From Planctomycetota bacterium (GTDB lineage: Bacteria > Planctomycetota > UBA1135 > UBA2386): a DNA stretch of 64,000 bases. The notes beneath the pieces were generated by a model. That model did not search any database and was not told the DNA's origin. It worked only from the letters and a program-made list of their open reading frames with translations. The position numbers and the translations under genes are program-made. The DNA is taken from positions 4,005 through 68,004 of the forward strand of contig JACRLW010000056.1 of NCBI GenBank assembly GCA_016235155.1. The letters run 5' to 3'. The number at the start of each line of letters is the position of its first letter. Within the stretch, counting starts at the first letter, position 1. This document shows, in pieces, positions 1 through 64,000 of the stretch.

Positions 1-2721
1 CAGGGCGACGACCGCCGCTTCGCTCGGCGTCGCGCCGCACGCGGACGACGCCCGCTCGAGTGCGTCCCGCGCGCGTGCGACTGCGACCGCGAGCGCGGCC
101 TGCTCCGCTTCGGGCTTCCGGTCCTGCTCGTGCTGCTCCGCGCCATGCCCCTGCTGCGCGGCCGCGCGTCGCTTCTCGATCGCCGGCTCGAGGTACACGG
201 CGCGCCCCGCCTGATCGCGCGCGTCGCTCGGCAGCGGCTGCCACGCCAGGGCGAGCGCAACATCGCGCGCGACCCGGTTCAGGGTCGCGAGCACCCCACG
301 CGGCGTGGCGGTCGGATCGAGCAGGACGTCGGCCGCGCGCACGAGGCGCTGCTGCTCGAGCTCGAGCCGCTGCACGAGGGCCTTCGCGTCGAGTCCGCTG
401 ATCTGCGCTTCGAGCGCGAGGCTGTCGAGCGCCTGCGCGGCGCGCGTCCCGAGCACGAGGGCCTGCGGACCGGTCCCGCCGACGCGCTCCGCCGTGCGCG
501 CGAGCAGCGCGTCGATCTCGGGCAGGCGCGCACGCGCCCGCTCGACGAACACGCTCGAACCTTCCGCGGCGGCGTGCTCGGGCGCGAGCCGGCGCGCGAG
601 GTTCACGAGCCACGAGGCGATGCGGCGTTCGCGCGCGATCAGCTCGTCCTTCATCCGCTCGACGACGCTGAGGGCTTCCGCGCCGCCGTCGACCGCCGCG
701 GCGCGCAGGCGCGTGTGCTGCTGGAGTTCCTGCACGAAGTCCTGCTGCGCGCGCGCGGCGCTGAGGAGCGTCGCGTCGGGCGCCGCCCACAACGCCAGCA
801 CGCCGGTCATCGCGTCGGCCGCGGCGCGGATCGACGTCGCGGCGACGTCGGTCGCGCCGTCGCGCAACGCGGACTCGACGCTCCGCAGCTCGGGATCCAG
901 CGCGACGAGTCCAGCGGAAGCCTCGGCGCGGAACGCCTCGGGCAGGGCCGCACCCTCGTCGGCGAAGTGCTCGCCGCATCGGCCGAGATCGTCGCGCAGA
1001 TCGCGTTGCCGCAGTTCGAGGTCTTCGAGCGCTTCGCCCTGGGCGAGACGCGCGAGCAGGTCGCGCTCGCCGTCGATCAGGGCGGCGAGGTACGCGGAGC
1101 CCTTCTCGGCGGCGCGCGCGTCGCGCTCGGTCTGGCGGTCGCGCTCGCGCCACGCGTCCTCCGTCGCGCGCAACCACCGTGCGAGCTTGTCCTGACGGCG
1201 CGTGACCTCGCCGCCCGCGTCCCCATCGAGCGAGGGAGCATCGAGCGAGGGATCGAGCTGGCGCGCGCGCAGGAGATCGTCGAGCGCGGCTCCGGCGAGT
1301 GCCTGGATCTCCTCGCGCTTGTCCTTCTTCACCGCCGCGACGTCGTCGCCGGCCAACGCGCGCAGGCGTTCCACGCCGAGCATCGCAAGGTTGTGGTGCG
1401 TGCGCGCGCGGAGCTGCTTCTCGCCGCGATCGAGCGCGTCGACGTAGCGCGCTCGCGCCTCGCTCGCGCGCCCGCGCGCCTGGTGAACGCACGCGAGGTC
1501 GTAGGCGAGCAAGGGTCGGTCCTTCCGTTCGTCGCCGAGCGCGAGCAGCGTGGTCTCGGCCTTCTCGTACTCGCCGGCGCGGAACTGCTCGAGCGCGATC
1601 TCCACCTGGTCCGCCTCGCGGCTGCACGCCGTGACCAGCCCGGCGAGGACGAGCAGCGCGATCGCCGACTTCGCGCCGGCGCGCGGCGCCGCCGTCCTCG
1701 ACGTGGTCTCGTTCGCGGCGCGACGCCGCCGGTACGGCGAACGCCCGGCCTGCACGAGCAGCAGGACGAAACCCGGGACGAGGAACCACTGGTATTGCTC
1801 GCGGTGCAGCTTCTCCTGCATCTCCTCGTGCTTGCCGCGGCGCAAGGCGCCGAAGTGCTCGGCGTAGAGATCGGGCAGACGGTGCGCGGCGTCGGGCGGG
1901 ACGTACATCCCCTTGGTCGAGGTCGCGAGTTCCTTCATCAGCGCGTCGTTCAGGCGCGCCGACACCGGCTGGCCGTCCTGCGTGCGGACGATCTTGCCCT
2001 CGATCACGAGCGGCGCGCCTTCGTCGGCGCGGCCCAGGCCGAGCGCGATCACGCGCACGCCCTTCTCGGCGAGACGCTCGGCCGCCGCCTTGGGGAAGGA
2101 CTCCTGGTCGCCGCCGTCGGTGACGAGCAACACGAGCTTGTCGCGGTCGTGACTCGTGTCGAGCATCCGCAGTGCTTCGTCGAGAGCCGGTCCGAGCTTC
2201 GTGCCGCCCCGGCCCACCAGCGCGGGATTGGCGTCGGCGAGAGCGCCGCGGAAGAAGCCGCGATCGAGCGTGAGCGGACAGGTCTGCACGGTCTGACCCG
2301 CGAACAGCAGCAGCCCGACGCGATCGCCCTCCAGCGCGTCGACCAGCCAGGCGATCGCGCTGCGCGCGCGACCGAGACGCGAGTCGCCGGCGTCGTCGGC
2401 GAGCATCGAACGACTGACGTCGAGCGCGACGACGAGGTCGAGTCCGTGCGCCGCGACCGGCCGGTAGACGACGCCCCAACCCGGCGACGCCGCGGCGACG
2501 ATCGCCAGCATCACGCCGCCCAGGAACCACGCGGCCTTCGCCGCGGCCGCGCTCGCGTGGAGCGGCGGCAGGAGGCGCGGGGTCATCGTGCGACCCGCGA
2601 AGCGCTCCGCCGCGCGCGCCACCCCGCGATGCGCGAACACGGCGCTCGCGACGAGGAGCGGGAGCACCCAGGCCAGCCAGAAGGCGGGCGCGTTGTTCCA
2701 GTTCACCTCGGACCAGTTCAT
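1..2721 (-). CDS. BatB-like VWA-domain membrane protein fused to TPR/long helical C-terminal region (partial; 3' end beyond window start)
   Basis: Absent from the ORF track because it has no stop in the window. My minus-strand translation from ATG (2719-2721) stays open for 907 codons to base 1; the 130..3366 + ORF is its antisense shadow. It shows a TM N-terminus, MIDAS motif DLVVALDVSRSM, KLVLLVTDGGDQE, a second TM, then TPR-like FRAGEYEKAETTLL..ARGRASEARARYVDAL. It lies 36 nt downstream of the batA-like gene. Confidence 0.7.
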   Translation of the reverse strand, partial: MNWSEVNWNNAPAFWLAWVLPLLVASAVFAHRGVARAAERFAGRTMTPRLLPPLHASAAAAKAAWFLGGVMLAIVAAASPGWGVVYRPVAAHGLDLVVALDVSRSMLADDAGDSRLGRARSAIAWLVDALEGDRVGLLLFAGQTVQTCPLTLDRGFFRGALADANPALVGRGGTKLGPALDEALRMLDTSHDRDKLVLLVTDGGDQESFPKAAAERLAEKGVRVIALGLGRADEGAPLVIEGKIVRTQDGQPVSARLNDALMKELATSTKGMYVPPDAAHRLPDLYAEHFGALRRGKHEEMQEKLHREQYQWFLVPGFVLLLVQAGRSPYRRRRAANETTSRTAAPRAGAKSAIALLVLAGLVTACSREADQVEIALEQFRAGEYEKAETTLLALGDERKDRPLLAYDLACVHQARGRASEARARYVDALDRGEKQLRARTHHNLAMLGVERLRALAGDDVAAVKKDKREEIQALAGAALDDLLRARQLDPSLDAPSLDGDAGGEVTRRQDKLARWLRATEDAWRERDRQTERDARAAEKGSAYLAALIDGERDLLARLAQGEALEDLELRQRDLRDDLGRCGEHFADEGAALPEAFRAEASAGLVALDPELRSVESALRDGATDVAATSIRAAADAMTGVLALWAAPDATLLSAARAQQDFVQELQQHTRLRAAAVDGGAEALSVVERMKDELIARERRIASWLVNLARRLAPEHAAAEGSSVFVERARARLPEIDALLARTAERVGGTGPQALVLGTRAAQALDSLALEAQISGLDAKALVQRLELEQQRLVRAADVLLDPTATPRGVLATLNRVARDVALALAWQPLPSDARDQAGRAVYLEPAIEKRRAAAQQGHGAEQHEQDRKPEAEQAALAVAVARARDALERASSACGATPSEAAVVAL

Positions 2722-2756
2722 CGGGTTCAGCGTGGCTTCGTGAAGGGTGGCGTCGT

Positions 2757-3608
2757 TCAGGGCAGGCTGCGGAACCGCGTGTCCGACAGGAAGCGATGCA
2801 GGACGAGCATCGCGAGACCGGCGAGGAGGAAGGGCAGGAAGTGCTCGCTCCAGCGCGTGAACAGCCTCGTTTCGATCTGGCTGCGTTCGAGCGCGTCGAT
2901 CTCGCCGGCGGCCTTGGCGAGTTCGGCCGCGGCGCGCGGGCTCGCCTCGCCGATGTTGCTCTCGCCGTCGGACAACAGCACGACGACCTTGCTCTTCGCC
3001 GGCGCGTCGCGCAGGCGGTCGACCGCGACGACGAGCCCGTCGCCGATCGCGGTGCGCAGGAGTTCCTGGGCCGCGGGATCGCGCGGGTCGACGTTCGGCA
3101 TCTGCACGTCCTTCAGGAGGCGCAGCAGCGCTTCGTGGTCGAGCGTGACGGGGCAGTGGCTCTGCACCCAACCCGCGAAACTGACCAGGCCGAGCAGGTC
3201 GGCCGGACGTCCGGGCAGGTCGCCGCCCCGATCGACGAAGTCGGCGACGACGGCCTTCACGACGTCGAGGCGCGTGAGCGCGACGCGATCCCAGGGATCC
3301 GGATCGAGGTCCTGCTCCGCCATCGACTGCGACTTGTCGATCACGAGCTCGATCGCGACGCCGTAGCTCGACACGACACTGTCCTCGCGGCCCGACTGCG
3401 GGCGCGCCATCGCGACGACGAGCGCGAGCAGGCCCATCGCCTCGAGCCAGGGCAAGGCGCGCTTCAGACGCTGCGCGAGCGTGCGCGGCAGGCGTTGCAG
3501 TTCGGCGACGCTCGAGAACAAGAGCGTCGCGCGCCGGCGGCGCCTCAGCGACAGCACGACGAACACGAGCGGCGCGAAGCAGAGCCACCACGGATCGGCG
3601 AGTCTCAT
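2757..3608 (-). CDS. batA: BatA-like VWA-domain membrane protein
   Basis: Last 283 codons of ORF 2757..4055. Start placed at MRLADPWWLCFAPLVFVVL (ATG 3606-3608, ATGA overlap with the upstream stop); the part of the ORF upstream of this is Arg-rich junk. MIDAS 'ELVIDKSQSM', 'KVVVLLSDGESN', C-terminal TM 'FLPFLLAGLAMLVL'. Confidence 0.8.
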   Translation of the reverse strand: MRLADPWWLCFAPLVFVVLSLRRRRRATLLFSSVAELQRLPRTLAQRLKRALPWLEAMGLLALVVAMARPQSGREDSVVSSYGVAIELVIDKSQSMAEQDLDPDPWDRVALTRLDVVKAVVADFVDRGGDLPGRPADLLGLVSFAGWVQSHCPVTLDHEALLRLLKDVQMPNVDPRDPAAQELLRTAIGDGLVVAVDRLRDAPAKSKVVVLLSDGESNIGEASPRAAAELAKAAGEIDALERSQIETRLFTRWSEHFLPFLLAGLAMLVLHRFLSDTRFRSLP

Positions 3609-4609
3609 GCCGCCGCCTCCTCGCCGCGCGGCGAGGCCGCGCACAACGCGCGCGCCGAATCGACCGCGTCGTCGACCTCGCTCGCGCCGGGGACCTGCGC
3701 CGCGAACTTCACGAGATCGGCGGCGGCGAGGAAGCGCGTCAATCCGCTGCGGCGCTCCGGCGGGAACGCGGCGTGGCCGTCCATCGCGCGCAGGAACTCC
3801 TCGGTGGTCTGTTCCGGAGCGTGCACGCCGGTGGTGCGCTCGACGTGGCGCCGCACGATCGCGGTGAGCCGGACGTAGAACTCCGCGGTCCGTCCCTGCT
3901 CGACGAGTCCGGCGGCGAGCAGCGCGTCGATCGCAAGCGTCGCTTCGAGCGACGGGTCGATGACGGGCTCCGCGGCGGCGATCGCGATGCGACGCCGGCT
4001 CCACCACCACGCGATGCCGGCGAGCGCGAGCAGGACGCCGCAACCGACGACCCACGCGATGCGGACCGTGCTGTCGTCGAACGGCATCGCGATCGGCGGC
4101 AACAGCGCGCCGAGTTCGTCGAGACGCGGCTGTTCGCCCGGCGCGAGTCCCGCGACCTCGACTTCGAAGGGCGCGAGTCGGAGTTCGCGCTCGGTCCCGG
4201 CACCCTCGCCGGACGAGGGCCGGAACCGGATCGGCGGAACGCGGCCGATGTTCGGACCGCTGCGTTCCGCTTCGACGCCGAGCACGTACCGCAGCGCACC
4301 GCGCTCCGGACGGCTCTCGTCCTTCTTCTCCCGGATGCGGAAGTGGCCGAGCCGAGCGTCCAACTCGAGCGGCTCGAGCGCGGTGCCCGGTTCGGCAGAG
4401 ACCTCGAGCACGACGCGCAGCCGTTCGCCGAAGCGCGGCGCGACCGGCTCCATCGTCAGCGTGGCCGCGACCGGACCGAGCGACTCCTGCGCGAGCACGC
4501 GCTCCTTCGCCGCGACGGGTGCGGGTGCGGAAGAGTCATCGCCGCAGGCGGCGAGTGCCACGAGCAGCGCGATCGACGGACCGAGCGGTGCGCGCGCCAT
4601 CTCTCTCAC
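3605..4609 (-). CDS. Bat-operon membrane lipoprotein (BatD-like N-terminal domain + DUF4381-like C-terminal domain)
   Basis: ORF 3605..4609. Lipobox-like LLVALAACG; central TM IAWVVGCGVLLALAGIAWWW. The C-terminus 'FYVRLTAIVRRHVE..EQTTEEFLRAM..FLAAADLVKFA' resembles DUF4381 proteins found between DUF58 and BatA. 4-nt overlaps with both neighbours. Confidence 0.6.
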   Translation of the reverse strand: MREMARAPLGPSIALLVALAACGDDSSAPAPVAAKERVLAQESLGPVAATLTMEPVAPRFGERLRVVLEVSAEPGTALEPLELDARLGHFRIREKKDESRPERGALRYVLGVEAERSGPNIGRVPPIRFRPSSGEGAGTERELRLAPFEVEVAGLAPGEQPRLDELGALLPPIAMPFDDSTVRIAWVVGCGVLLALAGIAWWWSRRRIAIAAAEPVIDPSLEATLAIDALLAAGLVEQGRTAEFYVRLTAIVRRHVERTTGVHAPEQTTEEFLRAMDGHAAFPPERRSGLTRFLAAADLVKFAAQVPGASEVDDAVDSARALCAASPRGEEAAA

Positions 4610-5514
4610 CTCGTCGCGCGCCGCTCGCGCATCCGGAAGAAGCGATTCAGGCTCGCCACGTAGCTCTGGTCGGTGCGCACCGCGAGTTCGTCGACCCCGC
4701 TGCGCCGCAGCGAGGTCTGCAAGGCCGCGCGTCGCGACGACGCGCCCTGCGCGAAGAGCTCGCGCACGCGCGGATGACGCGTGTCGACCTCGACGATGCG
4801 CCCGGTCTCCTCGTCCTCGAGCGTGACGAAGCCGACCGGCGGCAACTCGAGTTCGCGGGGATCGGCGACGGTCAGCGCGACGACGTCGTGCCGCGCGTTC
4901 GCGATCCGCAGCGCGCGCTCGTAGCCTTCGTCGAGGAAGTCCGAGATCACGAACACGATCGCCTTGCGGCGCTGCACGCGGCAGACGTACTGCAGCGCCC
5001 CCGCGAGGTCCGTCTCGCCCTGGTGCTCCTGCCCCGGCGCGTCGCTCGGGTCGGCGGCGACGAGCTCGCGGATCAAGCGCCGCGTCGCGGCGCGACCCTT
5101 GCGCGGCGGGAAGTAGCCCTTGATGCCGTCGGCGAACAGAAGGAGCCCGACCTTGTCGTTGTTCTTCTGCGCGCTCAGCATCAGGAGCGCTGCGACCTCC
5201 ATCGTCAGATCGAGCTTGCTGCCGGCCTGGCTGCCGAACAGCCCGCTGCGCGACACGTCGACGACGAACAGGATGGTGAGCTCGCGTTCCTCCGCGAAGC
5301 GCTTCACGTAAGCGTGCCCCGCGCGCGCCGTGACGTTCCAGTCGATCGTGCGGACCTCGTCGCCCGGGCTGTATTCGCGCACCTCGTCGAACTCCACGCC
5401 GCGGCCCTTGAACACCGAGCGGTACGCGCCGGCGAGCAGATCGTCGACCTGCCGGTTCGCGACGATCTGGATGCGCCGGACCTTCCGGACGATCTCTTGG
5501 ACCTCGAGCGCCAT
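4606..5514 (-). CDS. DUF58-family protein (MoxR-associated)
   Basis: ORF 4606..5514. Hallmark 'FDEVREYSPGDEVRTIDWNVTARAGHAYVKRF' and 'ILFVVDVSRS'. Sits between moxR and the bat genes, as in canonical operons. Confidence 0.85.
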   Translation of the reverse strand: MALEVQEIVRKVRRIQIVANRQVDDLLAGAYRSVFKGRGVEFDEVREYSPGDEVRTIDWNVTARAGHAYVKRFAEERELTILFVVDVSRSGLFGSQAGSKLDLTMEVAALLMLSAQKNNDKVGLLLFADGIKGYFPPRKGRAATRRLIRELVAADPSDAPGQEHQGETDLAGALQYVCRVQRRKAIVFVISDFLDEGYERALRIANARHDVVALTVADPRELELPPVGFVTLEDEETGRIVEVDTRHPRVRELFAQGASSRRAALQTSLRRSGVDELAVRTDQSYVASLNRFFRMRERRATR

Positions 5515-5529
5515 CTCAGCCGTCTCGAC

Positions 5530-6461
5530 TCACGGGACCGGCACGCGCGCGAGGACCTTGTCGATCACCGCGTCGCTCGTGATCTCCTCGGCCTCGGCCT
5601 CGTAGCTGAGCAGCACGCGATGGCGCAGCACGTCGTGCGCGACGTCTTTGACGTCCTGCGGCGTGACGAAGCCGCGCCCCTTCAGGAACGCCTGCGCCTG
5701 CGCGGCCTGCGCCAGGTAGATGCTGGCCCGCGTCGACGCGCCGTACTCGATCAAGGGCTTCAGATCGGCGAGCCCCGCGGCGCCCGGGTCGCGCGTCGCG
5801 AACACCAGCGCGATCGCGTACTTCTTCACCTGCTCGTCGACGTAGACCATGCGGACGACGTCCGACGCGGTTTTGAGGTCCTCCGGGCTCACGATCGCGT
5901 GCACCGCGGTCGAGGTGTCGCCGAGCGCCTTGTTGACGACTTCGAGCTCCTGCTCCGCACTGAGGTAGCCGACGTCGACCTTCAGCATGAAGCGGTCGAC
6001 CTGCGCCTCGGGCAGCGGATAGGTGCCCTCCTGTTCGATCGGGTTCTGCGTCGCCATCACGAGGAACGGGCTCGGCAGCGGATAGGTCGTGTCCCCGATC
6101 GTGACCTGTCGCTCCTGCATCGCCTCGAGCAAGGCGCTCTGCACCTTCGACGGCGCGCGGTTGATCTCGTCGGCGAGCAGCAGGTTGGCGAACACCGGCC
6201 CGAGCGAGGCAGATCGGGGGTGAACTGGATGCGCTGGAAGGCGACCTGGATCACCCGCGCGAGCGTGTTGACCAGGGTGGTCTTCGCGAGCCCGGGCACG
6301 CCCTCGAGCAGGACGTGACCGCGACAGAGCATCGCGATCAGGAGTCGGGAGACCAGGTGGTCCTGGCCCACGACGACCTTGTGGACTTCGGAGCGGATAC
6401 GGTCGACCAGAGCGGACTGCTCTGCGACGCGTTCCTTGATGCCGGCGACGTCGACACTCAT
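5530..6461 (-). pseudogene. moxR: MoxR-family AAA+ ATPase, disrupted by internal deletion plus frameshift
   Basis: Two ORFs in different frames. ORF 6057..6461 gives the N-terminus with Walker A '[11 protein letters not shown]' up to 'RIQFTPDL' (ends ~6210). ORF 5530..6195 resumes at '(GP)[32 protein letters not shown]'. AAA_3/MoxR proteins normally have ~20 residues (LPSD..GT....F.F..) between these motifs; here only ~8 nt separate them. Confidence 0.75.
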
Positions 6462-6552
6462 GGCGGAGAGGGGAGCCCGCGGGACAGGCGGGCGAGGTTT
6501 CGCAACGACGCGCGACCTTACCGCGATGCTCCCCGGTCCGTCGACGGCGCAG

Positions 6553-8792
6553 TCACTGCACGCCGAGGATCAGCAGCAGGCCGTTCGACGCGATCACGCC
6601 GAGCGGCGTCAGCGGCGGGCTGTAGGTGAAGGTCTCGGTGACGACGCCGAGTCCGCTGAGGTTCTGCTGGTTGGGAATCGTGAGCGGGACCACGACGGTC
6701 GACGACGGCGTCGCGAAGGGGAAGTCGACCGCGGCGCCCGAACCGTGGGCGAAGCAACCGGGCATGCCGATCGAGGAGAGGTCGACCGGCGGGATCGCCT
6801 GGCCGAACCAGAGCAGCGTCACGCCGCCGCTGGTCCCGGCCGGGACGTTTGCCGTCGACAGGTTGATCGTGGTGCCGATCACCGGACGCGCGCTCGCCGA
6901 GTGGGCGAGGCCGGCGAAGCGCGTCGCGCAGAGCGTGAACGGCGTCGAGAGCGTCGCCGAGAGATCGCGGTTGCCCGGATCGGCCGCGCCGCCGCCGCTG
7001 GTCCAACCGACGACGTAGGCGTTGCCCGCCGCGGTCATCGCGCGCCAGAGGACGTGGACCGTCCCGTTCGGCAGGAACTGGTACTGGAAGGTGTTCTGCC
7101 CGCCGCCGCTGAAGTTCGGCACGTTGACCCAGGTCACGCGCGCCATCGCCGGCGTCGAGTCGAAGATCACCTGGCCGCCGACACCCGGATTGAGGTCGTG
7201 CCAGCACGCCGCCCAGCGCGGCTGCCCGGCGAGGAACGCGGCGACCGTCGGGGTGTACGAGTTGCCGTTGCTCGCGGCCGGCGAGACGAAGCCGTTCGAA
7301 CAGACGATCAACTGGCTGGTCGTGCCGCCCGGATAGGGCAGGCTGAACGGCAGGTTGACCGTCGTCTCGCTGTCGTCGCCGAGCGCGAGCACCGTGCCGG
7401 TCGGCGTGACGTAGGTCCCGGTGCCGGTGCCGACGGTGTACGCGCCGCTGTTCATCGCCATCGTCATCGCGTTGTTCGCGAGGTCGAAGGACGTGGCGGA
7501 CTGGAACTCTTCGTAGAACGAACTCGCGCACGACCCGCACGCCGAACCGATCGAGGTGACGTACGCCGTGGGGATCCCGCTCGGCACCTGGCTCGGCACC
7601 GCGACGTTCGGGGCGCCCGTACCCGGCCGCGCTTCGTCGAGCAGCACCGCGCCGTAGGACGGCGCCACCGAGCAGTCGAACCAGAAGTTGTAGAGCGTGT
7701 TCCACTCGAGCGCGTTGTTCGCGGCGGCGAGGAACGCGAGCTCGTTGCCCGCGCGCGAGACCGTCCACTGGTTGCTGCCGTCGGCGTCGACGTCACGGAA
7801 GCCGACGTTCGTCACGGTCGCCGCGGCGTCGACCGGGACGCGCAGCGACGCACCGCCGCGCGTGTTGTCGAGGTTGTGCACCGCGTACTCGTAGTGCCAC
7901 ATCCCGCTCACCGGACCCGTGACCTTCACCGCGACGAGGAAGCGCCCGTCGTCGTTGCCGTTGCCGCCGGTGTCCCAGGTGGCTCCGGTCCAACGCGTCA
8001 ACACCGAGCCCTGCACGGAGCTCCCGGTCGCCGACGCGTTCCAGGCGCTGCCGTTCCACGAGAAGGTCATCGGCCGGTTCTGCACGTTGTTCGCGCGGTT
8101 GCCGACCGGCTCGCCGCGGATGACGAGCTGCACCTGCCCGTAGAAGCTGCCCGCGATCGCGAGTTCGCTCTCGCGCACTTCGAGGCGGTTCTTCACGACG
8201 TCGAAGGCGTTGACCATCGCCGAGGTCAGCGAACGGACGCCGTCGGTCGCGGCCGCACCGCTCACCGCCGGATCACCGCGGTCGAAGTAGCTGCCGACGG
8301 GATTCCAGGACCCGAGCCAGGGATCGATCTCGGTGCTCGGCGCCAGGTAGTAGCGGTTGCTGTTGATGCCGCTCGAGTACGTGTCGGAGCAGCCGACGTA
8401 GAAGAACTGTCCCCCCGCGCTGTTGCACGGCGCGCACGGCCCGCTGCTGAAGTTGTAGGGCGTGACCGAGTGCTTGAGGAAGCTGCGCCCCGAGACCTGC
8501 ACCATCCGCCCGCCGCTCTCGCGCGCGATCTGGGGTAGTTGTCGAACATGAACTGCCCGTTCGAACTCACCCACGGGATGTTGACCGTCCCGGTGTTGCA
8601 GTACGAGTGACCGATCACCATGCCGGCCTCGCCGTTCGGGTAGGCCGCGCCGCGGCGGCCGTAGTACGAGATGTCGGTGACCTCGTAGACGCGGGCATCG
8701 GTGCCCGGGATGGCGTTGCTCTGGGCGAAGACGCGCGGAGCGACGAGCGGAGTCGCGAGCAGGAGGGCGAGAGCGAGCGGGTGGGTTCGCAT
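6553..8792 (-). pseudogene. Large secreted protein of unknown function with shared C-terminal module; single-base frameshift
   Basis: ORF 8262..8792 supplies the signal peptide MRTHPLALALLLATPLVAPRVFAQ and ~85 sensible residues ending '..GQFMFDNYP'. ORF 6553..8850 (other frame) becomes sensible at 'QIARESGGRMVQVSG..'. The junction is a 4-nt homopolymer (gggg on + strand, ~8532-8535); one more base would fuse them into ~746 aa. Could be a sequencing error rather than true decay. Confidence 0.7.
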
Positions 8793-8976
8793 GGGGCCGG
8801 GATGCTAGCGAACCCGCCCCGTACTCAGGTCCGCGGCCGGCCGAGCGCACCGCGGTGGATCGGGGGCCCGCGGAGGGGAGACGTATTCATTGGGGCCTCG
8901 CGCGCGACTCGGCGCCGGCGGCCCCATCACCCGGGCAAATCGCCCGACTCCCGCCCCGCTCCGGCGCGCGTCGAGC

Positions 8977-9963
8977 TCAGCCCGAGAAGTGCCGCAACTT
9001 GGCGAGCACCGTCGCCAACGCCTTCGGCAGCGGGGCTTCGGCGCGGAGCGGCGCGCCGCCATCCGGCGCGGGCATCTCGACCGACGCCGCGTGCAGGAAG
9101 AAGTGCGCGAGCAGCGGCTTCTCGGTCAGGCCCTTGCGCGCCTTGAAGCCGCGCTTGAGCGACGACAGCAGCACCGGTCCCGACGCGCCGTAGTCGACGT
9201 CGCCCGCGATCGGGTGACCGACCGCGCGCAGGTGCACGCGGATCTGATGACCGCGCCCGGTGAGCGGGAGGCAGCGCACGAGCGTGTGCGCCTTGAAGCG
9301 TTCGACGACCTCGAGTCCGGTGATCGCCTCGCGCGCGCCTTTCGCGTCGGGCTTGACGACGATCACCTTGCCCGGCCGGCGCGGATCGGGACCGAGCCAC
9401 CTGGTGACGGTCACGCGGTCGTCGTTCATCACGCCCTCGACGAGTGCGTGGTACTCCTTGCGCACGGTGCGCGCGCGCAGCTGCTCGTCGATCCAGCGCG
9501 CGCCGTGCAGGCCCTTCGCGAGGACCAGGCATCCCGACGTGAAGCGGTCGAGGCGATGCGCGATGCGCAGGTCGTCGTCGGGGCGCAACGCGGCGAGCAG
9601 GCCGTGAACGCCCTGCGTCCGCCCCGCGCGATCGGGAACGCAGGGCAGTCCGGCCGGCTTGTCGACGACCAGCGCGAAGTCGGTCTCCGCGAGCACCGGC
9701 AGGTCCGCGACGCCGAACGCGGTTTCGGAGACGCGTCGTCGCGAGACGTCCGGCGTCCCGTCCGCATCGACGAGCACGACGTCGCCCGCGCGCAGCTTCT
9801 GACCCGGCGTCGCCGCCACCCCGTTCACCGTCGCCTGCCCGTCGCGCACGAGCCGCCGCAACGCCTTGCGATCCGCGCCCGGCCAGGCGCGCTCGAGGTA
9901 GTCGGCCAGACGGACCCCGGAGAGTCCGTCCTCGACGACGAGGGTTGCGGTGGGTGCGCGCAC
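8977..9963 (-). CDS. RluA-family pseudouridine synthase (RluD-like)
   Basis: Last 328 codons of ORF 8977..11022. Start set at GTG 9961-9963 ('VRAPTATLVVEDG') because the sequence further upstream is antisense to the helicase gene. Catalytic motif 'LRIAHRLDRFTSGCLVLAK', 'GRGHQIRVHL'. Confidence 0.8.
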   Translation of the reverse strand: MRAPTATLVVEDGLSGVRLADYLERAWPGADRKALRRLVRDGQATVNGVAATPGQKLRAGDVVLVDADGTPDVSRRRVSETAFGVADLPVLAETDFALVVDKPAGLPCVPDRAGRTQGVHGLLAALRPDDDLRIAHRLDRFTSGCLVLAKGLHGARWIDEQLRARTVRKEYHALVEGVMNDDRVTVTRWLGPDPRRPGKVIVVKPDAKGAREAITGLEVVERFKAHTLVRCLPLTGRGHQIRVHLRAVGHPIAGDVDYGASGPVLLSSLKRGFKARKGLTEKPLLAHFFLHAASVEMPAPDGGAPLRAEAPLPKALATVLAKLRHFSG

Positions 9964-10017
9964 GCGGATCGGAGCTGCGAAGGGCGGGGCAGCATAGCGA
10001 GCGGTTCGCCGCCAACT

Positions 10018-13009
10018 ATGCTCCGCGCCGTGGGTCGACTCGCACGCGGGCTGTACGAACTCCTCGTCACCGAAGGGTTGCAGGGCGATCTGTCGGCGAA
10101 CGCGATCTCGCCCGTCGCGAGGATCTCGGAACTCGAAGCGGCGGATGCGGCGGATCGGATCGCGTTGCACGTCGCGCGAGTCCTGCGCCGCGCACTCGAC
10201 GGAACGGGCGAGGAGGAACGCGTCGAACGAGGGGTCGACCTCGTCGCCCTCGTGATCGACGGCGTGCGAACGCTCCTGGGTGGCGACGACACCGCCGAAG
10301 ATCGGCTCGTCGGTCCGGCACGCGTGCTGTTGGCGATGAGGTCGTTGCGCCCCGACGGCGATCCCGAATCGCTCGACAGCCCGTTGACCCCGCTGCTCGA
10401 CACGACCTTGCTCACCAACGCGCCCGGTGAACCGCGGATCGGGCGTCAGATCCTCACCGAGATCCCCTCGGCGGATCGCATCGACGCCGTTCTTGCGTTC
10501 ATCCGGCGCAGCGGTCTGCGACCGATGCGCCAGGCCTTGGCCGCCCACTGCGCTGCGGGTCGTCCGCTCCGCGTGCTCACGACCATCTACACGGGCTCGA
10601 CGGAGTGTGAAGCACTCGAGGAGTTGGTGACGCTCGGAGCACAGGTCCGCATCAGCTACGACGTCCGTGGAACGCGACTTCACGCCAAGTCGTGGGCTTT
10701 CCACCGCGACAGCGGCTTCTCGACCGCCTTCATCGGCTCGTCGAATCTCACGCACAGCGCCCAACACGACGGACTCGAGTGGAACGTCCGCGTCTCCGGC
10801 GCGCGCAACCCTGACGTCCTCGCCAAGACCGCCGCGGTCTTCGAGTCGTACTGGCAGAGCTGCGACTTCGTCGACTTCGATGCCGAGCGGTTCCGTCGCG
10901 AGATCGACCGCGGGCGCACGTCGAGCCAGGGGATCGAACTGCCGCCCATCGAACTCCGGCCGGAGCCGTTCCAGGAGCGACTGCTCGAGCAGGTCGCGCT
11001 GTCGCGGCAGCTGGGCCATCACCGCAACTTGCTCGTCGCCGCAACCGGCACCGGCAAGACGGTCATGGCCGCGATCGACTACGCACGGCTGTGCGCGTCA
11101 CTGCCTCGCAGTCGCCTGTTGTTCGTCGCGCACCGCAAGGAACTGCTGGACCAGGCCCGTGCGACGTTTCGCATCGCCCTCCGCAACCCCGCGTTCGGCG
11201 AGCGCTGGGTCGACGGCGAACGGCCACGCGACTTCGACCACGTCTTCGCCTCCATCCAGAGCCTTGCCGCCAATGGACTCGCGGCGCTGGACGCGACCCA
11301 CTTCGATGTCGTCATCGTCGACGAGTTCCACCACGCGGCGGCCGACAGTTACCGCGCGATCCTCGAGCGACTGGCGCCTCGCGAACTGCTCGGACTGACC
11401 GCGACGCCCGAGCGGACCGACGGCCTCGACGTGCTCGCCCACTTCGAGGGCCGCATCGCCGCCGAGCTCCGGGTCTGGGATGCCATCGATCAGCGCCGCC
11501 TCGTGCCGTTCGTCTACTACGGCATCCACGACGGCAGCGACCTGCGCGACGTGCCGTGGCGCCGCGGGCGCGGCTACGACGTCGAGGGCCTCACGCGCGT
11601 GCTGACGGCCGACGAGCACCTCGGTCGCGTGGTCGTCGAGCAACTCGCCGGGCACGTCGACGACATCCGGAGGATCCGGGCCCTCGGCTTCTGCGTGAGC
11701 GTCGACCACGCCCGGTTCATGGCGCGGATCTTCCGCGAATCCGGGATCCCGGCCGTGTCGGTGTCGGCGGGCAGCTCCGCGGAGGAGCGCAGGCAAGCGC
11801 TCATCGACCTCGGCGAGGGCAAGCTGCGCGTGCTGTTCTCGGTGGACCTCTTCAACGAGGGCGTCGACCTGCCGTCGGTCGACACCCTGCTCCTCCTGCG
11901 GCCGACGGAGAGCGCGACGCTCTTCCTGCAGCAACTCGGCCGCGGACTGCGCCGGTTCCAGGGGAAGCCGTCATGCACCGTGCTCGACTTCGTCGGTACG
12001 CATCGCAAGGAGTTTCGCTTCGACCTCCGCTACCGGGCACTGCTCGGCGGAACGCGCCGGGACCTCGGCGAACAGATCCAGCAGGGTTTCCCGTGGCTTC
12101 CCGCCGGGTGCCACATGGAACTCGACCGCGTCGCGAGCGAGGTCGTGCTGCGCAGCCTGCGCGACGCGATCCCGTCGCGCCGCGATGCCTTGATCGCGGA
12201 GTTGCGCCGCCTGCACGAGGCGGGGCGCGATCCCGAACTCGCGGAGTTCCTCACGGAGACCGGACTCGCGCCGGAGGACCTCTACTCCGGAAGCCGCTGC
12301 TTCAGTGACCTGCGCGAGTCCGCGGGACTTCCCGTCGCATCCTCTGGTCCGCACGAGAAGGAGCTGCGCCGCGCGATCGGCCGACTGCTGCATGTCGACG
12401 ACACCGAGCGACTCGTCGCCTGGCGGGACCTGCTGCGCGCAGGTCCTGCTCTCCCGACACCCGCAGGTGATCACCGAACTCGCGCAGCTCTTCGACGTCC
12501 TCGCCCAACGCATCGACCACCTCGGTGCTGTGCTTCCCGACGCGCCGCGGGTTCCCCTGCGCGTCCACGCCCGCTACACGCGCGTGGAGATCCTCGCGGC
12601 ATTCGGCTCCGGCTCTGACGCGCGCGTAGCGCCATGGCAGAGCGGTGTGAACTGGTTCGGGGACGAGCGCACCGACGTCTTCGCCTTCACGATCGACAAG
12701 AGCTCGGGCTCCTTCTCGCCAACGACGCGCTACCGCGACTACGCGATCAACCGCGAGCTGATCCACTGGGAGAGCCAGTCGATCACGCGCGCCGACAGCG
12801 ACACCGGCCGCCGGTACGTCGAACACGCGCGGCGCGGCACACAGGTGCTGCTGTTCGCGCGCCTGCGCCAGGACGAGCGCGCCTTCTGGTGCCTCGGCCC
12901 CGCGACCTACGTGAAGCACGAATCCGAGCGACCGATGCAGATCGTCTGGCGCCTCGCCCACCCGCTGCCCGGCGACCTGTTCCAGTCCTTCGCCGCGGCG
13001 ATCGCGTGA
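10018..13009 (+). pseudogene. PLD-nuclease-like / SF2 DExH helicase / DUF3427 fusion protein, frameshifted near 12440
   Basis: Within ORF 8890..12618, from ATG 10018 (MLRAVGRLARGLYELLVTEG). Motifs: HKD 'TRLHAKSWAF..AFIGSSNLT', Walker A 'AATGTGKT', 'VIVDEFHH', 'LGLTATPER', helicase-C 'FSVDLFNEGVDLPSVDTLLLLRPTES..QQLGRGLR'. Sense reading leaves this frame after '..RLVAWRDLLRA' and continues in ORF 12305..13009 ('QVLLSRHPQVITELAQLF..RVHARYTRVEILAAFG..WQSGVNW..RYRDYAINRELIHWESQS', DUF3427-like). Confidence 0.8.
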
Positions 13010-13068
13010 CCCGGGCCGGCGCTGGTGCTCGCGGCCGTCTCCGTACCTTCGCAGGCCCTCGACTTCGA

Positions 13069-13095
13069 CATCGAAGTGGCGCAATGCGCCACCCC
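13069..13095. repeat. Copy A of palindrome-containing 27-nt element (core GTGGCGCAATGCGCCAC)
   Basis: 'atCGAAGTGGCGCAaTGCGCCACCCC' between convergent gene ends 13009 and 13191. 8+8 nt inverted repeat around one central base. Near-identical to the copies at 52597 and 59157. Confidence 0.85.
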
Positions 13096-13190
13096 CCGTG
13101 CTGCGCCAGGCCTCGTCGACCGTCTCGGCCGCCGACGGACGCAGGTCCGCGATCCCGAGGACGACGACCCTGCAAACCGCGGAAGCCTGG

Positions 13191-14558
13191 TCAGTGGAAG
13201 AGCATCCCGGCCGCGTTCGTGAAGGTGAACGACGTCGCGTCGAGACCCTGCAGGTAGAGCGTGCCGCCGACCAGGCCGGGGTCGGGCGGGATCGTGAGCG
13301 ACAGGGACGTGGTTCCGACCATCGTCAGCGACACCGGCAGGAGCGTTCCGAGATCGAGGAGGAACTGCCCGTTGAGGCCCGGGATCGGGAGTCCCGTCGA
13401 CGAGGCGGCGATCGAGAACACGATCAGCGCCGGAGCTCCCACCGCGTTCCGGATCGCGATCGAGGTCGTCGTGCCGATCGCAGTCGGGCCGGCGGTCAAG
13501 AGGCTCAGGCCGGGGGTCGACTGTGCATCGAAGGGCGAAGTGCCGGCGGAGACCTCGGTGGTGTTCGCGAAGCCGTCGCCGTCGAGGTCGCCGGTCGGAT
13601 CGACGACCGTCGCGTGCTGCCAGCGCGTGCTGAGTTGGGTCAGCGCGGCGATTGCCGAGTTCACCTCGGTGGTGACCGTCGCGGGATCGAGGCGACGCAG
13701 GAAGCCACCCGTCGGGATCGTGAGCCAGAGCCGGCCGAAGCCGTCGAAGGTGACGCCCTTCACGCCGGAACCCTGCGGGAACACCGTGAACGCGCCGGTC
13801 GCGGCGTTCACGCGATACAGATCGCCGTTGCCCCAGTCGCCGACCCACAGGTTCGCGACCACGCCGCTCGCGTCGACGTCGCCCGCCATCCACTGCAGCC
13901 GCGCCGCCGAACCGAGCACGTACGTGTTCAGGGGATTGCCGGCCGCGTCGAACTCGACGAGCTCGCCCGCGCCGCGGTTGTCCCCGACCACCCAGAGATG
14001 GCTCGGCACGAACAGGCCGCGCGCATCCGCGAACACCGTGATCGGCAGGATCAGCGAGCCGGCCGGCATCGGGTGACTGGTCACGGCGCGCGTCACGCCG
14101 TCGATGCGCGACAGGCTCCCCGGCGGACCGAGGCGATGCGCGATCCACTTGTTGCCCTGCGCGTCGACGGCGATCACGCGCGCCTGCAAGGCCGGCAGTG
14201 CGATCACGCCGAGCGAGGCGCCGAGCGCGTCGAACTCCTCGACGCCCGCGGAGGCCGAGACCCAGGCGTGACCCTGGGCGTCGAAAGCGATCGCGTACGG
14301 GCTGCCCGCCGAGACCGCGATCGTCGTGAACGGCGTTCCGTCGGGGTTCTTGATGGTGATCCCCGCCGCGAGGTACCAGACCTTGCCGTCCGGCGCGACG
14401 ACGACGTCGCGCGTTGCGGCCGGCGTCACGGCTTGTCTCACGACTCCCGCGCAGTCGACCTGCTTCACGCCTCCCGTGGCCGAGATCCAATACGACTCCT
14501 GGCCGGAAGGCCCCACGACGAAGGAACACGCGACGAACGCGATCACCACAGCGCGCAT
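13191..14558 (-). CDS. Secreted beta-propeller-like repeat protein with 'DLDGDGFANTTE' Ca-binding-type motif and shared C-terminal module
   Basis: Last 455 codons of ORF 13191..14696. Start at MRAVVIAFVACSFVVGPSG (ATG 14556-14558, signal-like). Recurrent strands VAPDGKVWYL / FDAQGHAWVS / VDAQGNKWIA suggest an NHL/SMP-30-like propeller. Confidence 0.65.
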   Translation of the reverse strand: MRAVVIAFVACSFVVGPSGQESYWISATGGVKQVDCAGVVRQAVTPAATRDVVVAPDGKVWYLAAGITIKNPDGTPFTTIAVSAGSPYAIAFDAQGHAWVSASAGVEEFDALGASLGVIALPALQARVIAVDAQGNKWIAHRLGPPGSLSRIDGVTRAVTSHPMPAGSLILPITVFADARGLFVPSHLWVVGDNRGAGELVEFDAAGNPLNTYVLGSAARLQWMAGDVDASGVVANLWVGDWGNGDLYRVNAATGAFTVFPQGSGVKGVTFDGFGRLWLTIPTGGFLRRLDPATVTTEVNSAIAALTQLSTRWQHATVVDPTGDLDGDGFANTTEVSAGTSPFDAQSTPGLSLLTAGPTAIGTTTSIAIRNAVGAPALIVFSIAASSTGLPIPGLNGQFLLDLGTLLPVSLTMVGTTSLSLTIPPDPGLVGGTLYLQGLDATSFTFTNAAGMLFH

Positions 14559-15009
14559 GGACCACCTCGAATGCTTGCCATCGCGGAGATCCTCGAAGCG
14601 ACGATCTCCGCGCGGAGCGCTTGTAGCGGTCCTCTCGACGAGCGACCCGGTGCGGCGAGGTCGTGACGCGATCGATACGCACGGATCGCAGCCCATCGCC
14701 GGCCGTTCACGGCTGCCATCCCGTGACGCCGCGACCCGCGTTCGCTACACCGTCTCCCCATGCCCACGGCGGGTGTCCGTCGGTCGGCGTTCGCGGCTGC
14801 CGCGCTTCTCGGCCAGCTCGCCGCCGCATCGTGTTGCTAGACAGCGGCGATCGCCCGAGCGAGGGCGCGGACCTGCTTGGGTTGGATCCGCGGCGCTTCG
14901 GCGAGGCGCCGCGGCTCCGCGTCGCGTGGACGGATGCCGAGCGCGACGAACTCCGCGCGGCCGTGGCGGAGGTAGAACGACTCCTTCGGATCCGGCACTG
15001 AGGCACCGA

Positions 15010-17487
15010 GTGGATCGCGCACGATTCGCCCTCGTCATCACCGCGGCGCTCGCGCTGGCCGCGCCGTCCTGGCCACAGGACCCGTTCGCTCGGCTGCGAC
15101 CGCAGTCGCATGCCCGGAGCGGAGTCGCCGTGTTCGTCGTCGACGCGGGCGAACGGGCGATCGAGGGCGCGGACGTGCTGGTGATCGAGGCGAGCGCGAT
15201 CGACCGGACCTTGCTCGGTCGAGTGCAGACCGATGGACCGGAGTTCCTCGTCAGGGATGCGCGCACCCGCACGGCGCTCGCGCGTCATGCGAAGCGCTTC
15301 GTGAGCGACGCTGAGGGTGCGCTGACGCTCGCTCTCGAGTCGCCGTGCTTCCTCCTGGCGCTGGCGCGCGGTCACGCGGAGCTGCGATTGGTGGATCCCA
15401 CGCGCGAACGCGAACTCGATCTGCGCATCGGGCCGCGCGGGGGCGTGGACGTGATCGTGCGCGACGCGGCGGGCAAGCCGGTCGCGGGCGTGCCGCTCTG
15501 GCTCGCGCCGCCTGGAGTCGGCGCAGTGCCCTGGCGCGGCTGGACGCGCAGCGACTCGCTCGGGCGCGCGCGGCTCACGCGGAACCCGCACTTCGATGTG
15601 CTCGCCGTGCAGGCCGGGGTCGTCGCCCGCGATCCTGTGCAACGGGTACTCGAGCCGGAGGAGCGCGACGGCCGTCGCACGGTCGAGCTCGCGCTGCCGC
15701 CCTGCGGCGCGGTGCGCGCGCTCGCGCGCGGCGAGGACGGAGCACTGCTGCGCGGCCTCGGCGATGCGACGCTCGGACCGATCGCCCTGCGCCGCATCGG
15801 AGGAGCGGCCTTCTTCGCCGACCTTGCCGACCCGACGGACACGCGCGCGATGCCGCCGCTGGCCCAAGACGACGGCATGGTCCTGTTCGCGCCGATCGCG
15901 CTCGGACTTCCGGTCCGCGTCGAATGGGAGTTCCCCGGCGGAACCGAGCCGCTCGTCCTCACCGGGCACGGACCGCGTCACGACGGCGAACTCGTCGTTC
16001 TGCGCAAGGACGACGTCGCGCCCGCGCCGACGGTGTCGATCCGCGTGCTCGCGCAGGATGGCGCCGTCCTGTCCAAGGCGACGCTGCACGTCGTACTCGC
16101 GTGCCCCGGCTTCGAACGCCGTGAACCGTTGCGCACCGACGCCGAAGGCCGGCTGAGCATCGCGCTCGACCGCGAGGTCCGCGACCGCGACGACGTGATG
16201 CTCGCGATCCTGCGCCGTGGCGACGGCGAGCTCACCGAGTACCGCGGCGAGGCACACGTGCCGCTGCGCGGCGCGACGGGTCCGGGCGCGCATGCGCTCG
16301 ACGACGTCATGCTGCGCGACGAGGTGCCCATCGTGCGCGGCGTCGTCCTCGACGAGAGCGGCCAGCCGGTGCCCGGCGTGGACCTGGTCGCCACCCACGC
16401 CTTCGCGATGCCGACCGCGTCGGGCCTTTCGATCCTGCGCGACGACGACCAGGTCGACCATCGCGTGCGCAGCGGCCGCGACGGGTCCTTCGTCATCAAG
16501 ACCTTCGCGCCGCGCGTCGCGAACCCGAAGCTCGCGATGTACGGCGACGGCGAACTGATCCTGCTGCGCGGCGAGGACCCGCAACCCGGGGCCGAGCGGC
16601 ACGAGGTCGTCGTCGGCAAGGGTGCGCGGATCTCGGGCCGCATCACGCGCGCGATCGAGCCCGGCCGGAGCGTGATCGTCCGCGCGCGCGACAGCGAAGA
16701 GCGCGAGCAGTACGGACACGTCGACGCCGACGGGACCTTCCTCATCACGGGCCTGGCATCCGGCCGGCACACGCTCCTCGTGCACGACGCCGAGTTCTGG
16801 GAGCAGGCGCTCGCGACGATCGAGGACCTCGAACTCGTCGCCGGTGAAACCTGCGCGGACGCGCGGCTCGCGTCGATCGATTGGAAGGAGGAACGGCGCC
16901 GCGCGAAGGTGACCGTGGTCGACGGCCGCGGCACCGCGATCGAGGGCGTTCCCATCTGCCTCGTGCATCGGTTGCGGCCCTGGCTGCACCGCGAGCTCGC
17001 GCGCTCGAGCGCCGCCGCCGTCGAACTCGATCTCCCCGCCGACGGTGCGGAGCTCGAGCTCGCTCATCCGGACTGGTGCACGCGGGTCGTCGCCCCGGTC
17101 CTTCCCGAGCAGCGCGTCGTACTCGAGCCGCGGCCGCGCGCGCGGTTGCGCTTCCTCGGGCTTCCGCCGATCGCCGAGGGGCTGTGCATCGAGGTCGAGG
17201 TGGCGTGCGTCACCGATGGGAGAGCGATCGGCGAGTCGGTCGCCCTGCTGACGCGGAGTGAACCGGATGCGATCGAAGTGCGCCCGCCGTGCAGCGGCGC
17301 GGTGTCGCTGCGGCTGAATGCGCGTCGCCTCGAGCCGGACGGCGTCGTCGCCGACGAGCGAGCGTCGCTGCGATTCGCGATCGAGGTTCCGCCCGGCGAG
17401 ACGAAGGCGGAGATCGTCTTGGAACTCGACCGCGTCGCGCGCGACACGCTGGCCGAAGCGCTGAACCGCGTGGAACGTCGCCGCTGA
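15010..17487 (+). CDS. Secreted protein with several carboxypeptidase-regulatory-like beta-sandwich repeats
   Basis: Part of ORF 14326..17487. Start proposed at GTG 15010 (VDRARFALVITAALALAAPSWPQ, signal-like). Repeats such as 'VRGVVLDESGQPVPGVDLVA..GRDGSFVI' and 'ISGRITR..VDADGTFLITGLASGRHTLLV'. Start uncertain. Confidence 0.55.
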   Translation: MDRARFALVITAALALAAPSWPQDPFARLRPQSHARSGVAVFVVDAGERAIEGADVLVIEASAIDRTLLGRVQTDGPEFLVRDARTRTALARHAKRFVSDAEGALTLALESPCFLLALARGHAELRLVDPTRERELDLRIGPRGGVDVIVRDAAGKPVAGVPLWLAPPGVGAVPWRGWTRSDSLGRARLTRNPHFDVLAVQAGVVARDPVQRVLEPEERDGRRTVELALPPCGAVRALARGEDGALLRGLGDATLGPIALRRIGGAAFFADLADPTDTRAMPPLAQDDGMVLFAPIALGLPVRVEWEFPGGTEPLVLTGHGPRHDGELVVLRKDDVAPAPTVSIRVLAQDGAVLSKATLHVVLACPGFERREPLRTDAEGRLSIALDREVRDRDDVMLAILRRGDGELTEYRGEAHVPLRGATGPGAHALDDVMLRDEVPIVRGVVLDESGQPVPGVDLVATHAFAMPTASGLSILRDDDQVDHRVRSGRDGSFVIKTFAPRVANPKLAMYGDGELILLRGEDPQPGAERHEVVVGKGARISGRITRAIEPGRSVIVRARDSEEREQYGHVDADGTFLITGLASGRHTLLVHDAEFWEQALATIEDLELVAGETCADARLASIDWKEERRRAKVTVVDGRGTAIEGVPICLVHRLRPWLHRELARSSAAAVELDLPADGAELELAHPDWCTRVVAPVLPEQRVVLEPRPRARLRFLGLPPIAEGLCIEVEVACVTDGRAIGESVALLTRSEPDAIEVRPPCSGAVSLRLNARRLEPDGVVADERASLRFAIEVPPGETKAEIVLELDRVARDTLAEALNRVERRR

Positions 17488-17491
17488 TCGA

Positions 17492-18451
17492 TCACCGCGC
17501 GACGGCGAGTCCGGCCCGTCGCTCGGCGACGACGTCTGCGAGCGTGTCCGCGATCGGCCGCGACGGCGCCGTCCCGATCAGTGCGCGCAGCAGATCCAGG
17601 ACCGGCACGCGTCGCGCGATGTCGGTGCCCCCGTGCGGGAAGGCGTCGCGCAGCGGCACGTGGACGAAGGGCACGCGCAGCTCGACCGCATCGCAGACCG
17701 CGCGTGCGAGGTCGATCACGCTCAGCTCGTTCGCGCCGCCGACGTTGACCGCGCGGCCGCGCGCGGCGGGGCATGCGGCGAGTGCCAGCAACGCGTCCGC
17801 GACCTCGCCGGCATCGGCGAAACAACGCCGCTGCGAACCGTCGCCGTGGATCGTGAGCGGTCCGCCGGCCAGGGCCTGACGGACGAAGCGCGGCACGACC
17901 ATCGCGTCGGACTGGCGCGGGCCGATCACGTTGAAGAGGCGCGCGACCACGACCGGCAGGCCGTCCTCGCGCGCATGCGCGAGCGCGAGCCACTCGCCGT
18001 AGGCCTTGCTGCAGGCATAGCCGCCGCGCGCGCGGGACAGAGCACCCGGTGCGAGCGGTGCTTCCTCCGCGACCGGCCGCGGCGCATCGCCATAGACCTC
18101 CGAACTCGAAGTCAGCAGCAGCGGCGTCCGACGGCGTGCGCACGCCGCGAGCACGGTCGCGGTGCCGTCGGCGTTGACGCGCATCGCGCGCACCGGACTC
18201 GCGAGGCTCTTCTGCACGCCGACGACGGCGGCGAGGTGGAAGACCTGCTCCTGGTTCCCGACCAACCGCTCGACGAGACGGGCGTCGGTCACGCAGCCGT
18301 GCACGAAGCACCGGTCCGGCACGGCGGCGACGTGCTCGCGGCGCCCCGTCGAGAGGTCGTCGAGGACGGTGACCGCATCGCCCCGGGCGATCAGTCGTTC
18401 GACGAGGTGCGAGCCGAGGAAGCCGGCGCCGCCGGTGACGAGGATGCGCAT
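17492..18451 (-). CDS. NAD-dependent sugar-nucleotide epimerase/dehydratase (SDR family)
   Basis: ORF 17492..18451. Rossmann motif 'MRILVTGGAGFLGSHLV', catalytic 'YACSKAYGE' (YxxxK), 'RLFNVIGPRQ'. Confidence 0.85.
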   Translation of the reverse strand: MRILVTGGAGFLGSHLVERLIARGDAVTVLDDLSTGRREHVAAVPDRCFVHGCVTDARLVERLVGNQEQVFHLAAVVGVQKSLASPVRAMRVNADGTATVLAACARRRTPLLLTSSSEVYGDAPRPVAEEAPLAPGALSRARGGYACSKAYGEWLALAHAREDGLPVVVARLFNVIGPRQSDAMVVPRFVRQALAGGPLTIHGDGSQRRCFADAGEVADALLALAACPAARGRAVNVGGANELSVIDLARAVCDAVELRVPFVHVPLRDAFPHGGTDIARRVPVLDLLRALIGTAPSRPIADTLADVVAERRAGLAVAR

Positions 18452-18566
18452 CGTTCGATGCGGCCTCCGACCGGTGACCGCGCGCGCATCTTCCCGAGGG
18501 ACCGCGCCGCGAGCGAGGACTTGACCGGCTTCGACCCGTCCCTAGACTCCGCGGCCCCTGTTGCGT

Positions 18567-18639
18567 GCCCCCTTCGTCTAGAGGCCCAGGATACGTGGTT
18601 CTCAGCCATGGGACAGGGGTTCGACTCCCCTAGGGGGTA
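18567..18639 (+). tRNA. tRNA-Glu (anticodon CUC)
   Basis: GCCCCCTTCGTCTAGAGGCCCAGGATACGTGGTTCTCAGCCATGGGACAGGGGTTCGACTCCCCTAGGGGGTA folds as a cloverleaf: 7-bp acceptor, anticodon stem CGTGG/CCATG with loop TTCTCAG, T-loop GGTTCGACTCC. Closely resembles E. coli tRNA-Glu. CCA not encoded. Coordinates +/-1. Confidence 0.9.
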
Positions 18640-18648
18640 CTCGAGCGA

Positions 18649-18688
18649 GAGCCCGTCCGGTCGACGACCGGGCGGGCTCTTCGCGTTT
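18649..18688 (+). terminator. Hairpin terminator after tRNA-Glu
   Basis: GAGCCCGTCCGG-tcgacga-CCGGGCGGGCTC (12-bp stem, one G-U) followed by TTCGCGTTTCC. Confidence 0.6.
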
Positions 18689-18714
18689 CCGGGAACGGGT
18701 ACCGTGCCGCCGGC

Positions 18715-19803
18715 ATGAGCTACTTCCGCCGCGAGGACCAGGAGGACCGTGAGCTCCGCGAGCTCTCGCGCCACGCGCAGAAGAGCCGCGACGCGTTTCG
18801 ACGCGCGAGCGAGGCGCCCGACCCGCTGCGGACGGCGTTCCAGCGCGATCGCGACCGGGTGATCCACAGCACGGCGTTCCGCCGCCTGCAACACAAGACG
18901 CAGGTCGTCGCCGCCTACGAAGGCGATCACTTCCGCACGCGGATGACGCACTCGTTGGAGGTCTCGCAGATGGCGCGGAGCGTCGCGACGGCGCTGCGCC
19001 TGAACGGCGATCTGGCCGAGGCGATCGCGCTCGCGCACGACCTCGGCCATCCGCCCTTCGGACACGTCGGCGAGGACGCGTTGAACGAACTCATGACCGG
19101 TCACGGCGGCTTCCGGCACAACGCGCAGGGTTCGCGGATCGTCGACCTGCTCGAGGACCGCGGCGGCGGCGAGTTCGGCCTCAATCTCTGCCTGCCGACG
19201 CGCTGTGCCCTGCTCAAGGGCCGCATCCCCGACGGGTTCCCGCTCGCCGACGACCTGCGCGCGGCTCGCCCGACGCCCCCGCTCGAGGCGAAGGTCGTCG
19301 ACCTCTGCGACCGCATCGCCTACCTCTGCCACGACCTCGACGACGGGCTCCGCGCCCAGGTCTTCCGCGCCGACGAACTCACCGGCCTCCGCATCTGGCA
19401 GCACGCCGCCGCGCGACCGCAGGCCGCGAACACCGGCCGCACGATCAGCGCGATGATCGGCCTGCTCGTCGACGACCTCGTGCGCACGACGTCGTCGCGC
19501 TGGAGCGAACGCGAGGACCGGCGTCCCGAGGTCACGCACGGCGAGGCCACGACGGTCGAAGCGCAGGAACTGCTCGAGTTCCTCCGTGCGCGCTTCTACC
19601 GCTCGCGGCGCGTGCTCGACGTGATGGAGCGCGGCAGCGCGCGGATCCGCGCCGCCTTCCTGCGCTTCTCGGCGCGGCCCGAGGAACTCCCGGCGACGGC
19701 GCGCGCCCGCATCGACAAGGACGGGCTCCAGCGCGTGGTCTGCGACCACGTCGCCGGGATGACCGACCGCTACCTGCTGAAGGTCAGCGAGGCGCCGCCG
19801 TGA
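18715..19803 (+). CDS. dgt: dGTP triphosphohydrolase-like HD-domain protein
   Basis: ORF 18715..19803. 'FQRDRDRVIHSTAFRRLQHKTQV', 'FRTRMTHSLEVSQMARSV', 'LAHDLGHPPFGH', 'CDRIAYLCHDLDDG', C-terminal 'VCDHVAGMTDRYLL'. Confidence 0.85.
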   Translation: MSYFRREDQEDRELRELSRHAQKSRDAFRRASEAPDPLRTAFQRDRDRVIHSTAFRRLQHKTQVVAAYEGDHFRTRMTHSLEVSQMARSVATALRLNGDLAEAIALAHDLGHPPFGHVGEDALNELMTGHGGFRHNAQGSRIVDLLEDRGGGEFGLNLCLPTRCALLKGRIPDGFPLADDLRAARPTPPLEAKVVDLCDRIAYLCHDLDDGLRAQVFRADELTGLRIWQHAAARPQAANTGRTISAMIGLLVDDLVRTTSSRWSEREDRRPEVTHGEATTVEAQELLEFLRARFYRSRRVLDVMERGSARIRAAFLRFSARPEELPATARARIDKDGLQRVVCDHVAGMTDRYLLKVSEAPP

Positions 19804-19845
19804 GCCCGATCGACGCGAGCCCGATCGACGTGAGCCCGATCGACG
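19801..19845. repeat. 15-nt tandem repeat x3 ((T/C)GAGCCCGATCGACG)
   Basis: tgagcccgatcgacg cgagcccgatcgacg tgagcccgatcgacg. The first unit contains the dgt stop codon. Lies between convergent gene ends. Confidence 0.85.
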
Positions 19846-19854
19846 TGATCCGCG

Positions 19855-21576
19855 TCAGAGTCCGATCCTGACGTTCATGCCCTGCGTGAGCGAGATCGGC
19901 AGAGTCGCCGCGATGCTCAGGTCGATCTGCAGGGCCTGGAACGCCAGCTCGGCGCCGCAGAGCGTGCGGTCGTTCGGCACGTTCATGCTGAGCGAGCCGA
20001 GGCCACCCGGATCGGTCGGCACGCCGACGTAGTCGAGGATGAACAGGTAGAGCTCGGAGCCCGGCTGGGCGCCCGCGCCGACGAGGCTCACCGGCGGGGT
20101 GCGGAGGCCGATCAGCACGACGCCGGTGTTGCTCGGGATCATGTTCCCGATGTCGACCTGGCCGGCGAAGCCGAGCGCGAAGATCGCACCTTGGTCGATC
20201 GACGGGATGCCGAACGCGCCCGGGACGCCGTGGCCGTACCAGTGCGCCCATGCCCGGGAACAGGTCTCCACGCGGACGTCGTCGAGCGTGACCGGTCGGA
20301 GCGTGGCGTTCGCCGTCACGAGCTCGCGATAGCCGACGTACACCGAGCCGTAGCCCGGCGTGATGGTCTGCGTGTAGAGCGTGCCGTCGGGGTTGCCGAC
20401 CGTGCCGCCGAAACGTGCTTCCAGCGTCGTGTCGCTGACCGAGATCATCAGGCGCCGCCAGCCGTCGTTGGTCCCCGTGCTGATCGGGATCGTCGCGAGG
20501 ATCGTCGGGCCGTTCTGCGCGCCCACGCCCCATCCGCCGTTGTTGTGGTCGATCAGGTAGAGGTTGGCGACGCCGCCGTTGAGCGCCTCGTAGGTCCAGG
20601 AGAAACCGACGTTGCCGTTGGCGATGAAGCCGGCGCCGAGGACGCCCGACGGGTCGGGGATGTTGTAGACGCCGTTGGAAGTCCCGTTGATGCCGATGCT
20701 CCAGGTCTCGGTCTGAGCGGCGACGACGACCGGCGACGGCGCGAGGTAGACCCAGGCGTCGAACGAGCACTCGATGCCCGGGCTGCCGAGCCAGGCGGTG
20801 TAGTTCCCGCCGCCGGTCTCGTCCCAGAAGATCGCGGCGTTGCCGCCCTGCGGCGACGCGGGGATCGCGTTCGGGTTGAGGTTGTTCAGGCCGACGAGCG
20901 GTCCGACGACCGTGGGATCGATCGACCGGGCGTTCTTGAAGTTGCCGGCCCATCCGGGCACCGCAGTGCCGACCGCGACCGAGTCGTAGGCGTCGCCGTA
21001 GGTGTTGCCGCCGACGTTGTTGCTCGCGCCCGGGGTCCAAGGCCGGTGGAGGAAGTCCAAGCCGTTGTCACCGGTGTCCCAGCCGTCGACGACGCGGCTC
21101 AGACTCAGGGCGTTGGCACTCGCGTCGGTCATCTGGTGGTTGTCCCAGATGCCTTCGCCCTCGGCGAGGCCGGGAGCGAAGGCGATCCCCTTGTTGGCCT
21201 CGTAGATCAGCGAGTCGACCACGACGCTCGACGGGTCGAGCAGCGCGAGCGACTCGTTGTCGTTCTCGAGCGTGTTCACCGCGATGACCTGGTTCACGTT
21301 CGGCACGAGCGCGTTGCCGATCACGTAGTAGCCGCCCGACTCCAGCATCACGGAGTTGAGCGCGAGGGAGAAGTTGGGTCCGGACGGATCGCTGCTCGTC
21401 AGTCGCCAGCCGGTGAGGTCGACGGCGGTCTTGCCGGCGTTGTGGATCTCGACGAACTCGAACTTGTCGGTGCTCGAGTCGTCGTACGAGAACTCGTTGA
21501 TCACGAGACTCGGGGCGACTCCCGAGGGTCCTTGCGGCACGAAGGCGGCGGCGAGGACGAAGGCGGTGAAGAACAT
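19855..21576 (-). CDS. Secreted lamin-tail-domain (LTD) protein with shared C-terminal module
   Basis: ORF 19855..21576. Signal-like MFFTAFVLAAAFVPQG. LTD signature 'LVINEFSYDDSSTDKFEFVEIHNAGKTAVDLTGWRL..LESGGYYVIGN'. Confidence 0.75.
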   Translation of the reverse strand: MFFTAFVLAAAFVPQGPSGVAPSLVINEFSYDDSSTDKFEFVEIHNAGKTAVDLTGWRLTSSDPSGPNFSLALNSVMLESGGYYVIGNALVPNVNQVIAVNTLENDNESLALLDPSSVVVDSLIYEANKGIAFAPGLAEGEGIWDNHQMTDASANALSLSRVVDGWDTGDNGLDFLHRPWTPGASNNVGGNTYGDAYDSVAVGTAVPGWAGNFKNARSIDPTVVGPLVGLNNLNPNAIPASPQGGNAAIFWDETGGGNYTAWLGSPGIECSFDAWVYLAPSPVVVAAQTETWSIGINGTSNGVYNIPDPSGVLGAGFIANGNVGFSWTYEALNGGVANLYLIDHNNGGWGVGAQNGPTILATIPISTGTNDGWRRLMISVSDTTLEARFGGTVGNPDGTLYTQTITPGYGSVYVGYRELVTANATLRPVTLDDVRVETCSRAWAHWYGHGVPGAFGIPSIDQGAIFALGFAGQVDIGNMIPSNTGVVLIGLRTPPVSLVGAGAQPGSELYLFILDYVGVPTDPGGLGSLSMNVPNDRTLCGAELAFQALQIDLSIAATLPISLTQGMNVRIGL

Positions 21577-21768
21577 CGCGGAATGGATCTCGAAGAGTGG
21601 AGACGGTGCAGGGACGGAGACGACCGTCCACCGGGGGGCAGCGGCGGAGGATCGTACCGATGCCTGACTCCACGCTTGTGCCGCATTCGTGCCGGTCGCG
21701 CATCGCGCAACGCATGCCGGTCCGGCGCGAGCGGCATGCGGGGCGACGCATGCAGCGGTCGACCGGGA

Positions 21769-22851
21769 TCAACGCGAACGCGAGTCGCTGCGGGTCGCGC
21801 ATGCATCGAGCACGCGCTCGCACGCGTCGGCAAGGCGCGCGACGGTGATCGAGTCGTTGGCAGCGTCGCTTCGGTACGAGCAGTAGTCCGGCGACGTGCT
21901 CACGACCTTCTCGCCGAGGCCGAACACGTCGATCTCCGCGGCGGAGGTCGGCGCGAAGAACGCGACGACCGGCACGCGCCGCGCGATCGCGACATGCAGC
22001 CCGAGGCTGTCGGAGGTGACGAGCAGGTCGCAACCTGAGACCAGCGCCGCGAACTCGAGGATCGGATTCGCGACGCCGGTGTCGACGAGGTCGGCGCGCG
22101 GCGCGAGGTCGCGGATCTGCCGGACGATCGCCGCGTTGCGTTCGACCTCCTCGGCGCCGCCGAAGAGGACGAACGCGACCGCACCGGCACGGCGGCGCTG
22201 GAGTTCGACGACGAGTTCCGCGCAACGCTCGGGCGGGATCGCCTTCGTCGGCCAACGCTCGCCGGCGCCGGTGTTGAGCCCGAGGATCGGACCGCGCACG
22301 CGTCGGGCCGCGGCGTCGAGACGGACTGCCGCGGCGGCGAGCGCTGTGGGTGCGAGCGGGAGTTCGGGCCGACCCGGGCGTACCCCGAGCATCGTCGCGA
22401 AGATCTCGCCGTGCGATCTCGTGTTCGCGCGCTTGCGCGCGTCGGCCGCGGCCTTGCCGTCGCGCGCGAGCAGACCCATGCCGAACCACGCTTCGACGTC
22501 GTCGGTGTAGATGCGCCGACCGATGTCGTCGACGAACGCGCCGCTGCGCGCGCGGGCGGGGATGCGCGACGCGAATCGCGCGACGAGTTCTTCGTCGTCG
22601 AGCGACACGAGCAGGTCCCAGGTCTGACGACCGAGTCGCTCGGCCGCCGCATCGAGGGACGAAGGATCGTCCGGGTCGACGGCTTGCACGCCTTCGACCG
22701 CCGGATGCGCCGCGACCAGCGGCTCGGCGCCGCGCGCGGTGACCCAGGTGATCCGCGCGTCGCGATGGCGCTCGACGAGACCGGGCAGGATCGAGGTCGT
22801 GCGCAGGACGTCGCCGAGCGCGGCGGTCTTGACGATCAGGATCCGGGTCAT
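21769..22851 (-). CDS. Glycosyltransferase family 9 (LPS heptosyltransferase-like)
   Basis: ORF 21769..22851. 'MTRILIVKTAALGDVLRTTSILPGL', 'LGLNTGAGERWPTKAIPPE', 'LVTSDSLGLHVAIA'. Confidence 0.8.
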   Translation of the reverse strand: MTRILIVKTAALGDVLRTTSILPGLVERHRDARITWVTARGAEPLVAAHPAVEGVQAVDPDDPSSLDAAAERLGRQTWDLLVSLDDEELVARFASRIPARARSGAFVDDIGRRIYTDDVEAWFGMGLLARDGKAAADARKRANTRSHGEIFATMLGVRPGRPELPLAPTALAAAAVRLDAAARRVRGPILGLNTGAGERWPTKAIPPERCAELVVELQRRRAGAVAFVLFGGAEEVERNAAIVRQIRDLAPRADLVDTGVANPILEFAALVSGCDLLVTSDSLGLHVAIARRVPVVAFFAPTSAAEIDVFGLGEKVVSTSPDYCSYRSDAANDSITVARLADACERVLDACATRSDSRSR

Positions 22852-23975
22852 CGGGTGGCGTGCGCGCCCGCGACGCTGCGCGCGCGCGCGACGAGGTGTT
22901 CGAACAGCTCCTCGGTGGTCCGCACCATCCGCTCGGCGGTGAAGCGGTCTTTCACACGGCGCCGGCCGGCCTGGCCCGCCGCACGCCGCAGGCGTTCATC
23001 GGCAAGCAACCGCGCGATCCTGTCCGCGAAGGCGGCGGTGTCGCCGGGCGGGACGACGAAGCCCGACTCACCGTCGGCGACGATCTCCGGCAGCCCGCCG
23101 GCGGAGGAGACGACCTGCGGCAGCCCGGCCGCCGCGGCTTCGAGGCAGGCGTTCGTCAGGCCCTCGTGCCACGAGGCCATCGCGAAGACGTCGCACGCGG
23201 CGCAGACGTCCTGGATCGGACGGACCGGCCCCGGCAGGCGGACCCGCTTCGCGATGCCCCGTGCCCGGGCATGCGCACGCAACCCGGCGAGGTCGGTGCC
23301 CCCGCCGGCCAGGAGGAGCACGAGGTTCTCGAAGCGGTCCGCGAGCGCGTCGAGCGCGTCGATCAACGTGCGCTGGCCCTTGCGCGGGCGCAGCGTCGCC
23401 GCGCACGCGACGACCATCGCATCGGGGGCGATCGCGAACCGCAGCCTCGCCGCAGCGCGGCGCGCGGTGACGTCGCGGAATGGCGCCGGATCGATTCCTT
23501 CGTGCACGAGCGACACCCGCTCTCTCGGCACGCCCGAGTCGACGACACGGCGGACGACCGCCTGGCAGTTGCCGATCACATGGTCGACGAGCCAGCGATA
23601 GCGTCCGCCGGCCCAGGGCCAGCGACCGATCGCGTAGTCGATGCGGCGCGTCGTGACCTTGGCGACGTTGCGCGTGCCGCGCAGCGCGAGCCCGCCCCAC
23701 AAGAGGGAGCGACCGCAACCGAAGTGCACGAGGTCGGGCTGCGCGGCTCGAAACGCATTGCGGAGATCGGCCATGCCGCGGTGCCGGAGCGGCCGGCGCA
23801 GGTCGACGTCGTACAGCGGCAACGACAGCTCGGCCGCGAGCGCCGCGAAGCGCGCACCGGGGACGAGCGCGAGCTCGTTGAGGTGACCGTTCGCCTGCAA
23901 GTGGCGGACGACGAGCGCGAGTTGTTCCTCACCGCCCGACCAGCCGGTCTCCGCCAGGACGTGCAGGATGCGCAC
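22848..23975 (-). CDS. Glycosyltransferase family 4
   Basis: ORF 22848..23975. 'MRILHVLAETGWSGGEEQ', 'SWHEGLTNACLEAAAAGLPQVVSSAGGLPEIV.DGESGFVV'. 4-nt overlap with the downstream GT9 gene. Confidence 0.8.
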   Translation of the reverse strand: MRILHVLAETGWSGGEEQLALVVRHLQANGHLNELALVPGARFAALAAELSLPLYDVDLRRPLRHRGMADLRNAFRAAQPDLVHFGCGRSLLWGGLALRGTRNVAKVTTRRIDYAIGRWPWAGGRYRWLVDHVIGNCQAVVRRVVDSGVPRERVSLVHEGIDPAPFRDVTARRAAARLRFAIAPDAMVVACAATLRPRKGQRTLIDALDALADRFENLVLLLAGGGTDLAGLRAHARARGIAKRVRLPGPVRPIQDVCAACDVFAMASWHEGLTNACLEAAAAGLPQVVSSAGGLPEIVADGESGFVVPPGDTAAFADRIARLLADERLRRAAGQAGRRRVKDRFTAERMVRTTEELFEHLVARARSVAGAHATR

Positions 23976-23978
23976 GAT

Positions 23979-25100
23979 TCACTCCGCTTGCTTCGCGGCG
24001 CCCGAGCCGCGCAAGCGGGCCGCAAGGTCGTGCGCGAGCAGTTCGCCGCGCGTCTTGTGCGGTGCGAGCACGCCGAGGATGTTCGCGATGCGGTGACGGA
24101 ACTGGTGCTCGCGATGGACCAGATCGCAACCGCGACGCGCGATGCGATCGCGCTCGTCGTCGAGGTGGAGGTACTGATCGATGCGGGCGAGGCAGTCGTC
24201 GACGTCGTGGAACCACGCGAGGTGCTCGCCGTCGCCGAACAGCGTCTCGAGCTTCGGCACGTAGTGCGTGAGGTGGAAGCCGCGGCAGGCCAACGTGAAC
24301 AGCGTGCGGTTGCTGAAGTACAGCGGGTCGTCGTTGATCTGGTTGATGCCGAGCACGATGCGGGTCGTCGCGCAGATCTCTTGGTACTGCCGCGGACCCA
24401 CCGGGCCGCGGACGTCCAGCACGGGGTAGTGCCGCCGCCACGACTCCCAACCCTTGCCGAAGATCTCGAGCGGGTGTCGCTGCGCGATCGCGGCGAGGAA
24501 GTGCGCGCGCAGGCCGTCGCGCCCCGGTCCGCCGATGAACGCGAGGTTGCGCTTCAGCGGTCGATCCGCGGTCAGCGGGCGGTGCCAGGTCGGCGAGAAG
24601 CCCTCGAGCGTGAAGCCGACGTGGCGGATGCCGTGGTCGAACAGCCACGGGATGCGCGCGGGGTTCGTCATGAACACCGCGTGGACCTGGCGCATGTACT
24701 CCGCGTAGCCCTCGTCGACGCGCTCGATCGGTTCCTCGATCCACATCACGACCGGCACGCGCGGCGCGATGCGCTCGAGCAAGGGCCGCGGCAGGTCGCG
24801 GCAGAACACGAACACGAGATCCGGCGCGAAGCGTTCGAAGATCCGCGTGACGCGGCGCAGCGCGAGCGTGCGTCCGAGCCATTGCCGCTGCTTCGCGACG
24901 TTCACCCAACGCACGTCGAGTCCGGCGCCGAGCAGTGCCTCGACCAGCCCCGCGGTCGCCTTGGTCCTCGACATGCTCTTGCCGAAGAACAGGACCCGGC
25001 GCGGCGGCCGGGACAGCGGAGCGATGATCGCCTGGCGTCGATCGAGGGGCGCCACGAGCGCGGCGCTGCCGTCGACGGGATTGCTGAACTCAGGATGCAT
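23979..25100 (-). CDS. CgeB-like glycosyltransferase (Glyco_trans_1_2-type C-terminus)
   Basis: ORF 23979..25100. C-terminal 'NRTLFTLACRGFHLTHYVPKLETLFGDGEHLAWFHDVDDCLARIDQYLHLDDERDRIARRG..VHREHQFRHRI' matches the CgeB/DUF3880-type pattern. Confidence 0.65.
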   Translation of the reverse strand: MHPEFSNPVDGSAALVAPLDRRQAIIAPLSRPPRRVLFFGKSMSRTKATAGLVEALLGAGLDVRWVNVAKQRQWLGRTLALRRVTRIFERFAPDLVFVFCRDLPRPLLERIAPRVPVVMWIEEPIERVDEGYAEYMRQVHAVFMTNPARIPWLFDHGIRHVGFTLEGFSPTWHRPLTADRPLKRNLAFIGGPGRDGLRAHFLAAIAQRHPLEIFGKGWESWRRHYPVLDVRGPVGPRQYQEICATTRIVLGINQINDDPLYFSNRTLFTLACRGFHLTHYVPKLETLFGDGEHLAWFHDVDDCLARIDQYLHLDDERDRIARRGCDLVHREHQFRHRIANILGVLAPHKTRGELLAHDLAARLRGSGAAKQAE

Positions 25101-25112
25101 GAAGCGGCCGAT

Positions 25113-26189
25113 TCACGACGCTCCGACGGTCGAACCGGCCGCCCGAGTGGAGTCCGCGATCGCGCAAGACCCGGGAGTCACCCGCAACCGCCGCCACCGC
25201 CGATGGCCCTCGAGCAGTTCCGTCCGCCGGCGATCGGCGACGTTCACGTCGCTCGTGGCGGGAATATAGAGGCGGTGGCGACCGCCGAGCCACCGCGGAG
25301 ACGCGGTGAGCATCGCGAAGGCAGGCATGGCGCCGTCGAGGATCTCGCATGCGCGGTCGCCGAGCCAGAGGCGACGAAGTTCTCGCCCGCCTTCGCCGGC
25401 GAGCCGCAGTTCGCCGGCGTTCCGCCGCCGGTGGATCGAGCCGAAGGGACTGCGCCGGCTCTCGAACTCGGTGCTCGTCGACCAGCAGCGACGGATGCGC
25501 CGATCGAGTTCGGCGACGAGCAGGCGATGCGCCGCCGCGCGGACCGCCTCGAGCTCGCGAGCCGGCACGAGTCCCGAGGCGGCGAGCGGCAGAAGGTCCC
25601 CGTCGACTGCCTCGGCGGCGAGTTTGCGCGCCATGGCGAAGCGATCGCGCGGGCCGAGCGCGTCGCCCCGGATGCGCGCCGACTGCAGGTCGAGCAGGGC
25701 GAGGCGGCCGTCCGCGAGCCGCGGCAGGTTCCGGAGGTGGAGGTCGGGGTGGAAGAGACCGGCTCGCGCGATCCGGACCGCGATCTCCGCCCCTTCGGCG
25801 AGGGTCGCGCGCGGGCCGTCGTCGAGGAGCGGCAAGGCGCGGGTCACGAGCAGCGACATGCGTGGCAGGCCGTACCGGCGCGATCCGGTCGCCGCGAGAA
25901 CCTCCGGCACCGGGACGTCCGGTACGGCCCGCCGCGCGAACGCGAGAACACTTGCCTCGTGCGCCGCGGGAAGGGCGCGGACCGCGTAACGGACCCGGTC
26001 CTTGCCGCGCGGGAACGACATCAGCTTGAGATACGCGCCGCCGTCGCCGGGAAGCTCGCCGCAGCCGACGATCCGGACGAGACGTGCCTGGACGACCCGG
26101 ACGCCGTCCGGCAGGCGGCTCGGGTCGCGCGCGCAGGCAACGATCCACGCGTCGAGGACCTGCCGCGCGGTCGGGGACAGCCCGCTCAT
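25113..26189 (-). CDS. Lipopolysaccharide kinase (Kdo/WaaP/InaA) family protein
   Basis: Last 358 codons of ORF 25113..26966. Start at MSGLSPTARQVLDAW (ATG 26187-26189, ATGA overlap with the upstream stop). 'GGAYLKLMSF..', 'SLLVTRALP', 'LFHPDLHLRNL', 'LALLDLQS'. Confidence 0.7.
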   Translation of the reverse strand: MSGLSPTARQVLDAWIVACARDPSRLPDGVRVVQARLVRIVGCGELPGDGGAYLKLMSFPRGKDRVRYAVRALPAAHEASVLAFARRAVPDVPVPEVLAATGSRRYGLPRMSLLVTRALPLLDDGPRATLAEGAEIAVRIARAGLFHPDLHLRNLPRLADGRLALLDLQSARIRGDALGPRDRFAMARKLAAEAVDGDLLPLAASGLVPARELEAVRAAAHRLLVAELDRRIRRCWSTSTEFESRRSPFGSIHRRRNAGELRLAGEGGRELRRLWLGDRACEILDGAMPAFAMLTASPRWLGGRHRLYIPATSDVNVADRRRTELLEGHRRWRRLRVTPGSCAIADSTRAAGSTVGAS

Positions 26190-27376
26190 CCTTCCCCTCC
26201 GGCGCACCCGCCCCGCAGCCGGCCGGCGAACTGGAGGAGTCGCAGCGCGGCGCGGCGCGGATCGGCCGGACCCGCCGCGCGCGCCTTGCCGGCCCGACCG
26301 AGTCGCGCGCGGAGTTCGGCGTCGCCGGCGAGACGGAGGAGGGCGCCGGCAAGCGCCGCGGGGTCCTCGGCGGCGACGAGGCCGCATTCGCCGAGCGCCG
26401 CGAGTTCCGGATGCGGGCCGAGCAGGTGGGGAACGAGGCCGCGGCCGGTCCCGACCGCGGGGATGCCGAGCGCGGTCGCTTCGCGCAGCGCGCGGCAGGT
26501 GCCGTCGCTGCCCGGGACCAGGAACAGGAACGCGTCGAACGAACGCAGGGCGAGGCCGTACTCCGGCTCGTAGAGGTAGCCGGGCAGCACGACGTGCCGC
26601 TCGAGTCCGAGCCGCCGGATCGGTTGGTTCACGAGGCGCTCGGTGTCCGTCGCGTTGCCGCGGCCGAGCAGCACGAAGCGCACGCGGGGCTCGCGCTGCA
26701 CGAGGAGCGCGAGCGTGTCCCAGCACAGCTCGAAACGGCGATGCGGCTGGATGCGCGCGGTGATCCCGACGACGAAGTCGTCGCGCGCGAGTCCGAGCGG
26801 ACCACGGAGATCGCCCGGATAGCGGTCGCGGAAGGACTCGGTCGGCGGATCCTGGACGAGGACGTGATCTTGGGGGACGCCGAGGCGGGCGATCAGTTGC
26901 TCCCCCACCGCCCGCGACGGAACGACCACGCCGTCGGTCGCTCCGAACGCGAGCCAGGTGCGCCAACCGCGGCGCGGCGCGACGGCGTCGTACACGCTGC
27001 GGATCAGGATCGGTCGCCGATCAACGAGTCCGCGCAGCGCGAGCGCCGCGATGAGGTGATCGCCGAGCAAGTGCGCGTGCACGACGTCGAACGGGTCGCG
27101 CCGGAGCCGGGACGCGAGTTGCTTGCCGTCGCGCAGCACGCTTCGGGGACGGAAGTGCTTGCGCAGTTCGAGACCGGCGACGACCGGCACGCGCGCGTTC
27201 CACAGCTCGCGCGCCATCCGATGCTCGGCGCCTGGGAGCGTCCATTGCGCCTGCGCGAAGGCGACTTCCGCGCCGCAGCGTTCCTGCCAGCAAGCGCAGC
27301 GGATCGCGGGATCGGCCGGGCCCGTCCACTTGTAGTTGGCGAAGAGATGCAGCACGCGCAGCGCGGGGGCCGTCAT
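26186..27376 (-). CDS. Glycosyltransferase family 4
   Basis: Last 396 codons of ORF 26186..28123. Start at MTAPALRVLHLFANYKWTGPADP (ATG 27374-27376). 'FLFLVPGSDGTCRALREATALGIPAVGTGRG'. Confidence 0.75.
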   Translation of the reverse strand: MTAPALRVLHLFANYKWTGPADPAIRCACWQERCGAEVAFAQAQWTLPGAEHRMARELWNARVPVVAGLELRKHFRPRSVLRDGKQLASRLRRDPFDVVHAHLLGDHLIAALALRGLVDRRPILIRSVYDAVAPRRGWRTWLAFGATDGVVVPSRAVGEQLIARLGVPQDHVLVQDPPTESFRDRYPGDLRGPLGLARDDFVVGITARIQPHRRFELCWDTLALLVQREPRVRFVLLGRGNATDTERLVNQPIRRLGLERHVVLPGYLYEPEYGLALRSFDAFLFLVPGSDGTCRALREATALGIPAVGTGRGLVPHLLGPHPELAALGECGLVAAEDPAALAGALLRLAGDAELRARLGRAGKARAAGPADPRRAALRLLQFAGRLRGGCAGGEG

Positions 27377-28158
27377 GACGCGCCTCCGCGTCGCTTGAGC
27401 CGCAAGGCGCGCCGGTACTTGAGAAGGTCGTACCGGAACGCCATCGCCGCGATCAGCACGCCGCGCCAACCGTCGACGAAGCCGAGCTTGAGGAAGAGGC
27501 TCTTGAGGAACACCGCCGGCGGACGGATGACGACGTCGATCCAACCGACGCGGCGACCGGACGCGACGACGTTGCGCGCCGCCTCCGTCGCGTAGCGATC
27601 GATCGTGTCGGCGTGAGCTCGGAAGCTGCGGTAGTTCAGGTGCTCGACCGGCGCGTCGATCAGACCGGGAGCGCTGCCGTCGGTGAGTTCGATCGCGTCG
27701 TGCGGATCGACTCCGCCGACGCGCGCGAAGCGCCGGTCGACCAGGCGCAGCTTCCGGTCGGGCCACCACAGACCGCGACGGATGACCCGTCCGAGGTAGT
27801 GATTGCGCCGCGGGAACTCGTAGCCGCGCGCCGTGAAGCCCTCGCGAAGCAACCCGACGATGCGCGCGCGCAGTTCGTCGGTGACGCGTTCGTCGGCGTC
27901 GAGCAGGAGCACCCAGTCGTGGCGCGCCAGGTCGAGCGCGGCCTGGCGCTGCGCGCGGAAGCCGGGGAACGGACTGCGCACGACGACCTCGGCGCCGAGT
28001 CGCGCTGCGCACTCCTGCGTGCCGTCCGTGCTCCCGCTGTCGACGACGATCACCTGCTCGCAGAAGGACGCCGAGCGGATGCAGTCGGCGATCCGATCGA
28101 TCTCCTGGAAGGCGAGGATGCACGCGGACACGGGCACGCGCGTGCGTTCATCCGTCAC
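27373..28158 (-). CDS. Glycosyltransferase family 2 (LPS core type)
   Basis: ORF 27373..28158 (GTG start). 'VSACILAFQEIDRIADCI..VIVVDSGSTDGT', 'WVLLLDADERV', C-terminal amphipathic/TM region. Confidence 0.8.
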   Translation of the reverse strand: MTDERTRVPVSACILAFQEIDRIADCIRSASFCEQVIVVDSGSTDGTQECAARLGAEVVVRSPFPGFRAQRQAALDLARHDWVLLLDADERVTDELRARIVGLLREGFTARGYEFPRRNHYLGRVIRRGLWWPDRKLRLVDRRFARVGGVDPHDAIELTDGSAPGLIDAPVEHLNYRSFRAHADTIDRYATEAARNVVASGRRVGWIDVVIRPPAVFLKSLFLKLGFVDGWRGVLIAAMAFRYDLLKYRRALRLKRRGGAS

Positions 28159-28519
28159 GATCGCCCTCCCCGGCGACGGCGGCGCCGCGTCCCGGGCGTC
28201 CCGCGGAAAGGTCGCGCATCGCGCGGGACATCGCGCGCTTCGCCGTCACCGCCGCGCCGCGCACCTGTGCGAGGCGCTCTTGCCACTCGTGCAGCCGGCC
28301 GTCCTGCTCGACGGCGCGCGTCGCCGCTTCGAGCACCTTGTCGCGTTCGGCCGCGTCGACCTTCACGTGGCGGTCGAGGAGGTACTGGTTGCCGTAGGCG
28401 AGGATCTTGACCCAGCGCAGTTCGGCGAGGACCTCGTCGAGGAGTTCAGCCAACGTCAGCTCCGCCTCGGTGAGGCCGAGCGCGTTCGCGGTCTTCTTGC
28501 GCTTGCGGAGCGAGGTCAC
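28148..28519 (-). CDS. Hypothetical 123-aa protein at head of the LPS-core-like operon
   Basis: Tail of ORF 28148..30649. Balanced composition starts at GTG 28517-28519 (VTSLRKRKKTANALGLTEAELTLAELLDEVLAELRWVKILAYGNQYLLDRHVKV..). Its end overlaps the GT2 start by 11 nt. No recognisable domain. Confidence 0.4.
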   Translation of the reverse strand: MTSLRKRKKTANALGLTEAELTLAELLDEVLAELRWVKILAYGNQYLLDRHVKVDAAERDKVLEAATRAVEQDGRLHEWQERLAQVRGAAVTAKRAMSRAMRDLSAGRPGRGAAVAGEGDRDG

Positions 28520-28628
28520 GGCGGCTCTGGCGGCGCATGATGGTCGCGTGCAGGTCCGATCGCAACGACGGCGGACCAGCACGGCGCGGCCTTCCGGCCG
28601 TTCCCGCACGCGACTATCGTGCGCCGCG

Positions 28629-29423
28629 ATGGACGGCGAACCGCAGGACCGGCGTCTCGACGCGATCGCGGAGCTGCTGGCTGTGCTCGCGCGCCTTCGC
28701 GCACCGGGCGGCTGCCCCTGGGATCGCGAACAGACGCCCGCGACCATGGCGCCGCACCTGCTCGAGGAATCGTTCGAGGCCGCCGACGCGATCCGTCGCG
28801 GCGACGACAAGGAGATGCGGGAGGAACTCGGCGACGTCCTGATGAACGTCCTGATGATCGCGCAGATGTCCGCGGAAGCCGGCCGCTTCGACGCCGGCGC
28901 CGTGGCGCGCGGCATCGCCGGAAAGCTCGTGCGCCGCCACCCCCACGTCTTCGGCGACGGGCAGGCATCCGACCCCAAGCAGGTCCTCCGCCGTTGGGAA
29001 GAGCTCAAGCGCGCCGAGCGGCCGGCGGGCGCGCGCAGCGCGCTCGAGGGCGTGCCCAACGCGCTCCCCGCGCTGCTCCGCGCCTTTCGGGTCGGCGAGA
29101 AGGCCGCCCGCGTCGGCTTCGACTGGCCCGACCGCACGGGGCCGCGGGCGAAGATCGACGAGGAACTCGCCGAGCTCGACGAAGCGGCGCGCGGCGGCGA
29201 TCCCGGCGAAGTCGCCTCGGAGCTCGGCGACCTGCTCTTCGCGGTCTGCAACCTCGCCCGCCATCTCGGCGTCGAACCGGAGACGGCGCTCCGCGGGACG
29301 ATCGACCGTTTCAGCGCGCGCTTCCGCCGCGTGGAGGCCGAGTTCGGCGAGAAGCTCGCCGGGGCCTCGCTCGAAGAGCTCGACGCGGCCTGGGAGCGCG
29401 CGAAGCGCAGCCTCGAATCGTGA
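28629..29423 (+). CDS. mazG: MazG nucleoside triphosphate pyrophosphohydrolase
   Basis: Last 264 codons of ORF 28407..29423, from MDGEPQDRRLDAIAELL. 'CPWDREQT', 'EESFEAADAI', 'EELGDVLMNVL', second MazG repeat 'EELAELDEA..ELGDLLFAVCNLARHLGV'. Confidence 0.85.
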   Translation: MDGEPQDRRLDAIAELLAVLARLRAPGGCPWDREQTPATMAPHLLEESFEAADAIRRGDDKEMREELGDVLMNVLMIAQMSAEAGRFDAGAVARGIAGKLVRRHPHVFGDGQASDPKQVLRRWEELKRAERPAGARSALEGVPNALPALLRAFRVGEKAARVGFDWPDRTGPRAKIDEELAELDEAARGGDPGEVASELGDLLFAVCNLARHLGVEPETALRGTIDRFSARFRRVEAEFGEKLAGASLEELDAAWERAKRSLES

Positions 29424-29661
29424 CGGCGTCGGTGGTCCGACGAGGGTACGGCGGGGCTCCGTCGTCTCGGCTCGTCCCGGCCCGGCCCGGCGCGTGACCG
29501 GAACCTGCGCATCCCGCATGGAACCCGCCTGGCATCGGACCTTCCGCGCCGCGCGCGGCCGTGAGCGGTCGTGAGCGGCGGGGCGGCACGCGATTCGCGA
29601 AGGCAGGCCCTGGTGGAAAGCAAGTCGTGGGTCCGCAAGGGCCCACGCGTGGCAGGGAACA

Positions 29662-29697
29662 ACCCGGAGGGGTGGTGGCCCCTCCGGGTTTTCTTTT
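29662..29697 (+). terminator. Intrinsic terminator T1 (plus-strand orientation)
   Basis: ACCCGGAGGGG-tggtgg-CCCCTCCGGGT (11-bp perfect stem) followed by TTTTCTTTT. Lies ~240 nt downstream of the mazG stop. Confidence 0.7.
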
Positions 29698-29968
29698 CGC
29701 GCCGAGGGGACGCGATCCAGACCCGGACCCGGCGCCGCCGCCGGCCGGCTTTCCGCCGCAGTTCGGCGGCGCACCGACGGACCCTGATCGCGCTGCCGCG
29801 ACCCGGACTCGGATCCGCGAGTGGGAAGCGCGCGCAAACCGGTGGCGCAGGCGAGCTTGCACCGAGCTCCGAACCCACCGGATCCGGCGTGGCACGCTTC
29901 GTGCTCCAGGCACCTACGGTGGAGTAGAGATGCGACCGGGGTCCTCCTGGGACCTGCGGCAGGGACAG

Positions 29969-30010
29969 GACCTCGGGGCGGGTGTGACCCGCCCCGGGGT
30001 CTTTCTTTTT
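29969..30010 (+). terminator. Intrinsic terminator T2 (plus-strand U-tract; hairpin may also serve the convergent nqr-apbE operon)
   Basis: GACCTCGGGGCGGG-tgtga-CCCGCCCCGGGGTC (14-bp stem, one G-U) followed by TTTCTTTTT, which ends at the apbE stop codon. Confidence 0.7.
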
Positions 30011-31014
30011 CACCAGCCGATGCTGCGCTCGACCACTCCCCCGCCGGGTGCGGCGAGGAGGAACAGCACGCGCACCTTCGCTGGGGCGAACGCCGCGACC
30101 AGGGCTTCCGCGCGGTCCGGACCGACGACCATCAGCGCGGTCGAGAGTCCGTCGGCGAGCATCGCGGTCGGCGCTTCGACCGACACGCTCACGACGTCGC
30201 TGCCGGTGTTGCGGCCGGTCCGCGCATCGAGGATGTGGTGCCGTCGCGCGCCGCCGGATTGAAACCAGTTCCGGTAGCTCCCACTGGTCGCGACCGCGGC
30301 GTCCTTGACCTCGACGACCTGCTGGATCTCGCGGTCGTCCTCCCCCGTCGCCCCGGGCCGCTCGACGCCGATGCGCCACGGGACAGCGCCGGGCTTCGCG
30401 CCGCGGCAGACGATCTCCCCGCCGACGTCGACCATGTGGTCGCGCAAGTCCGCGGCGAACAGACGCCTGGAGAGTTCGTCCGCGACGGCACCCGGCGCGA
30501 TCGAATCGAGGTCGATCTCGACGGCCGGGTCGAGCTTGCGCAGGCTGCCGTCGCTCGTGATCTCGAGCCGGCGCCACCCGACCTTCGCGAGCGCCTCGGC
30601 GAGTTCCGCGTCGCTCGGTTCGCGACGAACCTCGCCGACGAATCCCCACAGCCGGGTGATCGGGAGGATCGTCGGGTCGTACGCCCCGTCGCTCGCCGCA
30701 GCGAGCCGGAGCGCCAACGCGATCGCGGCGCGGAACTCGTCGTCGATCGGCACCGGCGTCGTCGCGCGGTGCGCGTTGAAGCGGGCGATCGCGCTGTCCT
30801 CGCGCCAGAGCGAGAAGCGGCGGTCCGCGGCAGCGAGGACTTCGTCGATCAAGACTTGCACGCGCGCGCGGCTCGTCGCGAAGCCCGCGCTGACGAAGCG
30901 GACGTGGTAGGTCGTCCCCATCGTCGGCCCGCTCAACTCGACCACGCCCGGCCCGCAGGCTGCGGACACCGCGAGGACGATCAGCGCCGACGCTCGCTCG
31001 AGGACGGCGCGCAT
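30010..31014 (-). CDS. apbE: FAD:protein FMN transferase ApbE (lipoprotein)
   Basis: Last 334 codons of ORF 30010..32043, from MRAVLERASALIVLAVSAACG. 'GTTYHV', 'AYDPTI', 'IDLDSIAPGAVADEL', 'MVDVGGEI', 'AVATSGSYRN', 'HHILDARTG'. 5 nt downstream of nqrF. Confidence 0.85.
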   Translation of the reverse strand: MRAVLERASALIVLAVSAACGPGVVELSGPTMGTTYHVRFVSAGFATSRARVQVLIDEVLAAADRRFSLWREDSAIARFNAHRATTPVPIDDEFRAAIALALRLAAASDGAYDPTILPITRLWGFVGEVRREPSDAELAEALAKVGWRRLEITSDGSLRKLDPAVEIDLDSIAPGAVADELSRRLFAADLRDHMVDVGGEIVCRGAKPGAVPWRIGVERPGATGEDDREIQQVVEVKDAAVATSGSYRNWFQSGGARRHHILDARTGRNTGSDVVSVSVEAPTAMLADGLSTALMVVGPDRAEALVAAFAPAKVRVLFLLAAPGGGVVERSIGW

Positions 31015-31019
31015 GCGGA

Positions 31020-32252
31020 TCAGGAGCCGAAGTCGTCGAACGCGATCTGTTCCTTCTCGACGCCGAGGTCGTACAGCATCTTCTGCACGGCCGAGAGCAT
31101 CATCGGGGGACCGCAGAGGTAGAACTCGATGTCGTCGACGTTCGGATGCGTCTTCAGGTAGTTGTCGAGCACCACCTGGTGGATGAACCCCCGAAAGCCG
31201 CTCCAGTTGTCCTCGGGCAGGGGCTCGGACAGCGCGATGTGGAACTTGAAGTTGGGAAACTCGCGCTCGATCTTGCGGAAGTGCTCCTCGTAGAACATCT
31301 CGCGCAGGGAGCGCGCGCCGTACCAGTACGACACCTTGCGTCCCGACTTCAGCGTGTGGAAGAGATGGAAGATGTGGCTGCGCAGCGGAGCCATGCCCGC
31401 GCCGCCGCCGATGTAGATCATCTCCTTCTGCGTGTCCTTGATGTGGAACTCGCCGTACGGCCCCGAGATGGTGATCTTGTCGCCGGGTTTCAGACCGAAC
31501 ACGTAGCTCGAGCAGATGCCCGGCGGGATGCCCTCGGTCCGCGGCGGCGGCGTGGCGATGCGGATGTTGAGCATCACCATGTTGCCCTCGGCCGGGTGAT
31601 TGGCCATCGAGTAGGCCCGGAAGATCGGCTCGGGGTTGTTGGCGACGTAGTCCCAGATCTTGTACTTGTCCCAGTCGGGGTGGTACTTCGGCGCGATCAC
31701 GAAGTCCTTGAACTTGATGCCGTGGTAGGCGGGCACGTCGATCTGGATGTAGCCGCCCGGTTCGAAGTGGATCGCCTCGCCCTTGGGCAGGTCGACGACG
31801 AGCTCCTTGATGAACGTCGCGACGTTGTCGTTGGAGCGGACCGTGCACTCCCACTTGCGGATCGCGAAGACCTCGTCGGGGACCCTCACCTTCATCGGCT
31901 GACGGACCTTCACCTGACACGCGAGACGCCAATGACTCTTGGCCTCGGACCGCGTGAGGTGCGTCATCTCCGACGGCAGGGGATCGCCGCCGCCTTCGAG
32001 GATCTGGCACTTGCACATCGCGCAACTGCCTTTCCCGCCGCACGCCGACGGCAGGAAGATCTTCTCGCTCGACAGTGCCTTCAGCAGATTGCTGCCGACG
32101 TCGACCATCGGCGACTTCGCATCGTCGCCGTTGATGAGCACCTTGACCTTGCCCTTACGGACCAGCTTGGTCTCGCAGAACATCAGCAAGAGGACCAGGA
32201 CGACGACCACCGCGGTCATCGCCAGCACGCCGGTCAGCACGACTTCGTACAT
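31020..32252 (-). CDS. nqrF: Na+-translocating NADH:quinone oxidoreductase subunit F
   Basis: ORF 31020..32252. N-terminal TM, 2Fe-2S '[12 protein letters not shown]', FAD/NAD domain 'RAYSMANHP', '[13 protein letters not shown]'. Confidence 0.95.
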
Positions 32253-32297
32253 CGATCGCTCCGCTTCGCGAAGGGCAGGTTCGTTGGATCCGCAGTC

Positions 32298-32927
32298 TCA
32301 GATCCCGCTGAAGGTCATGAACGCCATGGCCACGAGGCCGGTGGTGATGAAGGTGATCCCGAGGCCGCGCAGCGGCGCCGGCACGTTGGCCGTGCGCATC
32401 TTCCAACGGATCGCCGCCATGCTGACGATCGCCAGCGCCCAGCCGAACCCCGAGCCGAACCCGTAGACGACCGACTGCGCGAAGCCGTACTTGCGCTCGA
32501 CCATGAACAATGAGCCGCCGAGGATTGCGCAGTTCACGGCGATCAGCGGCAGGAAGATCCCGAGCGCCGCGTAGAGCTTCGGGCTGAACTTGTCGACCGC
32601 CATCTCCACCACCTGGACGACCGCGGCGATGCTCGCGATGAAGGTCACGAACTGGAGGTAGCTGAAATCGCTGTCGGGCATGCCGGCCCACGCCAAGGCG
32701 CCTTCGCCGAGGATGAAGTTCTGCAACGCCCAGTTCATGGGCACCGTCAGCAGCTGCACGAAGATCACCGCGATGCCGAGCCCGACCGACGAGTCGACGC
32801 GCTTGCTCACCGCGAGGTACGAGCACATCCCCAGGAAGAAGGAGAGGAGGATGTTCTCGACGAAGACCGACTTGAGGAACACGCCCACGAGGGGCTCGTC
32901 GTTCACGAAGGCGAGGATGGGGATCAT
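32298..32927 (-). CDS. nqrE: Na+-NQR subunit E
   Basis: ORF 32298..32927. '[20 protein letters not shown]', '[16 protein letters not shown]'. Confidence 0.9.
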
Positions 32928-32943
32928 GTGGGTCGTTCCTCCG

Positions 32944-33618
32944 TCAGTGCTTCTCGCTGTAGCCCGAGATGGATCGCTGGACCCAGACGATGACGCCCAG
33001 CAGGAGGAACGCCCCCGGCGCGAGCACCATCAGGCCATTGTTCACGTAGCCGGCGTCGTAGAGCGCCTGCGGCACGACGTGGAAGCCGAGCAGCGTGCCC
33101 GAGCCGAGGATCTCGCGGATCGTCCCGACCACGATCAGGATCCACATGTAGCCCAGGCCGTTGCCGATGCCGTCCAGGAAGCTCCGCCACGGCGGATTGC
33201 TCATCGCGTAGGCCTCGAGCCGGCCCATCACGATGCAGTTGGTGATGATGAGCCCGACGAAGACCGAGAGCTGCTTGCTCAGGTCGTACATGTAGGCCCG
33301 CAGGAACTGATCGAAGACGATCACGACCGAGGACACGACGACGAGCTGCACGATGATCCGGATCTTGTTCGGAATCAGGTTCCGGATGCAGGAGATCATC
33401 ACGTTGGAGAGCGCGGTCACCAGCGTGACGCCCAGCCCCATCACGATCGCCTTGTCGACGCGCGTCGTCACGGCGAGCGCCGAACAGATCCCCAGCACCT
33501 GCAGCGCGATCGGGTTGTTGTCCCAGAGCGGGTCCTTGATCGCCTTGACTTCGGCCTTGCCGAACAGCGGCGCCTTCGGTCTGGCCGTTACGACGGGAGC
33601 TGCGGTGGTGGCGGTCAT
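32944..33618 (-). CDS. nqrD: Na+-NQR subunit D
   Basis: ORF 32944..33618. '[19 protein letters not shown]', '[14 protein letters not shown]'. Confidence 0.9.
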
Positions 33619-33634
33619 CGGGTTGCCTCGTACT

Positions 33635-34363
33635 TCACTTCGTCCAGAACTTCTGCAGGTACGGCTTGAAGGCGAGCAGGTCCTTCTTCACGAACTTCGT
33701 CACACCGTTGCAGGTGATCGTGGCGCCGGAGAGACCGTCGACCATGTGGGCCTGCTCGCGCGCGATCGCCGGGTCGACGCGGCCTTTCTTCACCGCGACG
33801 CTGACGAGGTCGCCGCCGTCGAGGACCGTCTTGCCCTTCCACTTCGCCTTCCACTCGGGATTGTCGACCTCGCCGCCGAGGCCGGGAGTCTCGCCGTGCT
33901 TGAAGAAGGTGATGCCGCGCACGGTGTCCGCGTCCTTCTCGAGGGCGAGGTAGCCGTAGAGCGTGCTCCACAGGCCCTTGCCGGAGATCGGGAGCACGAA
34001 GACCTCGTCATTGCCCTGCGCGTCCTTGGCGACCGCAACCACGCGGTACCGCTCGCGATCCTCGGGCTTGCGCATCGCGGCGACCTCGGCCGGGGTCTTC
34101 TGCGCATCGACCTCGCCGGTCGTGACGTCGACCACCTGCTCGACGACCCGCGCCCGGTACAGCGCCTCGAGTTCGGGCCGCGGACGCGGATCGCCCTCGG
34201 TGACGAGTCCCGCCGCCGCCATCACGTTCTTCTGGCGATCGAACTCGGCGGCGGCGTCCTGTGCGGGTTTCAGCAGATTCGCGGTCACGGCCAATGCCGC
34301 GCTCATCGCCACGCAGACGACGACCGCGAAGCCGAGGACGTAGCCGTTGCTATTGACGTTCAA
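33635..34363 (-). CDS. nqrC: Na+-NQR subunit C (FMN-binding)
   Basis: ORF 33635..34429. Start moved to TTG at 34363 ([16 protein letters not shown]), preceded by GGAAGG 7 nt upstream and overlapping the nqrB end. '[16 protein letters not shown]', '[14 protein letters not shown]' (FMN Thr site context). Confidence 0.85.
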
Positions 34364-35618
34364 GGCGCACCTTCCGGCGTCGGATGTTGGCCGCGACGAC
34401 GAAGTGGTCGATCGTCGGCGCGAAGGCATTGAGCAGCAGGATCGAGAGCATCGTGCCCTCGGGGTAGGCGGGGTTCACCGTGCGCACGAGGATCGTCACG
34501 AAGCCGATCAAGGCACCGTAGATCCACTGACCCGTGACGGTCTCGGGGCTCGACACGGGATCGGTCGCCATGAACACGATCCCGAACAGGAAGCCGCCGA
34601 CGAGCAGGTGCTCGAAGGGCATCAGCGTCGCCGGGCCGCCGAAGCCGGCCGGCAGGAAGAGCTGCAGCAGGAACGCCGATCCGACGAGCCCGAGCACTCC
34701 GCCGAGCATCGTGCGCCACGAGCCGATGCCGGACAGCAGGAGCCACGCCGCGCCGAGCAGCACGCAGAACTTGCTCATCTCCCCGGCGCTGCCGGAGACG
34801 TTGCCGAAGAACAGGTCGGCCGTCGAATGGTGCTTCGCCAACTCCGCGGTCGCGTCGAGCACCTCGTTCGACTTCACGATCGCGAGCGGCGTCGGCGACG
34901 AGAAGCCGTCGATCAGGTGCGAGGCGTTGTTGCCCGCGACCCAGACCGCGTCGCCGGACATCTGCGCGGCGAACGCGAAGAACAAGAAGGCACGGACCAG
35001 CATCGCGGGGTTGAAGACGTTCATCCCCGTGCCGCCGAACACCTCCTTGCCGAGCACGACCGCGAACGCGACGCCGAACGCGAGCTGCCACAGCGGGATC
35101 GACGCCGGCACGATCAGCGCGATCAGCATGCCGGACACGAGATAGCCCTCGCTGACCTCCTCCTTGCGGAGGATCGAGAACACCACCTCGATGCCGAGCC
35201 CGACGCCGTAGCTGACGATCAGGAGCGGCAGCATGCGCTGCAGGCCGAACGCGACGTACTCGGGCGCCCCGGGCGAAACGGAGTCCATCCCGAGCAGCGA
35301 CTGCAGCCAGCCCGCGACGTACGCGTCGTGCGTCGCCTTGCCCGCGTCGACCAACCCCTGCCACGCCAGGAAGTGCTGCTGGCCGGTGTTCCAGATCGCC
35401 CACAACAGACACGGCAGCATCGCGATGATGACCGTGTTCATCGCGCGCTTGAGGTCGACGTAGTCGCGGACGTGCGGTCCGTGCTTCGGCGCCGTGTGCG
35501 ACGGCGCGAACAGGAAGGTCTCGAAGGCGTCGAACGCGGGCCACAGCTTGTGGAAGCGCGAACCCGGCGCGTGGTAGAGCTTGCGCAGCTTCTCGACGCC
35601 GTTGCGGAGGAACTTCAT
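34350..35618 (-). CDS. nqrB: Na+-NQR subunit B
   Basis: ORF 34350..35618. 'HVRDYVDLKRAMNTVIIAMLPCLLWAIWNTG', polytopic, 'MATDPVSSP'. Confidence 0.9.
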   Translation of the reverse strand: MKFLRNGVEKLRKLYHAPGSRFHKLWPAFDAFETFLFAPSHTAPKHGPHVRDYVDLKRAMNTVIIAMLPCLLWAIWNTGQQHFLAWQGLVDAGKATHDAYVAGWLQSLLGMDSVSPGAPEYVAFGLQRMLPLLIVSYGVGLGIEVVFSILRKEEVSEGYLVSGMLIALIVPASIPLWQLAFGVAFAVVLGKEVFGGTGMNVFNPAMLVRAFLFFAFAAQMSGDAVWVAGNNASHLIDGFSSPTPLAIVKSNEVLDATAELAKHHSTADLFFGNVSGSAGEMSKFCVLLGAAWLLLSGIGSWRTMLGGVLGLVGSAFLLQLFLPAGFGGPATLMPFEHLLVGGFLFGIVFMATDPVSSPETVTGQWIYGALIGFVTILVRTVNPAYPEGTMLSILLLNAFAPTIDHFVVAANIRRRKVRLERQ

Positions 35619-35622
35619 CGGC

Positions 35623-36978
35623 TCAGATCTCCTTCGCGTAGAGGTCGAGGCCCTTGCGGATGATCGCGCCGACGTCGGTCTTGCACGGGTCGACGACCGT
35701 GCACAGCGCGACGTCCTCCTCGGTCACTTCGAGCAGGCCGAGCTTCAGCGCCTCGTCGAGGTCGTTCGCCTGGATCGCGCGGACGAGGAAGGTCGGCAGG
35801 ATGTCGAGCGGGGTCACCGCCTCCCACGAGCCGAGGTTCACGATCGGCCGATGCCCGCCGTGCATGCGCGCGTCGACCTCGAGCCCGCTTGCCGTGCGCG
35901 CGAACGGCCACACCGAGCGATGGAAGCTCAGGCGTCGCGGTTGCGGCAGAGCCCATCCGAACAGGTCGCGGCGGTCCGCGCCCTCGTCGATCATGGTCAC
36001 CGTCGCGGCGTAGTAGCCGAGGAAGCCCGGGTTCGGCTCGACCGATCCGGTGAGCAGCGTGCCGTTGACGACCCGCACACCCTGGCCCGGCGCCTTGCCG
36101 GCGTTCAACACGCTCAGCGGCGCACCCTGACGCACGCGGACGTAGCGGCGCTCCGCGGCGGCGCTGCCCGCGACGGCGACGACGCGCTTGCACGGATAGC
36201 GCCCGGTGCGCGCCCACTCGCCGATCGCGACGCATTCCTGCGCCTTCAGGTACCACGCGCACTCGTGCAGCCCCAGCGGTCGAATCGCGGCGATGTGCGT
36301 GCCGACCAGTCCCGCGGGATGCGGGCCGTCGAACGCGTGGACCTCCGCACCGTGCAGCGAGGCGAACTCCCGCTGCGCATCGCCCGCGCGCGCGGTCAGA
36401 TAGACCTTGCCGCGGGTCAGCGCGCGCAGGACGTCGATGCCGGCCTGCAGGTCGTCGCCGCGCCCATGCACCGCGAACGCCGGGTCGGCGGCGAGCGGCT
36501 CGGTGTCCATCCCGTTGACGAAGATCGCGACCGGCTCGACGTCCTCGCCGGCGATCCGTCCGATCGGACGCTGTCGGATCAGCGGCCACAAGCCGGACTG
36601 GAGGAGCGCTCCGACGAGCTCCGCGCGCGGCAGGGACGACAGATTGCGCAGGTCGAAGTGCGGCAGCGGCGCGAAGGTGTCGTTCGCGCCCGGCGTGATC
36701 TCGACGCGCAGCAGCGCACGTCGCTCGCCGAGCACCACGCTCGAGACCTTGCCCGTCGCCGGCGAGCAGAACTTCGTCTCCGGCGCGAGCTTGTCCAGGA
36801 ACAGCGGATCGCCGGTTCGCACGGTCTGGCCTTCCTGCACCAGCAGCCTGGCCTTGATGCCCGGGAAGTCTCCGGGACGGACCGCGACGACGACCGGTTC
36901 GGGAGCGTCGACCATCTGGCGCGCGGGTGCGCCCGCGACGCCGAGGTCGAAGCCTCTCTTGACCTGGTGTGTGATCAT
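35623..36978 (-). CDS. nqrA: Na+-NQR subunit A
   Basis: Last 451 codons of ORF 35623..37134, from MITHQVKRGFDLGVAG. 'FCSPATGKV', 'GPHPAGLVGTHI', C-terminal 'LEVTEEDVALCTVVDPCK'. Confidence 0.9.
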   Translation of the reverse strand: MITHQVKRGFDLGVAGAPARQMVDAPEPVVVAVRPGDFPGIKARLLVQEGQTVRTGDPLFLDKLAPETKFCSPATGKVSSVVLGERRALLRVEITPGANDTFAPLPHFDLRNLSSLPRAELVGALLQSGLWPLIRQRPIGRIAGEDVEPVAIFVNGMDTEPLAADPAFAVHGRGDDLQAGIDVLRALTRGKVYLTARAGDAQREFASLHGAEVHAFDGPHPAGLVGTHIAAIRPLGLHECAWYLKAQECVAIGEWARTGRYPCKRVVAVAGSAAAERRYVRVRQGAPLSVLNAGKAPGQGVRVVNGTLLTGSVEPNPGFLGYYAATVTMIDEGADRRDLFGWALPQPRRLSFHRSVWPFARTASGLEVDARMHGGHRPIVNLGSWEAVTPLDILPTFLVRAIQANDLDEALKLGLLEVTEEDVALCTVVDPCKTDVGAIIRKGLDLYAKEI

Positions 36979-37055
36979 CGGAAGTCGGACTGCCGTGGCT
37001 CGCCGGGAGGGGGCCGGGGAGCCTTGACCGCGGACTCGGTGACGGCGCGTGTGGA

Positions 37056-37256
37056 TCAGGAACAGCTGCCGCGCCGCGCCGTGCCCGGCCGCGACTCGGT
37101 GCTCGCATCGCCTTGCCGGCCGCACCGCGTGCACGTCCCGTCGGACCCGCTTCCGCCGCAGGAACCGGAGAGTCTCCGGCCGAACAGCACCGCGAGGCCG
37201 ACGACGACGAGCACCGGCACCGCGAGCAACAGGATCGGCAGCAGGTACTGGGTCAC
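37056..37256 (-). CDS. nqrM: NqrM-like (DUF539) Na+-NQR maturation protein
   Basis: ORF 37056..37256, 66 aa. One TM (LLPILLLAVPVLVVVGLAVLF) followed by 'RRLSGSCGGSGSDGTCTRCG', like the (K/R)xxGSCGG...C.C motif of Vibrio NqrM. 78 nt upstream of nqrA. Confidence 0.65.
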   Translation of the reverse strand: MTQYLLPILLLAVPVLVVVGLAVLFGRRLSGSCGGSGSDGTCTRCGRQGDASTESRPGTARRGSCS

Positions 37257-37328
37257 CGCGTCAGTCCGTGAATCAGGGCGAAAAGGGTAGCGACGGGCCT
37301 CGCAATTTCATCTGCCGCGCATGACCCG

Positions 37329-37628
37329 TCACGCCTTCGACCGATCCGAGCACTCGAGGACGAGCCGTGCGAGCGCGTCGAGCGAGTCGAAGTTCTCGAT
37401 GCCGACGGCGTCGTCGGGGATCGAGATGCCGAAACTCGACTCCAACCAGTCGACGAGCTGCAGGACTCCCGCCGAGTCGACGATCCCCGAACTCACGAGG
37501 GGTGTGCTGCGATCGATCCCGTCGGCGCGGCCGTCGCGGAAGCTGACGACGACGTAGCGCCGGATGCGCTCGCAGGCCGCATCGAGCGCCTGCCGCCGCG
37601 CGGAGTCCGGGCCGTTGCTCAGATCCAT
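37329..37628 (-). CDS. Acyl/peptidyl carrier protein-like (phosphopantetheine attachment site)
   Basis: Last 99 codons of ORF 37329..37712, from MDLSNGPDSARRQ (ATG 37626-37628; further upstream would overlap the tRNA). 'SSGIVDSAGVLQLVDWLESSFGISIPDDAV..FDSLDALARLV' is a typical carrier-protein helix II region with DS motif. Confidence 0.65.
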   Translation of the reverse strand: MDLSNGPDSARRQALDAACERIRRYVVVSFRDGRADGIDRSTPLVSSGIVDSAGVLQLVDWLESSFGISIPDDAVGIENFDSLDALARLVLECSDRSKA

Positions 37629-37656
37629 CGCGGCGGCGGCGTTTCGAGAGGAGGAA

Positions 37657-37755
37657 TGGCGGGAGCGCATGGGAATCGAACCCACCGGGGCCGCGTCGAG
37701 CGCGACCCCCACTGGTTTTGAAGACCAGGCAGGACACCAGCCCCGATCCGCTCCC
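37657..37755 (-). tRNA. selC: tRNA-Sec (anticodon UCA), CCA encoded
   Basis: Reverse complement reads GGGAGCGGATCGGGGCTGGTGTCCTGCCTGGTCTTCAAAACCAGTGGGGGTCGCGCTCGACGCGGCCCCGGTGGGTTCGATTCCCATGCGCTCCCGCCA. Anticodon stem CTGGT/ACCAG with loop CTTCAAA (UCA). 9-bp long variable arm GGGGTCGCG/CGCGGCCCC. T-loop GGTTCGATTCC. 99 nt. Collinear with E. coli selC. One G-G mismatch at acceptor pair 8 in my reading. Confidence 0.85.
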
Positions 37756-40700
37756 TCACGGGGTGCCGGAGTCTAGCCGCCGCCGCCGGAGATCGTCGAG
37801 CACCGAGTAGACGACGGGCGTGGCGAGGAGGGTGAGCAGCAGCGCCAGGGTCTGACCGCCGATCACCACCACCGCGACGGCACGGCGCTCTTCGGCGCCG
37901 GGGCCGGTGCCGACCGCGAGCGGGAGCATGCCCGCGACCAAAGCGAAGGTCGTCATCAGGATCGGGCGCAGGCGGTCGCGGTTGCCGCGCAGGATCGCCT
38001 CGTCGCGCGGCACGCCGGCACGCCGCAGCTGGTTGACGTGGTCGACCTGCAGGATCGAGTTCTTCTTCACCACGCCGAACAGGACCAGCATCCCGAGCGC
38101 CGAGTAGAGGTTCAGCGAGTCGCCGCTCGCCCACAGCGAGAGCAGCGCGAACGGCATCGCGATCGGCAGCGAGGCGAGGATCGTCAGCGGGTGGAGCAGG
38201 CTCTCGAACTGGCTGGCGAGGATCATGTACATGAACACCAGCGAGAGCCCGAACGCGACGACGAACTCGTCGAAGGTCCGCTCGAGTTCGCGCGCGCGAC
38301 CGCTGATGCGCGTGGTGTAGGCCGACGGCATCTGCAGGTCGTCGGCGGCGCGCCGCAGCACCTCGATGCGGTCGGCGAGCGCGTGCCCGGGTCCGACGGT
38401 CGCGCGCAGGCTGTTCTGCCGCGCGCGGTCGAGCCGGTCGATGCGCGACGCGGTGACCGCGTCGTCGACGCGCACGAGGTTGTCGAGGCGGATCGGATCG
38501 CCGCCGCGGCGCGGCACGAGCAACGAGCCGAGTTCGCGCGGGTCGTCGCGGTCGCCAAGAGCGAGCCGAAGCTGCACGTCGTACTCCTCGTCGAGCGCCG
38601 GATCGCGGAAGCGCGACACGCGCGGGTCGCCGCCGACCATCACGCGCAGCGCGGTCGCGATGTCCTGCGTCGACACGCCGAGGTCCGCGGCCCGCTCGCG
38701 GTCGATCTCCACGCGCAACTCGGGGGCGTCGAAGTTGAGCGTCGTGTCGATGTCGACGATCCCGCCCGCCGCCGTGGCCGCGTCGGCGAGGCGGTCGCCG
38801 TACTCGACGAGCCGTTCGAGGTCGGGCCCGAGCACGACGAAGTCGATGTCGTAGTTGCCGCCGCCGATGTTGAACGAGCGGAGGTTGCGCGGGCCGCCGC
38901 GGAGCTCCTTGTGCTTGCGCAGCCGCTTGCGCACCTCGGTCATCACGTCGGTCTGCGAGAAGTTGCCGCGGAACGCCGCGCCCGGGTCGAAGGCGAGCAG
39001 GCCCTCGAACAGGCGCGGCAACGAGAACACGCGCGACTCGTGCGGCGCGAGCCTCACGTAGAACGAGCCGCGGTTCACGCCCGAGAGGAAGCTGCCGCCG
39101 GCTTGGGTCAGCACGTTCGTCACGCCGGGGATCGAGCGCAGCTCGGCCTCGACCTCGACCAGCGCGTGCTCCATCGCGGTCAGGCTCGCGCCCTCGGGGC
39201 CGCGGAGCTGGACGTCGAACTCGCCTTGGTCCGCGCCGCTGGGGATGTAGTCCTGCCGCACGAGGCCGTAGAGCGGGACCGAACTCGCGACGACCAGCAG
39301 GCACAGCACGATCACCGCGAAGCGGTGGCGCATCGCCATGCCCAGCAACGCGAGATAGCTGCGCTCCACGACGCCGTACAGGCCTCGCCGCGACCGCGCG
39401 ACCGCGCCCGACTTCGCCGCGTCGTCCTGCTTCAGCAGGCGCGCGCTCATCGTCGGCGTGAGCGTGAAGGACACCAGCAGGCTGACGAGCACCGCCGCCG
39501 CGGCCGTGATCCCGAACTGGAAGAGGAAGCGGCCCGAGATGCTCGACATGAACGAGACGGGCACGAAGATCACGACGAGGCTCAGCGTCGTCGCGAGCAC
39601 GGCGAGCGCGATCTCCGACGTCGCTTCCTTCGCCGCCTGCATCGGCGGCATCCCCTTCTCCTCGACGAAGCGGAACACGTTCTCGAGCACGACGATCGCG
39701 TCGTCGATCACGATGCCGACCATCAAGACGAGCGCGAGCATCGTCACGCCGTTGAGCGTGAAGCCGAACGCCCACATCACGCCGAAGGTCGAGACCACCG
39801 AGGTCGGGATCGCGATCGCGGCGATCAAGGTCGAGCGCCAGCTCCGCATGAACGCCAGCACGACCAGCGACGCGAGGATGCTGCCGAGCAGGAGATGGAG
39901 GTCGATCTCGTCCAGCGCCGCGCGGATGTAGCGCGACTGGTCCAGGATCACGTCGAGGTGCACGTCGCCCGGCAACGCGGCGCGGGTCCGTTCGAGCGCC
40001 TGCTTGCAGGCGTCGATCACCAGGACGGTGTTCGCGTTCGACTGCCGGCGCATCTCGAGGATCACCGTCGGCACGCCGTCGAGTCGCGCCAGCGAGCGCG
40101 GTTCCTTGGTCCCGTCGGTCACCGTGCCGACGTCCTTGATCCGCACCGGTGCATTGCCGCGCGTCTCGATCACGAGGTCGGCGAAGGACCTGGGGTCGAC
40201 GTAGCGCCCGAGCGTCCGCAGCGTGCGCTCGCGATCGACCTCGGTCAGCAGGCCGCCGGGGATGTCGACGTTCTGCCGCTGCAGCGCCTCGCGCACGTCC
40301 TGGATGGTGAGGCCGTACGCCGCGAGGCGTTCGGCGTCGACCGCGACGTCGACCGCGCGCTCGACGCCGCCGACCATCCGCACCTCGCCCACGCCGGAAG
40401 CGCGCTCGAGGAACGGCTTGACCTGCTTGTCGGCGAGTTCGGTCAGTTCGCGGATCGAGCGTTGCCCAGCGACCGCGACCGTCAGGATCGCCTGACTGTC
40501 GTTGTCGAACTTGCCGACGATCGGCGGCTCGATGTCGCGCGGCAGTCGGCCGAGCACCGTCGCGACGCGATCGCGCACGTCCTGCGCGGCGACGTCGATG
40601 TCGCGATCGAGCGAGAACGTGAGCAGCACGATCGACGTGCCCTGTCCCGAGATCGAGCGCAGCTCCTCGATGCCCTCGATCGTGTTGACCGCTTCTTCGA

Positions 40701-40902
40701 GCGGCTGGCTGACCGAGACCTCCATCTCCTCGGGCGACGCGCCGGGCATCGTCGCGCGCACCGAGACCTGCGGGAGGTCGACCTGCGGGTAGCGATCGAC
40801 GGGCAGGTGCACGTAACCGGTCGCACCGGCGACGACCAGCCCCGCGATCAGCATCGCCGCGAACACCGGCCGCCTGATGCAGACGCTCGCGAGGCCCTGC
40901 AT
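37756..40902 (-). CDS. RND efflux transporter, inner-membrane pump (AcrB/CzcA superfamily)
   Basis: ORF 37756..40902, 1048 aa. 'CIRRPVFAAMLIAGLVVAG', 'VDRYPQVDLPQVSV', 12-TM architecture, 'VLMVGIVIDDAIVVLENV'. Its stop codon abuts selC. Confidence 0.9.
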   Translation of the reverse strand: MQGLASVCIRRPVFAAMLIAGLVVAGATGYVHLPVDRYPQVDLPQVSVRATMPGASPEEMEVSVSQPLEEAVNTIEGIEELRSISGQGTSIVLLTFSLDRDIDVAAQDVRDRVATVLGRLPRDIEPPIVGKFDNDSQAILTVAVAGQRSIRELTELADKQVKPFLERASGVGEVRMVGGVERAVDVAVDAERLAAYGLTIQDVREALQRQNVDIPGGLLTEVDRERTLRTLGRYVDPRSFADLVIETRGNAPVRIKDVGTVTDGTKEPRSLARLDGVPTVILEMRRQSNANTVLVIDACKQALERTRAALPGDVHLDVILDQSRYIRAALDEIDLHLLLGSILASLVVLAFMRSWRSTLIAAIAIPTSVVSTFGVMWAFGFTLNGVTMLALVLMVGIVIDDAIVVLENVFRFVEEKGMPPMQAAKEATSEIALAVLATTLSLVVIFVPVSFMSSISGRFLFQFGITAAAAVLVSLLVSFTLTPTMSARLLKQDDAAKSGAVARSRRGLYGVVERSYLALLGMAMRHRFAVIVLCLLVVASSVPLYGLVRQDYIPSGADQGEFDVQLRGPEGASLTAMEHALVEVEAELRSIPGVTNVLTQAGGSFLSGVNRGSFYVRLAPHESRVFSLPRLFEGLLAFDPGAAFRGNFSQTDVMTEVRKRLRKHKELRGGPRNLRSFNIGGGNYDIDFVVLGPDLERLVEYGDRLADAATAAGGIVDIDTTLNFDAPELRVEIDRERAADLGVSTQDIATALRVMVGGDPRVSRFRDPALDEEYDVQLRLALGDRDDPRELGSLLVPRRGGDPIRLDNLVRVDDAVTASRIDRLDRARQNSLRATVGPGHALADRIEVLRRAADDLQMPSAYTTRISGRARELERTFDEFVVAFGLSLVFMYMILASQFESLLHPLTILASLPIAMPFALLSLWASGDSLNLYSALGMLVLFGVVKKNSILQVDHVNQLRRAGVPRDEAILRGNRDRLRPILMTTFALVAGMLPLAVGTGPGAEERRAVAVVVIGGQTLALLLTLLATPVVYSVLDDLRRRRLDSGTP

Positions 40903-40905
40903 CGC

Positions 40906-42186
40906 TCAGCGCTTCTCCGGACCGGCGCGCACGACCACGCGGCTGCCGTCGACGAGCTCGCCGGGCGCGCGCACCACGACGGCGCCCGCGTCGAGGCCGT
41001 CGTCGATCTCGACGCGCTCGCCGATCCGCCGCCCGGTGCGCACGCGGCGCTCGCGCGCAACGTCGGCGTCGACGCAGAAGACCTTCTCCACGCCCGCGAA
41101 CGCGATCACCGCGTCGGCCGGCACGACGACGCGCGGCGCCGGTGCTTCGACCTCGATCGACGCGCGGGCGAAGAGGCCCGGCCGCAAGCGCCGGCCGGCG
41201 TTCTCGACCTCGACCTCGATCAGCAGCGTGCGATCGCTGCCGTCGATCGCCGGACTCGCGCGCACGACCGCGCCGCGGAACTCGCCCGCGATGCCGTCGA
41301 CGGTGAAGACCACGACCTGGCCGATCGCCACGCGCAACGCTTCGCGCTCGGGCACGCGCAAGCGCAAGCGCAGCGGATCGACGTCGAGCAGGCGCAGCAC
41401 CGACTCCCCCGCCGCGACGAACTCCGGCGGACGGCGGCGGCGTTCGACGACCTCCGCGTCGAAGGGCGCCACGAGGACCGACTCGGCGAGCGCGCGCCGC
41501 GCGACCGCCAGCGCGATGCGCCGCTGCTGCAACGCGGCCTGCTGCGAGTTCACGTCGTCGATCGCCTGCTGCAGGCGACTCGCGGCGACGCCGTACGCCG
41601 CGACCGCGGCATCGAGGTCCGCGGGCGGTCGAAGTTCGCGCTCGACGAGGTCCTTGACGCGATCGCGCGTCAAGGTCGCCTCGACGAGCACGGCGCGCGC
41701 CTGCCGCACCGTCGCGGTCGACTCGACGTCGATCGCGTCGTCGTCGCCGTCGGCAGCCAAGCCGAGCTGCACGCGCGCCTGTCGCACCGCCGCCTCGACG
41801 TCGCGCACCGCGAGTTCGAAGTCCTTCGGATCGAGCGCGCCGACGATCTCGCCCTTCTTCACGGCGCTACCGAGATCGAGGTCGAGCTTGCTGATGCGGC
41901 CCGAGTTGCGGAAGGCGAGTTCGACGGTCTCGTTCGCCGCGAGCGACCCGAAGGCGACGACGACGGTCGGCAGCGATTCCGCCGCGGCGGTCGCGGTGAG
42001 CACCTCGCGCGGGGCGGACGGTTGCGGCGCGGACCGCCCGGGCGAAGCGTCGGAGCGCTTGCAGCCCGACAGTCCGAGCAGGACGAGAGCGAGGGCGGCC
42101 GCGGCGGAGCGAGAGGTTCGTGCGTCGATCAGGGAGCAGGCCTTTGGACGGAGCGGCGCACGATAGCGCGAAGCACTTCGCGGCAC
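40906..42186 (-). CDS. RND periplasmic adaptor (MFP/HlyD family) lipoprotein
   Basis: Tail of ORF 40906..42441. Lipobox 'LALVLLGLSGC', coiled-coil hairpin, 'VLVAPFDAEVVERR', 'VVVPADAVIAFAGVEKVFCV'. Start uncertain: either GTG at 42186 (1 nt after the upstream stop) or CTG at 42132. Confidence 0.75.
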   Translation of the reverse strand: MPRSASRYRAPLRPKACSLIDARTSRSAAAALALVLLGLSGCKRSDASPGRSAPQPSAPREVLTATAAAESLPTVVVAFGSLAANETVELAFRNSGRISKLDLDLGSAVKKGEIVGALDPKDFELAVRDVEAAVRQARVQLGLAADGDDDAIDVESTATVRQARAVLVEATLTRDRVKDLVERELRPPADLDAAVAAYGVAASRLQQAIDDVNSQQAALQQRRIALAVARRALAESVLVAPFDAEVVERRRRPPEFVAAGESVLRLLDVDPLRLRLRVPEREALRVAIGQVVVFTVDGIAGEFRGAVVRASPAIDGSDRTLLIEVEVENAGRRLRPGLFARASIEVEAPAPRVVVPADAVIAFAGVEKVFCVDADVARERRVRTGRRIGERVEIDDGLDAGAVVVRAPGELVDGSRVVVRAGPEKR

Positions 42187-42187
42187 G

Positions 42188-42940
42188 TCAGGTTCGCGCG
42201 GCGCGCGAGCTCGACGGAAGTCCCGCCGAAGCGCTCGGCGCCAACGGCGCACGCAGGCACACGAAGGCACCTCGATAGGCGGGAGCGCCGCGAACGGTCG
42301 CGACCCGCAGCCCGTGCTGCGCCGTGCGCCGATGCCAGAGCGCGTCGCCCGACGCGATCCACAAGTCGCCGCCGAGGCGATCGCTGAGTTCGCAGAGGAC
42401 GCCGAACTCCCTGGCGACCCAGACTTGGATCGCCTCGGCATCGTCCTGGATCCGACCGCTCAACTCCGGATGTCGCTGCAGACTTGCGCGAAAGCCCATG
42501 CCGCGATCGGCGAGGGCGAGTTCGAACCCGTCCGCAGTCGGCGCGACGGAGCCAAAGCCGGTGTCCGCGGCACCCGATTGCTGCACGACGTTCGCCCCGA
42601 GTTCCTCGAACACGAACCGCACCGCGCGCACGACGCTCTGCGCCGCATCCGGGGCTTGCTGCTCCAATCGCTCTGCCTGCGCATCCGCCTGCGAACGCGC
42701 AGCGCGCAGATCGACGATCGGCGAGAGCGCATCCAACTCCGCGGCTCGCGCGCCGGACAGCTTGGTCGACTGCCCTCGCGCGCGGCGCGACGCCACGAGG
42801 CTCGCGATGCCGACGCCCAGAGCCGGACCCGGTCGGGCGTCACCGATGTCCATTGTCAGTTCGTCGCCGGCTGCGTCGAGGCCGACGAGCCAAGCGAGCA
42901 GTTCACCGAGATCGGGTGACGGCGGGGCGACGGCGCGCAT
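42188..42940 (-). CDS. GHKL/HATPase_c-like ATP-binding protein (anti-sigma-kinase-like) with unknown N-terminal domain
   Basis: ORF 42188..42940. N-box-like 'RFVFEELGANVVQQSG', G1-box-like 'FELALADRGMGFRASL'. Same strand as the MFP-RND genes and essentially abutting them. Confidence 0.55.
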   Translation of the reverse strand: MRAVAPPSPDLGELLAWLVGLDAAGDELTMDIGDARPGPALGVGIASLVASRRARGQSTKLSGARAAELDALSPIVDLRAARSQADAQAERLEQQAPDAAQSVVRAVRFVFEELGANVVQQSGAADTGFGSVAPTADGFELALADRGMGFRASLQRHPELSGRIQDDAEAIQVWVAREFGVLCELSDRLGGDLWIASGDALWHRRTAQHGLRVATVRGAPAYRGAFVCLRAPLAPSASAGLPSSSRAART

Positions 42941-42997
42941 TGGCGGCAGGATACCCGCGCGTGCCGTCGCCGATCCTCGGCGAGATCACCGCAGTCG

Positions 42998-43016
42998 AGG
43001 TGGCGCATTGCGCCGC
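42998..43016. repeat. Copy B (degenerate) of the palindromic element
   Basis: 'GAGGTGGCGCATTGCGCCGCG' in the gap between the 43171 gene end and the 42940 gene start. One arm is degenerate. Coordinates +/-2. Confidence 0.6.
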
Positions 43017-43170
43017 GTTCCTCGAGCCCTGGGTCCGTAGCCCGGCTGGTAAAGCGGCCGAGGCCTTCTGGTCGTCGCGTCAGCGACCACGCCGGCAGCC
43101 AGGCTTGGCTGCGGCCTCGGCCGCGATGGGGAAACGACGGCCGGAGCATCCCGACCGACCGGGGGTGAAC

Positions 43171-44214
43171 TCAATCCGTCACGAAGCCGATCACCGGCAG
43201 TCCGTACGACCGCAGCACCGGCGCGCCGTCGATCTGTCCGACGACCAGCGCCATACCCGTGCTCGGCGGAAACGCAGCGAGCGAGCAATCCAGGGCATTG
43301 CTCGTCGCGAAGCCGCTCGGACGCGCTTCGAACCACTGAGCCGCGAGGGTGGCGCCCAAAAGGTCCGTGTCCGAGGGCAGATGCAGATCGACCCAGGCGC
43401 GTCCGCCGAACTCGGGAGCGATGTCCGGAGCGCCGACGACGGCGCCGAGCGCGGTGAACGGGACGAGGTGGAGTCCGCACCCGGCCGCTCCGATCGGGCT
43501 CAGATCGATCGGCGTCGCCAGCATCTGCGCTCCGAGCAGCAACCACGTCGCGCTGCCCGGTTCGCCGCGCAACTCGAACGTCGCGGTGCGGCCCGGGACG
43601 AGTTCGGAGCGCTCGACCCACGCCGACTGCGCGCCAAAGGTCGCGGGACGACACGGCGAACCGACCACGGTGACCGCTCCGGACGCCGCGTCCTCGATCG
43701 CGTCGATCGGCCAGAACGCCGCTCCGGCGGGACCACCCTCGACATCGACGATCAATCCGCCGGTCGCAATGCGGAACGGGGCGGCGAGGTCGACGCGGAT
43801 CGTGTCGGACGCGGCCCAGTTCGCGGTGCCCACGAGCGACGGCGATGCCGGCGACGCGACCGGACCGCGATGTACCTCGCTGAGCGACACGGCGTTTGCG
43901 GCGTAGTCGGGCAACGCGCGAGCCGACTCGCGCGCGGCCGGTCCGAGGCGCACGACGAGATTCCAACTCGACGGCGCCAATGCGCCCGTGAGGCGCGAGT
44001 CGCGGCGGAACAACAAGGCTCGGATCTCGCGACCGTGCAGCGGCGCCGCGTGCGCGGCGTCGATCACGAGTTGCCATCGTGCGGGGCGATGGCCGATCAG
44101 GGTCGCCTGGCTGTTGCCGTCGCTGGCCGCGCATTCGGCGGGGACTACCACGAGGCCCTGGGCGGAGAGGAGCGCGGCGCAGGCCGACGCGACGAAGAAC
44201 GAGCGGTGCAGCAT
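43171..44214 (-). CDS. Secreted hypothetical protein with shared C-terminal module
   Basis: ORF 43171..44214. Signal-like MLHRSFFVASACAALLSAQG. C-terminal 'LSPIGAAGCGLHLVP..LLGATLAAQWFE'. Confidence 0.65.
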   Translation of the reverse strand: MLHRSFFVASACAALLSAQGLVVVPAECAASDGNSQATLIGHRPARWQLVIDAAHAAPLHGREIRALLFRRDSRLTGALAPSSWNLVVRLGPAARESARALPDYAANAVSLSEVHRGPVASPASPSLVGTANWAASDTIRVDLAAPFRIATGGLIVDVEGGPAGAAFWPIDAIEDAASGAVTVVGSPCRPATFGAQSAWVERSELVPGRTATFELRGEPGSATWLLLGAQMLATPIDLSPIGAAGCGLHLVPFTALGAVVGAPDIAPEFGGRAWVDLHLPSDTDLLGATLAAQWFEARPSGFATSNALDCSLAAFPPSTGMALVVGQIDGAPVLRSYGLPVIGFVTD

Positions 44215-44474
44215 CAGGGACTCCCGACGACCATCACGGTCGTCGTGAAAGGAACTGGCTTGGTGCCATCGCCGACGAAGATCGGTGTGCCGCCGCGCAC
44301 TCCGGGCGGCAGCAGGAATTCGGCGCGGCCATTGGAGACGCGAACGCGACGCGTCCCGCCACCCGGGATCGCGATCGTCACTTCCTTCACGCCGGCGGCG
44401 GTCTCGACGACGAGCGTGCCACCCTCCATCACGGTGGACGGCGCGCGAATCGGTGGATCGAGTGAGGGCGTCAC
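44214..44474 (-). CDS. Small hypothetical beta-rich protein (~86 aa)
   Basis: Tail of ORF 44214..44546. Start guessed at GTG 44474 (alternative ATG 44429). 'MEGGTLVVETAAGVKEVTIAIPGGGTRRVRVSNGRAEFLLPPGV'. Its stop overlaps the next start (TGATG). Confidence 0.35.
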   Translation of the reverse strand: MTPSLDPPIRAPSTVMEGGTLVVETAAGVKEVTIAIPGGGTRRVRVSNGRAEFLLPPGVRGGTPIFVGDGTKPVPFTTTVMVVGSP

Positions 44475-44496
44475 GGCGCGAGTGCGCAGCGGGACA

Positions 44497-44937
44497 TCAA
44501 CGGCATGCGGCGAGCGGCTCGAGGAACTCCGCAAGTTCGCGTGCATCCGGCGCGTGGCGGATCACTCCGGCGACGCGAGCGGCGAGATCGGCGCGCAGTC
44601 CACCGACGGAGGGCTCGCCTGCCAGGACGGCCTTCGCAAGCCGTCGCACGCCGAACAGGAGCGCGCGATCGCCGCTCTCGACAAAGGTGAGCAGGAACGG
44701 CTCGTGCGCCGCGACCAGCGCTTCGAGGTCGCCCTCCTGGACGGTCAACGCCCAACGCATCGTGTCGTCGGCGATGTCCGGGTCGCGTCCGAGCGCGAGC
44801 CAGGTCGAGCCCGCTCCGCCCGTCAGTCCCGCCACGAACCCGGCGGCGACCCACACCGCGACGGCACGGCGCCTGATTCCGGCCGGACGGACCGCATCGG
44901 GCTGTGGTGCGACGAGGTAGACGGGCTCCAGGTGCAA
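44497..44937 (-). CDS. Hypothetical single-pass membrane protein (146 aa)
   Basis: Tail of ORF 44497..45705. TTG start at 44937 preceded by GGAGG with a 7-nt spacer. TM 'AVAVWVAAGFVAGLTGGAG', then a helical domain. Confidence 0.45.
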   Translation of the reverse strand: MHLEPVYLVAPQPDAVRPAGIRRRAVAVWVAAGFVAGLTGGAGSTWLALGRDPDIADDTMRWALTVQEGDLEALVAAHEPFLLTFVESGDRALLFGVRRLAKAVLAGEPSVGGLRADLAARVAGVIRHAPDARELAEFLEPLAACR

Positions 44938-45085
44938 GGCAAGACCTCCGGGACGAGCGATGGGCGGGATGGTCCGCCGCTGCCTCGGTCCGGTCAAGCG
45001 GTACCCCGCACCCGGCGGCCGATGCCGGCGTCCCGGATCAGGTTCCGGAGCACCGCGTGTCGCGCCACCGGAAGAGTCCCGAGGC

Positions 45086-46381
45086 CTAATCCCAACGCCC
45101 CCAGATCGCGGCGTAGGCCTTCGCACCCTCGACGCGGCCTTTCGCCCACGCATCCGCCAGATCGAGCGCCGCCAGTTCCTTCTTGCCGAGCTTCCATTCC
45201 TTGCTCTTGCCGCGCCACGTGACCAGGGCCTCGGCCAATCCGGACGGGAAGACGTCGCAGAGGAACGCCTTGGGCAGGGTCTCGAGCGCGGCGAGACATG
45301 CCGCCTTCTGATCCTCGCCGTACCACGCGTCGAAGAGCTTCTGGCTGTCCTTGGCGTGGCGTGCCGCGAGTTCGTCGTAGCCGAGGTCCTTGACGAACGC
45401 CTCGACCGCGTCGACGCCGCGGAAGTCCTCGCGCAATGCGACGAAGTGGCCGAGCCAGTCGGACGTCGCGTCGAGCACGAGCGCCTTCTTGGCCGGGAGC
45501 TGCTTGCGCAGCGCGGCGACGTGCTCGCCGGCGTGGTCCTCGATGCGCTTCGCCAGGGACTTGGCGCGCGCAAGCGTCGTTGCGTCGGGGTCCTGGTCGA
45601 ACGGGCGCGGTTTGCCGGTCGCGATGCGGCGCGTGATCTCGCGCGCGGAGGAGAAGCCGGGCACCGCGGTCCATTGGTACTCGTCCGGCCGCTTCTTCGC
45701 GGCAATGCGCTCGGCGAGCGCGAGCCCCCGCGCCGGATCGCCGGTCGTCATCGCCTCGCACCAGTTCAGGGTCTCGTCGGAACGCACCGCGTTGGGCCAG
45801 TGGTTGTAGGACTCCAGGCGTCTCAGGTGCAGCAGCGGGAAGCCGAGCCCCGCGTAATGGTCGCGCGCGCCGACGCTCTGCGCATAGGGCACGACCGGAT
45901 CCGCGCTGCCGTGCTGGAACGCGATCGCGACCTGCTGCACGGCCTTGCCGGTCTTCGACCAGGTCCAGGAGCCCGAGGCGTGCGCGCAGATCCCCGTGAC
46001 GTCGTCGGGCCGCTCCCCCGCGTAATACACGGCGAAGAACGAGCCCTGGCTGTGGCCATAGAGGAACACGCGGTCGACGACGAACGCCGCGCGCATCTCG
46101 TCGAGGAAGGCGTGGAACGCGTCGGCGTCCTTCTTCTCGCCGAGGAACAGCCGCGACCCGTTCGGACCGGGCGAGGTGCCGTCGGCGGACACCACGACGT
46201 CGTCGGGGCGGAACACCTTCGGCGGATGGTTCGCGTGACCCCAGCGATGGTCGAGCCCGGTGCCGTGCAGGATCACGGTCATCGCGACCTTGCGCTCGCC
46301 GTCGTAGCCCGGCGGGATCGTCCACGTCCAGGCGAGCGCGAACCAGCGTGACGACGAGACGGCGAGCGACGATCCGGACAT
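45086..46381 (-). CDS. Alpha/beta hydrolase (esterase/dienelactone-hydrolase-like) with helical C-terminal domain
   Basis: Last 431 codons of ORF 45086..46789, from MSGSSLAVSSSRWFALAWTW. 'VILHGTG', nucleophile elbow 'FLYGHSQGSFF', 'FQHGSADPVVP'. Confidence 0.7.
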   Translation of the reverse strand: MSGSSLAVSSSRWFALAWTWTIPPGYDGERKVAMTVILHGTGLDHRWGHANHPPKVFRPDDVVVSADGTSPGPNGSRLFLGEKKDADAFHAFLDEMRAAFVVDRVFLYGHSQGSFFAVYYAGERPDDVTGICAHASGSWTWSKTGKAVQQVAIAFQHGSADPVVPYAQSVGARDHYAGLGFPLLHLRRLESYNHWPNAVRSDETLNWCEAMTTGDPARGLALAERIAAKKRPDEYQWTAVPGFSSAREITRRIATGKPRPFDQDPDATTLARAKSLAKRIEDHAGEHVAALRKQLPAKKALVLDATSDWLGHFVALREDFRGVDAVEAFVKDLGYDELAARHAKDSQKLFDAWYGEDQKAACLAALETLPKAFLCDVFPSGLAEALVTWRGKSKEWKLGKKELAALDLADAWAKGRVEGAKAYAAIWGRWD

Positions 46382-48482
46382 GGACGAACACGACGCACGA
46401 CGGAGCGCGACGCCCCGCACCGCGCGAGCGGCGCTGATCTCGGCCGCACTCGCCGCGGGTGCAAGGGGTTCGGAACAGGATCCCGTCGCCGCGTGCCGCG
46501 CCGCGCTGCACTCGCCGGACCCGGCGGTCGCGCTCGCCGCCGCGCTGCGTGCGGATCCGGCCTGGCTGGACGTCGCCGAGCAGCGGCGGATGGTCGCGCT
46601 CGCCCTGCCGCACGCGCTGACCGCGCCGTCGCCCTTCGACTTCGAGCGCTTCCGCGACGCGCTGATCCCGTCGGACGTCTCGCGCGAGCTGATCCTCGAC
46701 GCGCCGCTGCCCCGTGTGGTGACCGAGCACCTCGGCATGGTGCATCGCGCGCTGCGACCCGAGCACGCCGCGTTGCTCGCGCACGCCACGCGCTCCGACG
46801 ACTGGCCCCTGCGGCGCGACGCGATTCGCTACCTCGCGGTGGTTGCGAACGGCAGCGGCGCGGCGCGCGAGACCGTCGCGCTCGCGATCCTCGCGTGGAA
46901 CGAAGCGGCGCAGGATCCGGGCGACGTCGATCCTCTCGAATGGCCGGTGCCCGCGCGTGCGCTCCGCGTGGCGATCGAAGACCCGCGCGACGGTCTGCCG
47001 CCGACGCTCCGCGCGGCGCTCCGCCGGCTGTGGTTCGAACCCTGCGGCGACGAACTCCGCGCGTTCGGGCCGTTCCTGCGCCGCTGGTTGCTCGCGGCGC
47101 GCGCGAGCGTCGACGACGTCGGATTGCTCGGCGAGGCCAGCGCCCACGAGGACGTCGAACTGCGCCGTGCCGCGACCGCCGCGCTCACGAAGGTGATCGC
47201 CCCCACGAGCGAGGCGCGGTTGCGCGAGATCGCCTCGCACGACGCCGACGCGCTCGTCGCCGCGATCGCGCGCGGCGCGCTGGCGCGTGCGGGCGACGGC
47301 GACGCACGCGAGCGCGTGTTCCGCGACGCCGGGCACGGCGATGCGGCGGCCGTCGCCGCTTGCCTCACCCTCGATCCCGTCGCGTGCGCCGCGTTCGGCG
47401 CTGAAGCGATCGCGGCGGCGTTCGATCCCGATCTGCGCGCGTACTTCCCGCTCGACGGCGACATCGAGCGCGATCTCGCGCGCGGTCTCGCTGCGCGAAC
47501 CATGCCGCCGGAGGACCTGGCGCTCCTGCTGGAGAACGTCCCCGGACTGCGCACGGCGACCCTGCGGACTCGCCTGCTCGAGTCGCTGCCGCTCGGAGCC
47601 CTCACGCTCGATCTCGCGCCGATCCTCGAACTCACCGACGCCGACGCGCTGCGCGCGCGCCTGCGCGCCGCCGGCAACCCGGCGTCCGACGAGCTCGCGG
47701 ACCTGCGCCTGCGGCTCGGCGATCCGAGCGACGGGCCGACGCTGCTCGCGATCGCGCGCGCGCACGCTCTCGATCCATGCCTGCTCGCGCGCTCGGCGTC
47801 GCAGAAGCTCGCGGCGTCGCTGCACGCGGCGTTCGGTTCGGCGAACGCGGAGCGCCTGCCCTACGCCCTGGCCGCGGTGCTCGGCGTCGACGAGCGGCTC
47901 GCGATCGCCCTCGCGGACGAGGCCGAGGAACTCGAGGACGACGAGCGCGCGCGCCGGGCCGCCGTCCTGTCGCGCTGCGCGGATGCCGGGCAAGCGCGCG
48001 CCGCGGTCGTCTCGATCCTCGCCGCGCGGCCGATTGCGACTCCCGTCCTGCGCGGCACGTGGACGCTGTGCGCAGAGACCCCGGTGCGGTCCTGGCTCGA
48101 GCGTCGTCGCGACGCGCGCGAGCTCGGCGGCCACGCCGATGCCGTCGCCGCGCTCGCGCTCGGCGGCGACGAGCCGGCTCGCGAGGAACTGCGCTCCGCC
48201 TTCGCACTCGAGCTCTACCCGTGGTTCGACGACCTGCCGCACGAAGTGCTCGGCGTCGACGGCGTTCCGCCCGATCCGTCGCGCTGGTGGCGCGCGCTCG
48301 ACGGCAACTGCTGCAGCTTCGCCGCGATCGCGTCGCGGCTCGAGGACTGGTACGCGATCGACGCGTTCCGCCGCGAGGATGGACCGCGCAGCCGTACGGA
48401 CGTCCTTCGCGACGTCTTCACACGGCACGCGGGCGAGTGGCGGTACAGCGTGATCCTCGGGAAGTTCGTCGTGATCCGCTGA
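46380..48482 (+). CDS. Hypothetical HEAT/ARM-like helical repeat protein
   Basis: ORF 46380..48482. GC3-rich codons and Ala/Leu/Asp-rich helical repeats ('ELRRAATAALTKV', 'DADALVAAIARGALARAGDGDA'). The opposite 1195-aa ORF is an Arg/Gly shadow. The start is doubtful: its ATG overlaps the divergent gene's ATG. Confidence 0.5.
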   Translation: MDEHDARRSATPRTARAALISAALAAGARGSEQDPVAACRAALHSPDPAVALAAALRADPAWLDVAEQRRMVALALPHALTAPSPFDFERFRDALIPSDVSRELILDAPLPRVVTEHLGMVHRALRPEHAALLAHATRSDDWPLRRDAIRYLAVVANGSGAARETVALAILAWNEAAQDPGDVDPLEWPVPARALRVAIEDPRDGLPPTLRAALRRLWFEPCGDELRAFGPFLRRWLLAARASVDDVGLLGEASAHEDVELRRAATAALTKVIAPTSEARLREIASHDADALVAAIARGALARAGDGDARERVFRDAGHGDAAAVAACLTLDPVACAAFGAEAIAAAFDPDLRAYFPLDGDIERDLARGLAARTMPPEDLALLLENVPGLRTATLRTRLLESLPLGALTLDLAPILELTDADALRARLRAAGNPASDELADLRLRLGDPSDGPTLLAIARAHALDPCLLARSASQKLAASLHAAFGSANAERLPYALAAVLGVDERLAIALADEAEELEDDERARRAAVLSRCADAGQARAAVVSILAARPIATPVLRGTWTLCAETPVRSWLERRRDARELGGHADAVAALALGGDEPAREELRSAFALELYPWFDDLPHEVLGVDGVPPDPSRWWRALDGNCCSFAAIASRLEDWYAIDAFRREDGPRSRTDVLRDVFTRHAGEWRYSVILGKFVVIR

Positions 48483-48523
48483 GTCGCGCGGCCCGCACCG
48501 GCCCGCCATGATCCCCGCCCCGG

Positions 48524-51500
48524 ATGGCCCCGCCGCACGACCTGGACCTCGCGCGCATCCGTCGCCGGCTCGGCGACGCATTCGAGCTGTTCGAGGTGCT
48601 CGGCGCCGGGGCGTCGGGCGCGGTGTTGAGGGCGCGCACGCGGAACGACGCGTACGGCGCGCCGGCCGGCAGCGACGTGGCGGTGAAGGTCCTGCGCGAG
48701 GAACTCGCGCGCGACGAGACGGCCCGCGCGACGCTGATCCGCGAGGCCGAGCTCGGCCGGCGGGTGCGCGACCCTCACGTCGTCGCGATCCTCGGCACGG
48801 GCGAACTCGACGATGAACATGGCCCGCTGCTGTTCCTGGTCAGCGAACTCGTGCGCGGACGCTCGCTCCGCGGGCGCATCCAGGCGCACGGCGCGGTGGT
48901 CGGCGATCTCGCGCGACGCATCGCGGAGCACACCTGTCTCGCGCTCGCCGCGCTCCACGAGGCGGGGATCGTCCACCGCGACGTGAAGCCGGAGAACCTG
49001 CTCGTCACCGACGGCGACGCCGAGGTGCGGCTCGCGGATCTCGGGCTCGCGCGCGCCGACGACGGGCCGTCGCCTCTCGGGAGCAGCTCCGGATTCCACG
49101 GCAGCCTCGCCTACGCGGCGCCCGAGCTGCTGACCGGCGGCGCGGCGACGGCGGCGAGCGACCTGTACGCGCTCGGCGTCGTGCTGTTCGAACTGCTCAC
49201 AGGGCGCCATCCGTTAGCCGGCGCGCGCGACGCGGACTCCTTGATCCGCGCCCAGCTGCACGACGCACCGCCGCGCGCGTCGCACCTCGAACCGCGCGTG
49301 TCGGCCTTCCTCGAGACGATGGTGCAGGAGCTCCTCGCGAAGGACAAAGCGGCCCGGCCGCAGCCCGCGCGCGACGTCGCCGCGATCTTCGCGCAGGGTG
49401 AGGCTTCGCCGTTCTGGCGCGAGCGCGAGGCACGGGCCCCGGCTCTGGCGTCGCGCCGCCGTCTGCTCGCGTTGCAGCGCACGCGCCACTGCGCCTTCGT
49501 CGACCGCACGGCGGAGGCGGCGCGTCTCGACGCCGCGTTCGCCGACGCCTGCGCCGGTCGCGGCCGTTCGATCGTCGTCGTCGGCCACGCGGGTTGCGGG
49601 CGGCGTCGCCTCCTCGGGTTCGATCGTCGTCGTCGGCCACGCGGGTTGCGGGCGGCGTCGCCTCCTCGGCGAACGCATCGGCAACTGGCTCGACGCCCGC
49701 GGCGACGTGGTCTTCCTCGGCGGCATCGCGGAGAACGAGCCGACGACCCGCTTCGGCGCGCCGTTCCCCAGGATGATCTGCGAGGTCCTTCTCGAAGGCG
49801 AACGCGAGGACGCGCCGCGCGCGCGCGAGCGCATCGCCGAGCGCGCGAAGGACCAGCTCGGCTTCGATGCCGAGGACTCGTTGCTCCTCGCGGAACTCTG
49901 TGCCGGCGACGCGCGGAAGATCAGCGCCGACCGCGGCTCGCGCGCCGACCTGCTCGCACGCGCGCTGGCGCGGATCGCGGCGCGCGGCGGACCGCTGGTC
50001 GTGCGCATCGACCGCTCCGACGACGCCAACTCCACCGCGGTGCGCGTGATCGAGCTGCTGATGCAGCGCTCGGTCGCGATGCACCTCCTCCTGCTGCTCG
50101 TGCGCACCAAGCCCTGGGACGGCGCCGTGCGTCCTGACGAGGAGATCGAGATCGGACCGCTGCCGCGCGAGGACTTCGTCGAACTCGCGCGGCGACTGTT
50201 CCGCGGGCGCGACGTCGACGAGCGCCTGATCGCCGACGCGCACGACGCGCTGGACGGGCAGCCGCGCGCACTGATCGAATGCCTCGAAGAGCTGGTGGCG
50301 GACGGCCGTCTCGCCGGCAGGCCCGGCGACTTCTTCGCGCTCGCGCCGACGGTCCTCGAACTGCGCCCCGCGCGCCCGATGCTGCACCGCGTGCGCGCGC
50401 GCATCGCGGCGCTGCCGCAGGCGCAGCGTCACGTGCTGCTCGCCGCCGCGGTGCTCGGCGACCGCTTCGAACTCGCCGACGTCGAAGCGCTGACCGGTCG
50501 CCCCGCGCTCGAGGTCCTCGACAGCCTCGGCGCGTTCGACAACCGGGTGGCGGGCATCGAAGGCGGCGAGGGCCGCTTCCGTCATCGCGAGTACCGCCTC
50601 GCGACGCTCGCGACCGTGCCGCCCGCCGCGCTGCGCGCCTTGCATCGCGACGCGGCGTGGGTCCGCGAGGATCGCGGCGCTCCGCCGTTCGAGGTCGGCA
50701 TGCACCTCTCGCGCGCGATGGAGCACGAGGCGTGCCTCGATCCACTGCTGCTCGGCCTCGACAACCTCGTGCGCGCCAGCGCGCGGCGCGCGGCCGTGCG
50801 ACTCGTCGAGCGACTGCATCTCCACCTCAACCGCCTGCCGCGCACGCCGGTGAACCTCGAGCGCCGTCTGCGCTGGCTGCTGCTCGCCGGTCGCTCCTGG
50901 CTCCTGCTCGACGACGAGGAGCGCGCCACGCGCTCGTTCAAGAAGGCGGTGCTGATCGCGATCCACGTGCAGCGGCCGCGCGAGCACGCCGAAGCGCTCG
51001 CCGGGCTCGCCGAACTCGCGCAGCTCCATTCGCGCTGGTTCGCCGCGATCCAGCTGCTGACCGCCGCCGATGCGTTGCTCGTCGACCTTCACGACGACGC
51101 GGCGCGCGCGGTCCGCACGCGGGTGTTGATGATCCACGCGCGCGTCCTCGCCTACCTCGGCGACGCGCAGCAGGCGCTCAAGCTCGCGGGTCAGGCGCTG
51201 CGCTCGCTGCCGCCGGGTCACGACGCGCTCGAAGCGCACCTGCGCATCGACTACGCGCGCTGGCTCGCGCTGCGGCTCCATCTCGTGCGCGCGATCGGCG
51301 AGCTCGACCGTGCGCGCGAACTCGCCCACCGTTGCGGCGACACCTATGCCGAAGCGCGCGTGCACCTCCACCGCGGCCGCAACCTCGGCATGCTCGGCGA
51401 GACGAAGGCCGCGCGCGCCGAACTGCGCGCCGCGCACGATCTCGCGGTCCGCATCGGCGACGCCCGCACGCGCGGTCGCGCGCGCCTCTTCGAAGCGGAA

Positions 51501-51935
51501 CTCGAGGTCTTCGTCGGCCGCGCCGAACGCACCAACGCCCTGCTCGAAGACGCCCTGCGCGAGGCCGAGATCGCCAGCGACGACGTGATGGCCGGCCATG
51601 CACGCGCCTGCCTGCTGCTCGCCGAACCGTCGCGGGAGCTGCCCGCGGAACCCGAGCGCATCGGCGCCCCGCTCGCCGACGTCATGCATCTGCTCGCGCA
51701 CGCGTTGCGGAAGCGTCGCGACGGCGACGAGCCCGGATCGAAACGGCTCCTGCGCGAAGCCTGCGCTCTCGAACACCGCGCGCGCGTCGTCCTCCCCCTG
51801 CGGCTCTTCCTCCTCCGCGCCGCCGACCGCGAGCTGGCCGCCGACAAGCTCGTCGCCGTCGCCATCGAGCGCATGCCGGCGGAGCATCGCAAGCGCTTCC
51901 TCGCCTGGGCGGAGCGGGTGCGGGTGCGGGGGTGA
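48524..51935 (+). pseudogene. Ser/Thr protein kinase - AAA_16-like NTPase - TPR/helical repeat protein, frameshifted by a 52-bp tandem duplication
   Basis: ORF 48524..50137 carries the kinase motifs 'VAVKVL', 'HRDVKPENLL', 'DLG', 'YAAPE', then '..GRGRSIVVVGHAGCGRRRLLG' before the frame is lost. ORF 49398..51935 re-reads 'GSIVVVGHAGCGRRRLLGERIGNWL..' and continues ~770 aa of sensible helical/TPR-like sequence. Removing one repeat copy gives a single ~1119-aa ORF. Confidence 0.8.
49566..49669. repeat. Exact 52-bp tandem duplication (2 copies)
   Basis: gttcgatcgtcgtcgtcggccacgcgggttgcgggcggcgtcgcctcctcgg occurs at 49566-49617 and again at 49618-49669. Both ORF-track translations confirm it. Confidence 0.9.
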
Positions 51936-51987
51936 GGGCGAGGGCGAGGGGCTTCCGCCATCGGGCGCTACCATCCTCCGCCACGCG

Positions 51988-52281
51988 ATGAAGCCGTTGT
52001 CCGAGGACCTCGACGACCCGCACGCACAGCCCTACTTCATCTGGGACGTGCCGATCACGGTGCGCGAACTGAAGGACATCCTCGCGGGCGAGGACGACGC
52101 CACGACCGCGCTGTGGACGGCGCGCGTCATGCGAGAAGCGCGCTATCCGGACGTGTGGCGCTTTCTGACGCTCGACCAGGTCGTCCGGCGCCACTCCCGT
52201 GCGGAGCGCCACCTCGGTCGTCGCCGCCGCTTCTGGAAGTTCCTGCTCGAAGGATGGCGCGCGGATGGACTGCTCCCCTGA
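51988..52281 (+). CDS. Small AbiEi-C-terminal-like (antitoxin-like) protein, 97 aa
   Basis: Tail of ORF 51598..52281, from ATG 51988 (MKPLSEDLDDPHAQPYFIWDVPITVRELKDIL..). The pattern 'F(I)WDV....L......ARV(M)REA...DVW.FL.L..V......HLGRRRRFWKFLLEGW' resembles partners of AbiEii-type nucleotidyltransferases. Overlaps the next ORF by 17 nt. Confidence 0.55.
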   Translation: MKPLSEDLDDPHAQPYFIWDVPITVRELKDILAGEDDATTALWTARVMREARYPDVWRFLTLDQVVRRHSRAERHLGRRRRFWKFLLEGWRADGLLP

Positions 52282-52507
52282 TCGCCTGACCGGACTGCAG
52301 CGCGCGCTGCTCGCGGCGTTCTTCGCGCGCGAGCAGCGCTTCGTCCTGACCGGCGGCGCCGCGCTCGGCGGTTTCTGACCCCACCACCGCGTCAGCCAGG
52401 ATCTCGATCGCTTCGCGCGCAACCCGCTCGATCTCGATCGCTATCGCGCGAGGCTCGTGCGCCGCTTGCGGCGCATGGCGCTGCCGCGCGACGGATCGAG
52501 CGCGTGA
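52265..52507 (+). pseudogene. AbiEii/AbiGii-like nucleotidyltransferase toxin remnant (in-frame TGA, truncated)
   Basis: My translation: MDCSPDRLTGLQRALLAAFFAREQRFVLTGGAALGGF*PHHRVSQDLDRFARNPLDLDRYRARLVRRL..*. It matches the family N-terminus (..LTGGTAL..FYL.HR.S.DLD.F) with TGA at 52376-52378 where an aromatic residue is expected. It stops after 80 codons, whereas family members as I recall them run to a few hundred aa. Confidence 0.6.
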
Positions 52508-52596
52508 CCGAGGGCTGAGCGTCGACCGGCACGCGCAAGCGCAGCGGTGCGGTCGACATGCGTAGCGCGCGAAGGCGCCACGCCGACCGACCACGG

Positions 52597-52623
52597 GCAC
52601 GAAGTGGCGCATTGCGCCACCCC
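52597..52623. repeat. Copy C of 27-nt element GCACGAAGTGGCGCATTGCGCCACCCC
   Basis: Identical over 27 nt to copy D. Contains the perfect palindrome GTGGCGCA-T-TGCGCCAC (52604-52620). Lies between convergent ends 52507 (+) and 52675 (-). Position confirmed through ORF 52547..52810 ('HEVAHCATP'). Confidence 0.9.
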
Positions 52624-52674
52624 GCGCCGCTCCGGTTCCGCGAGGCACGCCTCGATCCACGCGGGCTTGCGAGA

Positions 52675-53010
52675 TCACTCCGTCGAGCGCCGGTTCGCGC
52701 TCGCGGAAGCGATCTCGTCCTGCGCGAGCAACTCTTCCACCACGCGCGGCGACGCCTGCACGACGAACGAGCCGAGGCTCGGGAACACGTGCCAGTCCTC
52801 CACGCGCTAGCCGCTCGCCTTCTCCACGCGCGCGAGCAGTTCGCGCACCGTCGCCTGCGTCTCCTCCGCGACGGGCGCGCGGGAGCGCGCGGGCATCGTC
52901 GCGGACTTCAGGAAGAAGACGACCTGCACCGAACGCTTGGCCGCGGTCGCGGCTTCGAGCTGCTTTCGCAGCTCGGGGTCCTTGCCTTTGGAGTTCGAGT
53001 GCTTGGGCAC
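52675..53010 (-). pseudogene. Stand-alone subtilisin-propeptide (I9)-like mini-protein interrupted by in-frame TAG
   Basis: ORF 52807..53010 (MPKHSNSKGKDPELRKQLEAATAAKRSVQVVFFLKS..TVRELLARVEKASG) ends at TAG 52807-52809. The same frame continues RVEDWHVFPSLGSFVVQASPRVVEELLAQDEIASASANRRSTE* with strongly GC3-biased codons. The two halves together mimic the beta-alpha-beta-beta-alpha layout of the adjacent S8 gene's own N-terminal region. Confidence 0.5.
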
Positions 53011-53061
53011 GTCCGATCGTGGTTCGACGGCGCGGAAGTCTACGCGCGGGACGGCGCAGCG

Positions 53062-54384
53062 TCAGGATCGCAGCACGCGCAGCGCTTGCACGGCGTCGGG
53101 GATGCCGCGGTTGCCGCGCTGCTGCGGCATGCCCGAGGGCCGCTTGCACGATTGGAAGATGGCGCGCTCGACCTCGGCGACGGACCGCGTCGGCTCGGCT
53201 TGGATCAACAGCGCCGCGAGACCGGCGACATGCGGCGTGGCCATCGACGTGCCGTCCATGCTCTGCCAGCCACCGCCCGGCGCCGCGGAGATCACGTCGA
53301 CGCCCGGCGCGACCAGGTCCGGCACGATCGCCGCCTTCTTGCGCTTGAAGCGCTGGCTGCTCGAGAAGTCCGCGACGGCGGACGCATCGTCGTGGGCCCC
53401 GACCGAGAGCGCGTCGACGTAGTTGCCCGGCGAGCGGCTCGTGCCCGGCCCTTCGTTCCCGACCGCGAAGACCGGCAGCACGCGATTCGCGCGCAGGATG
53501 CGCGTCAGCATCACGAAGTCGTCCCACCAACCGCGGAAGCCCAGCGACATGCTGAGCACGCGCACGCCCTGGCCGAGCGACCAGTCCATTCCACCGAGCA
53601 CGCGCGCGACGACGTCGCCGCCTTCGATCACGACCGCGCTCGCAAGCTTCGCCTCCGGCGCGACTCCGACGTGCCGGCCGCTGACCGCCCGCCCCGCGAT
53701 CGTCGCCGCGGTGTGCGTGCCGTGATCGTCCGTGTCGAAGGGCTTGGGCGCCGGGGTCACCTCGCGGCCGAGGTCGTCGAACTCGGCGAAGCCCGCGATC
53801 GCCGTGCGCAGGGCCGGGTGTGCACCGTCGACGCCCGTGTCGAGGTGGCCGACGAGGACGCCCTCGCCGCGCAGGCCCTCGTTCTTCCACAGCTCGGGCA
53901 CCTTCATCGCTTCGATGCCCCAGGTCGTCTTCGCCGCAAGCTTCGCCGCGGCCTTCGCCGCCGGACGGATCAGGCTGAACGTCGGCGCGCCGGTGACCTT
54001 CGCGACCCGGGCGTCCGCGCGCAGCGCCGCGATGCCCTCCTTCGACGCAGTGCCGAGCATGATCCCGAGCCGGGGATAGACGCGGACCTGCGGAACCTCG
54101 CCGCGCCCGGCGCCGGCCTTCGCCACGCCGCTGCGCACGGCCGCGCGCAACGCGCGCCCTTCGCCCGCCGCGAGCCCGAGTTCGCTGGCCTGGCTGAGTT
54201 CACTGCTCCTGAAGTGCCTGGCGAGATCGCCGGCGGACGAGCTGCCGCGGGCCGGCGCGGCGCCGGTCGCGGCGAAGGCCGCGGCGCCCGCGGTCGCGGC
54301 GGCGCCGGACTCGGCGCCGCGCAAGAAGACGAGAACCTGCGCGACTCCGCGCGCGGAGAGCTCCTGTTGGATGATCGACGACAT
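53062..54384 (-). CDS. S8 (subtilisin-like) serine peptidase, no signal peptide, with N-terminal propeptide-like region
   Basis: Last 440 codons of ORF 53062..55026, from MSSIIQQELSARGVAQVLVFLRG (ATG 54382-54384, GGAG 7 nt upstream). Triad contexts 'VGHLDTGVD', 'HGTHTAATIAG', 'GTSMATPHVAGLAALL'. Confidence 0.85.
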   Translation of the reverse strand: MSSIIQQELSARGVAQVLVFLRGAESGAAATAGAAAFAATGAAPARGSSSAGDLARHFRSSELSQASELGLAAGEGRALRAAVRSGVAKAGAGRGEVPQVRVYPRLGIMLGTASKEGIAALRADARVAKVTGAPTFSLIRPAAKAAAKLAAKTTWGIEAMKVPELWKNEGLRGEGVLVGHLDTGVDGAHPALRTAIAGFAEFDDLGREVTPAPKPFDTDDHGTHTAATIAGRAVSGRHVGVAPEAKLASAVVIEGGDVVARVLGGMDWSLGQGVRVLSMSLGFRGWWDDFVMLTRILRANRVLPVFAVGNEGPGTSRSPGNYVDALSVGAHDDASAVADFSSSQRFKRKKAAIVPDLVAPGVDVISAAPGGGWQSMDGTSMATPHVAGLAALLIQAEPTRSVAEVERAIFQSCKRPSGMPQQRGNRGIPDAVQALRVLRS

Positions 54385-54566
54385 GTTCGTGCTCCAAGGC
54401 TGCGGCCCGAGGACGTGAGTGGGCCGCAAGGTATGAAGCGAACGAGCGGGGTGCCGTCCGCCACAATTCTTCGGCGAGGCATGTAACGTCTCGGCCCCCT
54501 GCCCTGGTGAAGAGGCAGGACGGCCGGTCCGCGCCGGCCAGCGCACGGCTTCGAACGAGCAAACCC
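54385..54566. promoter_or_regulatory. Shared divergent upstream region of the S8 peptidase and CHAT-STAND genes
   Basis: 182-nt non-coding gap between divergently oriented start codons, so it must hold both promoters. No specific motif identified. Confidence 0.4.
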
Positions 54567-57500
54567 ATGACCCCACGCTCGCTCCGCGTCTGCTGTTTCG
54601 ACCTCGCCTCCGCCGGCCAAGGTGGCGCGCTGCGCCTGCAGATCCCGGGGCGCCCGCTCGCCGAAGCGCGCGTCGTGACGGCCGTCGATCTCGCGGCGAT
54701 CGCGGCCGGCGCCGAGACCCTTCGCGACGCCGAACGCGCGCGGCGCAGCGGCTCCAGGGTCGATCCGGCGGGACCGATGCGGGCGCACGGCGAGGCGATC
54801 TACCGGCTGCTCGACGGCCCGGGGCGCGACCTGACGTCCGCGCTGCACGACGCGCACGAACACGGCTGCGATCTGCTCGTCGTCGTCCGGCTGCTCGGCA
54901 ATCCCCGCACGCACCCGGCCTGCGGCTGGCGCTTCGAACTCGCGCACGACGGCGACGGACACGTCGCGCGGCGCCGCGGCGTGCAGTTCGTGGTGCAGTA
55001 CGGCGATCGCGCGGTCGGCGAACCACAGCGCCTCGATCACGGCCGGCTGCGCATCCTGTTCATGGCCTACTCGCCGCAGGGCGTCGAGCCCGTGCTCGAC
55101 TACGAAGGCGAGGAGGAAGCCGTGCTCGAAGCGCTCGCGCCGAACGTCGAGGCCGGCCGCGTGAGCGTCGAGGTCGTCGAGGACGGCACGCTCGCCGAAC
55201 TCGGGCGACGCCTCAAGACCGCGCGCTACGACGTCGTCTACCTCAGCGGGCACGGCGAGCTCCGCGAGGACGGGCCGGTGCTGTTGCTCGAGGACGAGGT
55301 TGGCGGACTCGATCTCGTGGGCACCGAGCGCCTGTTCGACGCGCTCGCGCGCGGGCAGACCATGCCGCAGCTCGTCGTGCTCGCGTCGTGCGAGACCGCG
55401 GGCAACCGCGACGACGTGGCGAGCATGGCGGCCGGCCTCGTCGCGCGCGGCGTTCCCGCGGTGCTCGGCTGGGTCCGCCCCGTCGCCGACGCGGACGCGA
55501 CGCAGGCGAGTCGTGATCTCCTCGACCAACTCGCGACCGGGCACGCGCTGCCCGAGGCCGCGGCGTTCGCACGGCGCGAACTCGCCGACACCGACGCGAA
55601 GCGGCACGCGCCGGCGCGCACGCACGGCTGGTCGACCATGCACCTCGCGACCGGCGAGGCCGCGGGCTTCGCGCTCGACGTCGGCGTTCCCCCACCGGAG
55701 GCGGGCCTCGCGCCACCGACCGAGATCTACAAGTTCCTCGGCGACGGCCGCATGCGCGTGCTGCAGCAGGGCTTCGTCGGGCGCCGCCGCGCGCTGCAGC
55801 GCCTGATCCGCATCCTCCGTCACGGCAAGGACGGCGACGCGACGCGCGCGGGCGCGGTCGTGATCGGCATGAAGGGGGTCGGCAAGTCCTGCCTCGCCGG
55901 CCGCGCGATCGACCGACATGGCCAGGACAGCGGCGAGCTCGCGCTGCTCGTGCTCCACGGCGCACTCGACGACGCGACCGTCCTCGAACACGCGCGGCGC
56001 TGCGCCGTCGCGTCCGGCGACCGGGAGGCGGAGAAGGTGCTGGAGAACGTCAACGAGCCGGTCGAGCGGCGCATCGAGCGCCTGCTGCTCGGCCGCTGGA
56101 GCAAGCGCGCGCTGGTCGTCGTGCTCGACGACTTCGAGAAGAACCTCGAGCTGTGTCCCGACGGCCTCGCGCGCCTCTCGCCCTTCGCCGCCCCTCTGCT
56201 CGGCACGCTGCTGCCCGCCTGCCGCACGGCCAAGGCGAAGGTCCTGATCACGAGCACCGTCGACTTCGAGCTGGCGCCGCAGCTCCAGGGCTCGCTCAGC
56301 GCGATCGAACTCGGCCCGCTCGAACCGAGCGACGTCCGCAAGCTCTGGACGCGCGGCCGCGAGACCGACCTGCGGGACGTCTCGCCCGCGCAGTGGGACG
56401 CGCTCGCCGAGCGCCTCGGCCGCAACGCCCGCATCCTCGACTGGGCGCGCATCCTGCTCGGCGGCCGCAGCTCGCGCGAGATCGAGGACCTCGTCGCGAA
56501 GGCGCAGGCGGAACTGCCGGTGTGGCGCGAGGGCGCCGGGGATGTCGACGCGCAGACCCGGCTCGTCGAGCTGTTCCTCTTCCACTCCGCGCTCGACCGC
56601 GCGCAAGCCGAGGCGCACCCGGACGTGCGCGTGTTCCTCGAGCGCGCGCGGGTCTACGAACTCGCGGTACCGATCGAAGCGTTGCTGCCGATGGGCGATG
56701 GCCTTCAGCTCGACCTCCGCCGCGAGATCCCGGCGCTGGCGAACGTCGGGCTGCTCGAGTTCGGCAGCTTCGAGGGTGGGCGGGGCTACCGGGTGAGTCC
56801 GCTGGTCGTCGCGGAGTTAGCTGTCGCCGACGCTGAGCGCTGGCACCGCGCGGCAGCCCAGTACTTTGAGGGGGTGTCGAACACGAGGCATGGCCGGCGA
56901 GCTGATCTCATTACGCGCGCATGGGAGCATTCGCTCTTCGCGGACACCGAAGACCTCTCAGACCGCCTCGGAAGCCAACTCCGGGCACACCTGCACCTGG
57001 AGGGCCTGTACAGCATGGCCTATTCCATGGCCGAGCGTCAGATTCGCGCGTATCCACACAGCTTTTTCGCCGCACTCTGGGCGGGAGATGCCGCACTCGA
57101 TGCTGGACGAGTGTCAGAGGCCAGAACGCATTTCGAACTCGCGGATCTCCATGCAGAGCGTCCCGACATCGACCCGCTGCTCGTCGCAATGCTCCATCAT
57201 CAGTACGCACGAGTTCTCGCGACACAAGGCGAGTTCGACAGCGCATGCGAACGGCTAGGGAGCTCCTACGCACTCCTCCTTAGGTGCTTTGGTACGGAGG
57301 CACGTCTTGAGATTGCAACGTCTCTTCACCAGCTCGCAGTGACATTGAGCGATCGGCGAAAGCCGCTCGAGGCGCTCCCAGTAATCACACGTGCACTCGG
57401 AATCCGCCGGGCCCTTCTTGGAACGGATGAGCACCGCGACGTCGCAGCAGACGTCCACGAACTTGCGCGAGTCCTGCGCGCACTCGATAGGCTGCCAGAG

Positions 57501-58265
57501 GCAAGAGCGCAAATAGAGCATTCAGTGGCAATCAAACGTAGGCTCTTTCCAGACAACGATCACCGGGACGTCGCTGCCAGCCTACACGAACTTGGGTCCA
57601 TACACCGAGCTCAAGGAAACCTTACAGATGCTGGTGCTTGCCTGACGCAGGCGCTTACCGTGCAGCGGCGCGTGTACACGACCGATGATCACCCGGACGT
57701 CGCGGGCACGCTTCACGAACTTGCGCTGGTCCTCTTTGAGCAGCAAGCAGCCGACGCTGCAATAGAGTCTTTGAGGAAGGTGCTGACGATCGAGAGTCGG
57801 ATCTACCACACGCGCAATCACTACAGGCTGGCTGAGTCCGAGTTTGCTCTCGGGATGATGCTTATCGAGAACGACAAGGCAGAGGAAGGCACGGAGTTCG
57901 TGAATCACGCCCTCGAGGTCCTGCGCGCACAGGTGCCCGGGCATCCGATTCTGCAGCAGATCGCGCGCATCTCACCGGTGAACGTCGCCAGAGCTGCGCT
58001 CGGGGCGCGACAGAGCGGAGAGCGCGGTGACGCCCTCGATCAGGGTCTCGACGCACTGCACAAGGCCGGCGAGCCGCACGCGACCGTGGCGGCGTACCTC
58101 GACGCGATCGCGCGACGCGCCGGTCCGGCGCTCGTGCCACTCCCCGGCGGCGCTCGCTCGCTCGATGACGTGGCGCGTGACCTGCCCGAGGACATCGCGA
58201 AGTTCCTCCGCACGGTTCGTGACGCCGCCCTGGCCGCGGATGCCGCGCGCGAGGGCCCTGCCTAA
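54567..58265 (+). CDS. CHAT (caspase-like) protease - STAND P-loop NTPase (NB-ARC/NACHT-like) - TPR repeat protein, 1232 aa
   Basis: ORF 54507..58265; ATG 54567 preferred (GTG 54507 possible). Caspase-type dyad contexts 'DVVYLSGHGEL' and 'QLVVLASCETAGN'. Walker A 'VVIGMKGVGKSCLAGRAI', Walker B 'ALVVVLDDFEKN'. C-terminal array of TPR_12-like units ('DEHRDVAADVHELARVLRAL', 'NDHRDVAASLHELGSIHRAQG', 'DDHPDVAGTLHELALVLFEQ'). Confidence 0.85.
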   Translation: MTPRSLRVCCFDLASAGQGGALRLQIPGRPLAEARVVTAVDLAAIAAGAETLRDAERARRSGSRVDPAGPMRAHGEAIYRLLDGPGRDLTSALHDAHEHGCDLLVVVRLLGNPRTHPACGWRFELAHDGDGHVARRRGVQFVVQYGDRAVGEPQRLDHGRLRILFMAYSPQGVEPVLDYEGEEEAVLEALAPNVEAGRVSVEVVEDGTLAELGRRLKTARYDVVYLSGHGELREDGPVLLLEDEVGGLDLVGTERLFDALARGQTMPQLVVLASCETAGNRDDVASMAAGLVARGVPAVLGWVRPVADADATQASRDLLDQLATGHALPEAAAFARRELADTDAKRHAPARTHGWSTMHLATGEAAGFALDVGVPPPEAGLAPPTEIYKFLGDGRMRVLQQGFVGRRRALQRLIRILRHGKDGDATRAGAVVIGMKGVGKSCLAGRAIDRHGQDSGELALLVLHGALDDATVLEHARRCAVASGDREAEKVLENVNEPVERRIERLLLGRWSKRALVVVLDDFEKNLELCPDGLARLSPFAAPLLGTLLPACRTAKAKVLITSTVDFELAPQLQGSLSAIELGPLEPSDVRKLWTRGRETDLRDVSPAQWDALAERLGRNARILDWARILLGGRSSREIEDLVAKAQAELPVWREGAGDVDAQTRLVELFLFHSALDRAQAEAHPDVRVFLERARVYELAVPIEALLPMGDGLQLDLRREIPALANVGLLEFGSFEGGRGYRVSPLVVAELAVADAERWHRAAAQYFEGVSNTRHGRRADLITRAWEHSLFADTEDLSDRLGSQLRAHLHLEGLYSMAYSMAERQIRAYPHSFFAALWAGDAALDAGRVSEARTHFELADLHAERPDIDPLLVAMLHHQYARVLATQGEFDSACERLGSSYALLLRCFGTEARLEIATSLHQLAVTLSDRRKPLEALPVITRALGIRRALLGTDEHRDVAADVHELARVLRALDRLPEARAQIEHSVAIKRRLFPDNDHRDVAASLHELGSIHRAQGNLTDAGACLTQALTVQRRVYTTDDHPDVAGTLHELALVLFEQQAADAAIESLRKVLTIESRIYHTRNHYRLAESEFALGMMLIENDKAEEGTEFVNHALEVLRAQVPGHPILQQIARISPVNVARAALGARQSGERGDALDQGLDALHKAGEPHATVAAYLDAIARRAGPALVPLPGGARSLDDVARDLPEDIAKFLRTVRDAALAADAAREGPA

Positions 58266-58274
58266 GCTCGCGGC

Positions 58275-58967
58275 ATGGAGCCGAGTCGGATGGAAGCGCT
58301 GCGCCGGACCCTCGAACGCCAGTTCAGCGAACCCGACGGCGAGCAGCGCACCCGCGCCGAGCGCCTGCGCAGCCGGCTCTGGCCACGGTTGCGCCGGCAA
58401 CTGGACGAACACCCCCGCACGAGGGCCCGGCTCGACGCGCACACGGCGACGGACTCCGAGCTGCTCGCCCGCATGCGCGACGGCGACGCCGAGGCCTTCG
58501 ACCTGGCCTTCGCGCGACACGGCGCAGCGCTCCTCGCCTTCGCCGCGCGTTCGCTGCCGCTGCACGACGCCGAGGAGGCGACCCAGGACGCGTGGCTCGA
58601 TCTCGTCGAGAAGCGCGCCTCGCTCCCGCTCGCCGTCGAACTGCGGCCGTACCTGTTCGGCTTCGTCCGCATCGCCGTGCTCCGCGCGCTCGCGAAGCGC
58701 GTGAGCCTCGAAGCCCTGCCCCAGGACCTCGTCGACGACGCCGCAAGCGACGCCATCCTCGCCGCCTGTCGCAAGGAGGACGACGAGCGACTCGCGGCCG
58801 CGCTCGCGACGCTCGACGTGCTGGAGCAGGAGCTGATCCTCCGCTCACTCGCGGGCGAGACCGGCACGGTGATCGCGACAGCCCTCGGACTCACGCCCGG
58901 CAACGAGCGTGTGCGCAAACACCGCGCGATCCGGAGGCTCAGGCGCGCGCTCGGGAGCGCACCATGA
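58275..58967 (+). CDS. ECF-type sigma-70 family RNA polymerase sigma factor with ~55-aa N-terminal extension
   Basis: ORF 58275..58967, 9 nt after the CHAT-STAND stop. Region 2 'SELLARMRDGDAEAFDLAFARHGAALLAFAARSL..AEEATQDAWLDLV'. Region 4 'LEQELILRSLAGETGTVIATALGLTPGNERVRKHRAIRRLRRAL'. Confidence 0.85.
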   Translation: MEPSRMEALRRTLERQFSEPDGEQRTRAERLRSRLWPRLRRQLDEHPRTRARLDAHTATDSELLARMRDGDAEAFDLAFARHGAALLAFAARSLPLHDAEEATQDAWLDLVEKRASLPLAVELRPYLFGFVRIAVLRALAKRVSLEALPQDLVDDAASDAILAACRKEDDERLAAALATLDVLEQELILRSLAGETGTVIATALGLTPGNERVRKHRAIRRLRRALGSAP

Positions 58968-59149
58968 GCGGAGGCCGCCGCCCGGACCCGAACGCGACCA
59001 GGCGCGAGGCACGCCTCCGCGCACAGCTCGTGGCGCTCGAGATCCGCAAGGCCGCGACCGCCGACCGTCGATTCACCGCGCTCGCCGCGCGCCTTCGCTC
59101 GCGCCTGCGCGAGGTCGTGCGCGCCGCGCTCGCGCGCCGGGCGCAGTGA
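58964..59149 (+). CDS. 61-aa Arg-rich helical protein, translationally coupled to the sigma factor (possible anti-sigma/partner)
   Basis: Tail of ORF 58592..59149. ATG 58964 overlaps the sigma stop (ATGA). MSGGRRPDPNATRREARLRAQLVALEIRKAATADRRFTALAARLRSRLREVVRAALARRAQ. No TM or Zn motif. In this GC context coding status is uncertain. Confidence 0.4.
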   Translation: MSGGRRPDPNATRREARLRAQLVALEIRKAATADRRFTALAARLRSRLREVVRAALARRAQ

Positions 59150-59150
59150 C

Positions 59151-59966
59151 TCACCCGCACGAAGTGGCGCATTGCGCCACCCCCATCCCCCGCCACGCCA
59201 GCGACCACCGCAGCTTCCTCGCCATCCGTTCCCACGCGACGCGACGCGCGGTGCGCTCCATCCCCATGCCCCGCAGGAACTCCGTGAAGTCGCGCGCGCG
59301 GACTGTCACGCCGAGTTCCCGTTGATGGCGACGGAGCCAGCGCGCCATGCGGACGAGCATCGCGTCGCGGCGCGCCAAGCTCAGCGCGTCGACCAGTTCG
59401 GCGCGGTCGAGGTCGAGCAAGACGACTTCGACGGCGCCGCCGCTCGCGGCGCGCGCGATCAGGTTGGCGGGGTGGAGGTCGCGATGGTCCAGTCCCGCGG
59501 AGAAGGCCTGCGCGACGACGGCGCCGGCGCGGCGCAGCGCTTCCCTCCGCAGGTCCGTGCGCGCGGCGACGAACGACGGCAGAGGCAAGGCGTCGCGCAC
59601 GAGCAGGGTCGCGAGGCGCAGTGATCGGAACGGACCGCGACGGCGCGCGAGGGCGGCGACCGACTCGACGACCGCGACTCCGCGCGCGCGCAGGGCGGCG
59701 GTGACCGCGAGTTCGCCGAACGCGCGTTGCTCCGAGAGGAACAGGTCGGGCAGGAGCCGGCGCAATGCGCCGCCGCGCTTGTAGTCGCGCAGCGCGACGT
59801 CGAGCCCGGCGATGCGCGCGATGCGCACGCCGCCGCGGCCGAGAGCGCCGTCGAGCGGCACGCCGTCCTGCCAGAACTCCGCGAGCGGAACCGCCGCGAG
59901 ATCACTGCGCACGAGGGCCAGATCGCCGCCGTCCGTCCGTCGCACGTAGCCCGCGGGAGTCGTCAA
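59151..59966 (-). CDS. Kdo/LPS kinase (KdkA/InaA) family protein
   Basis: Tail of ORF 59151..60287. Start proposed at TTG 59966 (MTTPAGYVRRTDGG). 'VALRDYKRGGALRRLLPD', 'TLLVRDALPL', 'GLDHRDLHPANLI', 'VVLLDLDRAE'. Confidence 0.65.
   Translation of the reverse strand: MTTPAGYVRRTDGGDLALVRSDLAAVPLAEFWQDGVPLDGALGRGGVRIARIAGLDVALRDYKRGGALRRLLPDLFLSEQRAFGELAVTAALRARGVAVVESVAALARRRGPFRSLRLATLLVRDALPLPSFVAARTDLRREALRRAGAVVAQAFSAGLDHRDLHPANLIARAASGGAVEVVLLDLDRAELVDALSLARRDAMLVRMARWLRRHQRELGVTVRARDFTEFLRGMGMERTARRVAWERMARKLRWSLAWRGMGVAQCATSCG
59157..59183. repeat. Copy D of 27-nt element GCACGAAGTGGCGCATTGCGCCACCCC
   Basis: Identical to copy C and in the same orientation. Starts 8 nt after the 61-aa ORF stop and forms the last ~10 codons (..GVAQCATSCG*) of the convergent LPS-kinase-like gene. 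Position confirmed through ORF 58909..59325 ('HEVAHCATP'). Confidence 0.9.
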
Positions 59967-60045
59967 GCGCGCGGATGATACGGAGCACGTCGCGCCCGCT
60001 ACATTCCCGCTGCTCGCCCGCTCTCGTTCCCCACGGCCACGCACC

Positions 60046-61029
60046 ATGCTCGCTCGCCCGCTCTCTTGGATCGCCGTCCTCGCGCTCGCCACCGCCGCCT
60101 CGCTCCCGTCGCAGTCGATCAGCACGATCTGGACCGGCGGCAACAGCGGCACGACCGGTTGGACCAACCAGTTCGACCTGACGGTGCTCGCGCCCTCGGG
60201 AATCACCATCCTCGGCTTCGACGTGAACTGTGAGAACACGCGCGCCGGCGGCGTCGGCTCGCCGTTCACACTCACCGTCTGGATCACGATCGGCGGCGGG
60301 ACCTACGTCGGGAACCAGACCAATCCCGGTGCATGGACGTCGATCGCGATCGGCTCGGGCGTGTCGCGCGCGCTGGGTTCGCCCACCCCGGTCGACGTCG
60401 ACGACTTCTGGCTGGGGCCGGGCACCTACGGCATCGCGCTCGAGTACGTCGGCACCGCGATGGCGTACACGAACGGCAACGGCGCGAACCAGACCTACGC
60501 GAACGCCGACCTGAGCCTCGCGCTCGGCGCGTCGACGACCGGCCGCTTCGGTTCGCCGGTCTACTCGCCGCGCGTGTGGAACGGCGCGATCCACTACTTC
60601 GACGGCACCGCGCGCTGGTGGCCCTTCGGCGACGGCTGCCCGGGCACCGCGGGCACGCCGACTCTCGCGACAGCCGCGGGCAGCCTGCCGCGGCTCGGCA
60701 CGTTGTTCGCCCTCGAGTTCGGCAACCTCCCTGGTCCGGGAACGCTGGTCGCAGTGATGGTCGGCACATCGCGCTCGATGTGGGGCCCGACGCCACTGCC
60801 CTTCGAACTCACGCTGATCGGCGCGCCGGGTTGCAGCCTCCTGGTCGCACCCGACGCGAATGCCTTGATCGCCAGCGCGTCGACCGTCGCGAACTTCGCC
60901 CTGTTCGTGCCGCCGATCCAAAGCCTCGTCGGCGCGGCGCTCCACTGGCAGGGCGCGGTCGTCGACTTCAGCGCGAACGCCGCCGGCTTCGTGATGACCG
61001 CCGCAGGCACGAGCTACCTCGGCAACTGA
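60046..61029 (+). CDS. Secreted hypothetical protein with shared C-terminal module
   Basis: ORF 60046..61029. Signal-like [24 protein letters not shown]. '[53 protein letters not shown]'. Confidence 0.7.
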
Positions 61030-61047
61030 ATCGGGGACGCACGCCGC

Positions 61048-61746
61048 TCACGACGCCTCATCGCCCGTGATCCGCCCGTCGGTCATCCGCAGGCGGCGCC
61101 GCGCGCGCGCCGCGAGTGCCAGGTCGTGCGTGACGACGATCAAGGTGCGGCCCTCCGCGGCGAGTTCCTCGAGCAGGGCGACGATCTCCGCGCCGGATTT
61201 CGAGTCGAGGTTGCCGGTCGGTTCGTCGCAGAGCAGCAGCGGCGCCTTTGCGACCAGGGCGCGCGCGATCGCGACGCGCTGCTGCTGGCCGCCCGAGAGC
61301 TCGGCGCGGGTGTGCATCGACCGGTCGGCGAGGCCGACGCGCGCGAGCATCGCGGCGGCGCGCGCGCGGCGATCGCGCAGCGACACGCCCGCGTAGCGGA
61401 GCGGCAACGCGACGTTGTCGAGCGCCGTCATCCGCGGTGCGAGGTGGAAGGCCTGGAAGACGAAGCCGATGCGGCGCCGTCGCAGGCTGCGCTCGTCCGC
61501 GCTCAGCGACGCGAGCTCCTCGCCCAGAAGCCGGTAGCTCCCCGAACTCGGCGTGTCGAGGCAGCCGATCACGTGCAGCAGGGTCGACTTGCCCGAGCCC
61601 GAAGCGCCGGTCACCGCGACGTAGCTCTCGGCCGCGACCTCGAGGTCGACGCCGTCGAGCGCGCGCACGGGCGCACCCTCGCGTTCGTAGACCTTCGTCA
61701 CGCCGCGCAACGAGACCAGCGGCGCATCGACCGTGCGGTCACTCAT
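61048..61746 (-). CDS. ABC transporter ATP-binding protein (MacB/LolD type)
   Basis: Last 232 codons of ORF 61048..61896, from [20 protein letters not shown]. Walker A 'GASGSGKST', signature '[15 protein letters not shown]', Walker B '[12 protein letters not shown]'. Confidence 0.9.
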
Positions 61747-62971
61747 GCCGCAGCGCCTCCACCGGATCCACGCTCGCCGCGCGCCGCGCCGGAGCGAGGC
61801 CGGCAAGCGCCGCGACGAGACCGAGCACCGATGCGACGCCGAGCGCGACGCCCGGCGTCGGGACGGGCGAGCCGAGGTAGTCGCGCGCCGTCGCATCGAG
61901 CGGCAACGCGGCGAGTCCCATCAAGAGGAGCGTGCCGAGCCCGAGCCCCGCGCCGCCGCCGATCAGCACCAACACCAGAGCCTCGAGCAGCGGCCGCGCG
62001 ACGATCTGGCGCCGCGTCGCGCCGAGCGCCATGCGCACGCCGATCTCCGCGACGCGCTCCTCCACCATCGCGCGGGTCGAGTTCGCGATGCCGACGGCCG
62101 CGACCAGCAACCCGAGCACGCCGACGACCAGCAGGAACAGCCGCGTGCCGCCGACGATCCAGCCGATGCGCTCGGCCTGGCCCGCGTGGTCGCTGGTCCA
62201 GATCGCACGGTCGTCGCGCGGATCGAAACGCAAGCGCGCCGCGAGCCGTTCGACGACGCGCGCGAGCATCTTGGCGTGCGCCGCCGGGTCCTCGAGTTCC
62301 ACGAGCACGTAGCTCGGCCAACGCAGCGCGAAGCCCGCCTTCAGCGTGCTCACCGGCGCGAACGCCTTCCAGGCGTCCTCGCCGTCGTAGTTCATCACCA
62401 TCGCGCGCTTCACCACCACGCCGACGACGACGAAGGTCGAAGCACCGACCTGCACCTCGCGGCCGACCGGGTCCGTCGCGCCGAACAACTCGTGCGCGAG
62501 CGATTCGCCGAGCACGATCACGCGGCGCCGCTCGGCGTCGTCGATCGCCGAAACGAAGCGACCGCCGCCGCGCAAGGTGAGTCCGCGGATCGCCGCGAAG
62601 TCCGGCTCGACGCCGCGCAGGTTCACCGTCGCGCTGCGTGCGCCGGCGCGCAGCCGCGCCGAGAGCGCGTACTCCCGGCTCACGCGTCGCACGCCGTCCA
62701 GCTCGCGCAACGCGTCGACCGCGGCATCCTCGAGCCGGACGGGTCGGCCCGCGGGCACGCCGTCGAAGGGGCGCGTGGTCGAGCCGCCCGAAAGCCGCAG
62801 CATGCGTTCGCCGGATCGCGCCACGACCACGCGCATCGCGTCGTCGAAGCCCTGGCCGAATCCGGCGAGCACGACGAGACCCAAGGTACCCCAGGTCAAC
62901 GCGAACACGACGAGCGCGAGGCGACGCCGATCGGCCCACAGTTCGACGAGCAGTTCGCGAAGCTCCGCCAT
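61739..62971 (-). CDS. ABC transporter permease (MacB_PCD + FtsX domains)
   Basis: ORF 61739..62971. N-terminal TM, periplasmic domain, C-terminal FtsX 'VAEIGVRMALGATRRQI'. 8-nt overlap with the ATPase gene. Confidence 0.85.
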   Translation of the reverse strand: MAELRELLVELWADRRRLALVVFALTWGTLGLVVLAGFGQGFDDAMRVVVARSGERMLRLSGGSTTRPFDGVPAGRPVRLEDAAVDALRELDGVRRVSREYALSARLRAGARSATVNLRGVEPDFAAIRGLTLRGGGRFVSAIDDAERRRVIVLGESLAHELFGATDPVGREVQVGASTFVVVGVVVKRAMVMNYDGEDAWKAFAPVSTLKAGFALRWPSYVLVELEDPAAHAKMLARVVERLAARLRFDPRDDRAIWTSDHAGQAERIGWIVGGTRLFLLVVGVLGLLVAAVGIANSTRAMVEERVAEIGVRMALGATRRQIVARPLLEALVLVLIGGGAGLGLGTLLLMGLAALPLDATARDYLGSPVPTPGVALGVASVLGLVAALAGLAPARRAASVDPVEALRHE

Positions 62972-62974
62972 CGC

Positions 62975-64000
62975 TCAGTTCCGCAGCGCCATCACCGGAT
63001 CGAGGCGTGACACCGCACGCGCGGGCAGCGCACTCGCCGCCACCGCGCAGGCGCAGAGGACCAGGACCGCCGCGACGCCGAGCGCGAGCGGGATCCGCGG
63101 TACGCCGGTCTCCGCCGTCCACGGTCCGGCTCCGGCGATCGCGACCAGCGCGAATGCGAGCACGGCGCCGAGCGCTCCGCCGGCGCCGACGAGCAACAGG
63201 GTCTGCGCGCGGAGTTCGCGGCACAGCTGCGCGGGCCGCGCGCCGACCGCGAGCGCCAGGCCGAGTTCGGCGGTCCGCCGTCGCACCATCAGGTACATCA
63301 GGTGCGCGATGCCCACCGCGCCGGCCATCAACGTGACCGCTCCCGCGATGCCGACGACGACGTGGAAGCCGAGGAAGATCCAGCCGAGCATGCGTTGCTG
63401 TTCGGTGGTGTCCCACACCGACACCGCCTGGCGATCGGCCGGATCGAAGCGCAAACGTGCGGCGAGCGCGGCCACGACCGCCGCGGTGCACTCGGCCTGC
63501 CGCTCCGGGTCGCGCGCGCGGAACACGCAATCGTTCACGAAGCGACGGCCGTACGCGGCGGCCAAGGTCGTCGACGGCGCGAAGGCGAGCCCTTCGTCCT
63601 TGCCGCCGTAGTCGCTGTCCTGCTCCTTTTGCTCGAGCACGCCGACGACGAGGTACGGCGTGCGTCCGATCCGCACCTCGCGACCGACCGCGCTCCCCCG
63701 CGGGAAGAGGCGCAGCGCCAACCGATCGCCGAGGAAGACGACGCGGCGGCGTTCGGCGACGTCGCGCGCGTCGACGAAGCGTCCGCCCGGCGACGGACGC
63801 AACGTGCGCAGGCGCGCGAACACCGGCTCGACGCCGCAGATCGACACGCGCAGCGCGGCGTCGGCGCTCGCGATGCGATCCTGCACGCGGAACTCCGGGC
63901 TGATCGCGTCGAGTACGGGCACCGCGTTCCCGGCGGCGAGCACGTCGTCGCGCGTGATCGCGAGCGAGCGGCCCGCGGGCAGTCCTTGCCAGCTCTTGCT
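62975..64000 (-). CDS. Second MacB-type ABC permease (partial; 5' end beyond window)
   Basis: ORF 62975..63943, and the frame stays open to base 64000 (..SKSWQGLPAGRSLAITRDDVLAAGNAVPVLD..). FtsX 'TAELGLALAVGARPAQL'. Confidence 0.8.
   Translation of the reverse strand, partial: SKSWQGLPAGRSLAITRDDVLAAGNAVPVLDAISPEFRVQDRIASADAALRVSICGVEPVFARLRTLRPSPGGRFVDARDVAERRRVVFLGDRLALRLFPRGSAVGREVRIGRTPYLVVGVLEQKEQDSDYGGKDEGLAFAPSTTLAAAYGRRFVNDCVFRARDPERQAECTAAVVAALAARLRFDPADRQAVSVWDTTEQQRMLGWIFLGFHVVVGIAGAVTLMAGAVGIAHLMYLMVRRRTAELGLALAVGARPAQLCRELRAQTLLLVGAGGALGAVLAFALVAIAGAGPWTAETGVPRIPLALGVAAVLVLCACAVAASALPARAVSRLDPVMALRN

Follow-up and report, generated by a model that had tools for sequence, protein, structure and literature searches.

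Does a CHAT protease fused to a STAND NTPase act on the ECF sigma factor encoded directly behind it, and do the subtilase gene and the small gene next to it on the opposite strand belong to the same system? This question is raised by a locus in the window, that is, the whole 64-kb stretch of planctomycete DNA analyzed here. We tentatively propose, at somewhat less than an even chance, that the STAND-gated CHAT protease activates its own sigma factor by a proteolytic step that we infer, with positive feedback. The original prediction, which had sketched a protease-to-sigma-factor sensing or defence module with a subtilase as a second arm, is partly supported, and all of its coordinates and motifs were confirmed. 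The features are as follows.

52675..53010, minus strand: small gene downstream of the S8 gene, 111 codons, with an in-frame TAG at 52807-52809 in the window
53062..54384, minus strand: cytoplasmic subtilase of family S8 (Pfam Peptidase_S8, 157 bits), 440 aa, including an N-terminal domain of ~150 aa
54482..54510, plus strand: ECF-type promoter-like motif TGTAAC-N18-GGTGA, ~85 nt 5' of the CHAT start codon
54567..58265, plus strand: CHAT protease, Apaf-1-like STAND NTPase and TPR protein, 1232 aa (Pfam, AlphaFold2)
55092..55634, plus strand: CHAT (caspase-fold) domain core (Pfam PF12770, residues 176-356)
55866..56138, plus strand: NTPase core (Walker A GMKGVGKS, 55866-55889; Walker B VVLDDFE, 56118-56138)
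57000..57866, plus strand: TPR_12/TPR_10 array, then a non-TPR C-terminal tail (~residues 812-1100)
58275..58967, plus strand: ECF sigma factor, 230 aa (TIGR02937)
58275-58439, plus strand: conserved N-terminal extension of the sigma factor, ~55 aa (family alignment)
58964..59149, plus strand: small Arg-rich ORF, 61 aa, in the position occupied in relatives by small zinc anti-sigma-like proteins

Domains of the CHAT-STAND-TPR protein

The 1232-aa protein is identical to the MAG protein P0001, and no transmembrane segment was found in it. Its predicted identity was borne out by Pfam matches to CHAT, AAA_16 (sub-cutoff) and TPR_12 and by agreeing AlphaFold2/Foldseek matches. The CHAT domain scored 75 bits against a cutoff of 24. 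Its dyad consists of His229, within DVVYLSGHGEL (codon 55251-55253), and Cys275, within LASCETAG (codon 55389-55391), neither of which varies among the 38 homologues, the most distant at 27% identity; in the AlphaFold2 model, a beta strand lies before each of them, as in caspases. The model of residues 1-411 (pLDDT 90) found its best PDB matches among CHAT proteases, namely SAVED-CHAT, Csx29, separase and DdvA (Foldseek; entries 8tl0, 8eey, 7nj1 and 8rot). The N-terminal 160 residues are specific to the clade.

Walker A and Walker B occupy residues 434-441 and 518-524, within an AAA_16 match at 403-525 that reached 27.7 bits, under the Pfam cutoff of 32.6. Among 39 sequences, the Gly and Lys of Walker A and the Asp and Glu of Walker B are invariant, and the other Walker motif residues nearby show conservation of 90% or more. 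The model of residues 392-844 (pLDDT 90) matches Apaf-1, CED-4, an archaeal STAND-TPR protein (6mfv), the plant NLRs NRC/ZAR1 and Avs3 (Foldseek). Alignments and models thus place the His/Cys and Walker residues named in the original prediction at the expected structural positions. Further downstream, TPR_12 matched in four stretches (99.8 bits) and TPR_19 at 812-866 (Pfam), and GC falls to 0.654 within this region. The complete C-terminal tail is common to seven close-clade loci and the CHAT gene of locus L099, and the match of the remaining clade members is limited to its first ~40 residues.

These domains bear on how the sigma factor might be controlled. It is quite improbable, in our view, that control involves no proteolysis, such that the TPR region or the entire CHAT-STAND protein would bind the sigma extension or the small protein and sequester or release it upon a change of nucleotide state, as in partner switching, with the CHAT domain reserved for autoprocessing or another substrate. 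This idea draws on TPR arrays being protein-binding modules, on the tail past the TPRs shared by eight clade members, on a conserved N-terminal amphipathic helix of the sigma factor and on the CHAT dyad of DdvA, which is dispensable for resting-state repression of DdvS (PMC11506125). It is opposed by the invariance of the catalytic dyad in 38/38 homologues, which indicates that proteolysis is under selection.

A conserved cassette of CHAT and sigma genes

The CHAT gene and the sigma gene form a conserved cassette. In the window, 9 nt separate the CHAT stop from the sigma ATG (58275), and a sigma gene of this family adjoins the CHAT gene in 13 of the 14 close-clade genome loci with full flanks, which belong to Planctomycetota, Myxococcota, Acidobacteriota and Entotheonella, versus 0/58 distant CHAT-STAND loci. 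Approached through the sigma factor, the linkage is seen again: of seven family members that were found independently and had DNA available, six abut a CHAT-STAND-TPR gene, and generic ECF sigma genes from the metagenome scan had no such neighbor. Neighbors other than the CHAT and sigma families vary from locus to locus; these two alone recur. Since it recurs across phyla, this gene arrangement is far beyond chance. Recurrent linkage was the test named beforehand by the original prediction, and it held for the sigma gene and, in most loci, for a small ORF overlapping the sigma stop, but not for the S8 gene, which is linked in three planctomycete genomes only.

The sigma factor passed the NCBIfam sigma70-ECF model TIGR02937 (45.5 bits, cutoff 42.9) with a core beginning near residue 55-74; its Pfam region 2 and region 4 matches are below threshold. 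The predicted N-terminal extension is conserved. In an alignment of 13 sigma sequences, Arg50 of the linker (codon 58422-58424) is invariant and Pro47 nearly so. The family is rare, with ~52 representative clusters at E <= 1e-30 among 1.84 billion proteins, and the linker Arg is retained in 86% of 51 representatives, with Lys in most of the rest; extension and basic residue are conserved across these 51, including loci without a small ORF. Rather than marking a cleavage site, this Arg/Lys could serve in structure or binding.

The start of the 61-aa ORF overlaps the sigma stop (ATGA), as predicted, and its composition is of coding type (GC1/2/3 of 0.81/0.65/0.89). The equivalent ORFs of L011, L016, L019, L021, L005, L017, L007 and L099 carry the zinc anti-sigma motif C..HxxxCxxC; four of them match zf-HC2 weakly and that of L011 matches ChrR weakly. 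The window ORF has neither Cys nor His and has lost this motif. It is related to the small ORFs of L002 and L003 (Smith-Waterman z of 2.9 and 5.5) and its similarity to the zinc-type proteins is not significant (z about 1); an intermediate form occurs in L110. An anti-sigma role of the window ORF is therefore suggested by its position and this one intermediate, and four sigma-linked loci have no small ORF. Since relatives carry the zinc motif and the sigma extension is conserved with a near-invariant basic residue in its linker, both the extension and the small ORF are plausible candidates, judged from their sequences, for the protease target.

An ECF-type promoter motif precedes the CHAT gene across phyla. 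TGTAAC occurs a single time in the 64-kb window (both strands scanned), as does GTAAC-N17/18-GRTGW. Searched as GTAAC-N17/18-G[GA]T[GT][ATC], the motif precedes the CHAT ORF by 55-95 nt in L002, L003, L005, L006, L011, L015, L016, L019 and L021, with two matches in L005, ahead of two CHAT paralogues. Variants occur in L010, where the motif sits between sigma and CHAT, L007 and L017; none was seen in L008 or in L013, a locus without a sigma gene.

A sigma factor that merely controls CHAT expression would account equally well for a promoter 5' of the CHAT gene. The sigma factor and the small protein would then be an ordinary regulatory unit that switches on the CHAT-STAND-TPR gene or genes, the small protein of relatives being a zinc/thiol anti-sigma factor that responds to oxidative or other stress, and the protease would leave both alone and target further proteins of the cell or of an invader, for instance as an NLR-like death or defence effector. 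We regard this arrangement as rather unlikely. It accounts for the motif ahead of CHAT genes, extra paralogues included, and for the zinc motifs in relatives, which are of the type of classic redox sensors (RsrA-type ZAS proteins). Moreover, DdvS-type sigma factors control defence genes (PMC11506125). On the other side, a sigma family that is dedicated to a single operon and keeps its conserved extension even where the small ORF is missing is over-elaborate for a simple switch, and the window clade has kept the cassette without any zinc ligand. Additionally, the 9-nt gap and the ATGA overlap are co-translation-style arrangements, which suggest products that are made in fixed proportions and interact. 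The phage-defence role envisaged originally found no support: PADLOC matched no system at the cassette, neighbors in nine diverse loci were not enriched in defence genes and no viral relatives of the cassette were found.

Under the proteolytic model that we favor, the core would be a self-contained cytoplasmic signaling cassette with an ECF-type promoter. It would comprise one to three tandem CHAT-protease/Apaf-1-like-NTPase/TPR genes and a dedicated ECF sigma factor bearing a pro-segment at its N terminus, usually joined by a tiny, soluble protein of anti-sigma-like type. The TPR region may bind a ligand, upon which the STAND module would oligomerize in a nucleotide-dependent manner and activate the CHAT protease. 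The protease would then cut one or both of two targets, the small partner protein and the sigma extension, the latter at the linker Arg/Lys (Arg50-Ala51 in the window). Csx29 cleaves after Met or Leu and is not known to cleave after Arg, which counts against the Arg/Lys site. The freed sigma factor, with RNA polymerase, would drive transcription from GTAAC-N17/18-GRTGW promoters, including that of its own operon (positive feedback) and those of a further regulon. Precedents for a protease that frees an ECF sigma factor are Csx29-Csx30-RpoE (PMC10028731) and DdvA-DdvS (PMC11506125), and proteolytic control has been proposed for ECF54 (PMC8999054). A CHAT-STAND-TPR protein, a dedicated sigma factor and a tiny partner encoded in one operon in several phyla suggest a protease-to-transcription signaling pathway.

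The divergent subtilase block

The S8 gene diverges from the CHAT gene across a 182-nt spacer. The subtilase has the intact triad that had been reported (Asp182, His221 and Ser380, plus Asn310) and, in agreement with the predicted absence of a signal peptide, no hydrophobic N-terminal segment. The mini-gene noted behind it is one 111-codon frame that is broken in the window by the in-frame TAG; this position encodes Glu in L001, an independent assembly of the same organism, and in the orthologues L002 and L003, and both halves have a coding-type GC3 of 0.93. The suggested I9-propeptide or inhibitor identity gave no signal with Pfam or PDB profiles. Instead, the product shows weak profile similarity to the N-terminal domain of the subtilase (hhalign E 0.0097, 32% identity, 76 columns).

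In this planctomycete lineage, the block has been joined by the subtilase and the small gene related to its N-terminal domain. The S8 gene adjoins CHAT elsewhere only in L002 and L003 (69% identity), so that three planctomycete genomes share a single syntenic block of five genes between unrelated flanks. We think it very improbable that the pair is an integral second arm of a five-gene protease module, in which, for example, S8 would process or be processed by CHAT and the mini-gene product would be an I9-type inhibitor or chaperone. Besides the synteny and the weak similarity of the mini-gene to the S8 N-terminal domain, conservation speaks for this module, S8 and the mini-gene (69%) being better conserved than the CHAT protein (54-55% by tblastn; 64% by BLASTP to P0002) or the sigma factor (46-47%), as do the ECF54 contexts, in which subtilase and CHAT genes reportedly occur together (PMC8999054). 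Nevertheless, the three genomes are related, and therefore shared descent alone could explain the synteny; furthermore, no I9 signal was obtained and no promoter motif faces the S8 gene. Since the pair is linked in these three genomes only and absent from all 11 other sigma-linked loci, which lie beyond the lineage, we place it outside the core system.

Comparison with known systems

The gene combination, for which the original prediction knew of no characterization, is not wholly unheard of, given the ECF54 context (PMC8999054) and caspases next to ECF sigma factors (PMC8195603). ECF54, reported from Actinobacteria and known from classification work only, has no recognized anti-sigma factor; CHAT, subtilase and carboxypeptidase genes are conserved nearby, proteolytic control was proposed, and ECF58 of Planctomycetes is a neighboring group (PMC8999054, PMC7826278). 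Going by the description of ECF54, its protease families match those in the window. In contrast to that description, the cassette occurs in Planctomycetota, Myxococcota, Acidobacteriota and Entotheonella, its sigma factor is extended at the N terminus and usually accompanied by a small anti-sigma-like ORF, and subtilase is not a conserved partner. Kaur et al. 2021 described computationally EACC2-caspase systems beside an ECF sigma factor, the proposed final transcriptional step, and a DUF1822 TPR protein, in which the caspase-superfamily proteins have variable C-terminal modules including STAND NTPases (PMC8195603). By this description, both systems encode a caspase-family protein with a STAND NTPase beside an ECF sigma factor, but no DUF1822 gene lies near the cassette, whose CHAT protein has a clade-specific N terminus.

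Craspase of type III-E CRISPR comprises Cas7-11, the TPR-CHAT protease Csx29, its substrate Csx30, Csx31 and RpoE (PMC10028731). Like Craspase, the cassette encodes a CHAT protease with TPRs, here with predicted gating by a sensor, whose gene lies beside those of an ECF sigma factor and of small partners, and the window CHAT fold matches Csx29 (8eey, 8eex; E 1e-9 to 1e-10). Unlike Craspase, its neighbors include no Cas7-11 or CRISPR context (Pfam, PADLOC), an Apaf-1-like NTPase fused to the protease takes the place of the RNA-guided complex as the switch, its sigma factor has its own N-terminal extension, and the partner is a 61-106-aa protein, often of zinc type, rather than Csx30/Csx31.

In DdvA-DdvS of Myxococcus xanthus, a CHCC zinc anti-sigma domain holds the ECF sigma factor, and release by proteolysis through the TPR-CHAT part was proposed (PMC11506125). 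The cassette shares with it the structural match of the CHAT region (8rot) and, in relatives' small ORFs, the C..HxxxCxxC ligand pattern. However, DdvA is a single polypeptide that spans the membrane, has its TPR-CHAT part in the periplasm and lacks an NTPase (PMC11506125), whereas all cassette components are cytoplasmic, an NTPase switch is present, and the anti-sigma-like protein is a separate mini-protein, without zinc ligands in the window.

As in the Apaf-1/CED-4 apoptosome and Avs/NLR-like sensors, a caspase-family protease would be under the control of an NB-ARC-like NTPase that carries a repeat sensor at its C terminus (PMC13581612), and the window NTPase model matches Apaf-1, CED-4, plant NLRs and Avs3. 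The cassette protease differs in being fused to the NTPase, not recruited, and its linked output is a sigma factor, not a death effector; neither Avs nor any other PADLOC model matched, nor is there a defence-island context.

Finally, in CalpL-CalpT-CalpS of type III CRISPR, a signal-activated Lon-SAVED protease reportedly cuts an anti-sigma factor and thereby frees an ECF sigma factor. CalpL is the subject of PMC11417357. CalpL is of the Lon family and is switched by cyclic oligoadenylate binding to SAVED, both unrelated to their counterparts in the cassette, which has no CRISPR link; the logic of a signal-activated protease freeing an ECF sigma factor is the same as that proposed here.

A CHAT protease, STAND NTPase and TPR array in one chain

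The locus comprises five genes, among which the CHAT-STAND-TPR gene, the sigma gene and, usually, the small ORF are referred to here as the cassette.

52675..53010, minus strand: mini-gene, a single 111-codon frame with an in-frame TAG
53062..54384, minus strand: S8 subtilase gene, divergent from the CHAT gene across a 182-nt spacer
54567..58265, plus strand: CHAT-STAND-TPR gene (1232 aa)
58275..58967, plus strand: ECF sigma gene, 9 nt downstream of the CHAT gene
58964..59149, plus strand: small ORF (61 aa)

The original prediction read the large protein as a CHAT protease joined to a STAND NTPase and a TPR array, with a caspase-type His and Cys, a P-loop and a Walker B motif. This architecture was confirmed by Pfam profiles, by residue conservation and by AlphaFold2/Foldseek comparisons. 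The CHAT domain (PF12770) spans residues 176-356 (75.4 bits against a cutoff of 24) and TPR_12 matches four stretches of the C-terminal array. AAA_16 scores just under its cutoff at residues 403-525 (27.7 against 32.6 bits), and NB-ARC (PF00931) is recorded in some homologues only. His229 (LSGHGEL) and Cys275 (LASCETAG) are invariant across 38 homologues with identity down to 27%. The Walker A Gly and Lys and the Walker B Asp and Glu are likewise invariant, and their flanks in GMKGVGKS and LDDFE are at least 90% conserved. PDB sequence searches with the CHAT and NTPase regions gave no match, and both regions were compared with the PDB by fold search on AlphaFold2 models. In the model of residues 1-411 (pLDDT 90.2), His229 follows strand 223-227 and Cys275 follows strand 269-273, and the top matches are SAVED-CHAT, Csx29/Craspase, separase and DdvA. 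The model of residues 392-844 (pLDDT 90.1) best matches Apaf-1 (3sfz, 1z6t), the archaeal STAND-TPR protein 6mfv, CED-4, the plant NLRs NRC and ZAR1, and Avs3. Therefore, the Pfam matches, the conserved dyad and Walker residues and the model matches identify the 1232-aa protein as a single chain of a caspase-fold protease, an Apaf-1-like STAND NTPase and a TPR sensor. It is identical to P0001, a MAG protein labelled "Planctomycetes bacterium". No transmembrane-like segment was found in any of the five proteins of the locus.

The window has a G+C content of about 72%, which dips to 0.654 within the CHAT gene, where the TPRs are encoded (56001-58000). In several genomes (L005, L006 and L010 among the loci compared with the window), the GC3 of CHAT genes is 0.73-0.83, versus 0.90-0.98 for their neighbours. 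These low values hint that the sensors were acquired horizontally or evolve under a regime of their own.

Linkage of the CHAT and sigma genes and their surroundings

From the CHAT side, 78 genome loci with CHAT-STAND relatives were searched using the window proteins and a sigma profile. The sigma family scored 136-324 bits in 13 loci, all from the clade closest to the window protein (at least 37% identity). Among its members are planctomycete MAGs, four Sorangium genomes, of which three are sigma-linked, two Nannocystis genomes, Hyalangium and further Myxococcota MAGs, as well as an Acidobacteriota MAG and Candidatus Entotheonella. The cassette is found in the complete genomes of Sorangium So ce26 and So ce388, Nannocystis punicea and Hyalangium versicolor. 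Where a close locus has both of its flanks, the sigma gene is found in 13 of 14 cases, the exception being L013; it is found in none of 58 distant CHAT-STAND loci (cyanobacteria, archaea and others).

From the sigma side, the family profile is cleanly set apart from generic ECF sigma factors, with about 52 representative clusters at E <= 1e-30 in 1.84 billion proteins. Six of seven independently found sigma genes with available DNA abut a CHAT-STAND-TPR gene; the seventh lies on a 1.6-kb contig and is uninformative for neighbours. A word-index homologue search using the sigma factor alone returned two proteins only. A metagenome DNA-pattern scan yielded 18 generic ECF sigma genes with neither an N-terminal extension nor a CHAT neighbour, which were used solely as a negative control. 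Because the linkage is two-way and holds across phyla, chance adjacency of the CHAT and sigma genes is ruled out. Thus, the recurrent neighbourhood that had been predicted holds for the sigma gene and, in most loci, for the small ORF, but not for the S8 gene and the mini-gene.

Two or three tandem CHAT paralogues surround one sigma gene in L004, L005 (9917-22810), L010 (4887-14629) and L104, which suggests that several sensors feed one sigma factor. L013 (Sorangium cellulosum So0157-2) is syntenic with L011, L016 and L019 and retains the CHAT-STAND-TPR gene but has no sigma gene, small ORF or GTAAC -35 element, apparently a natural case in which the three were lost together.

Neighbours were compared all against all, and 64 flanking genes at nine diverse loci were surveyed with Pfam; neither analysis revealed a recurrent family besides the cassette. 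The cassette is self-contained, with surroundings that vary between loci. In the window, the neighbouring genes encode the S8 subtilase, a Kdo-family kinase, a Ser/Thr kinase and an ABC transporter. The Kdo/WaaP-family kinase ORF (59151-60287, minus strand) is convergent with the small ORF and ends 1 nt after its stop, and the ORFs at 61048-63943 (minus strand) resemble, by sequence alone, a MacB-type ABC transporter ATPase and two permeases; neither is conserved beside the cassette in other loci. Ser/Thr kinase genes lie near five loci. Since the taxa carrying the cassette are known to encode many such kinases, we judged them to be background rather than partners.

The S8 protein was confirmed as an intact subtilase (PF00082, 157 bits) divergent from the CHAT gene, with Asp182, His221 and Ser380 in subtilase order and the oxyanion Asn310. 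Only in the window and in L002 and L003, two other planctomycete genomes, is the cassette joined by the S8 gene and the 111-aa gene, and there the five genes form one syntenic block between unrelated flanks. This distribution suggests a lineage-specific association, and the synteny could be due to shared ancestry.

The mini-gene downstream of the S8 gene had been likened to an I9 propeptide. The gene is present, but in the window its frame is broken by a TAG (52807-52809), which is Glu in two orthologues and in L001, an independent Logan assembly of the same organism (run SRR12113407) that covers 48968..61233. The propeptide likeness found no match: PF05922 matched neither the mini-gene product nor the S8 N-terminal domain even at E <= 10, and PDB profile searches for propeptide structures were empty. 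The 111-aa protein is weakly like the N-terminal domain of the S8 protein by hhalign (E 0.0097), and BLASTP of the 111-aa protein against the S8 protein was negative. Over 12.2 kb, only two differences separate the window from L001, namely this TAG and a perfect 52-nt tandem duplication (49566-49669) that frameshifts a Ser/Thr kinase - AAA_16 - TPR gene (48524..51935) into two frames. The duplication encodes the peptide IVVVGHAGCGRRRLLG twice, whereas L001 has one copy and an uninterrupted ORF. Both differences break genes in the window version only and are probably assembly errors or minor variants.

Sigma extension, small ORF and promoter motif

The 9-nt gap between the CHAT and sigma genes, the ECF identity of the sigma factor and its N-terminal extension, all part of the original prediction, are present. 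The sigma factor matches NCBIfam TIGR02937 at residues 74-226 (45.5 bits, cutoff 42.9), and its Pfam matches to sigma r2 and r4_2 are sub-threshold. Its core starts near residue 55-74, and the N-terminal extension is therefore genuine; matches to the family profile cover it down to about 100 bits. Within the extension, an amphipathic helix is conserved both across 13 loci and across 51 family representatives; the linker behind it varies in length and includes Pro47 and Arg50. The linker Arg is kept in 86% of the representatives (n=51), with Lys in most others, and the following residue is mostly Gly, Ser or Ala. The extension is kept where the small ORF is missing, which makes it the most constant candidate for the regulatory or substrate element. 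In L015 (14954-17177, Nannocystis sp. RBIL2), the sigma gene lies in two pieces, an N-terminal one at 14954-15436 and a C-terminal one at 16500-17177, split by an insert of about 1 kb with further ORFs, possibly a mobile element.

The 61-aa ORF, as predicted, is Arg-rich (16 Arg) and starts by overlapping the sigma stop as ATGA, and its codon-position G+C is of the coding type. A small ORF overlaps the sigma stop in most loci and is missing from four sigma-linked ones. In the Sorangium, Polyangiaceae, Acidobacteriota, Entotheonella and Archangiaceae loci it encodes 69-106 aa with one or two copies of C-x22-24-H-x3-C-x2-C, and C..HxxxCxxC occurs in positional equivalents from eight relatives. 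Among five such zinc-type ORFs scanned, four matched zf-HC2 weakly (E 0.0025 to 0.14) and that of L011 weakly matched the ChrR anti-sigma factor. The planctomycete versions (window, L002 and L003) all lack zinc ligands; the window ORF has no Cys, no His and no zf-HC2 match, and its similarity to the zinc type, like that of its planctomycete relatives, is insignificant (z about 1). For want of significant direct homology, the window ORF is not classed as a zinc-binding anti-sigma (ZAS) protein. The planctomycete ORFs are mutually homologous (z 2.9 and 5.5 for the window against the others) and appear to be under purifying selection, judging from 11 synonymous versus 6 non-synonymous codon changes. 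The small ORF of L110 (69 aa, Arg-rich, without the zinc motif) shares its C-terminal "PPSPxL...R" helix with the zinc type and so bridges the planctomycete and zinc-type forms.

The 64-kb window has a single TGTAAC, which lies 85 nt before the CHAT ATG. A motif of the form GTAAC-N17/18-G[GA]T[GT][ATC] is found 55-95 nt before the CHAT ORF in L002, L003, L005, L006, L011, L015, L016, L019 and L021. It also precedes the second CHAT paralogue of L005, and a variant lies between the sigma gene and the downstream CHAT gene of L010. L007 and L017 carry GAAAC or GTCAC variants, and no GTAAC-type motif was seen upstream of the CHAT ORF in L008 or in L013, which has no sigma gene. The sequence around the motif is not conserved between phyla, which argues that the motif is itself a shared regulatory element, laid out as a putative ECF promoter with an AAC-type -35 element. 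We infer that it is read by the cassette's own sigma factor.

Proposed mechanism and comparison with known systems

The best-supported reading is that the cassette is a cytoplasmic sensing unit in which a STAND-gated CHAT protease activates a dedicated sigma factor by proteolysis. The protease would cut either the sigma extension or the small partner, or the two together; once activated, the sigma factor would drive transcription of its own operon. Alternatively, the sigma factor may only control CHAT expression. A bolder version, which we consider possible but rather doubtful, is a single-chain bacterial "apoptosome" with a conserved, non-killing task: it would cut a pro-sigma extension at Arg/Lys and/or destroy a mini anti-sigma factor, in a self-amplifying NLR-to-transcription route with tandem paralogues as several inputs.

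Bacteria of complex life style commonly encode caspase-like proteases fused to NLR/Apaf-1-type switches and, to our knowledge, few cleavage targets of these proteases have been identified. The cassette supplies a candidate promoter and, by genetic linkage, a pair of candidate substrates, and thus makes the question "kill or signal?" directly testable. If the proposed mechanism is true, sigma-factor release by a protease, so far a feature of CRISPR-associated (Craspase, CalpL) and envelope (DdvA) systems, would also be the task of a cytoplasmic sensor that is free-standing, nucleotide-gated and present in at least four phyla. A pro-sigma factor with a dedicated caspase-like maturase would add a new ECF regulatory mode. 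Moreover, an orthogonal sigma factor, promoter and protease switch are compact parts that could serve synthetic biology.

A defence role, also part of the original prediction, gained no support. PADLOC found no CRISPR, Craspase or Avs match in the window and only a weak BovA match on the CHAT part (E 1e-5); no relatives were found on viral contigs, and those on plasmids are distant cyanobacterial ones only. There was no defence-island context, the neighbours at nine loci being heterogeneous and mostly of housekeeping type. In both defence-model match and location, therefore, the window differs from Avs and known anti-phage STAND systems. The sole conflict-type neighbourhood seen is that of L099 (1773-4582), where a DUF5953 gene, an IS (rve) transposase and an Imm52 immunity-protein gene lie directly downstream of the cassette.

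As far as is known, the gene combination is experimentally uncharacterised, as the original prediction supposed; related gene contexts have been described. Caspase-ECF neighbourhoods have been noted computationally (Kaur 2021, PMC8195603); DUF1822, the partner in the EACC2-caspase/ECF systems of that study, was not found near the window cassette or among the neighbours of nine loci. For actinobacterial ECF54, CHAT and subtilase genes are reported to lie in a conserved context and proteolytic control has been proposed (PMC8999054); its likeness to the cassette is that described gene context. ECF58, a neighbour group of ECF54, is planctomycete (PMC7826278). An actinobacterial CHAT protein considered as an ECF54-type context, P0059, belongs to a Trypco1/trypsin-CHAT system with no sigma gene.

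Membership in the Craspase, DdvA-DdvS and CalpL-CalpT-CalpS systems was rejected, as each fails on defining features. Cas7-11 (gRAMP) with a CRISPR array and Csx30/Csx31, which define Craspase, are absent from the window by neighbours and PADLOC. DdvA is a single chain with an N-terminal ZAS, a transmembrane helix and a periplasmic TPR-CHAT part, whereas the window CHAT protein has neither a ZAS nor a transmembrane segment and carries an NTPase. The cassette differs from all three systems in switch, topology and partners, yet in its logic it is like Craspase (Csx29-Csx30-RpoE, PMC10028731), DdvA-DdvS (PMC11506125) and CalpL-CalpT-CalpS.

What the first reader, a model, noticed from the sequence alone, without database searches (positions are those of the whole stretch)
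56810..57960. ~1.1 kb low-GC tract embedded in the TPR sensor region of the CHAT-STAND gene
Hand counts of four 60-nt lines inside the tract (57241, 57301, 57541, 57601) give 32-37 G+C of 60 (53-62%). Lines in the same gene's flanks give 41 of 60 (55261) and 46 of 60 (58381), i.e. 68-77%. Within the tract the antisense frames fill with stops and with Lys/Ile/Phe/Asn codons, unlike everywhere else in the window. The reading frame stays intact and still encodes TPR units. A compositional discontinuity confined to the C-terminal repeat (putative ligand-sensing) part suggests recent recombinational replacement or horizontal acquisition of the sensor. That pattern is expected for diversifying immune-type receptors.
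Basis: partly seen in the sequence, partly recalled or inferred. Interest (0 to 1): 0.6.

Follow-up and report, generated by a model that had tools for sequence, protein, structure and literature searches.

The report
Low-GC hypervariable sensor in a bacterial NLR-like gene
A 1.1-1.2 kb stretch with unusually few G/C at silent codon positions marks the fast-diverging sensor repeats of a caspase-like bacterial immune-type receptor, and since every relative examined has the same trough it is a standing property of this gene family and not a recent foreign insert.

Summary
GC falls from 0.72-0.76 to 0.58-0.61 at about 56.8-58.0 kb. The drop is almost all at third codon positions (GC3 0.92 outside, 0.65 inside, 0.48-0.60 in the core). 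Rare codons rise from 2% to 23%. Only about 1-5 of 1,271 long ORFs in this genome show such an interior block.

The tract is the kinesin-light-chain-type TPR array of a CHAT (caspase-like)-P-loop NTPase-TPR protein. The gene sits in a conserved module: S8 subtilase | CHAT-NTPase-TPR | ECF sigma | 61-aa ORF.

The trough coincides with a hypervariable block. The closest homologue is 86-88% identical upstream and about 40% identical inside. Silent-site divergence is 3-17 times deeper inside the block in four close pairs, and dN/dS never exceeds 1. Sub-block mosaicism in relatives shows recombination.

The recent-foreign-import reading is not supported:
- All eight other family genes examined share the trough (weakly in one from a lower-GC host).
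- The TPR tree has the same clades as the N-terminal tree.
- No donor above 42% identity exists among 5.8 billion proteins.

Best reading: old sensor alleles are exchanged within clades, and GC-favouring forces are weak inside the block. The cause of the low GC3 is inferred, not shown.

The parts
53062..54360 (-). S8 subtilase, divergently transcribed from the CHAT gene; a conserved neighbour in homologous loci. The true start lies within this frame and was not mapped.
   Evidence: Pfam Peptidase_S8 E=7e-46. PADLOC 'subtilase' 2.1e-25. The same arrangement occurs in L014, L015, L016 and L017.
54567..58265 (+). CHAT (caspase-like protease)-P-loop NTPase-TPR gene, 1232 aa from the ATG at 54567. 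The ORF is open from a GTG at 54507, and residue numbers in this report count from 54507.
   Evidence: ORF. Pfam CHAT 6.9e-21, AAA_16 5e-6, TPR_12 1.1e-28. The database copy P0002 is 1232 aa.
55092..55634 (+). CHAT protease domain (residues 196-376) with invariant His249 and Cys295.
   Evidence: Pfam. G248-H249-G250 and C295 are invariant in 30 family members.
55773..56141 (+). P-loop NTPase core (residues 423-545). Walker A is G454..G457-x-G459-K460-S461; Walker B is D541-D542.
   Evidence: AAA_16 match at 27.5 bits, below the 32.6 cut-off. The motif residues are invariant in the 30-sequence alignment.
56814..58058 (+). GC3 trough and hypervariable block (codons 770-1184). The core is about 56,980-57,730 with GC3 0.48-0.64. 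It has gradient edges, not sharp ones.
   Evidence: Change-point model and 50-codon profile. GC/GC3 profiles. Identity to P0003 drops from 0.87 to about 0.40 over the same span. dS is 1.2 or more, or saturated, against 0.27.
56994..57911 (+). Kinesin-light-chain-type TPR (TPR_10/TPR_12) array, about residues 830-1135, with 43-residue units. This is the putative ligand sensor.
   Evidence: Pfam. PDB sequence hits are only to KLC-type TPR domains, residues 876-1134. 129-nt periodic repeat copies lie at 57423, 57552 and 57681.
57963..58265 (+). C-terminal non-TPR tail (residues 1153-1252). It is 60-83% identical to P0003 with GC3 about 0.82, but silent-site divergence is as deep as in the tract.
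   Evidence: Four-fold distance 1.76, n=51.
58275..58967 (+). ECF-type sigma factor, 230 aa, 10 nt downstream of the CHAT gene. It is a conserved neighbour.
   Evidence: NCBIfam TIGR02937 sigma70-ECF 45.5 bits, above the 42.9 cut-off. Weak Pfam r2 and r4_2 hits. It is syntenic in L014, L015, L016/17, L018, L019 and L020.
58964..59149 (+). 61-aa basic ORF overlapping the sigma stop codon by 4 nt. It is a candidate anti-sigma or protease substrate (inferred).
   Evidence: Reading frame. ORFs of 67-97 aa in the same position, overlapping the sigma stop, occur in homologous loci. No family hit.
52592..52623 (+). Left copy of a 32-nt repeat with a palindromic core, upstream of the module.
   Evidence: 94% identical to the copy at 59152-59183. 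The core also occurs at 13073 and 42997.
59152..59183 (+). Right copy of the same repeat, just after the 61-aa ORF.

Best explanation
**What it is (shown).** The tract is the hypervariable TPR sensor array of an NLR-like CHAT-NTPase-TPR protein. [quoted passage not shown]

**How the block evolves (shown and inferred).**
- Shown: across the family the N-terminal protease and NTPase parts evolve slowly. The TPR block between close relatives is 3-17 times more diverged at both silent and replacement sites, with dN/dS below 1.
- Shown in relatives: sub-blocks have different histories in different pairs of genes.
- Inferred: anciently diverged sensor alleles persist within each clade, as expected for immune-type receptors under frequency-dependent selection. 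They are swapped by homologous recombination anchored in the conserved flanks and in individual repeats.

**Why GC3 is low (inferred).**
- Shown: the GC3 trough is a standing feature of this block in every family member examined.
- Inferred: it does not come from a foreign donor. The force that holds GC3 near 0.95 elsewhere in these genomes is GC-biased gene conversion and/or selection on codon usage. That force is ineffective inside long-lived allele classes that are too diverged to form heteroduplex and have small effective population sizes. AT-biased mutation then pulls silent sites down.

**How the module works (inferred by analogy).** Ligand binding by the TPR array would trigger NTP-dependent oligomerisation and activate the CHAT protease. 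The protease would then cleave a sigma inhibitor (the 61-aa ORF or the sigma's N-terminal extension) and/or other targets, switching on an ECF-sigma regulon.
For: **Identity of the tract**
- Domains and motifs.
- Conserved synteny in seven loci.

**Hypervariable block coincides with the trough**
- P0001 vs P0003 identity is 0.86-0.88 (residues 1-760), about 0.40 (770-1150) and 0.60-0.83 (tail).
- A register-free window test also gives 0.40, against 0.87 for the N-terminal control.
- Other close pairs show the same: P0004/5/6 are 96-97% identical in the N-terminal part and 66-73% in the TPR part.

**Silent and replacement divergence both raised**
- NG86 dS is 0.27 vs 1.2 or more (window-L013), and 0.05-0.11 vs 0.6-2.0 (L014/15/16). 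Omega is 0.1-0.8.
- Composition-corrected four-fold distances are 0.50 vs 1.52, 0.17 vs 1.10, 0.09 vs 1.52 and 0.22 vs 1.03.

**Recombination, not constant hypermutation**
- L014-L015 TPR codons 360-540 have distance 0.20, equal to their N-terminal level. The same block in L014-L016 is 1.32.

**Family-wide trough**
- L013, L014 (weaker), L015 and L016; L019 and L021; the L022 paralogue.
- It is small in L018, whose host locus GC is 0.587.

**Not a generic TPR effect**
- TPR_12 arrays from relatives, matched only through their repeats, stay at 0.65-0.71 GC.
- The neighbouring kinase-AAA_16 gene keeps GC3 at 0.84-0.96.
- The least conserved protein segments (residues 1-100 and 1150-1252) keep GC3 at 0.82-0.88.

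**Not a distant import**
- The TPR tree shares its clades with the N-terminal tree. Terminal branches are 0.84 and 1.26 against 0.07, while deep branches are of similar length.
- No donor above 42% identity.

**Edges are gradients**
- Both identity and GC3 change gradually over about 100 codons at each edge.
- Flank silent divergence (0.97 at residues 701-760) is intermediate. This is expected around a long-maintained polymorphism and not after one clean replacement.

**Background and functional analogy**
- A link between recombination and GC3 in bacteria is proposed in PMC4450053.
- Functional analogy: PMC10028731, PMC11506125, PMC8195603.
Against: - The cause of the low GC3 was not tested directly.
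- Only one close relative of the window gene exists in the collections searched. Recombination is therefore demonstrated in the L014/15/16 clade and only inferred for the window gene.
- The C-terminal tail has silent divergence as deep as the tract (1.76, n=51) yet GC3 of about 0.82. Depth of divergence alone does not predict GC3.
- L014 has a shallower trough than its near relatives.
- Tree comparison in repeat arrays depends on an uncertain alignment.
- No experiment links this family to defence, and PADLOC models give no real match.
Confidence: 0.5

Rival explanations
1. Recurrent horizontal import. TPR blocks enter these high-GC genomes repeatedly from lower-GC relatives carrying the same gene family. 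They keep the donor's composition because they are replaced again before they ameliorate.
For: - The tract's GC3 (0.48-0.64) resembles that of a roughly 58-60% GC genome.
- A family member does live in such a host: L018 has locus GC 0.587, and P0007 falls in the same six-member clade.
- The whole gene is absent from 40 related genomes, including the same genus, so the module is accessory.
- In L018 it sits beside a recombinase, an MmeI-type methylase, a Macro-domain gene and an RHS gene.
- Silent sites in the block are near saturation against the closest homologue.
Against: - No donor: the best non-self match to the tract is 41-42% identical in 5.8 billion proteins.
- Window vs P0007 TPR identity is only 0.41.
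- The TPR tree keeps the same clades as the N-terminal tree.
- All eight other family genes show the trough, which would need many independent imports from unsampled sources.
- N-terminal parts of different clades are only 40-70% identical. That is too diverged to anchor homologous exchange across clades.
- The edges are gradients, not sharp junctions.
Confidence: 0.2
2. Selection for AT-ending or rare codons within the sensor repeats. Possible purposes are slowing translation for co-translational folding of the solenoid, keeping the level of a dangerous protease-receptor low, or reducing DNA identity between repeats.
For: - The trough persists across family members that are only 40% identical. 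Silent sites would long since have equilibrated over that distance, so some force maintains it.
- 22.8% of tract codons are rare, against 2.1% in the rest of the gene.
Against: - Other TPR_12 arrays in related high-GC genomes show little or no dip.
- The trough depth varies widely between near-identical relatives (L014 vs L015/L016).
- Silent sites in the block are nearly randomised between close relatives. This argues against strong site-specific synonymous constraint.
- Low expression could be achieved by rare codons anywhere in the gene, yet the N-terminal 770 codons have GC3 of 0.88-0.98.
Confidence: 0.15
3. Targeted local hypermutation with an AT bias acts on the TPR block, through a DGR-like or error-prone repair process. 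It would raise both dS and dN and lower GC3.
For: - Both silent and replacement divergence are raised 3-17-fold in the block with dN/dS below 1.
- Terminal branches are inflated and deep branches are not.
- DGR-driven hypermutation of STAND sensors is known in multicellular bacteria (PMC10907252).
Against: - No reverse transcriptase (RVT_1) in the 85%-complete assembly.
- No second copy of the tract that could serve as a template repeat.
- Known DGR targets in STAND proteins are CLec folds with VRs of about 100-150 nt, not 1.2-kb TPR arrays (PMC10907252).
- L014 and L015 share a TPR sub-block with silent divergence no higher than their N-terminal parts (0.20 vs 0.17). The block therefore does not mutate constitutively faster.
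Confidence: 0.08
4. Assembly artefact. The metagenome-assembled contig is chimeric in the repeat region, joining reads of a different, lower-GC population.
For: - The genome is a 152-contig assembly, 85.5% complete.
- Repeat regions and strain variants are prone to mis-assembly.
Against: - The frame is intact across both edges.
- The composition changes gradually.
- The same trough occurs in eight other genes from independent assemblies of different samples and phyla. One of them is a genome deposited under a strain name, Pyxidicoccus sp. 3LG.
Confidence: 0.02

Closest known systems
Bacterial and fungal NLR-like STAND receptors with variable C-terminal repeat sensors (Avs/bNACHT; fungal TPR/WD/ANK NLRs; the 'diversifying NTP-dependent conflict systems' of Kaur et al. 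2020, PMC7159879)
   Same: - Tripartite layout: N-terminal effector (here a CHAT caspase-like protease), central P-loop NTPase, C-terminal repeat array.
- The repeat array is by far the most variable part.
- The TPR type is the kinesin-light-chain-like TPR_10/12 also found in fungal NLRs. One PDB hit, 4y6c, is a Podospora protein.
   Different: - No match to curated defence models: PADLOC gives only a weak BovA hit, E=1e-5.
- No high-internal-conservation repeats. TRF finds none, and units are about 31% identical to each other.
- The sensor block carries a family-wide GC3 trough that I did not find described.
- The gene is tightly linked to an ECF sigma and a small ORF.
Type III-E CRISPR Craspase: the TPR-CHAT protease Csx29 cleaves the sigma inhibitor Csx30 and releases an ECF-like sigma (PMC10028731)
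   Same: A CHAT protease with a TPR region is encoded next to an ECF-type sigma factor and small partner protein(s). The logic would be 'sensor activates CHAT, CHAT relieves sigma inhibition, transcriptional response follows'.
   Different: - No CRISPR/Cas7-11 is present.
- Activation would come from an NTPase-TPR sensor, not from RNA-guided target binding.
- The domain order is CHAT-NTPase-TPR, not TPR-CHAT.
- The 61-aa ORF has no detected similarity to Csx30 or Csx31.
- Cleavage is untested.
[quoted passage not shown]
   Same: A CHAT+TPR protein is genetically paired with an ECF sigma. The lineages overlap: many family members are from Myxococcota.
   Different: - DdvA itself is the anti-sigma, with an N-terminal zinc-binding anti-sigma domain, a TM helix and no NTPase.
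- The window protein has a P-loop NTPase and no anti-sigma domain hit.
- The domain order is reversed.
Low-GC hypervariable loci under diversifying selection in bacteria (O-antigen/capsule clusters, hsdS target-recognition domains, flagellin central domains). This comparison rests on my own knowledge, not on a tool result.
   Same: A polymorphic, recombination-shuffled specificity determinant has lower GC than its conserved flanks and than the genome.
   Different: - Here the trough lies inside one ORF of a 70% GC genome.
- It is almost purely synonymous (GC3 0.95 to 0.55).
- It is shared by homologues across phyla with a congruent tree.
- These points argue against the classical explanation of import from a low-GC species.
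DGR-diversified STAND sensors (PMC10907252)
   Same: Targeted diversification of the C-terminal sensor of STAND conflict proteins, some with CHAT effectors and neighbouring S8 peptidases.
   Different: No reverse transcriptase, no template repeat, a TPR fold instead of CLec, and a block ten times longer than a DGR variable region.

Membership tests
STAND/NLR-like tripartite receptor | N-terminal effector domain with intact catalytic residues | tested here: met
   Pfam CHAT 75.4 bits, above the 24 cut-off, residues 196-376. His249 and Cys295 are invariant in 30 homologues.
STAND/NLR-like tripartite receptor | Central STAND-class P-loop NTPase (Walker A/B plus STAND-specific helical/winged-helix modules) | tested here: inconclusive
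   Walker A GxxGxGKS (454-461) and Walker B DD (541-542) are invariant. AAA_16 scores only 27.5 bits, below the 32.6 cut-off. STAND-specific downstream modules were not tested by structure.
STAND/NLR-like tripartite receptor | C-terminal repeat (sensor) array | tested here: met
   TPR_12 99.7 bits (cut-off 30.1) and TPR_10 64.1 bits (cut-off 27.5). KLC-type TPR hits in PDB. Ligand sensing itself is not tested.
Known antiviral STAND (Avs) or other curated defence systems | Match to a curated defence-system protein model | tested here: not met
   PADLOC gives only BovA at E=1.1e-5, 22 bits, over the CHAT region. There are no hits for the sigma or the 61-aa ORF. NCBIfam has no family for the CHAT gene.
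Craspase (type III-E Csx29 TPR-CHAT) | TPR-then-CHAT order, association with Cas7-11 and Csx30/Csx31 | tested here: not met
   The order here is CHAT-NTPase-TPR. The neighbours are S8, ECF sigma, a 61-aa ORF, a Kdo-like kinase and an ABC ATPase, with no cas genes.
Craspase-like logic (CHAT protease coupled to an ECF sigma) | ECF sigma factor encoded adjacent and conserved in synteny | tested here: met
   TIGR02937 at 45.5 bits, above the 42.9 cut-off. A sigma plus small ORF lies downstream in L014, L015, L016/17, L018, L019 and L020. Proteolytic control is not testable here.
DdvA-type TPR-CHAT anti-sigma | N-terminal zinc-binding anti-sigma domain and a single TM helix | tested here: inconclusive
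   No anti-sigma domain hit in Pfam. TM helices were not predicted. The presence of an NTPase and the reversed domain order argue against membership.
DGR variable-region target | Reverse transcriptase and a template repeat matching the variable region | tested here: not met
   No RVT_1 in the assembly, although controls were detected. blastn of the tract against the genome finds only itself. The assembly is 85.5% complete.
Recently acquired foreign segment (compositional island) | Atypical composition private to this genome, a donor-like relative elsewhere, and a phylogeny incongruent with the flanks | tested here: not met
   The same trough occurs in eight other family genes. No donor above 42% identity. 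The TPR tree has the same clades as the N-terminal tree.
Recombination-shuffled hypervariable allele block (balanced polymorphism type) | Silent-site divergence much deeper than the flanks, dN/dS not above 1 needed, and segments with discordant histories | tested here: met
   Four-fold distances are 3-17 times the flank value. Discordance is shown only in relatives. For the window gene only depth and edge gradients are shown.

The most novel reading that the evidence does not exclude
A synonymous-site GC trough may be a general, sequence-only hallmark of long-lived, balanced sensor alleles in high-GC bacteria. It would arise because GC-biased gene conversion (or weak selection on codons) cannot act inside blocks that are too diverged to pair. 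If so, intragenic GC3 troughs would flag immune-receptor specificity domains without any homology information. This gene family would then be a natural experiment separating the gene-conversion and selection explanations of bacterial GC content.
Probability: 0.2. Interest if true: 0.75.

Novelty: new variant of a known kind. Interest (0 to 1): 0.5.

Why it matters
- **Annotation caution.** Hypervariable sensor domains of NLR-like proteins are known, and low-GC segments are routinely read as foreign DNA. Here the two coincide inside one ORF. The comparative data argue that the low GC is not imported but maintained in a vertically structured gene family. This is a caution for island-calling by composition in high-GC genomes.
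- **A test case for GC content.** The family offers a concrete test of what holds bacterial GC3 high, recombination-linked conversion or selection.
- **An uncharacterised module.** The conserved module (S8 subtilase | CHAT-NTPase-TPR | ECF sigma | small ORF) looks like a protein-sensing counterpart of the Craspase-Csx30-sigma circuit. It is not covered by current defence-system models.

Tried and rejected
- **Paralogous gene conversion within the genome.** Rejected: blastn of the tract finds only itself, and the genome has a single family member.
- **Recent repeat expansion or concerted evolution of TPR units.** Rejected: TRF finds no array in the tract. Units are about 31% identical to each other, less than to the best unit of a homologue.
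- **Repeat-register misalignment as the cause of the identity drop.** Rejected by the register-free window test.
- **Amino-acid composition of TPRs as the cause.** Rejected: GC1 and GC2 barely change, and other TPR_12 arrays do not dip.
- **Low GC3 as a mere by-product of weak protein constraint.** Rejected: the least conserved N- and C-terminal 100 residues keep GC3 at 0.82-0.88.
- **Donor search.** A search with the tract alone found nothing above 42% identity.
- **Search for more close alleles.** Genome contigs and metagenome contigs returned only distant relatives.
- **First genome-wide GC3 scan.** It was confounded by stop-to-stop 5' extensions and was redone with a phase filter.
- **The 27/32-nt 'bracketing' direct repeat as an att pair.** Not supported as such: the palindromic core recurs at two other sites in the window.
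- **Python access to fetched loci.** Most fetched loci were not available in the Python box. DNA was imported through alignments A2 and A3.

Full report
**1. The observation**

The compositional discontinuity is real.
- In 300-nt windows GC is 0.577-0.61 from about 56,850 to 57,950, and 0.72-0.76 on both sides within the same ORF.
- The change is almost entirely at third codon positions. GC3 falls from 0.84-0.98 to 0.53-0.67, while GC1 and GC2 move little.
- A two-breakpoint likelihood model puts the block at codons 770-1184, nt 56,814-58,058. GC3 is 0.65 inside and 0.92 outside, 2*dLL = 128. The core has GC3 0.48-0.64 at about 56,980-57,730.
- The whole assembly (5.34 Mb, GC 0.704) has a 1-kb window sd of 0.026. 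The tract lies in the lowest 0.4% of windows.
- Among 1,271 long ORFs, only about 1-5 have an interior low-GC3 block with a coding-like phase pattern. An earlier, naive version of this scan was confounded by ORF extensions.
- Codons that are rare in this genome make up 22.8% of the tract, against 2.1% of the rest of the gene.
- The frame is intact.
The nqr/ApbE operon at 30.9-33.5 kb is also at 0.60-0.64 GC.

**2. What the gene is**

- The ORF is 54507/54567-58265. It encodes a CHAT caspase-like protease domain (residues 196-376), a P-loop NTPase (AAA_16-like, residues 423-545) and TPR_12/TPR_10 repeats.
- In an alignment of 30 homologues, the CHAT His249/Cys295 dyad, the Walker A GxxGxGKS motif and the Walker B DD motif are invariant.
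- The only solved-structure relatives by sequence are kinesin-light-chain-type TPR domains, matching residues 876-1134.
- The repeats have 129-nt (43-residue) periodicity.
- The neighbours are conserved. A divergently transcribed S8 subtilase lies at 53062-54360. An ECF-type sigma factor lies 10 nt downstream (TIGR02937 above its cut-off). A 61-aa ORF overlaps the sigma stop codon.
- The sigma plus small ORF follow the homologous gene in L014, L015, L016/17, L018, L019 and L020. The subtilase precedes it in L014-L017.
- The gene has no orthologue in 40 related genomes, including three of the same genus. It matches no curated defence model.

**3. The tract coincides with a hypervariable block**

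- The nearest homologue is P0003, from a groundwater metagenome contig (L013). It is 86-88% identical over residues 1-760, about 40% over 770-1150, and 60-83% over the C-terminal tail.
- The drop is not a repeat-register artefact. The best ungapped 34-residue match anywhere in P0003 averages 0.40 across the tract, against 0.87 for an N-terminal control.
- Other close pairs behave alike. P0004, P0005 and P0006 are 96-97% identical in the N-terminal part and 66-73% in the TPR part.
- P0003 is 328 residues longer, mostly whole-repeat insertions.

**4. Silent sites**

I imported homologue DNA through alignments A2 and A3.
- By Nei-Gojobori, window vs L013 has dS 0.27 and dN 0.067 in the NTPase region. 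Inside the tract dS is 1.2 or more, or saturated, and dN is 0.42-0.68.
- L014, L015 and L016 have dS 0.05-0.11 in the N-terminal part and 0.6-2.0 in the TPR part.
- dN/dS is 0.1-0.8 and never exceeds 1.
- Extreme GC3 can distort such estimates, so I also computed a composition-corrected distance at four-fold sites. The values (conserved part vs TPR core) are 0.50 vs 1.52, 0.17 vs 1.10, 0.09 vs 1.52 and 0.22 vs 1.03.
- Both silent and replacement divergence are therefore 3-17 times deeper in the block. In-situ positive selection on amino acids alone would not raise dS.

**5. Recombination or hypermutation**

- L014 and L015 share a TPR sub-block (codons 360-540 of the imported segment). Its four-fold distance is 0.20, the same as their N-terminal parts.
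- In L014 vs L016 the same sub-block is at 1.32, although their N-terminal parts are closer (0.09).
- Segments of the array therefore have discordant histories. That is recombination, and it shows the block does not mutate constitutively faster.
- No reverse transcriptase is present in the assembly. The tract has no second copy that could act as a DGR template.

**6. Is the low GC foreign?**

- Every family member examined has the same trough. L013 is 0.61-0.66 against 0.70-0.77. L015 and L016 fall to 0.59-0.65. L014 is weaker.
- N-terminal GC3 is 0.91-0.96 in all five genes, and TPR bins are 0.48-0.90.
- L019 is 0.55-0.61 against 0.66-0.74. L021, from Pyxidicoccus, is 0.57-0.62 against 0.67-0.72.
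- An Acidobacteriota paralogue (L022) has GC3 0.80-0.94 falling to 0.60-0.74.
- In L018, from a host of about 59% GC, the contrast is small.
- A search with the tract alone against 5.8 billion proteins found nothing above 42% identity. The best hits are the same CHAT-TPR family, largely Myxococcota.
- A maximum-likelihood tree of the TPR block recovers the same clades as the N-terminal tree. The window gene is still paired with P0003 (SH-aLRT 74). Terminal branches are 0.84 and 1.26 instead of 0.07, and deep internal branches are of similar length.
It is thus largely met for the 'recent horizontal acquisition' reading.
- The effect is not generic to TPRs. TPR_12 arrays from related high-GC genomes, matched only through their repeats, stay at 0.65-0.71. 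The neighbouring kinase-AAA_16 gene keeps GC3 at 0.84-0.96.
- The effect does not simply track weak protein constraint. The least conserved 100 residues at each end keep GC3 at 0.82-0.88.

**7. Explanation**

- Family members 40% identical have long since randomised their silent sites. A trough shared by all of them must therefore be maintained, not inherited as a scar.
- The reading that fits most results is that old sensor alleles persist within clades and are exchanged by homologous recombination anchored in the conserved flanks and repeats. Inside such blocks the GC-favouring force acts weakly, so AT-biased mutation lowers GC3. That force is GC-biased gene conversion linked to recombination, as proposed for bacteria in PMC4450053, or weak selection on codon usage.
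- The gradient edges of both identity and GC3, and the intermediate silent divergence of the adjacent flank (0.97 at residues 701-760), fit a long-maintained polymorphism better than one clean replacement.
- This causal step is inference.
- One observation does not fit neatly. The C-terminal tail has silent divergence as deep as the tract (1.76, n=51) but GC3 of about 0.82.
- The rivals are recurrent import from lower-GC relatives, selection for rare codons, targeted hypermutation and assembly artefact. They are scored in the rival section.

**8. Function (inferred)**

- By analogy with NLR-like STAND receptors, the TPR array would bind a ligand, the NTPase would drive oligomerisation and the CHAT protease would be activated.
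- The tight, conserved link to an ECF sigma and a small ORF recalls two systems. In Craspase, the TPR-CHAT protease Csx29 cleaves the sigma inhibitor Csx30 (PMC10028731). In M. xanthus, the TPR-CHAT anti-sigma DdvA is paired with DdvS (PMC11506125).
- Caspase-ECF sigma-TPR associations were also noted computationally in PMC8195603.
- Membership in those families fails on domain order, the absence of cas genes and the absence of an anti-sigma domain. The claim is 'works like', not 'is a'.

**9. Limits**

- Only one close relative of the window gene exists in the collections.
- Repeat alignments make the TPR tree approximate.
- No experiment bears on function.

**Verdict.** This is a new variant of a known kind, of moderate interest.

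Noticed in passing
window 30,900-33,600 (- strand): This is the second low-GC stretch of the window (0.60-0.64). It is an nqr-type operon: NqrF-like Fer2/FAD/NAD protein, two Rnf-Nqr membrane subunits, and ApbE. Here the whole operon is compositionally atypical, unlike the intragenic trough of the CHAT gene.
   Followed up: partly
window 13073-13095, 42997-43016, 52601-52623, 59161-59183: A palindromic element with core GAAGTGGCGCATTGCGCCAC occurs at four sites (0 expected by chance). Two copies flank the S8/CHAT/sigma module 6,560 nt apart. It looks like a dispersed REP-like hairpin, not a specific att pair.
   Followed up: partly
window 48524-51935 (+): A Ser/Thr kinase ORF (Pkinase E=1.7e-42) and an overlapping AAA_16 ORF in another frame look like one gene split by a frameshift near 49.4-50.1 kb. 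GC3 of the first ORF collapses in its last 450 nt, consistent with reading out of frame. Its C-terminal part shows no GC3 trough.
   Followed up: partly
L020 6001-16110 (Acidobacteriota MAG JBCCFW010000069.1): Three CHAT-NTPase-TPR paralogues stand in tandem around a single sigma/small-ORF pair. The family can therefore expand locally, which would supply substrates for block exchange.
   Followed up: no
L018 1-16224: In a host of about 59% GC the module sits between a serine recombinase, an MmeI-type methylase, a Macro-domain gene and an RHS toxin gene. The N-terminal part of the CHAT gene has GC3 of 0.70-0.78, above its neighbours (0.60-0.64). This suggests the whole module was acquired there from a higher-GC lineage.
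   Followed up: partly
window 57963-58265: The C-terminal non-TPR tail is well conserved in protein (60-83% to P0003). Its four-fold-site divergence (1.76, n=51) is nevertheless as deep as in the hypervariable tract, while GC3 is only mildly lowered (0.82). The deeply diverged block may run to the end of the gene or beyond. L013 ends 51 nt after the stop, so the sigma gene could not be compared.
   Followed up: partly
window 52558-54486 (+) and 52127-53890 (-): These long ORFs upstream of the CHAT gene have no Pfam hits. They overlap the subtilase frame and are probably high-GC stop-free artefacts, not genes.
   Followed up: no
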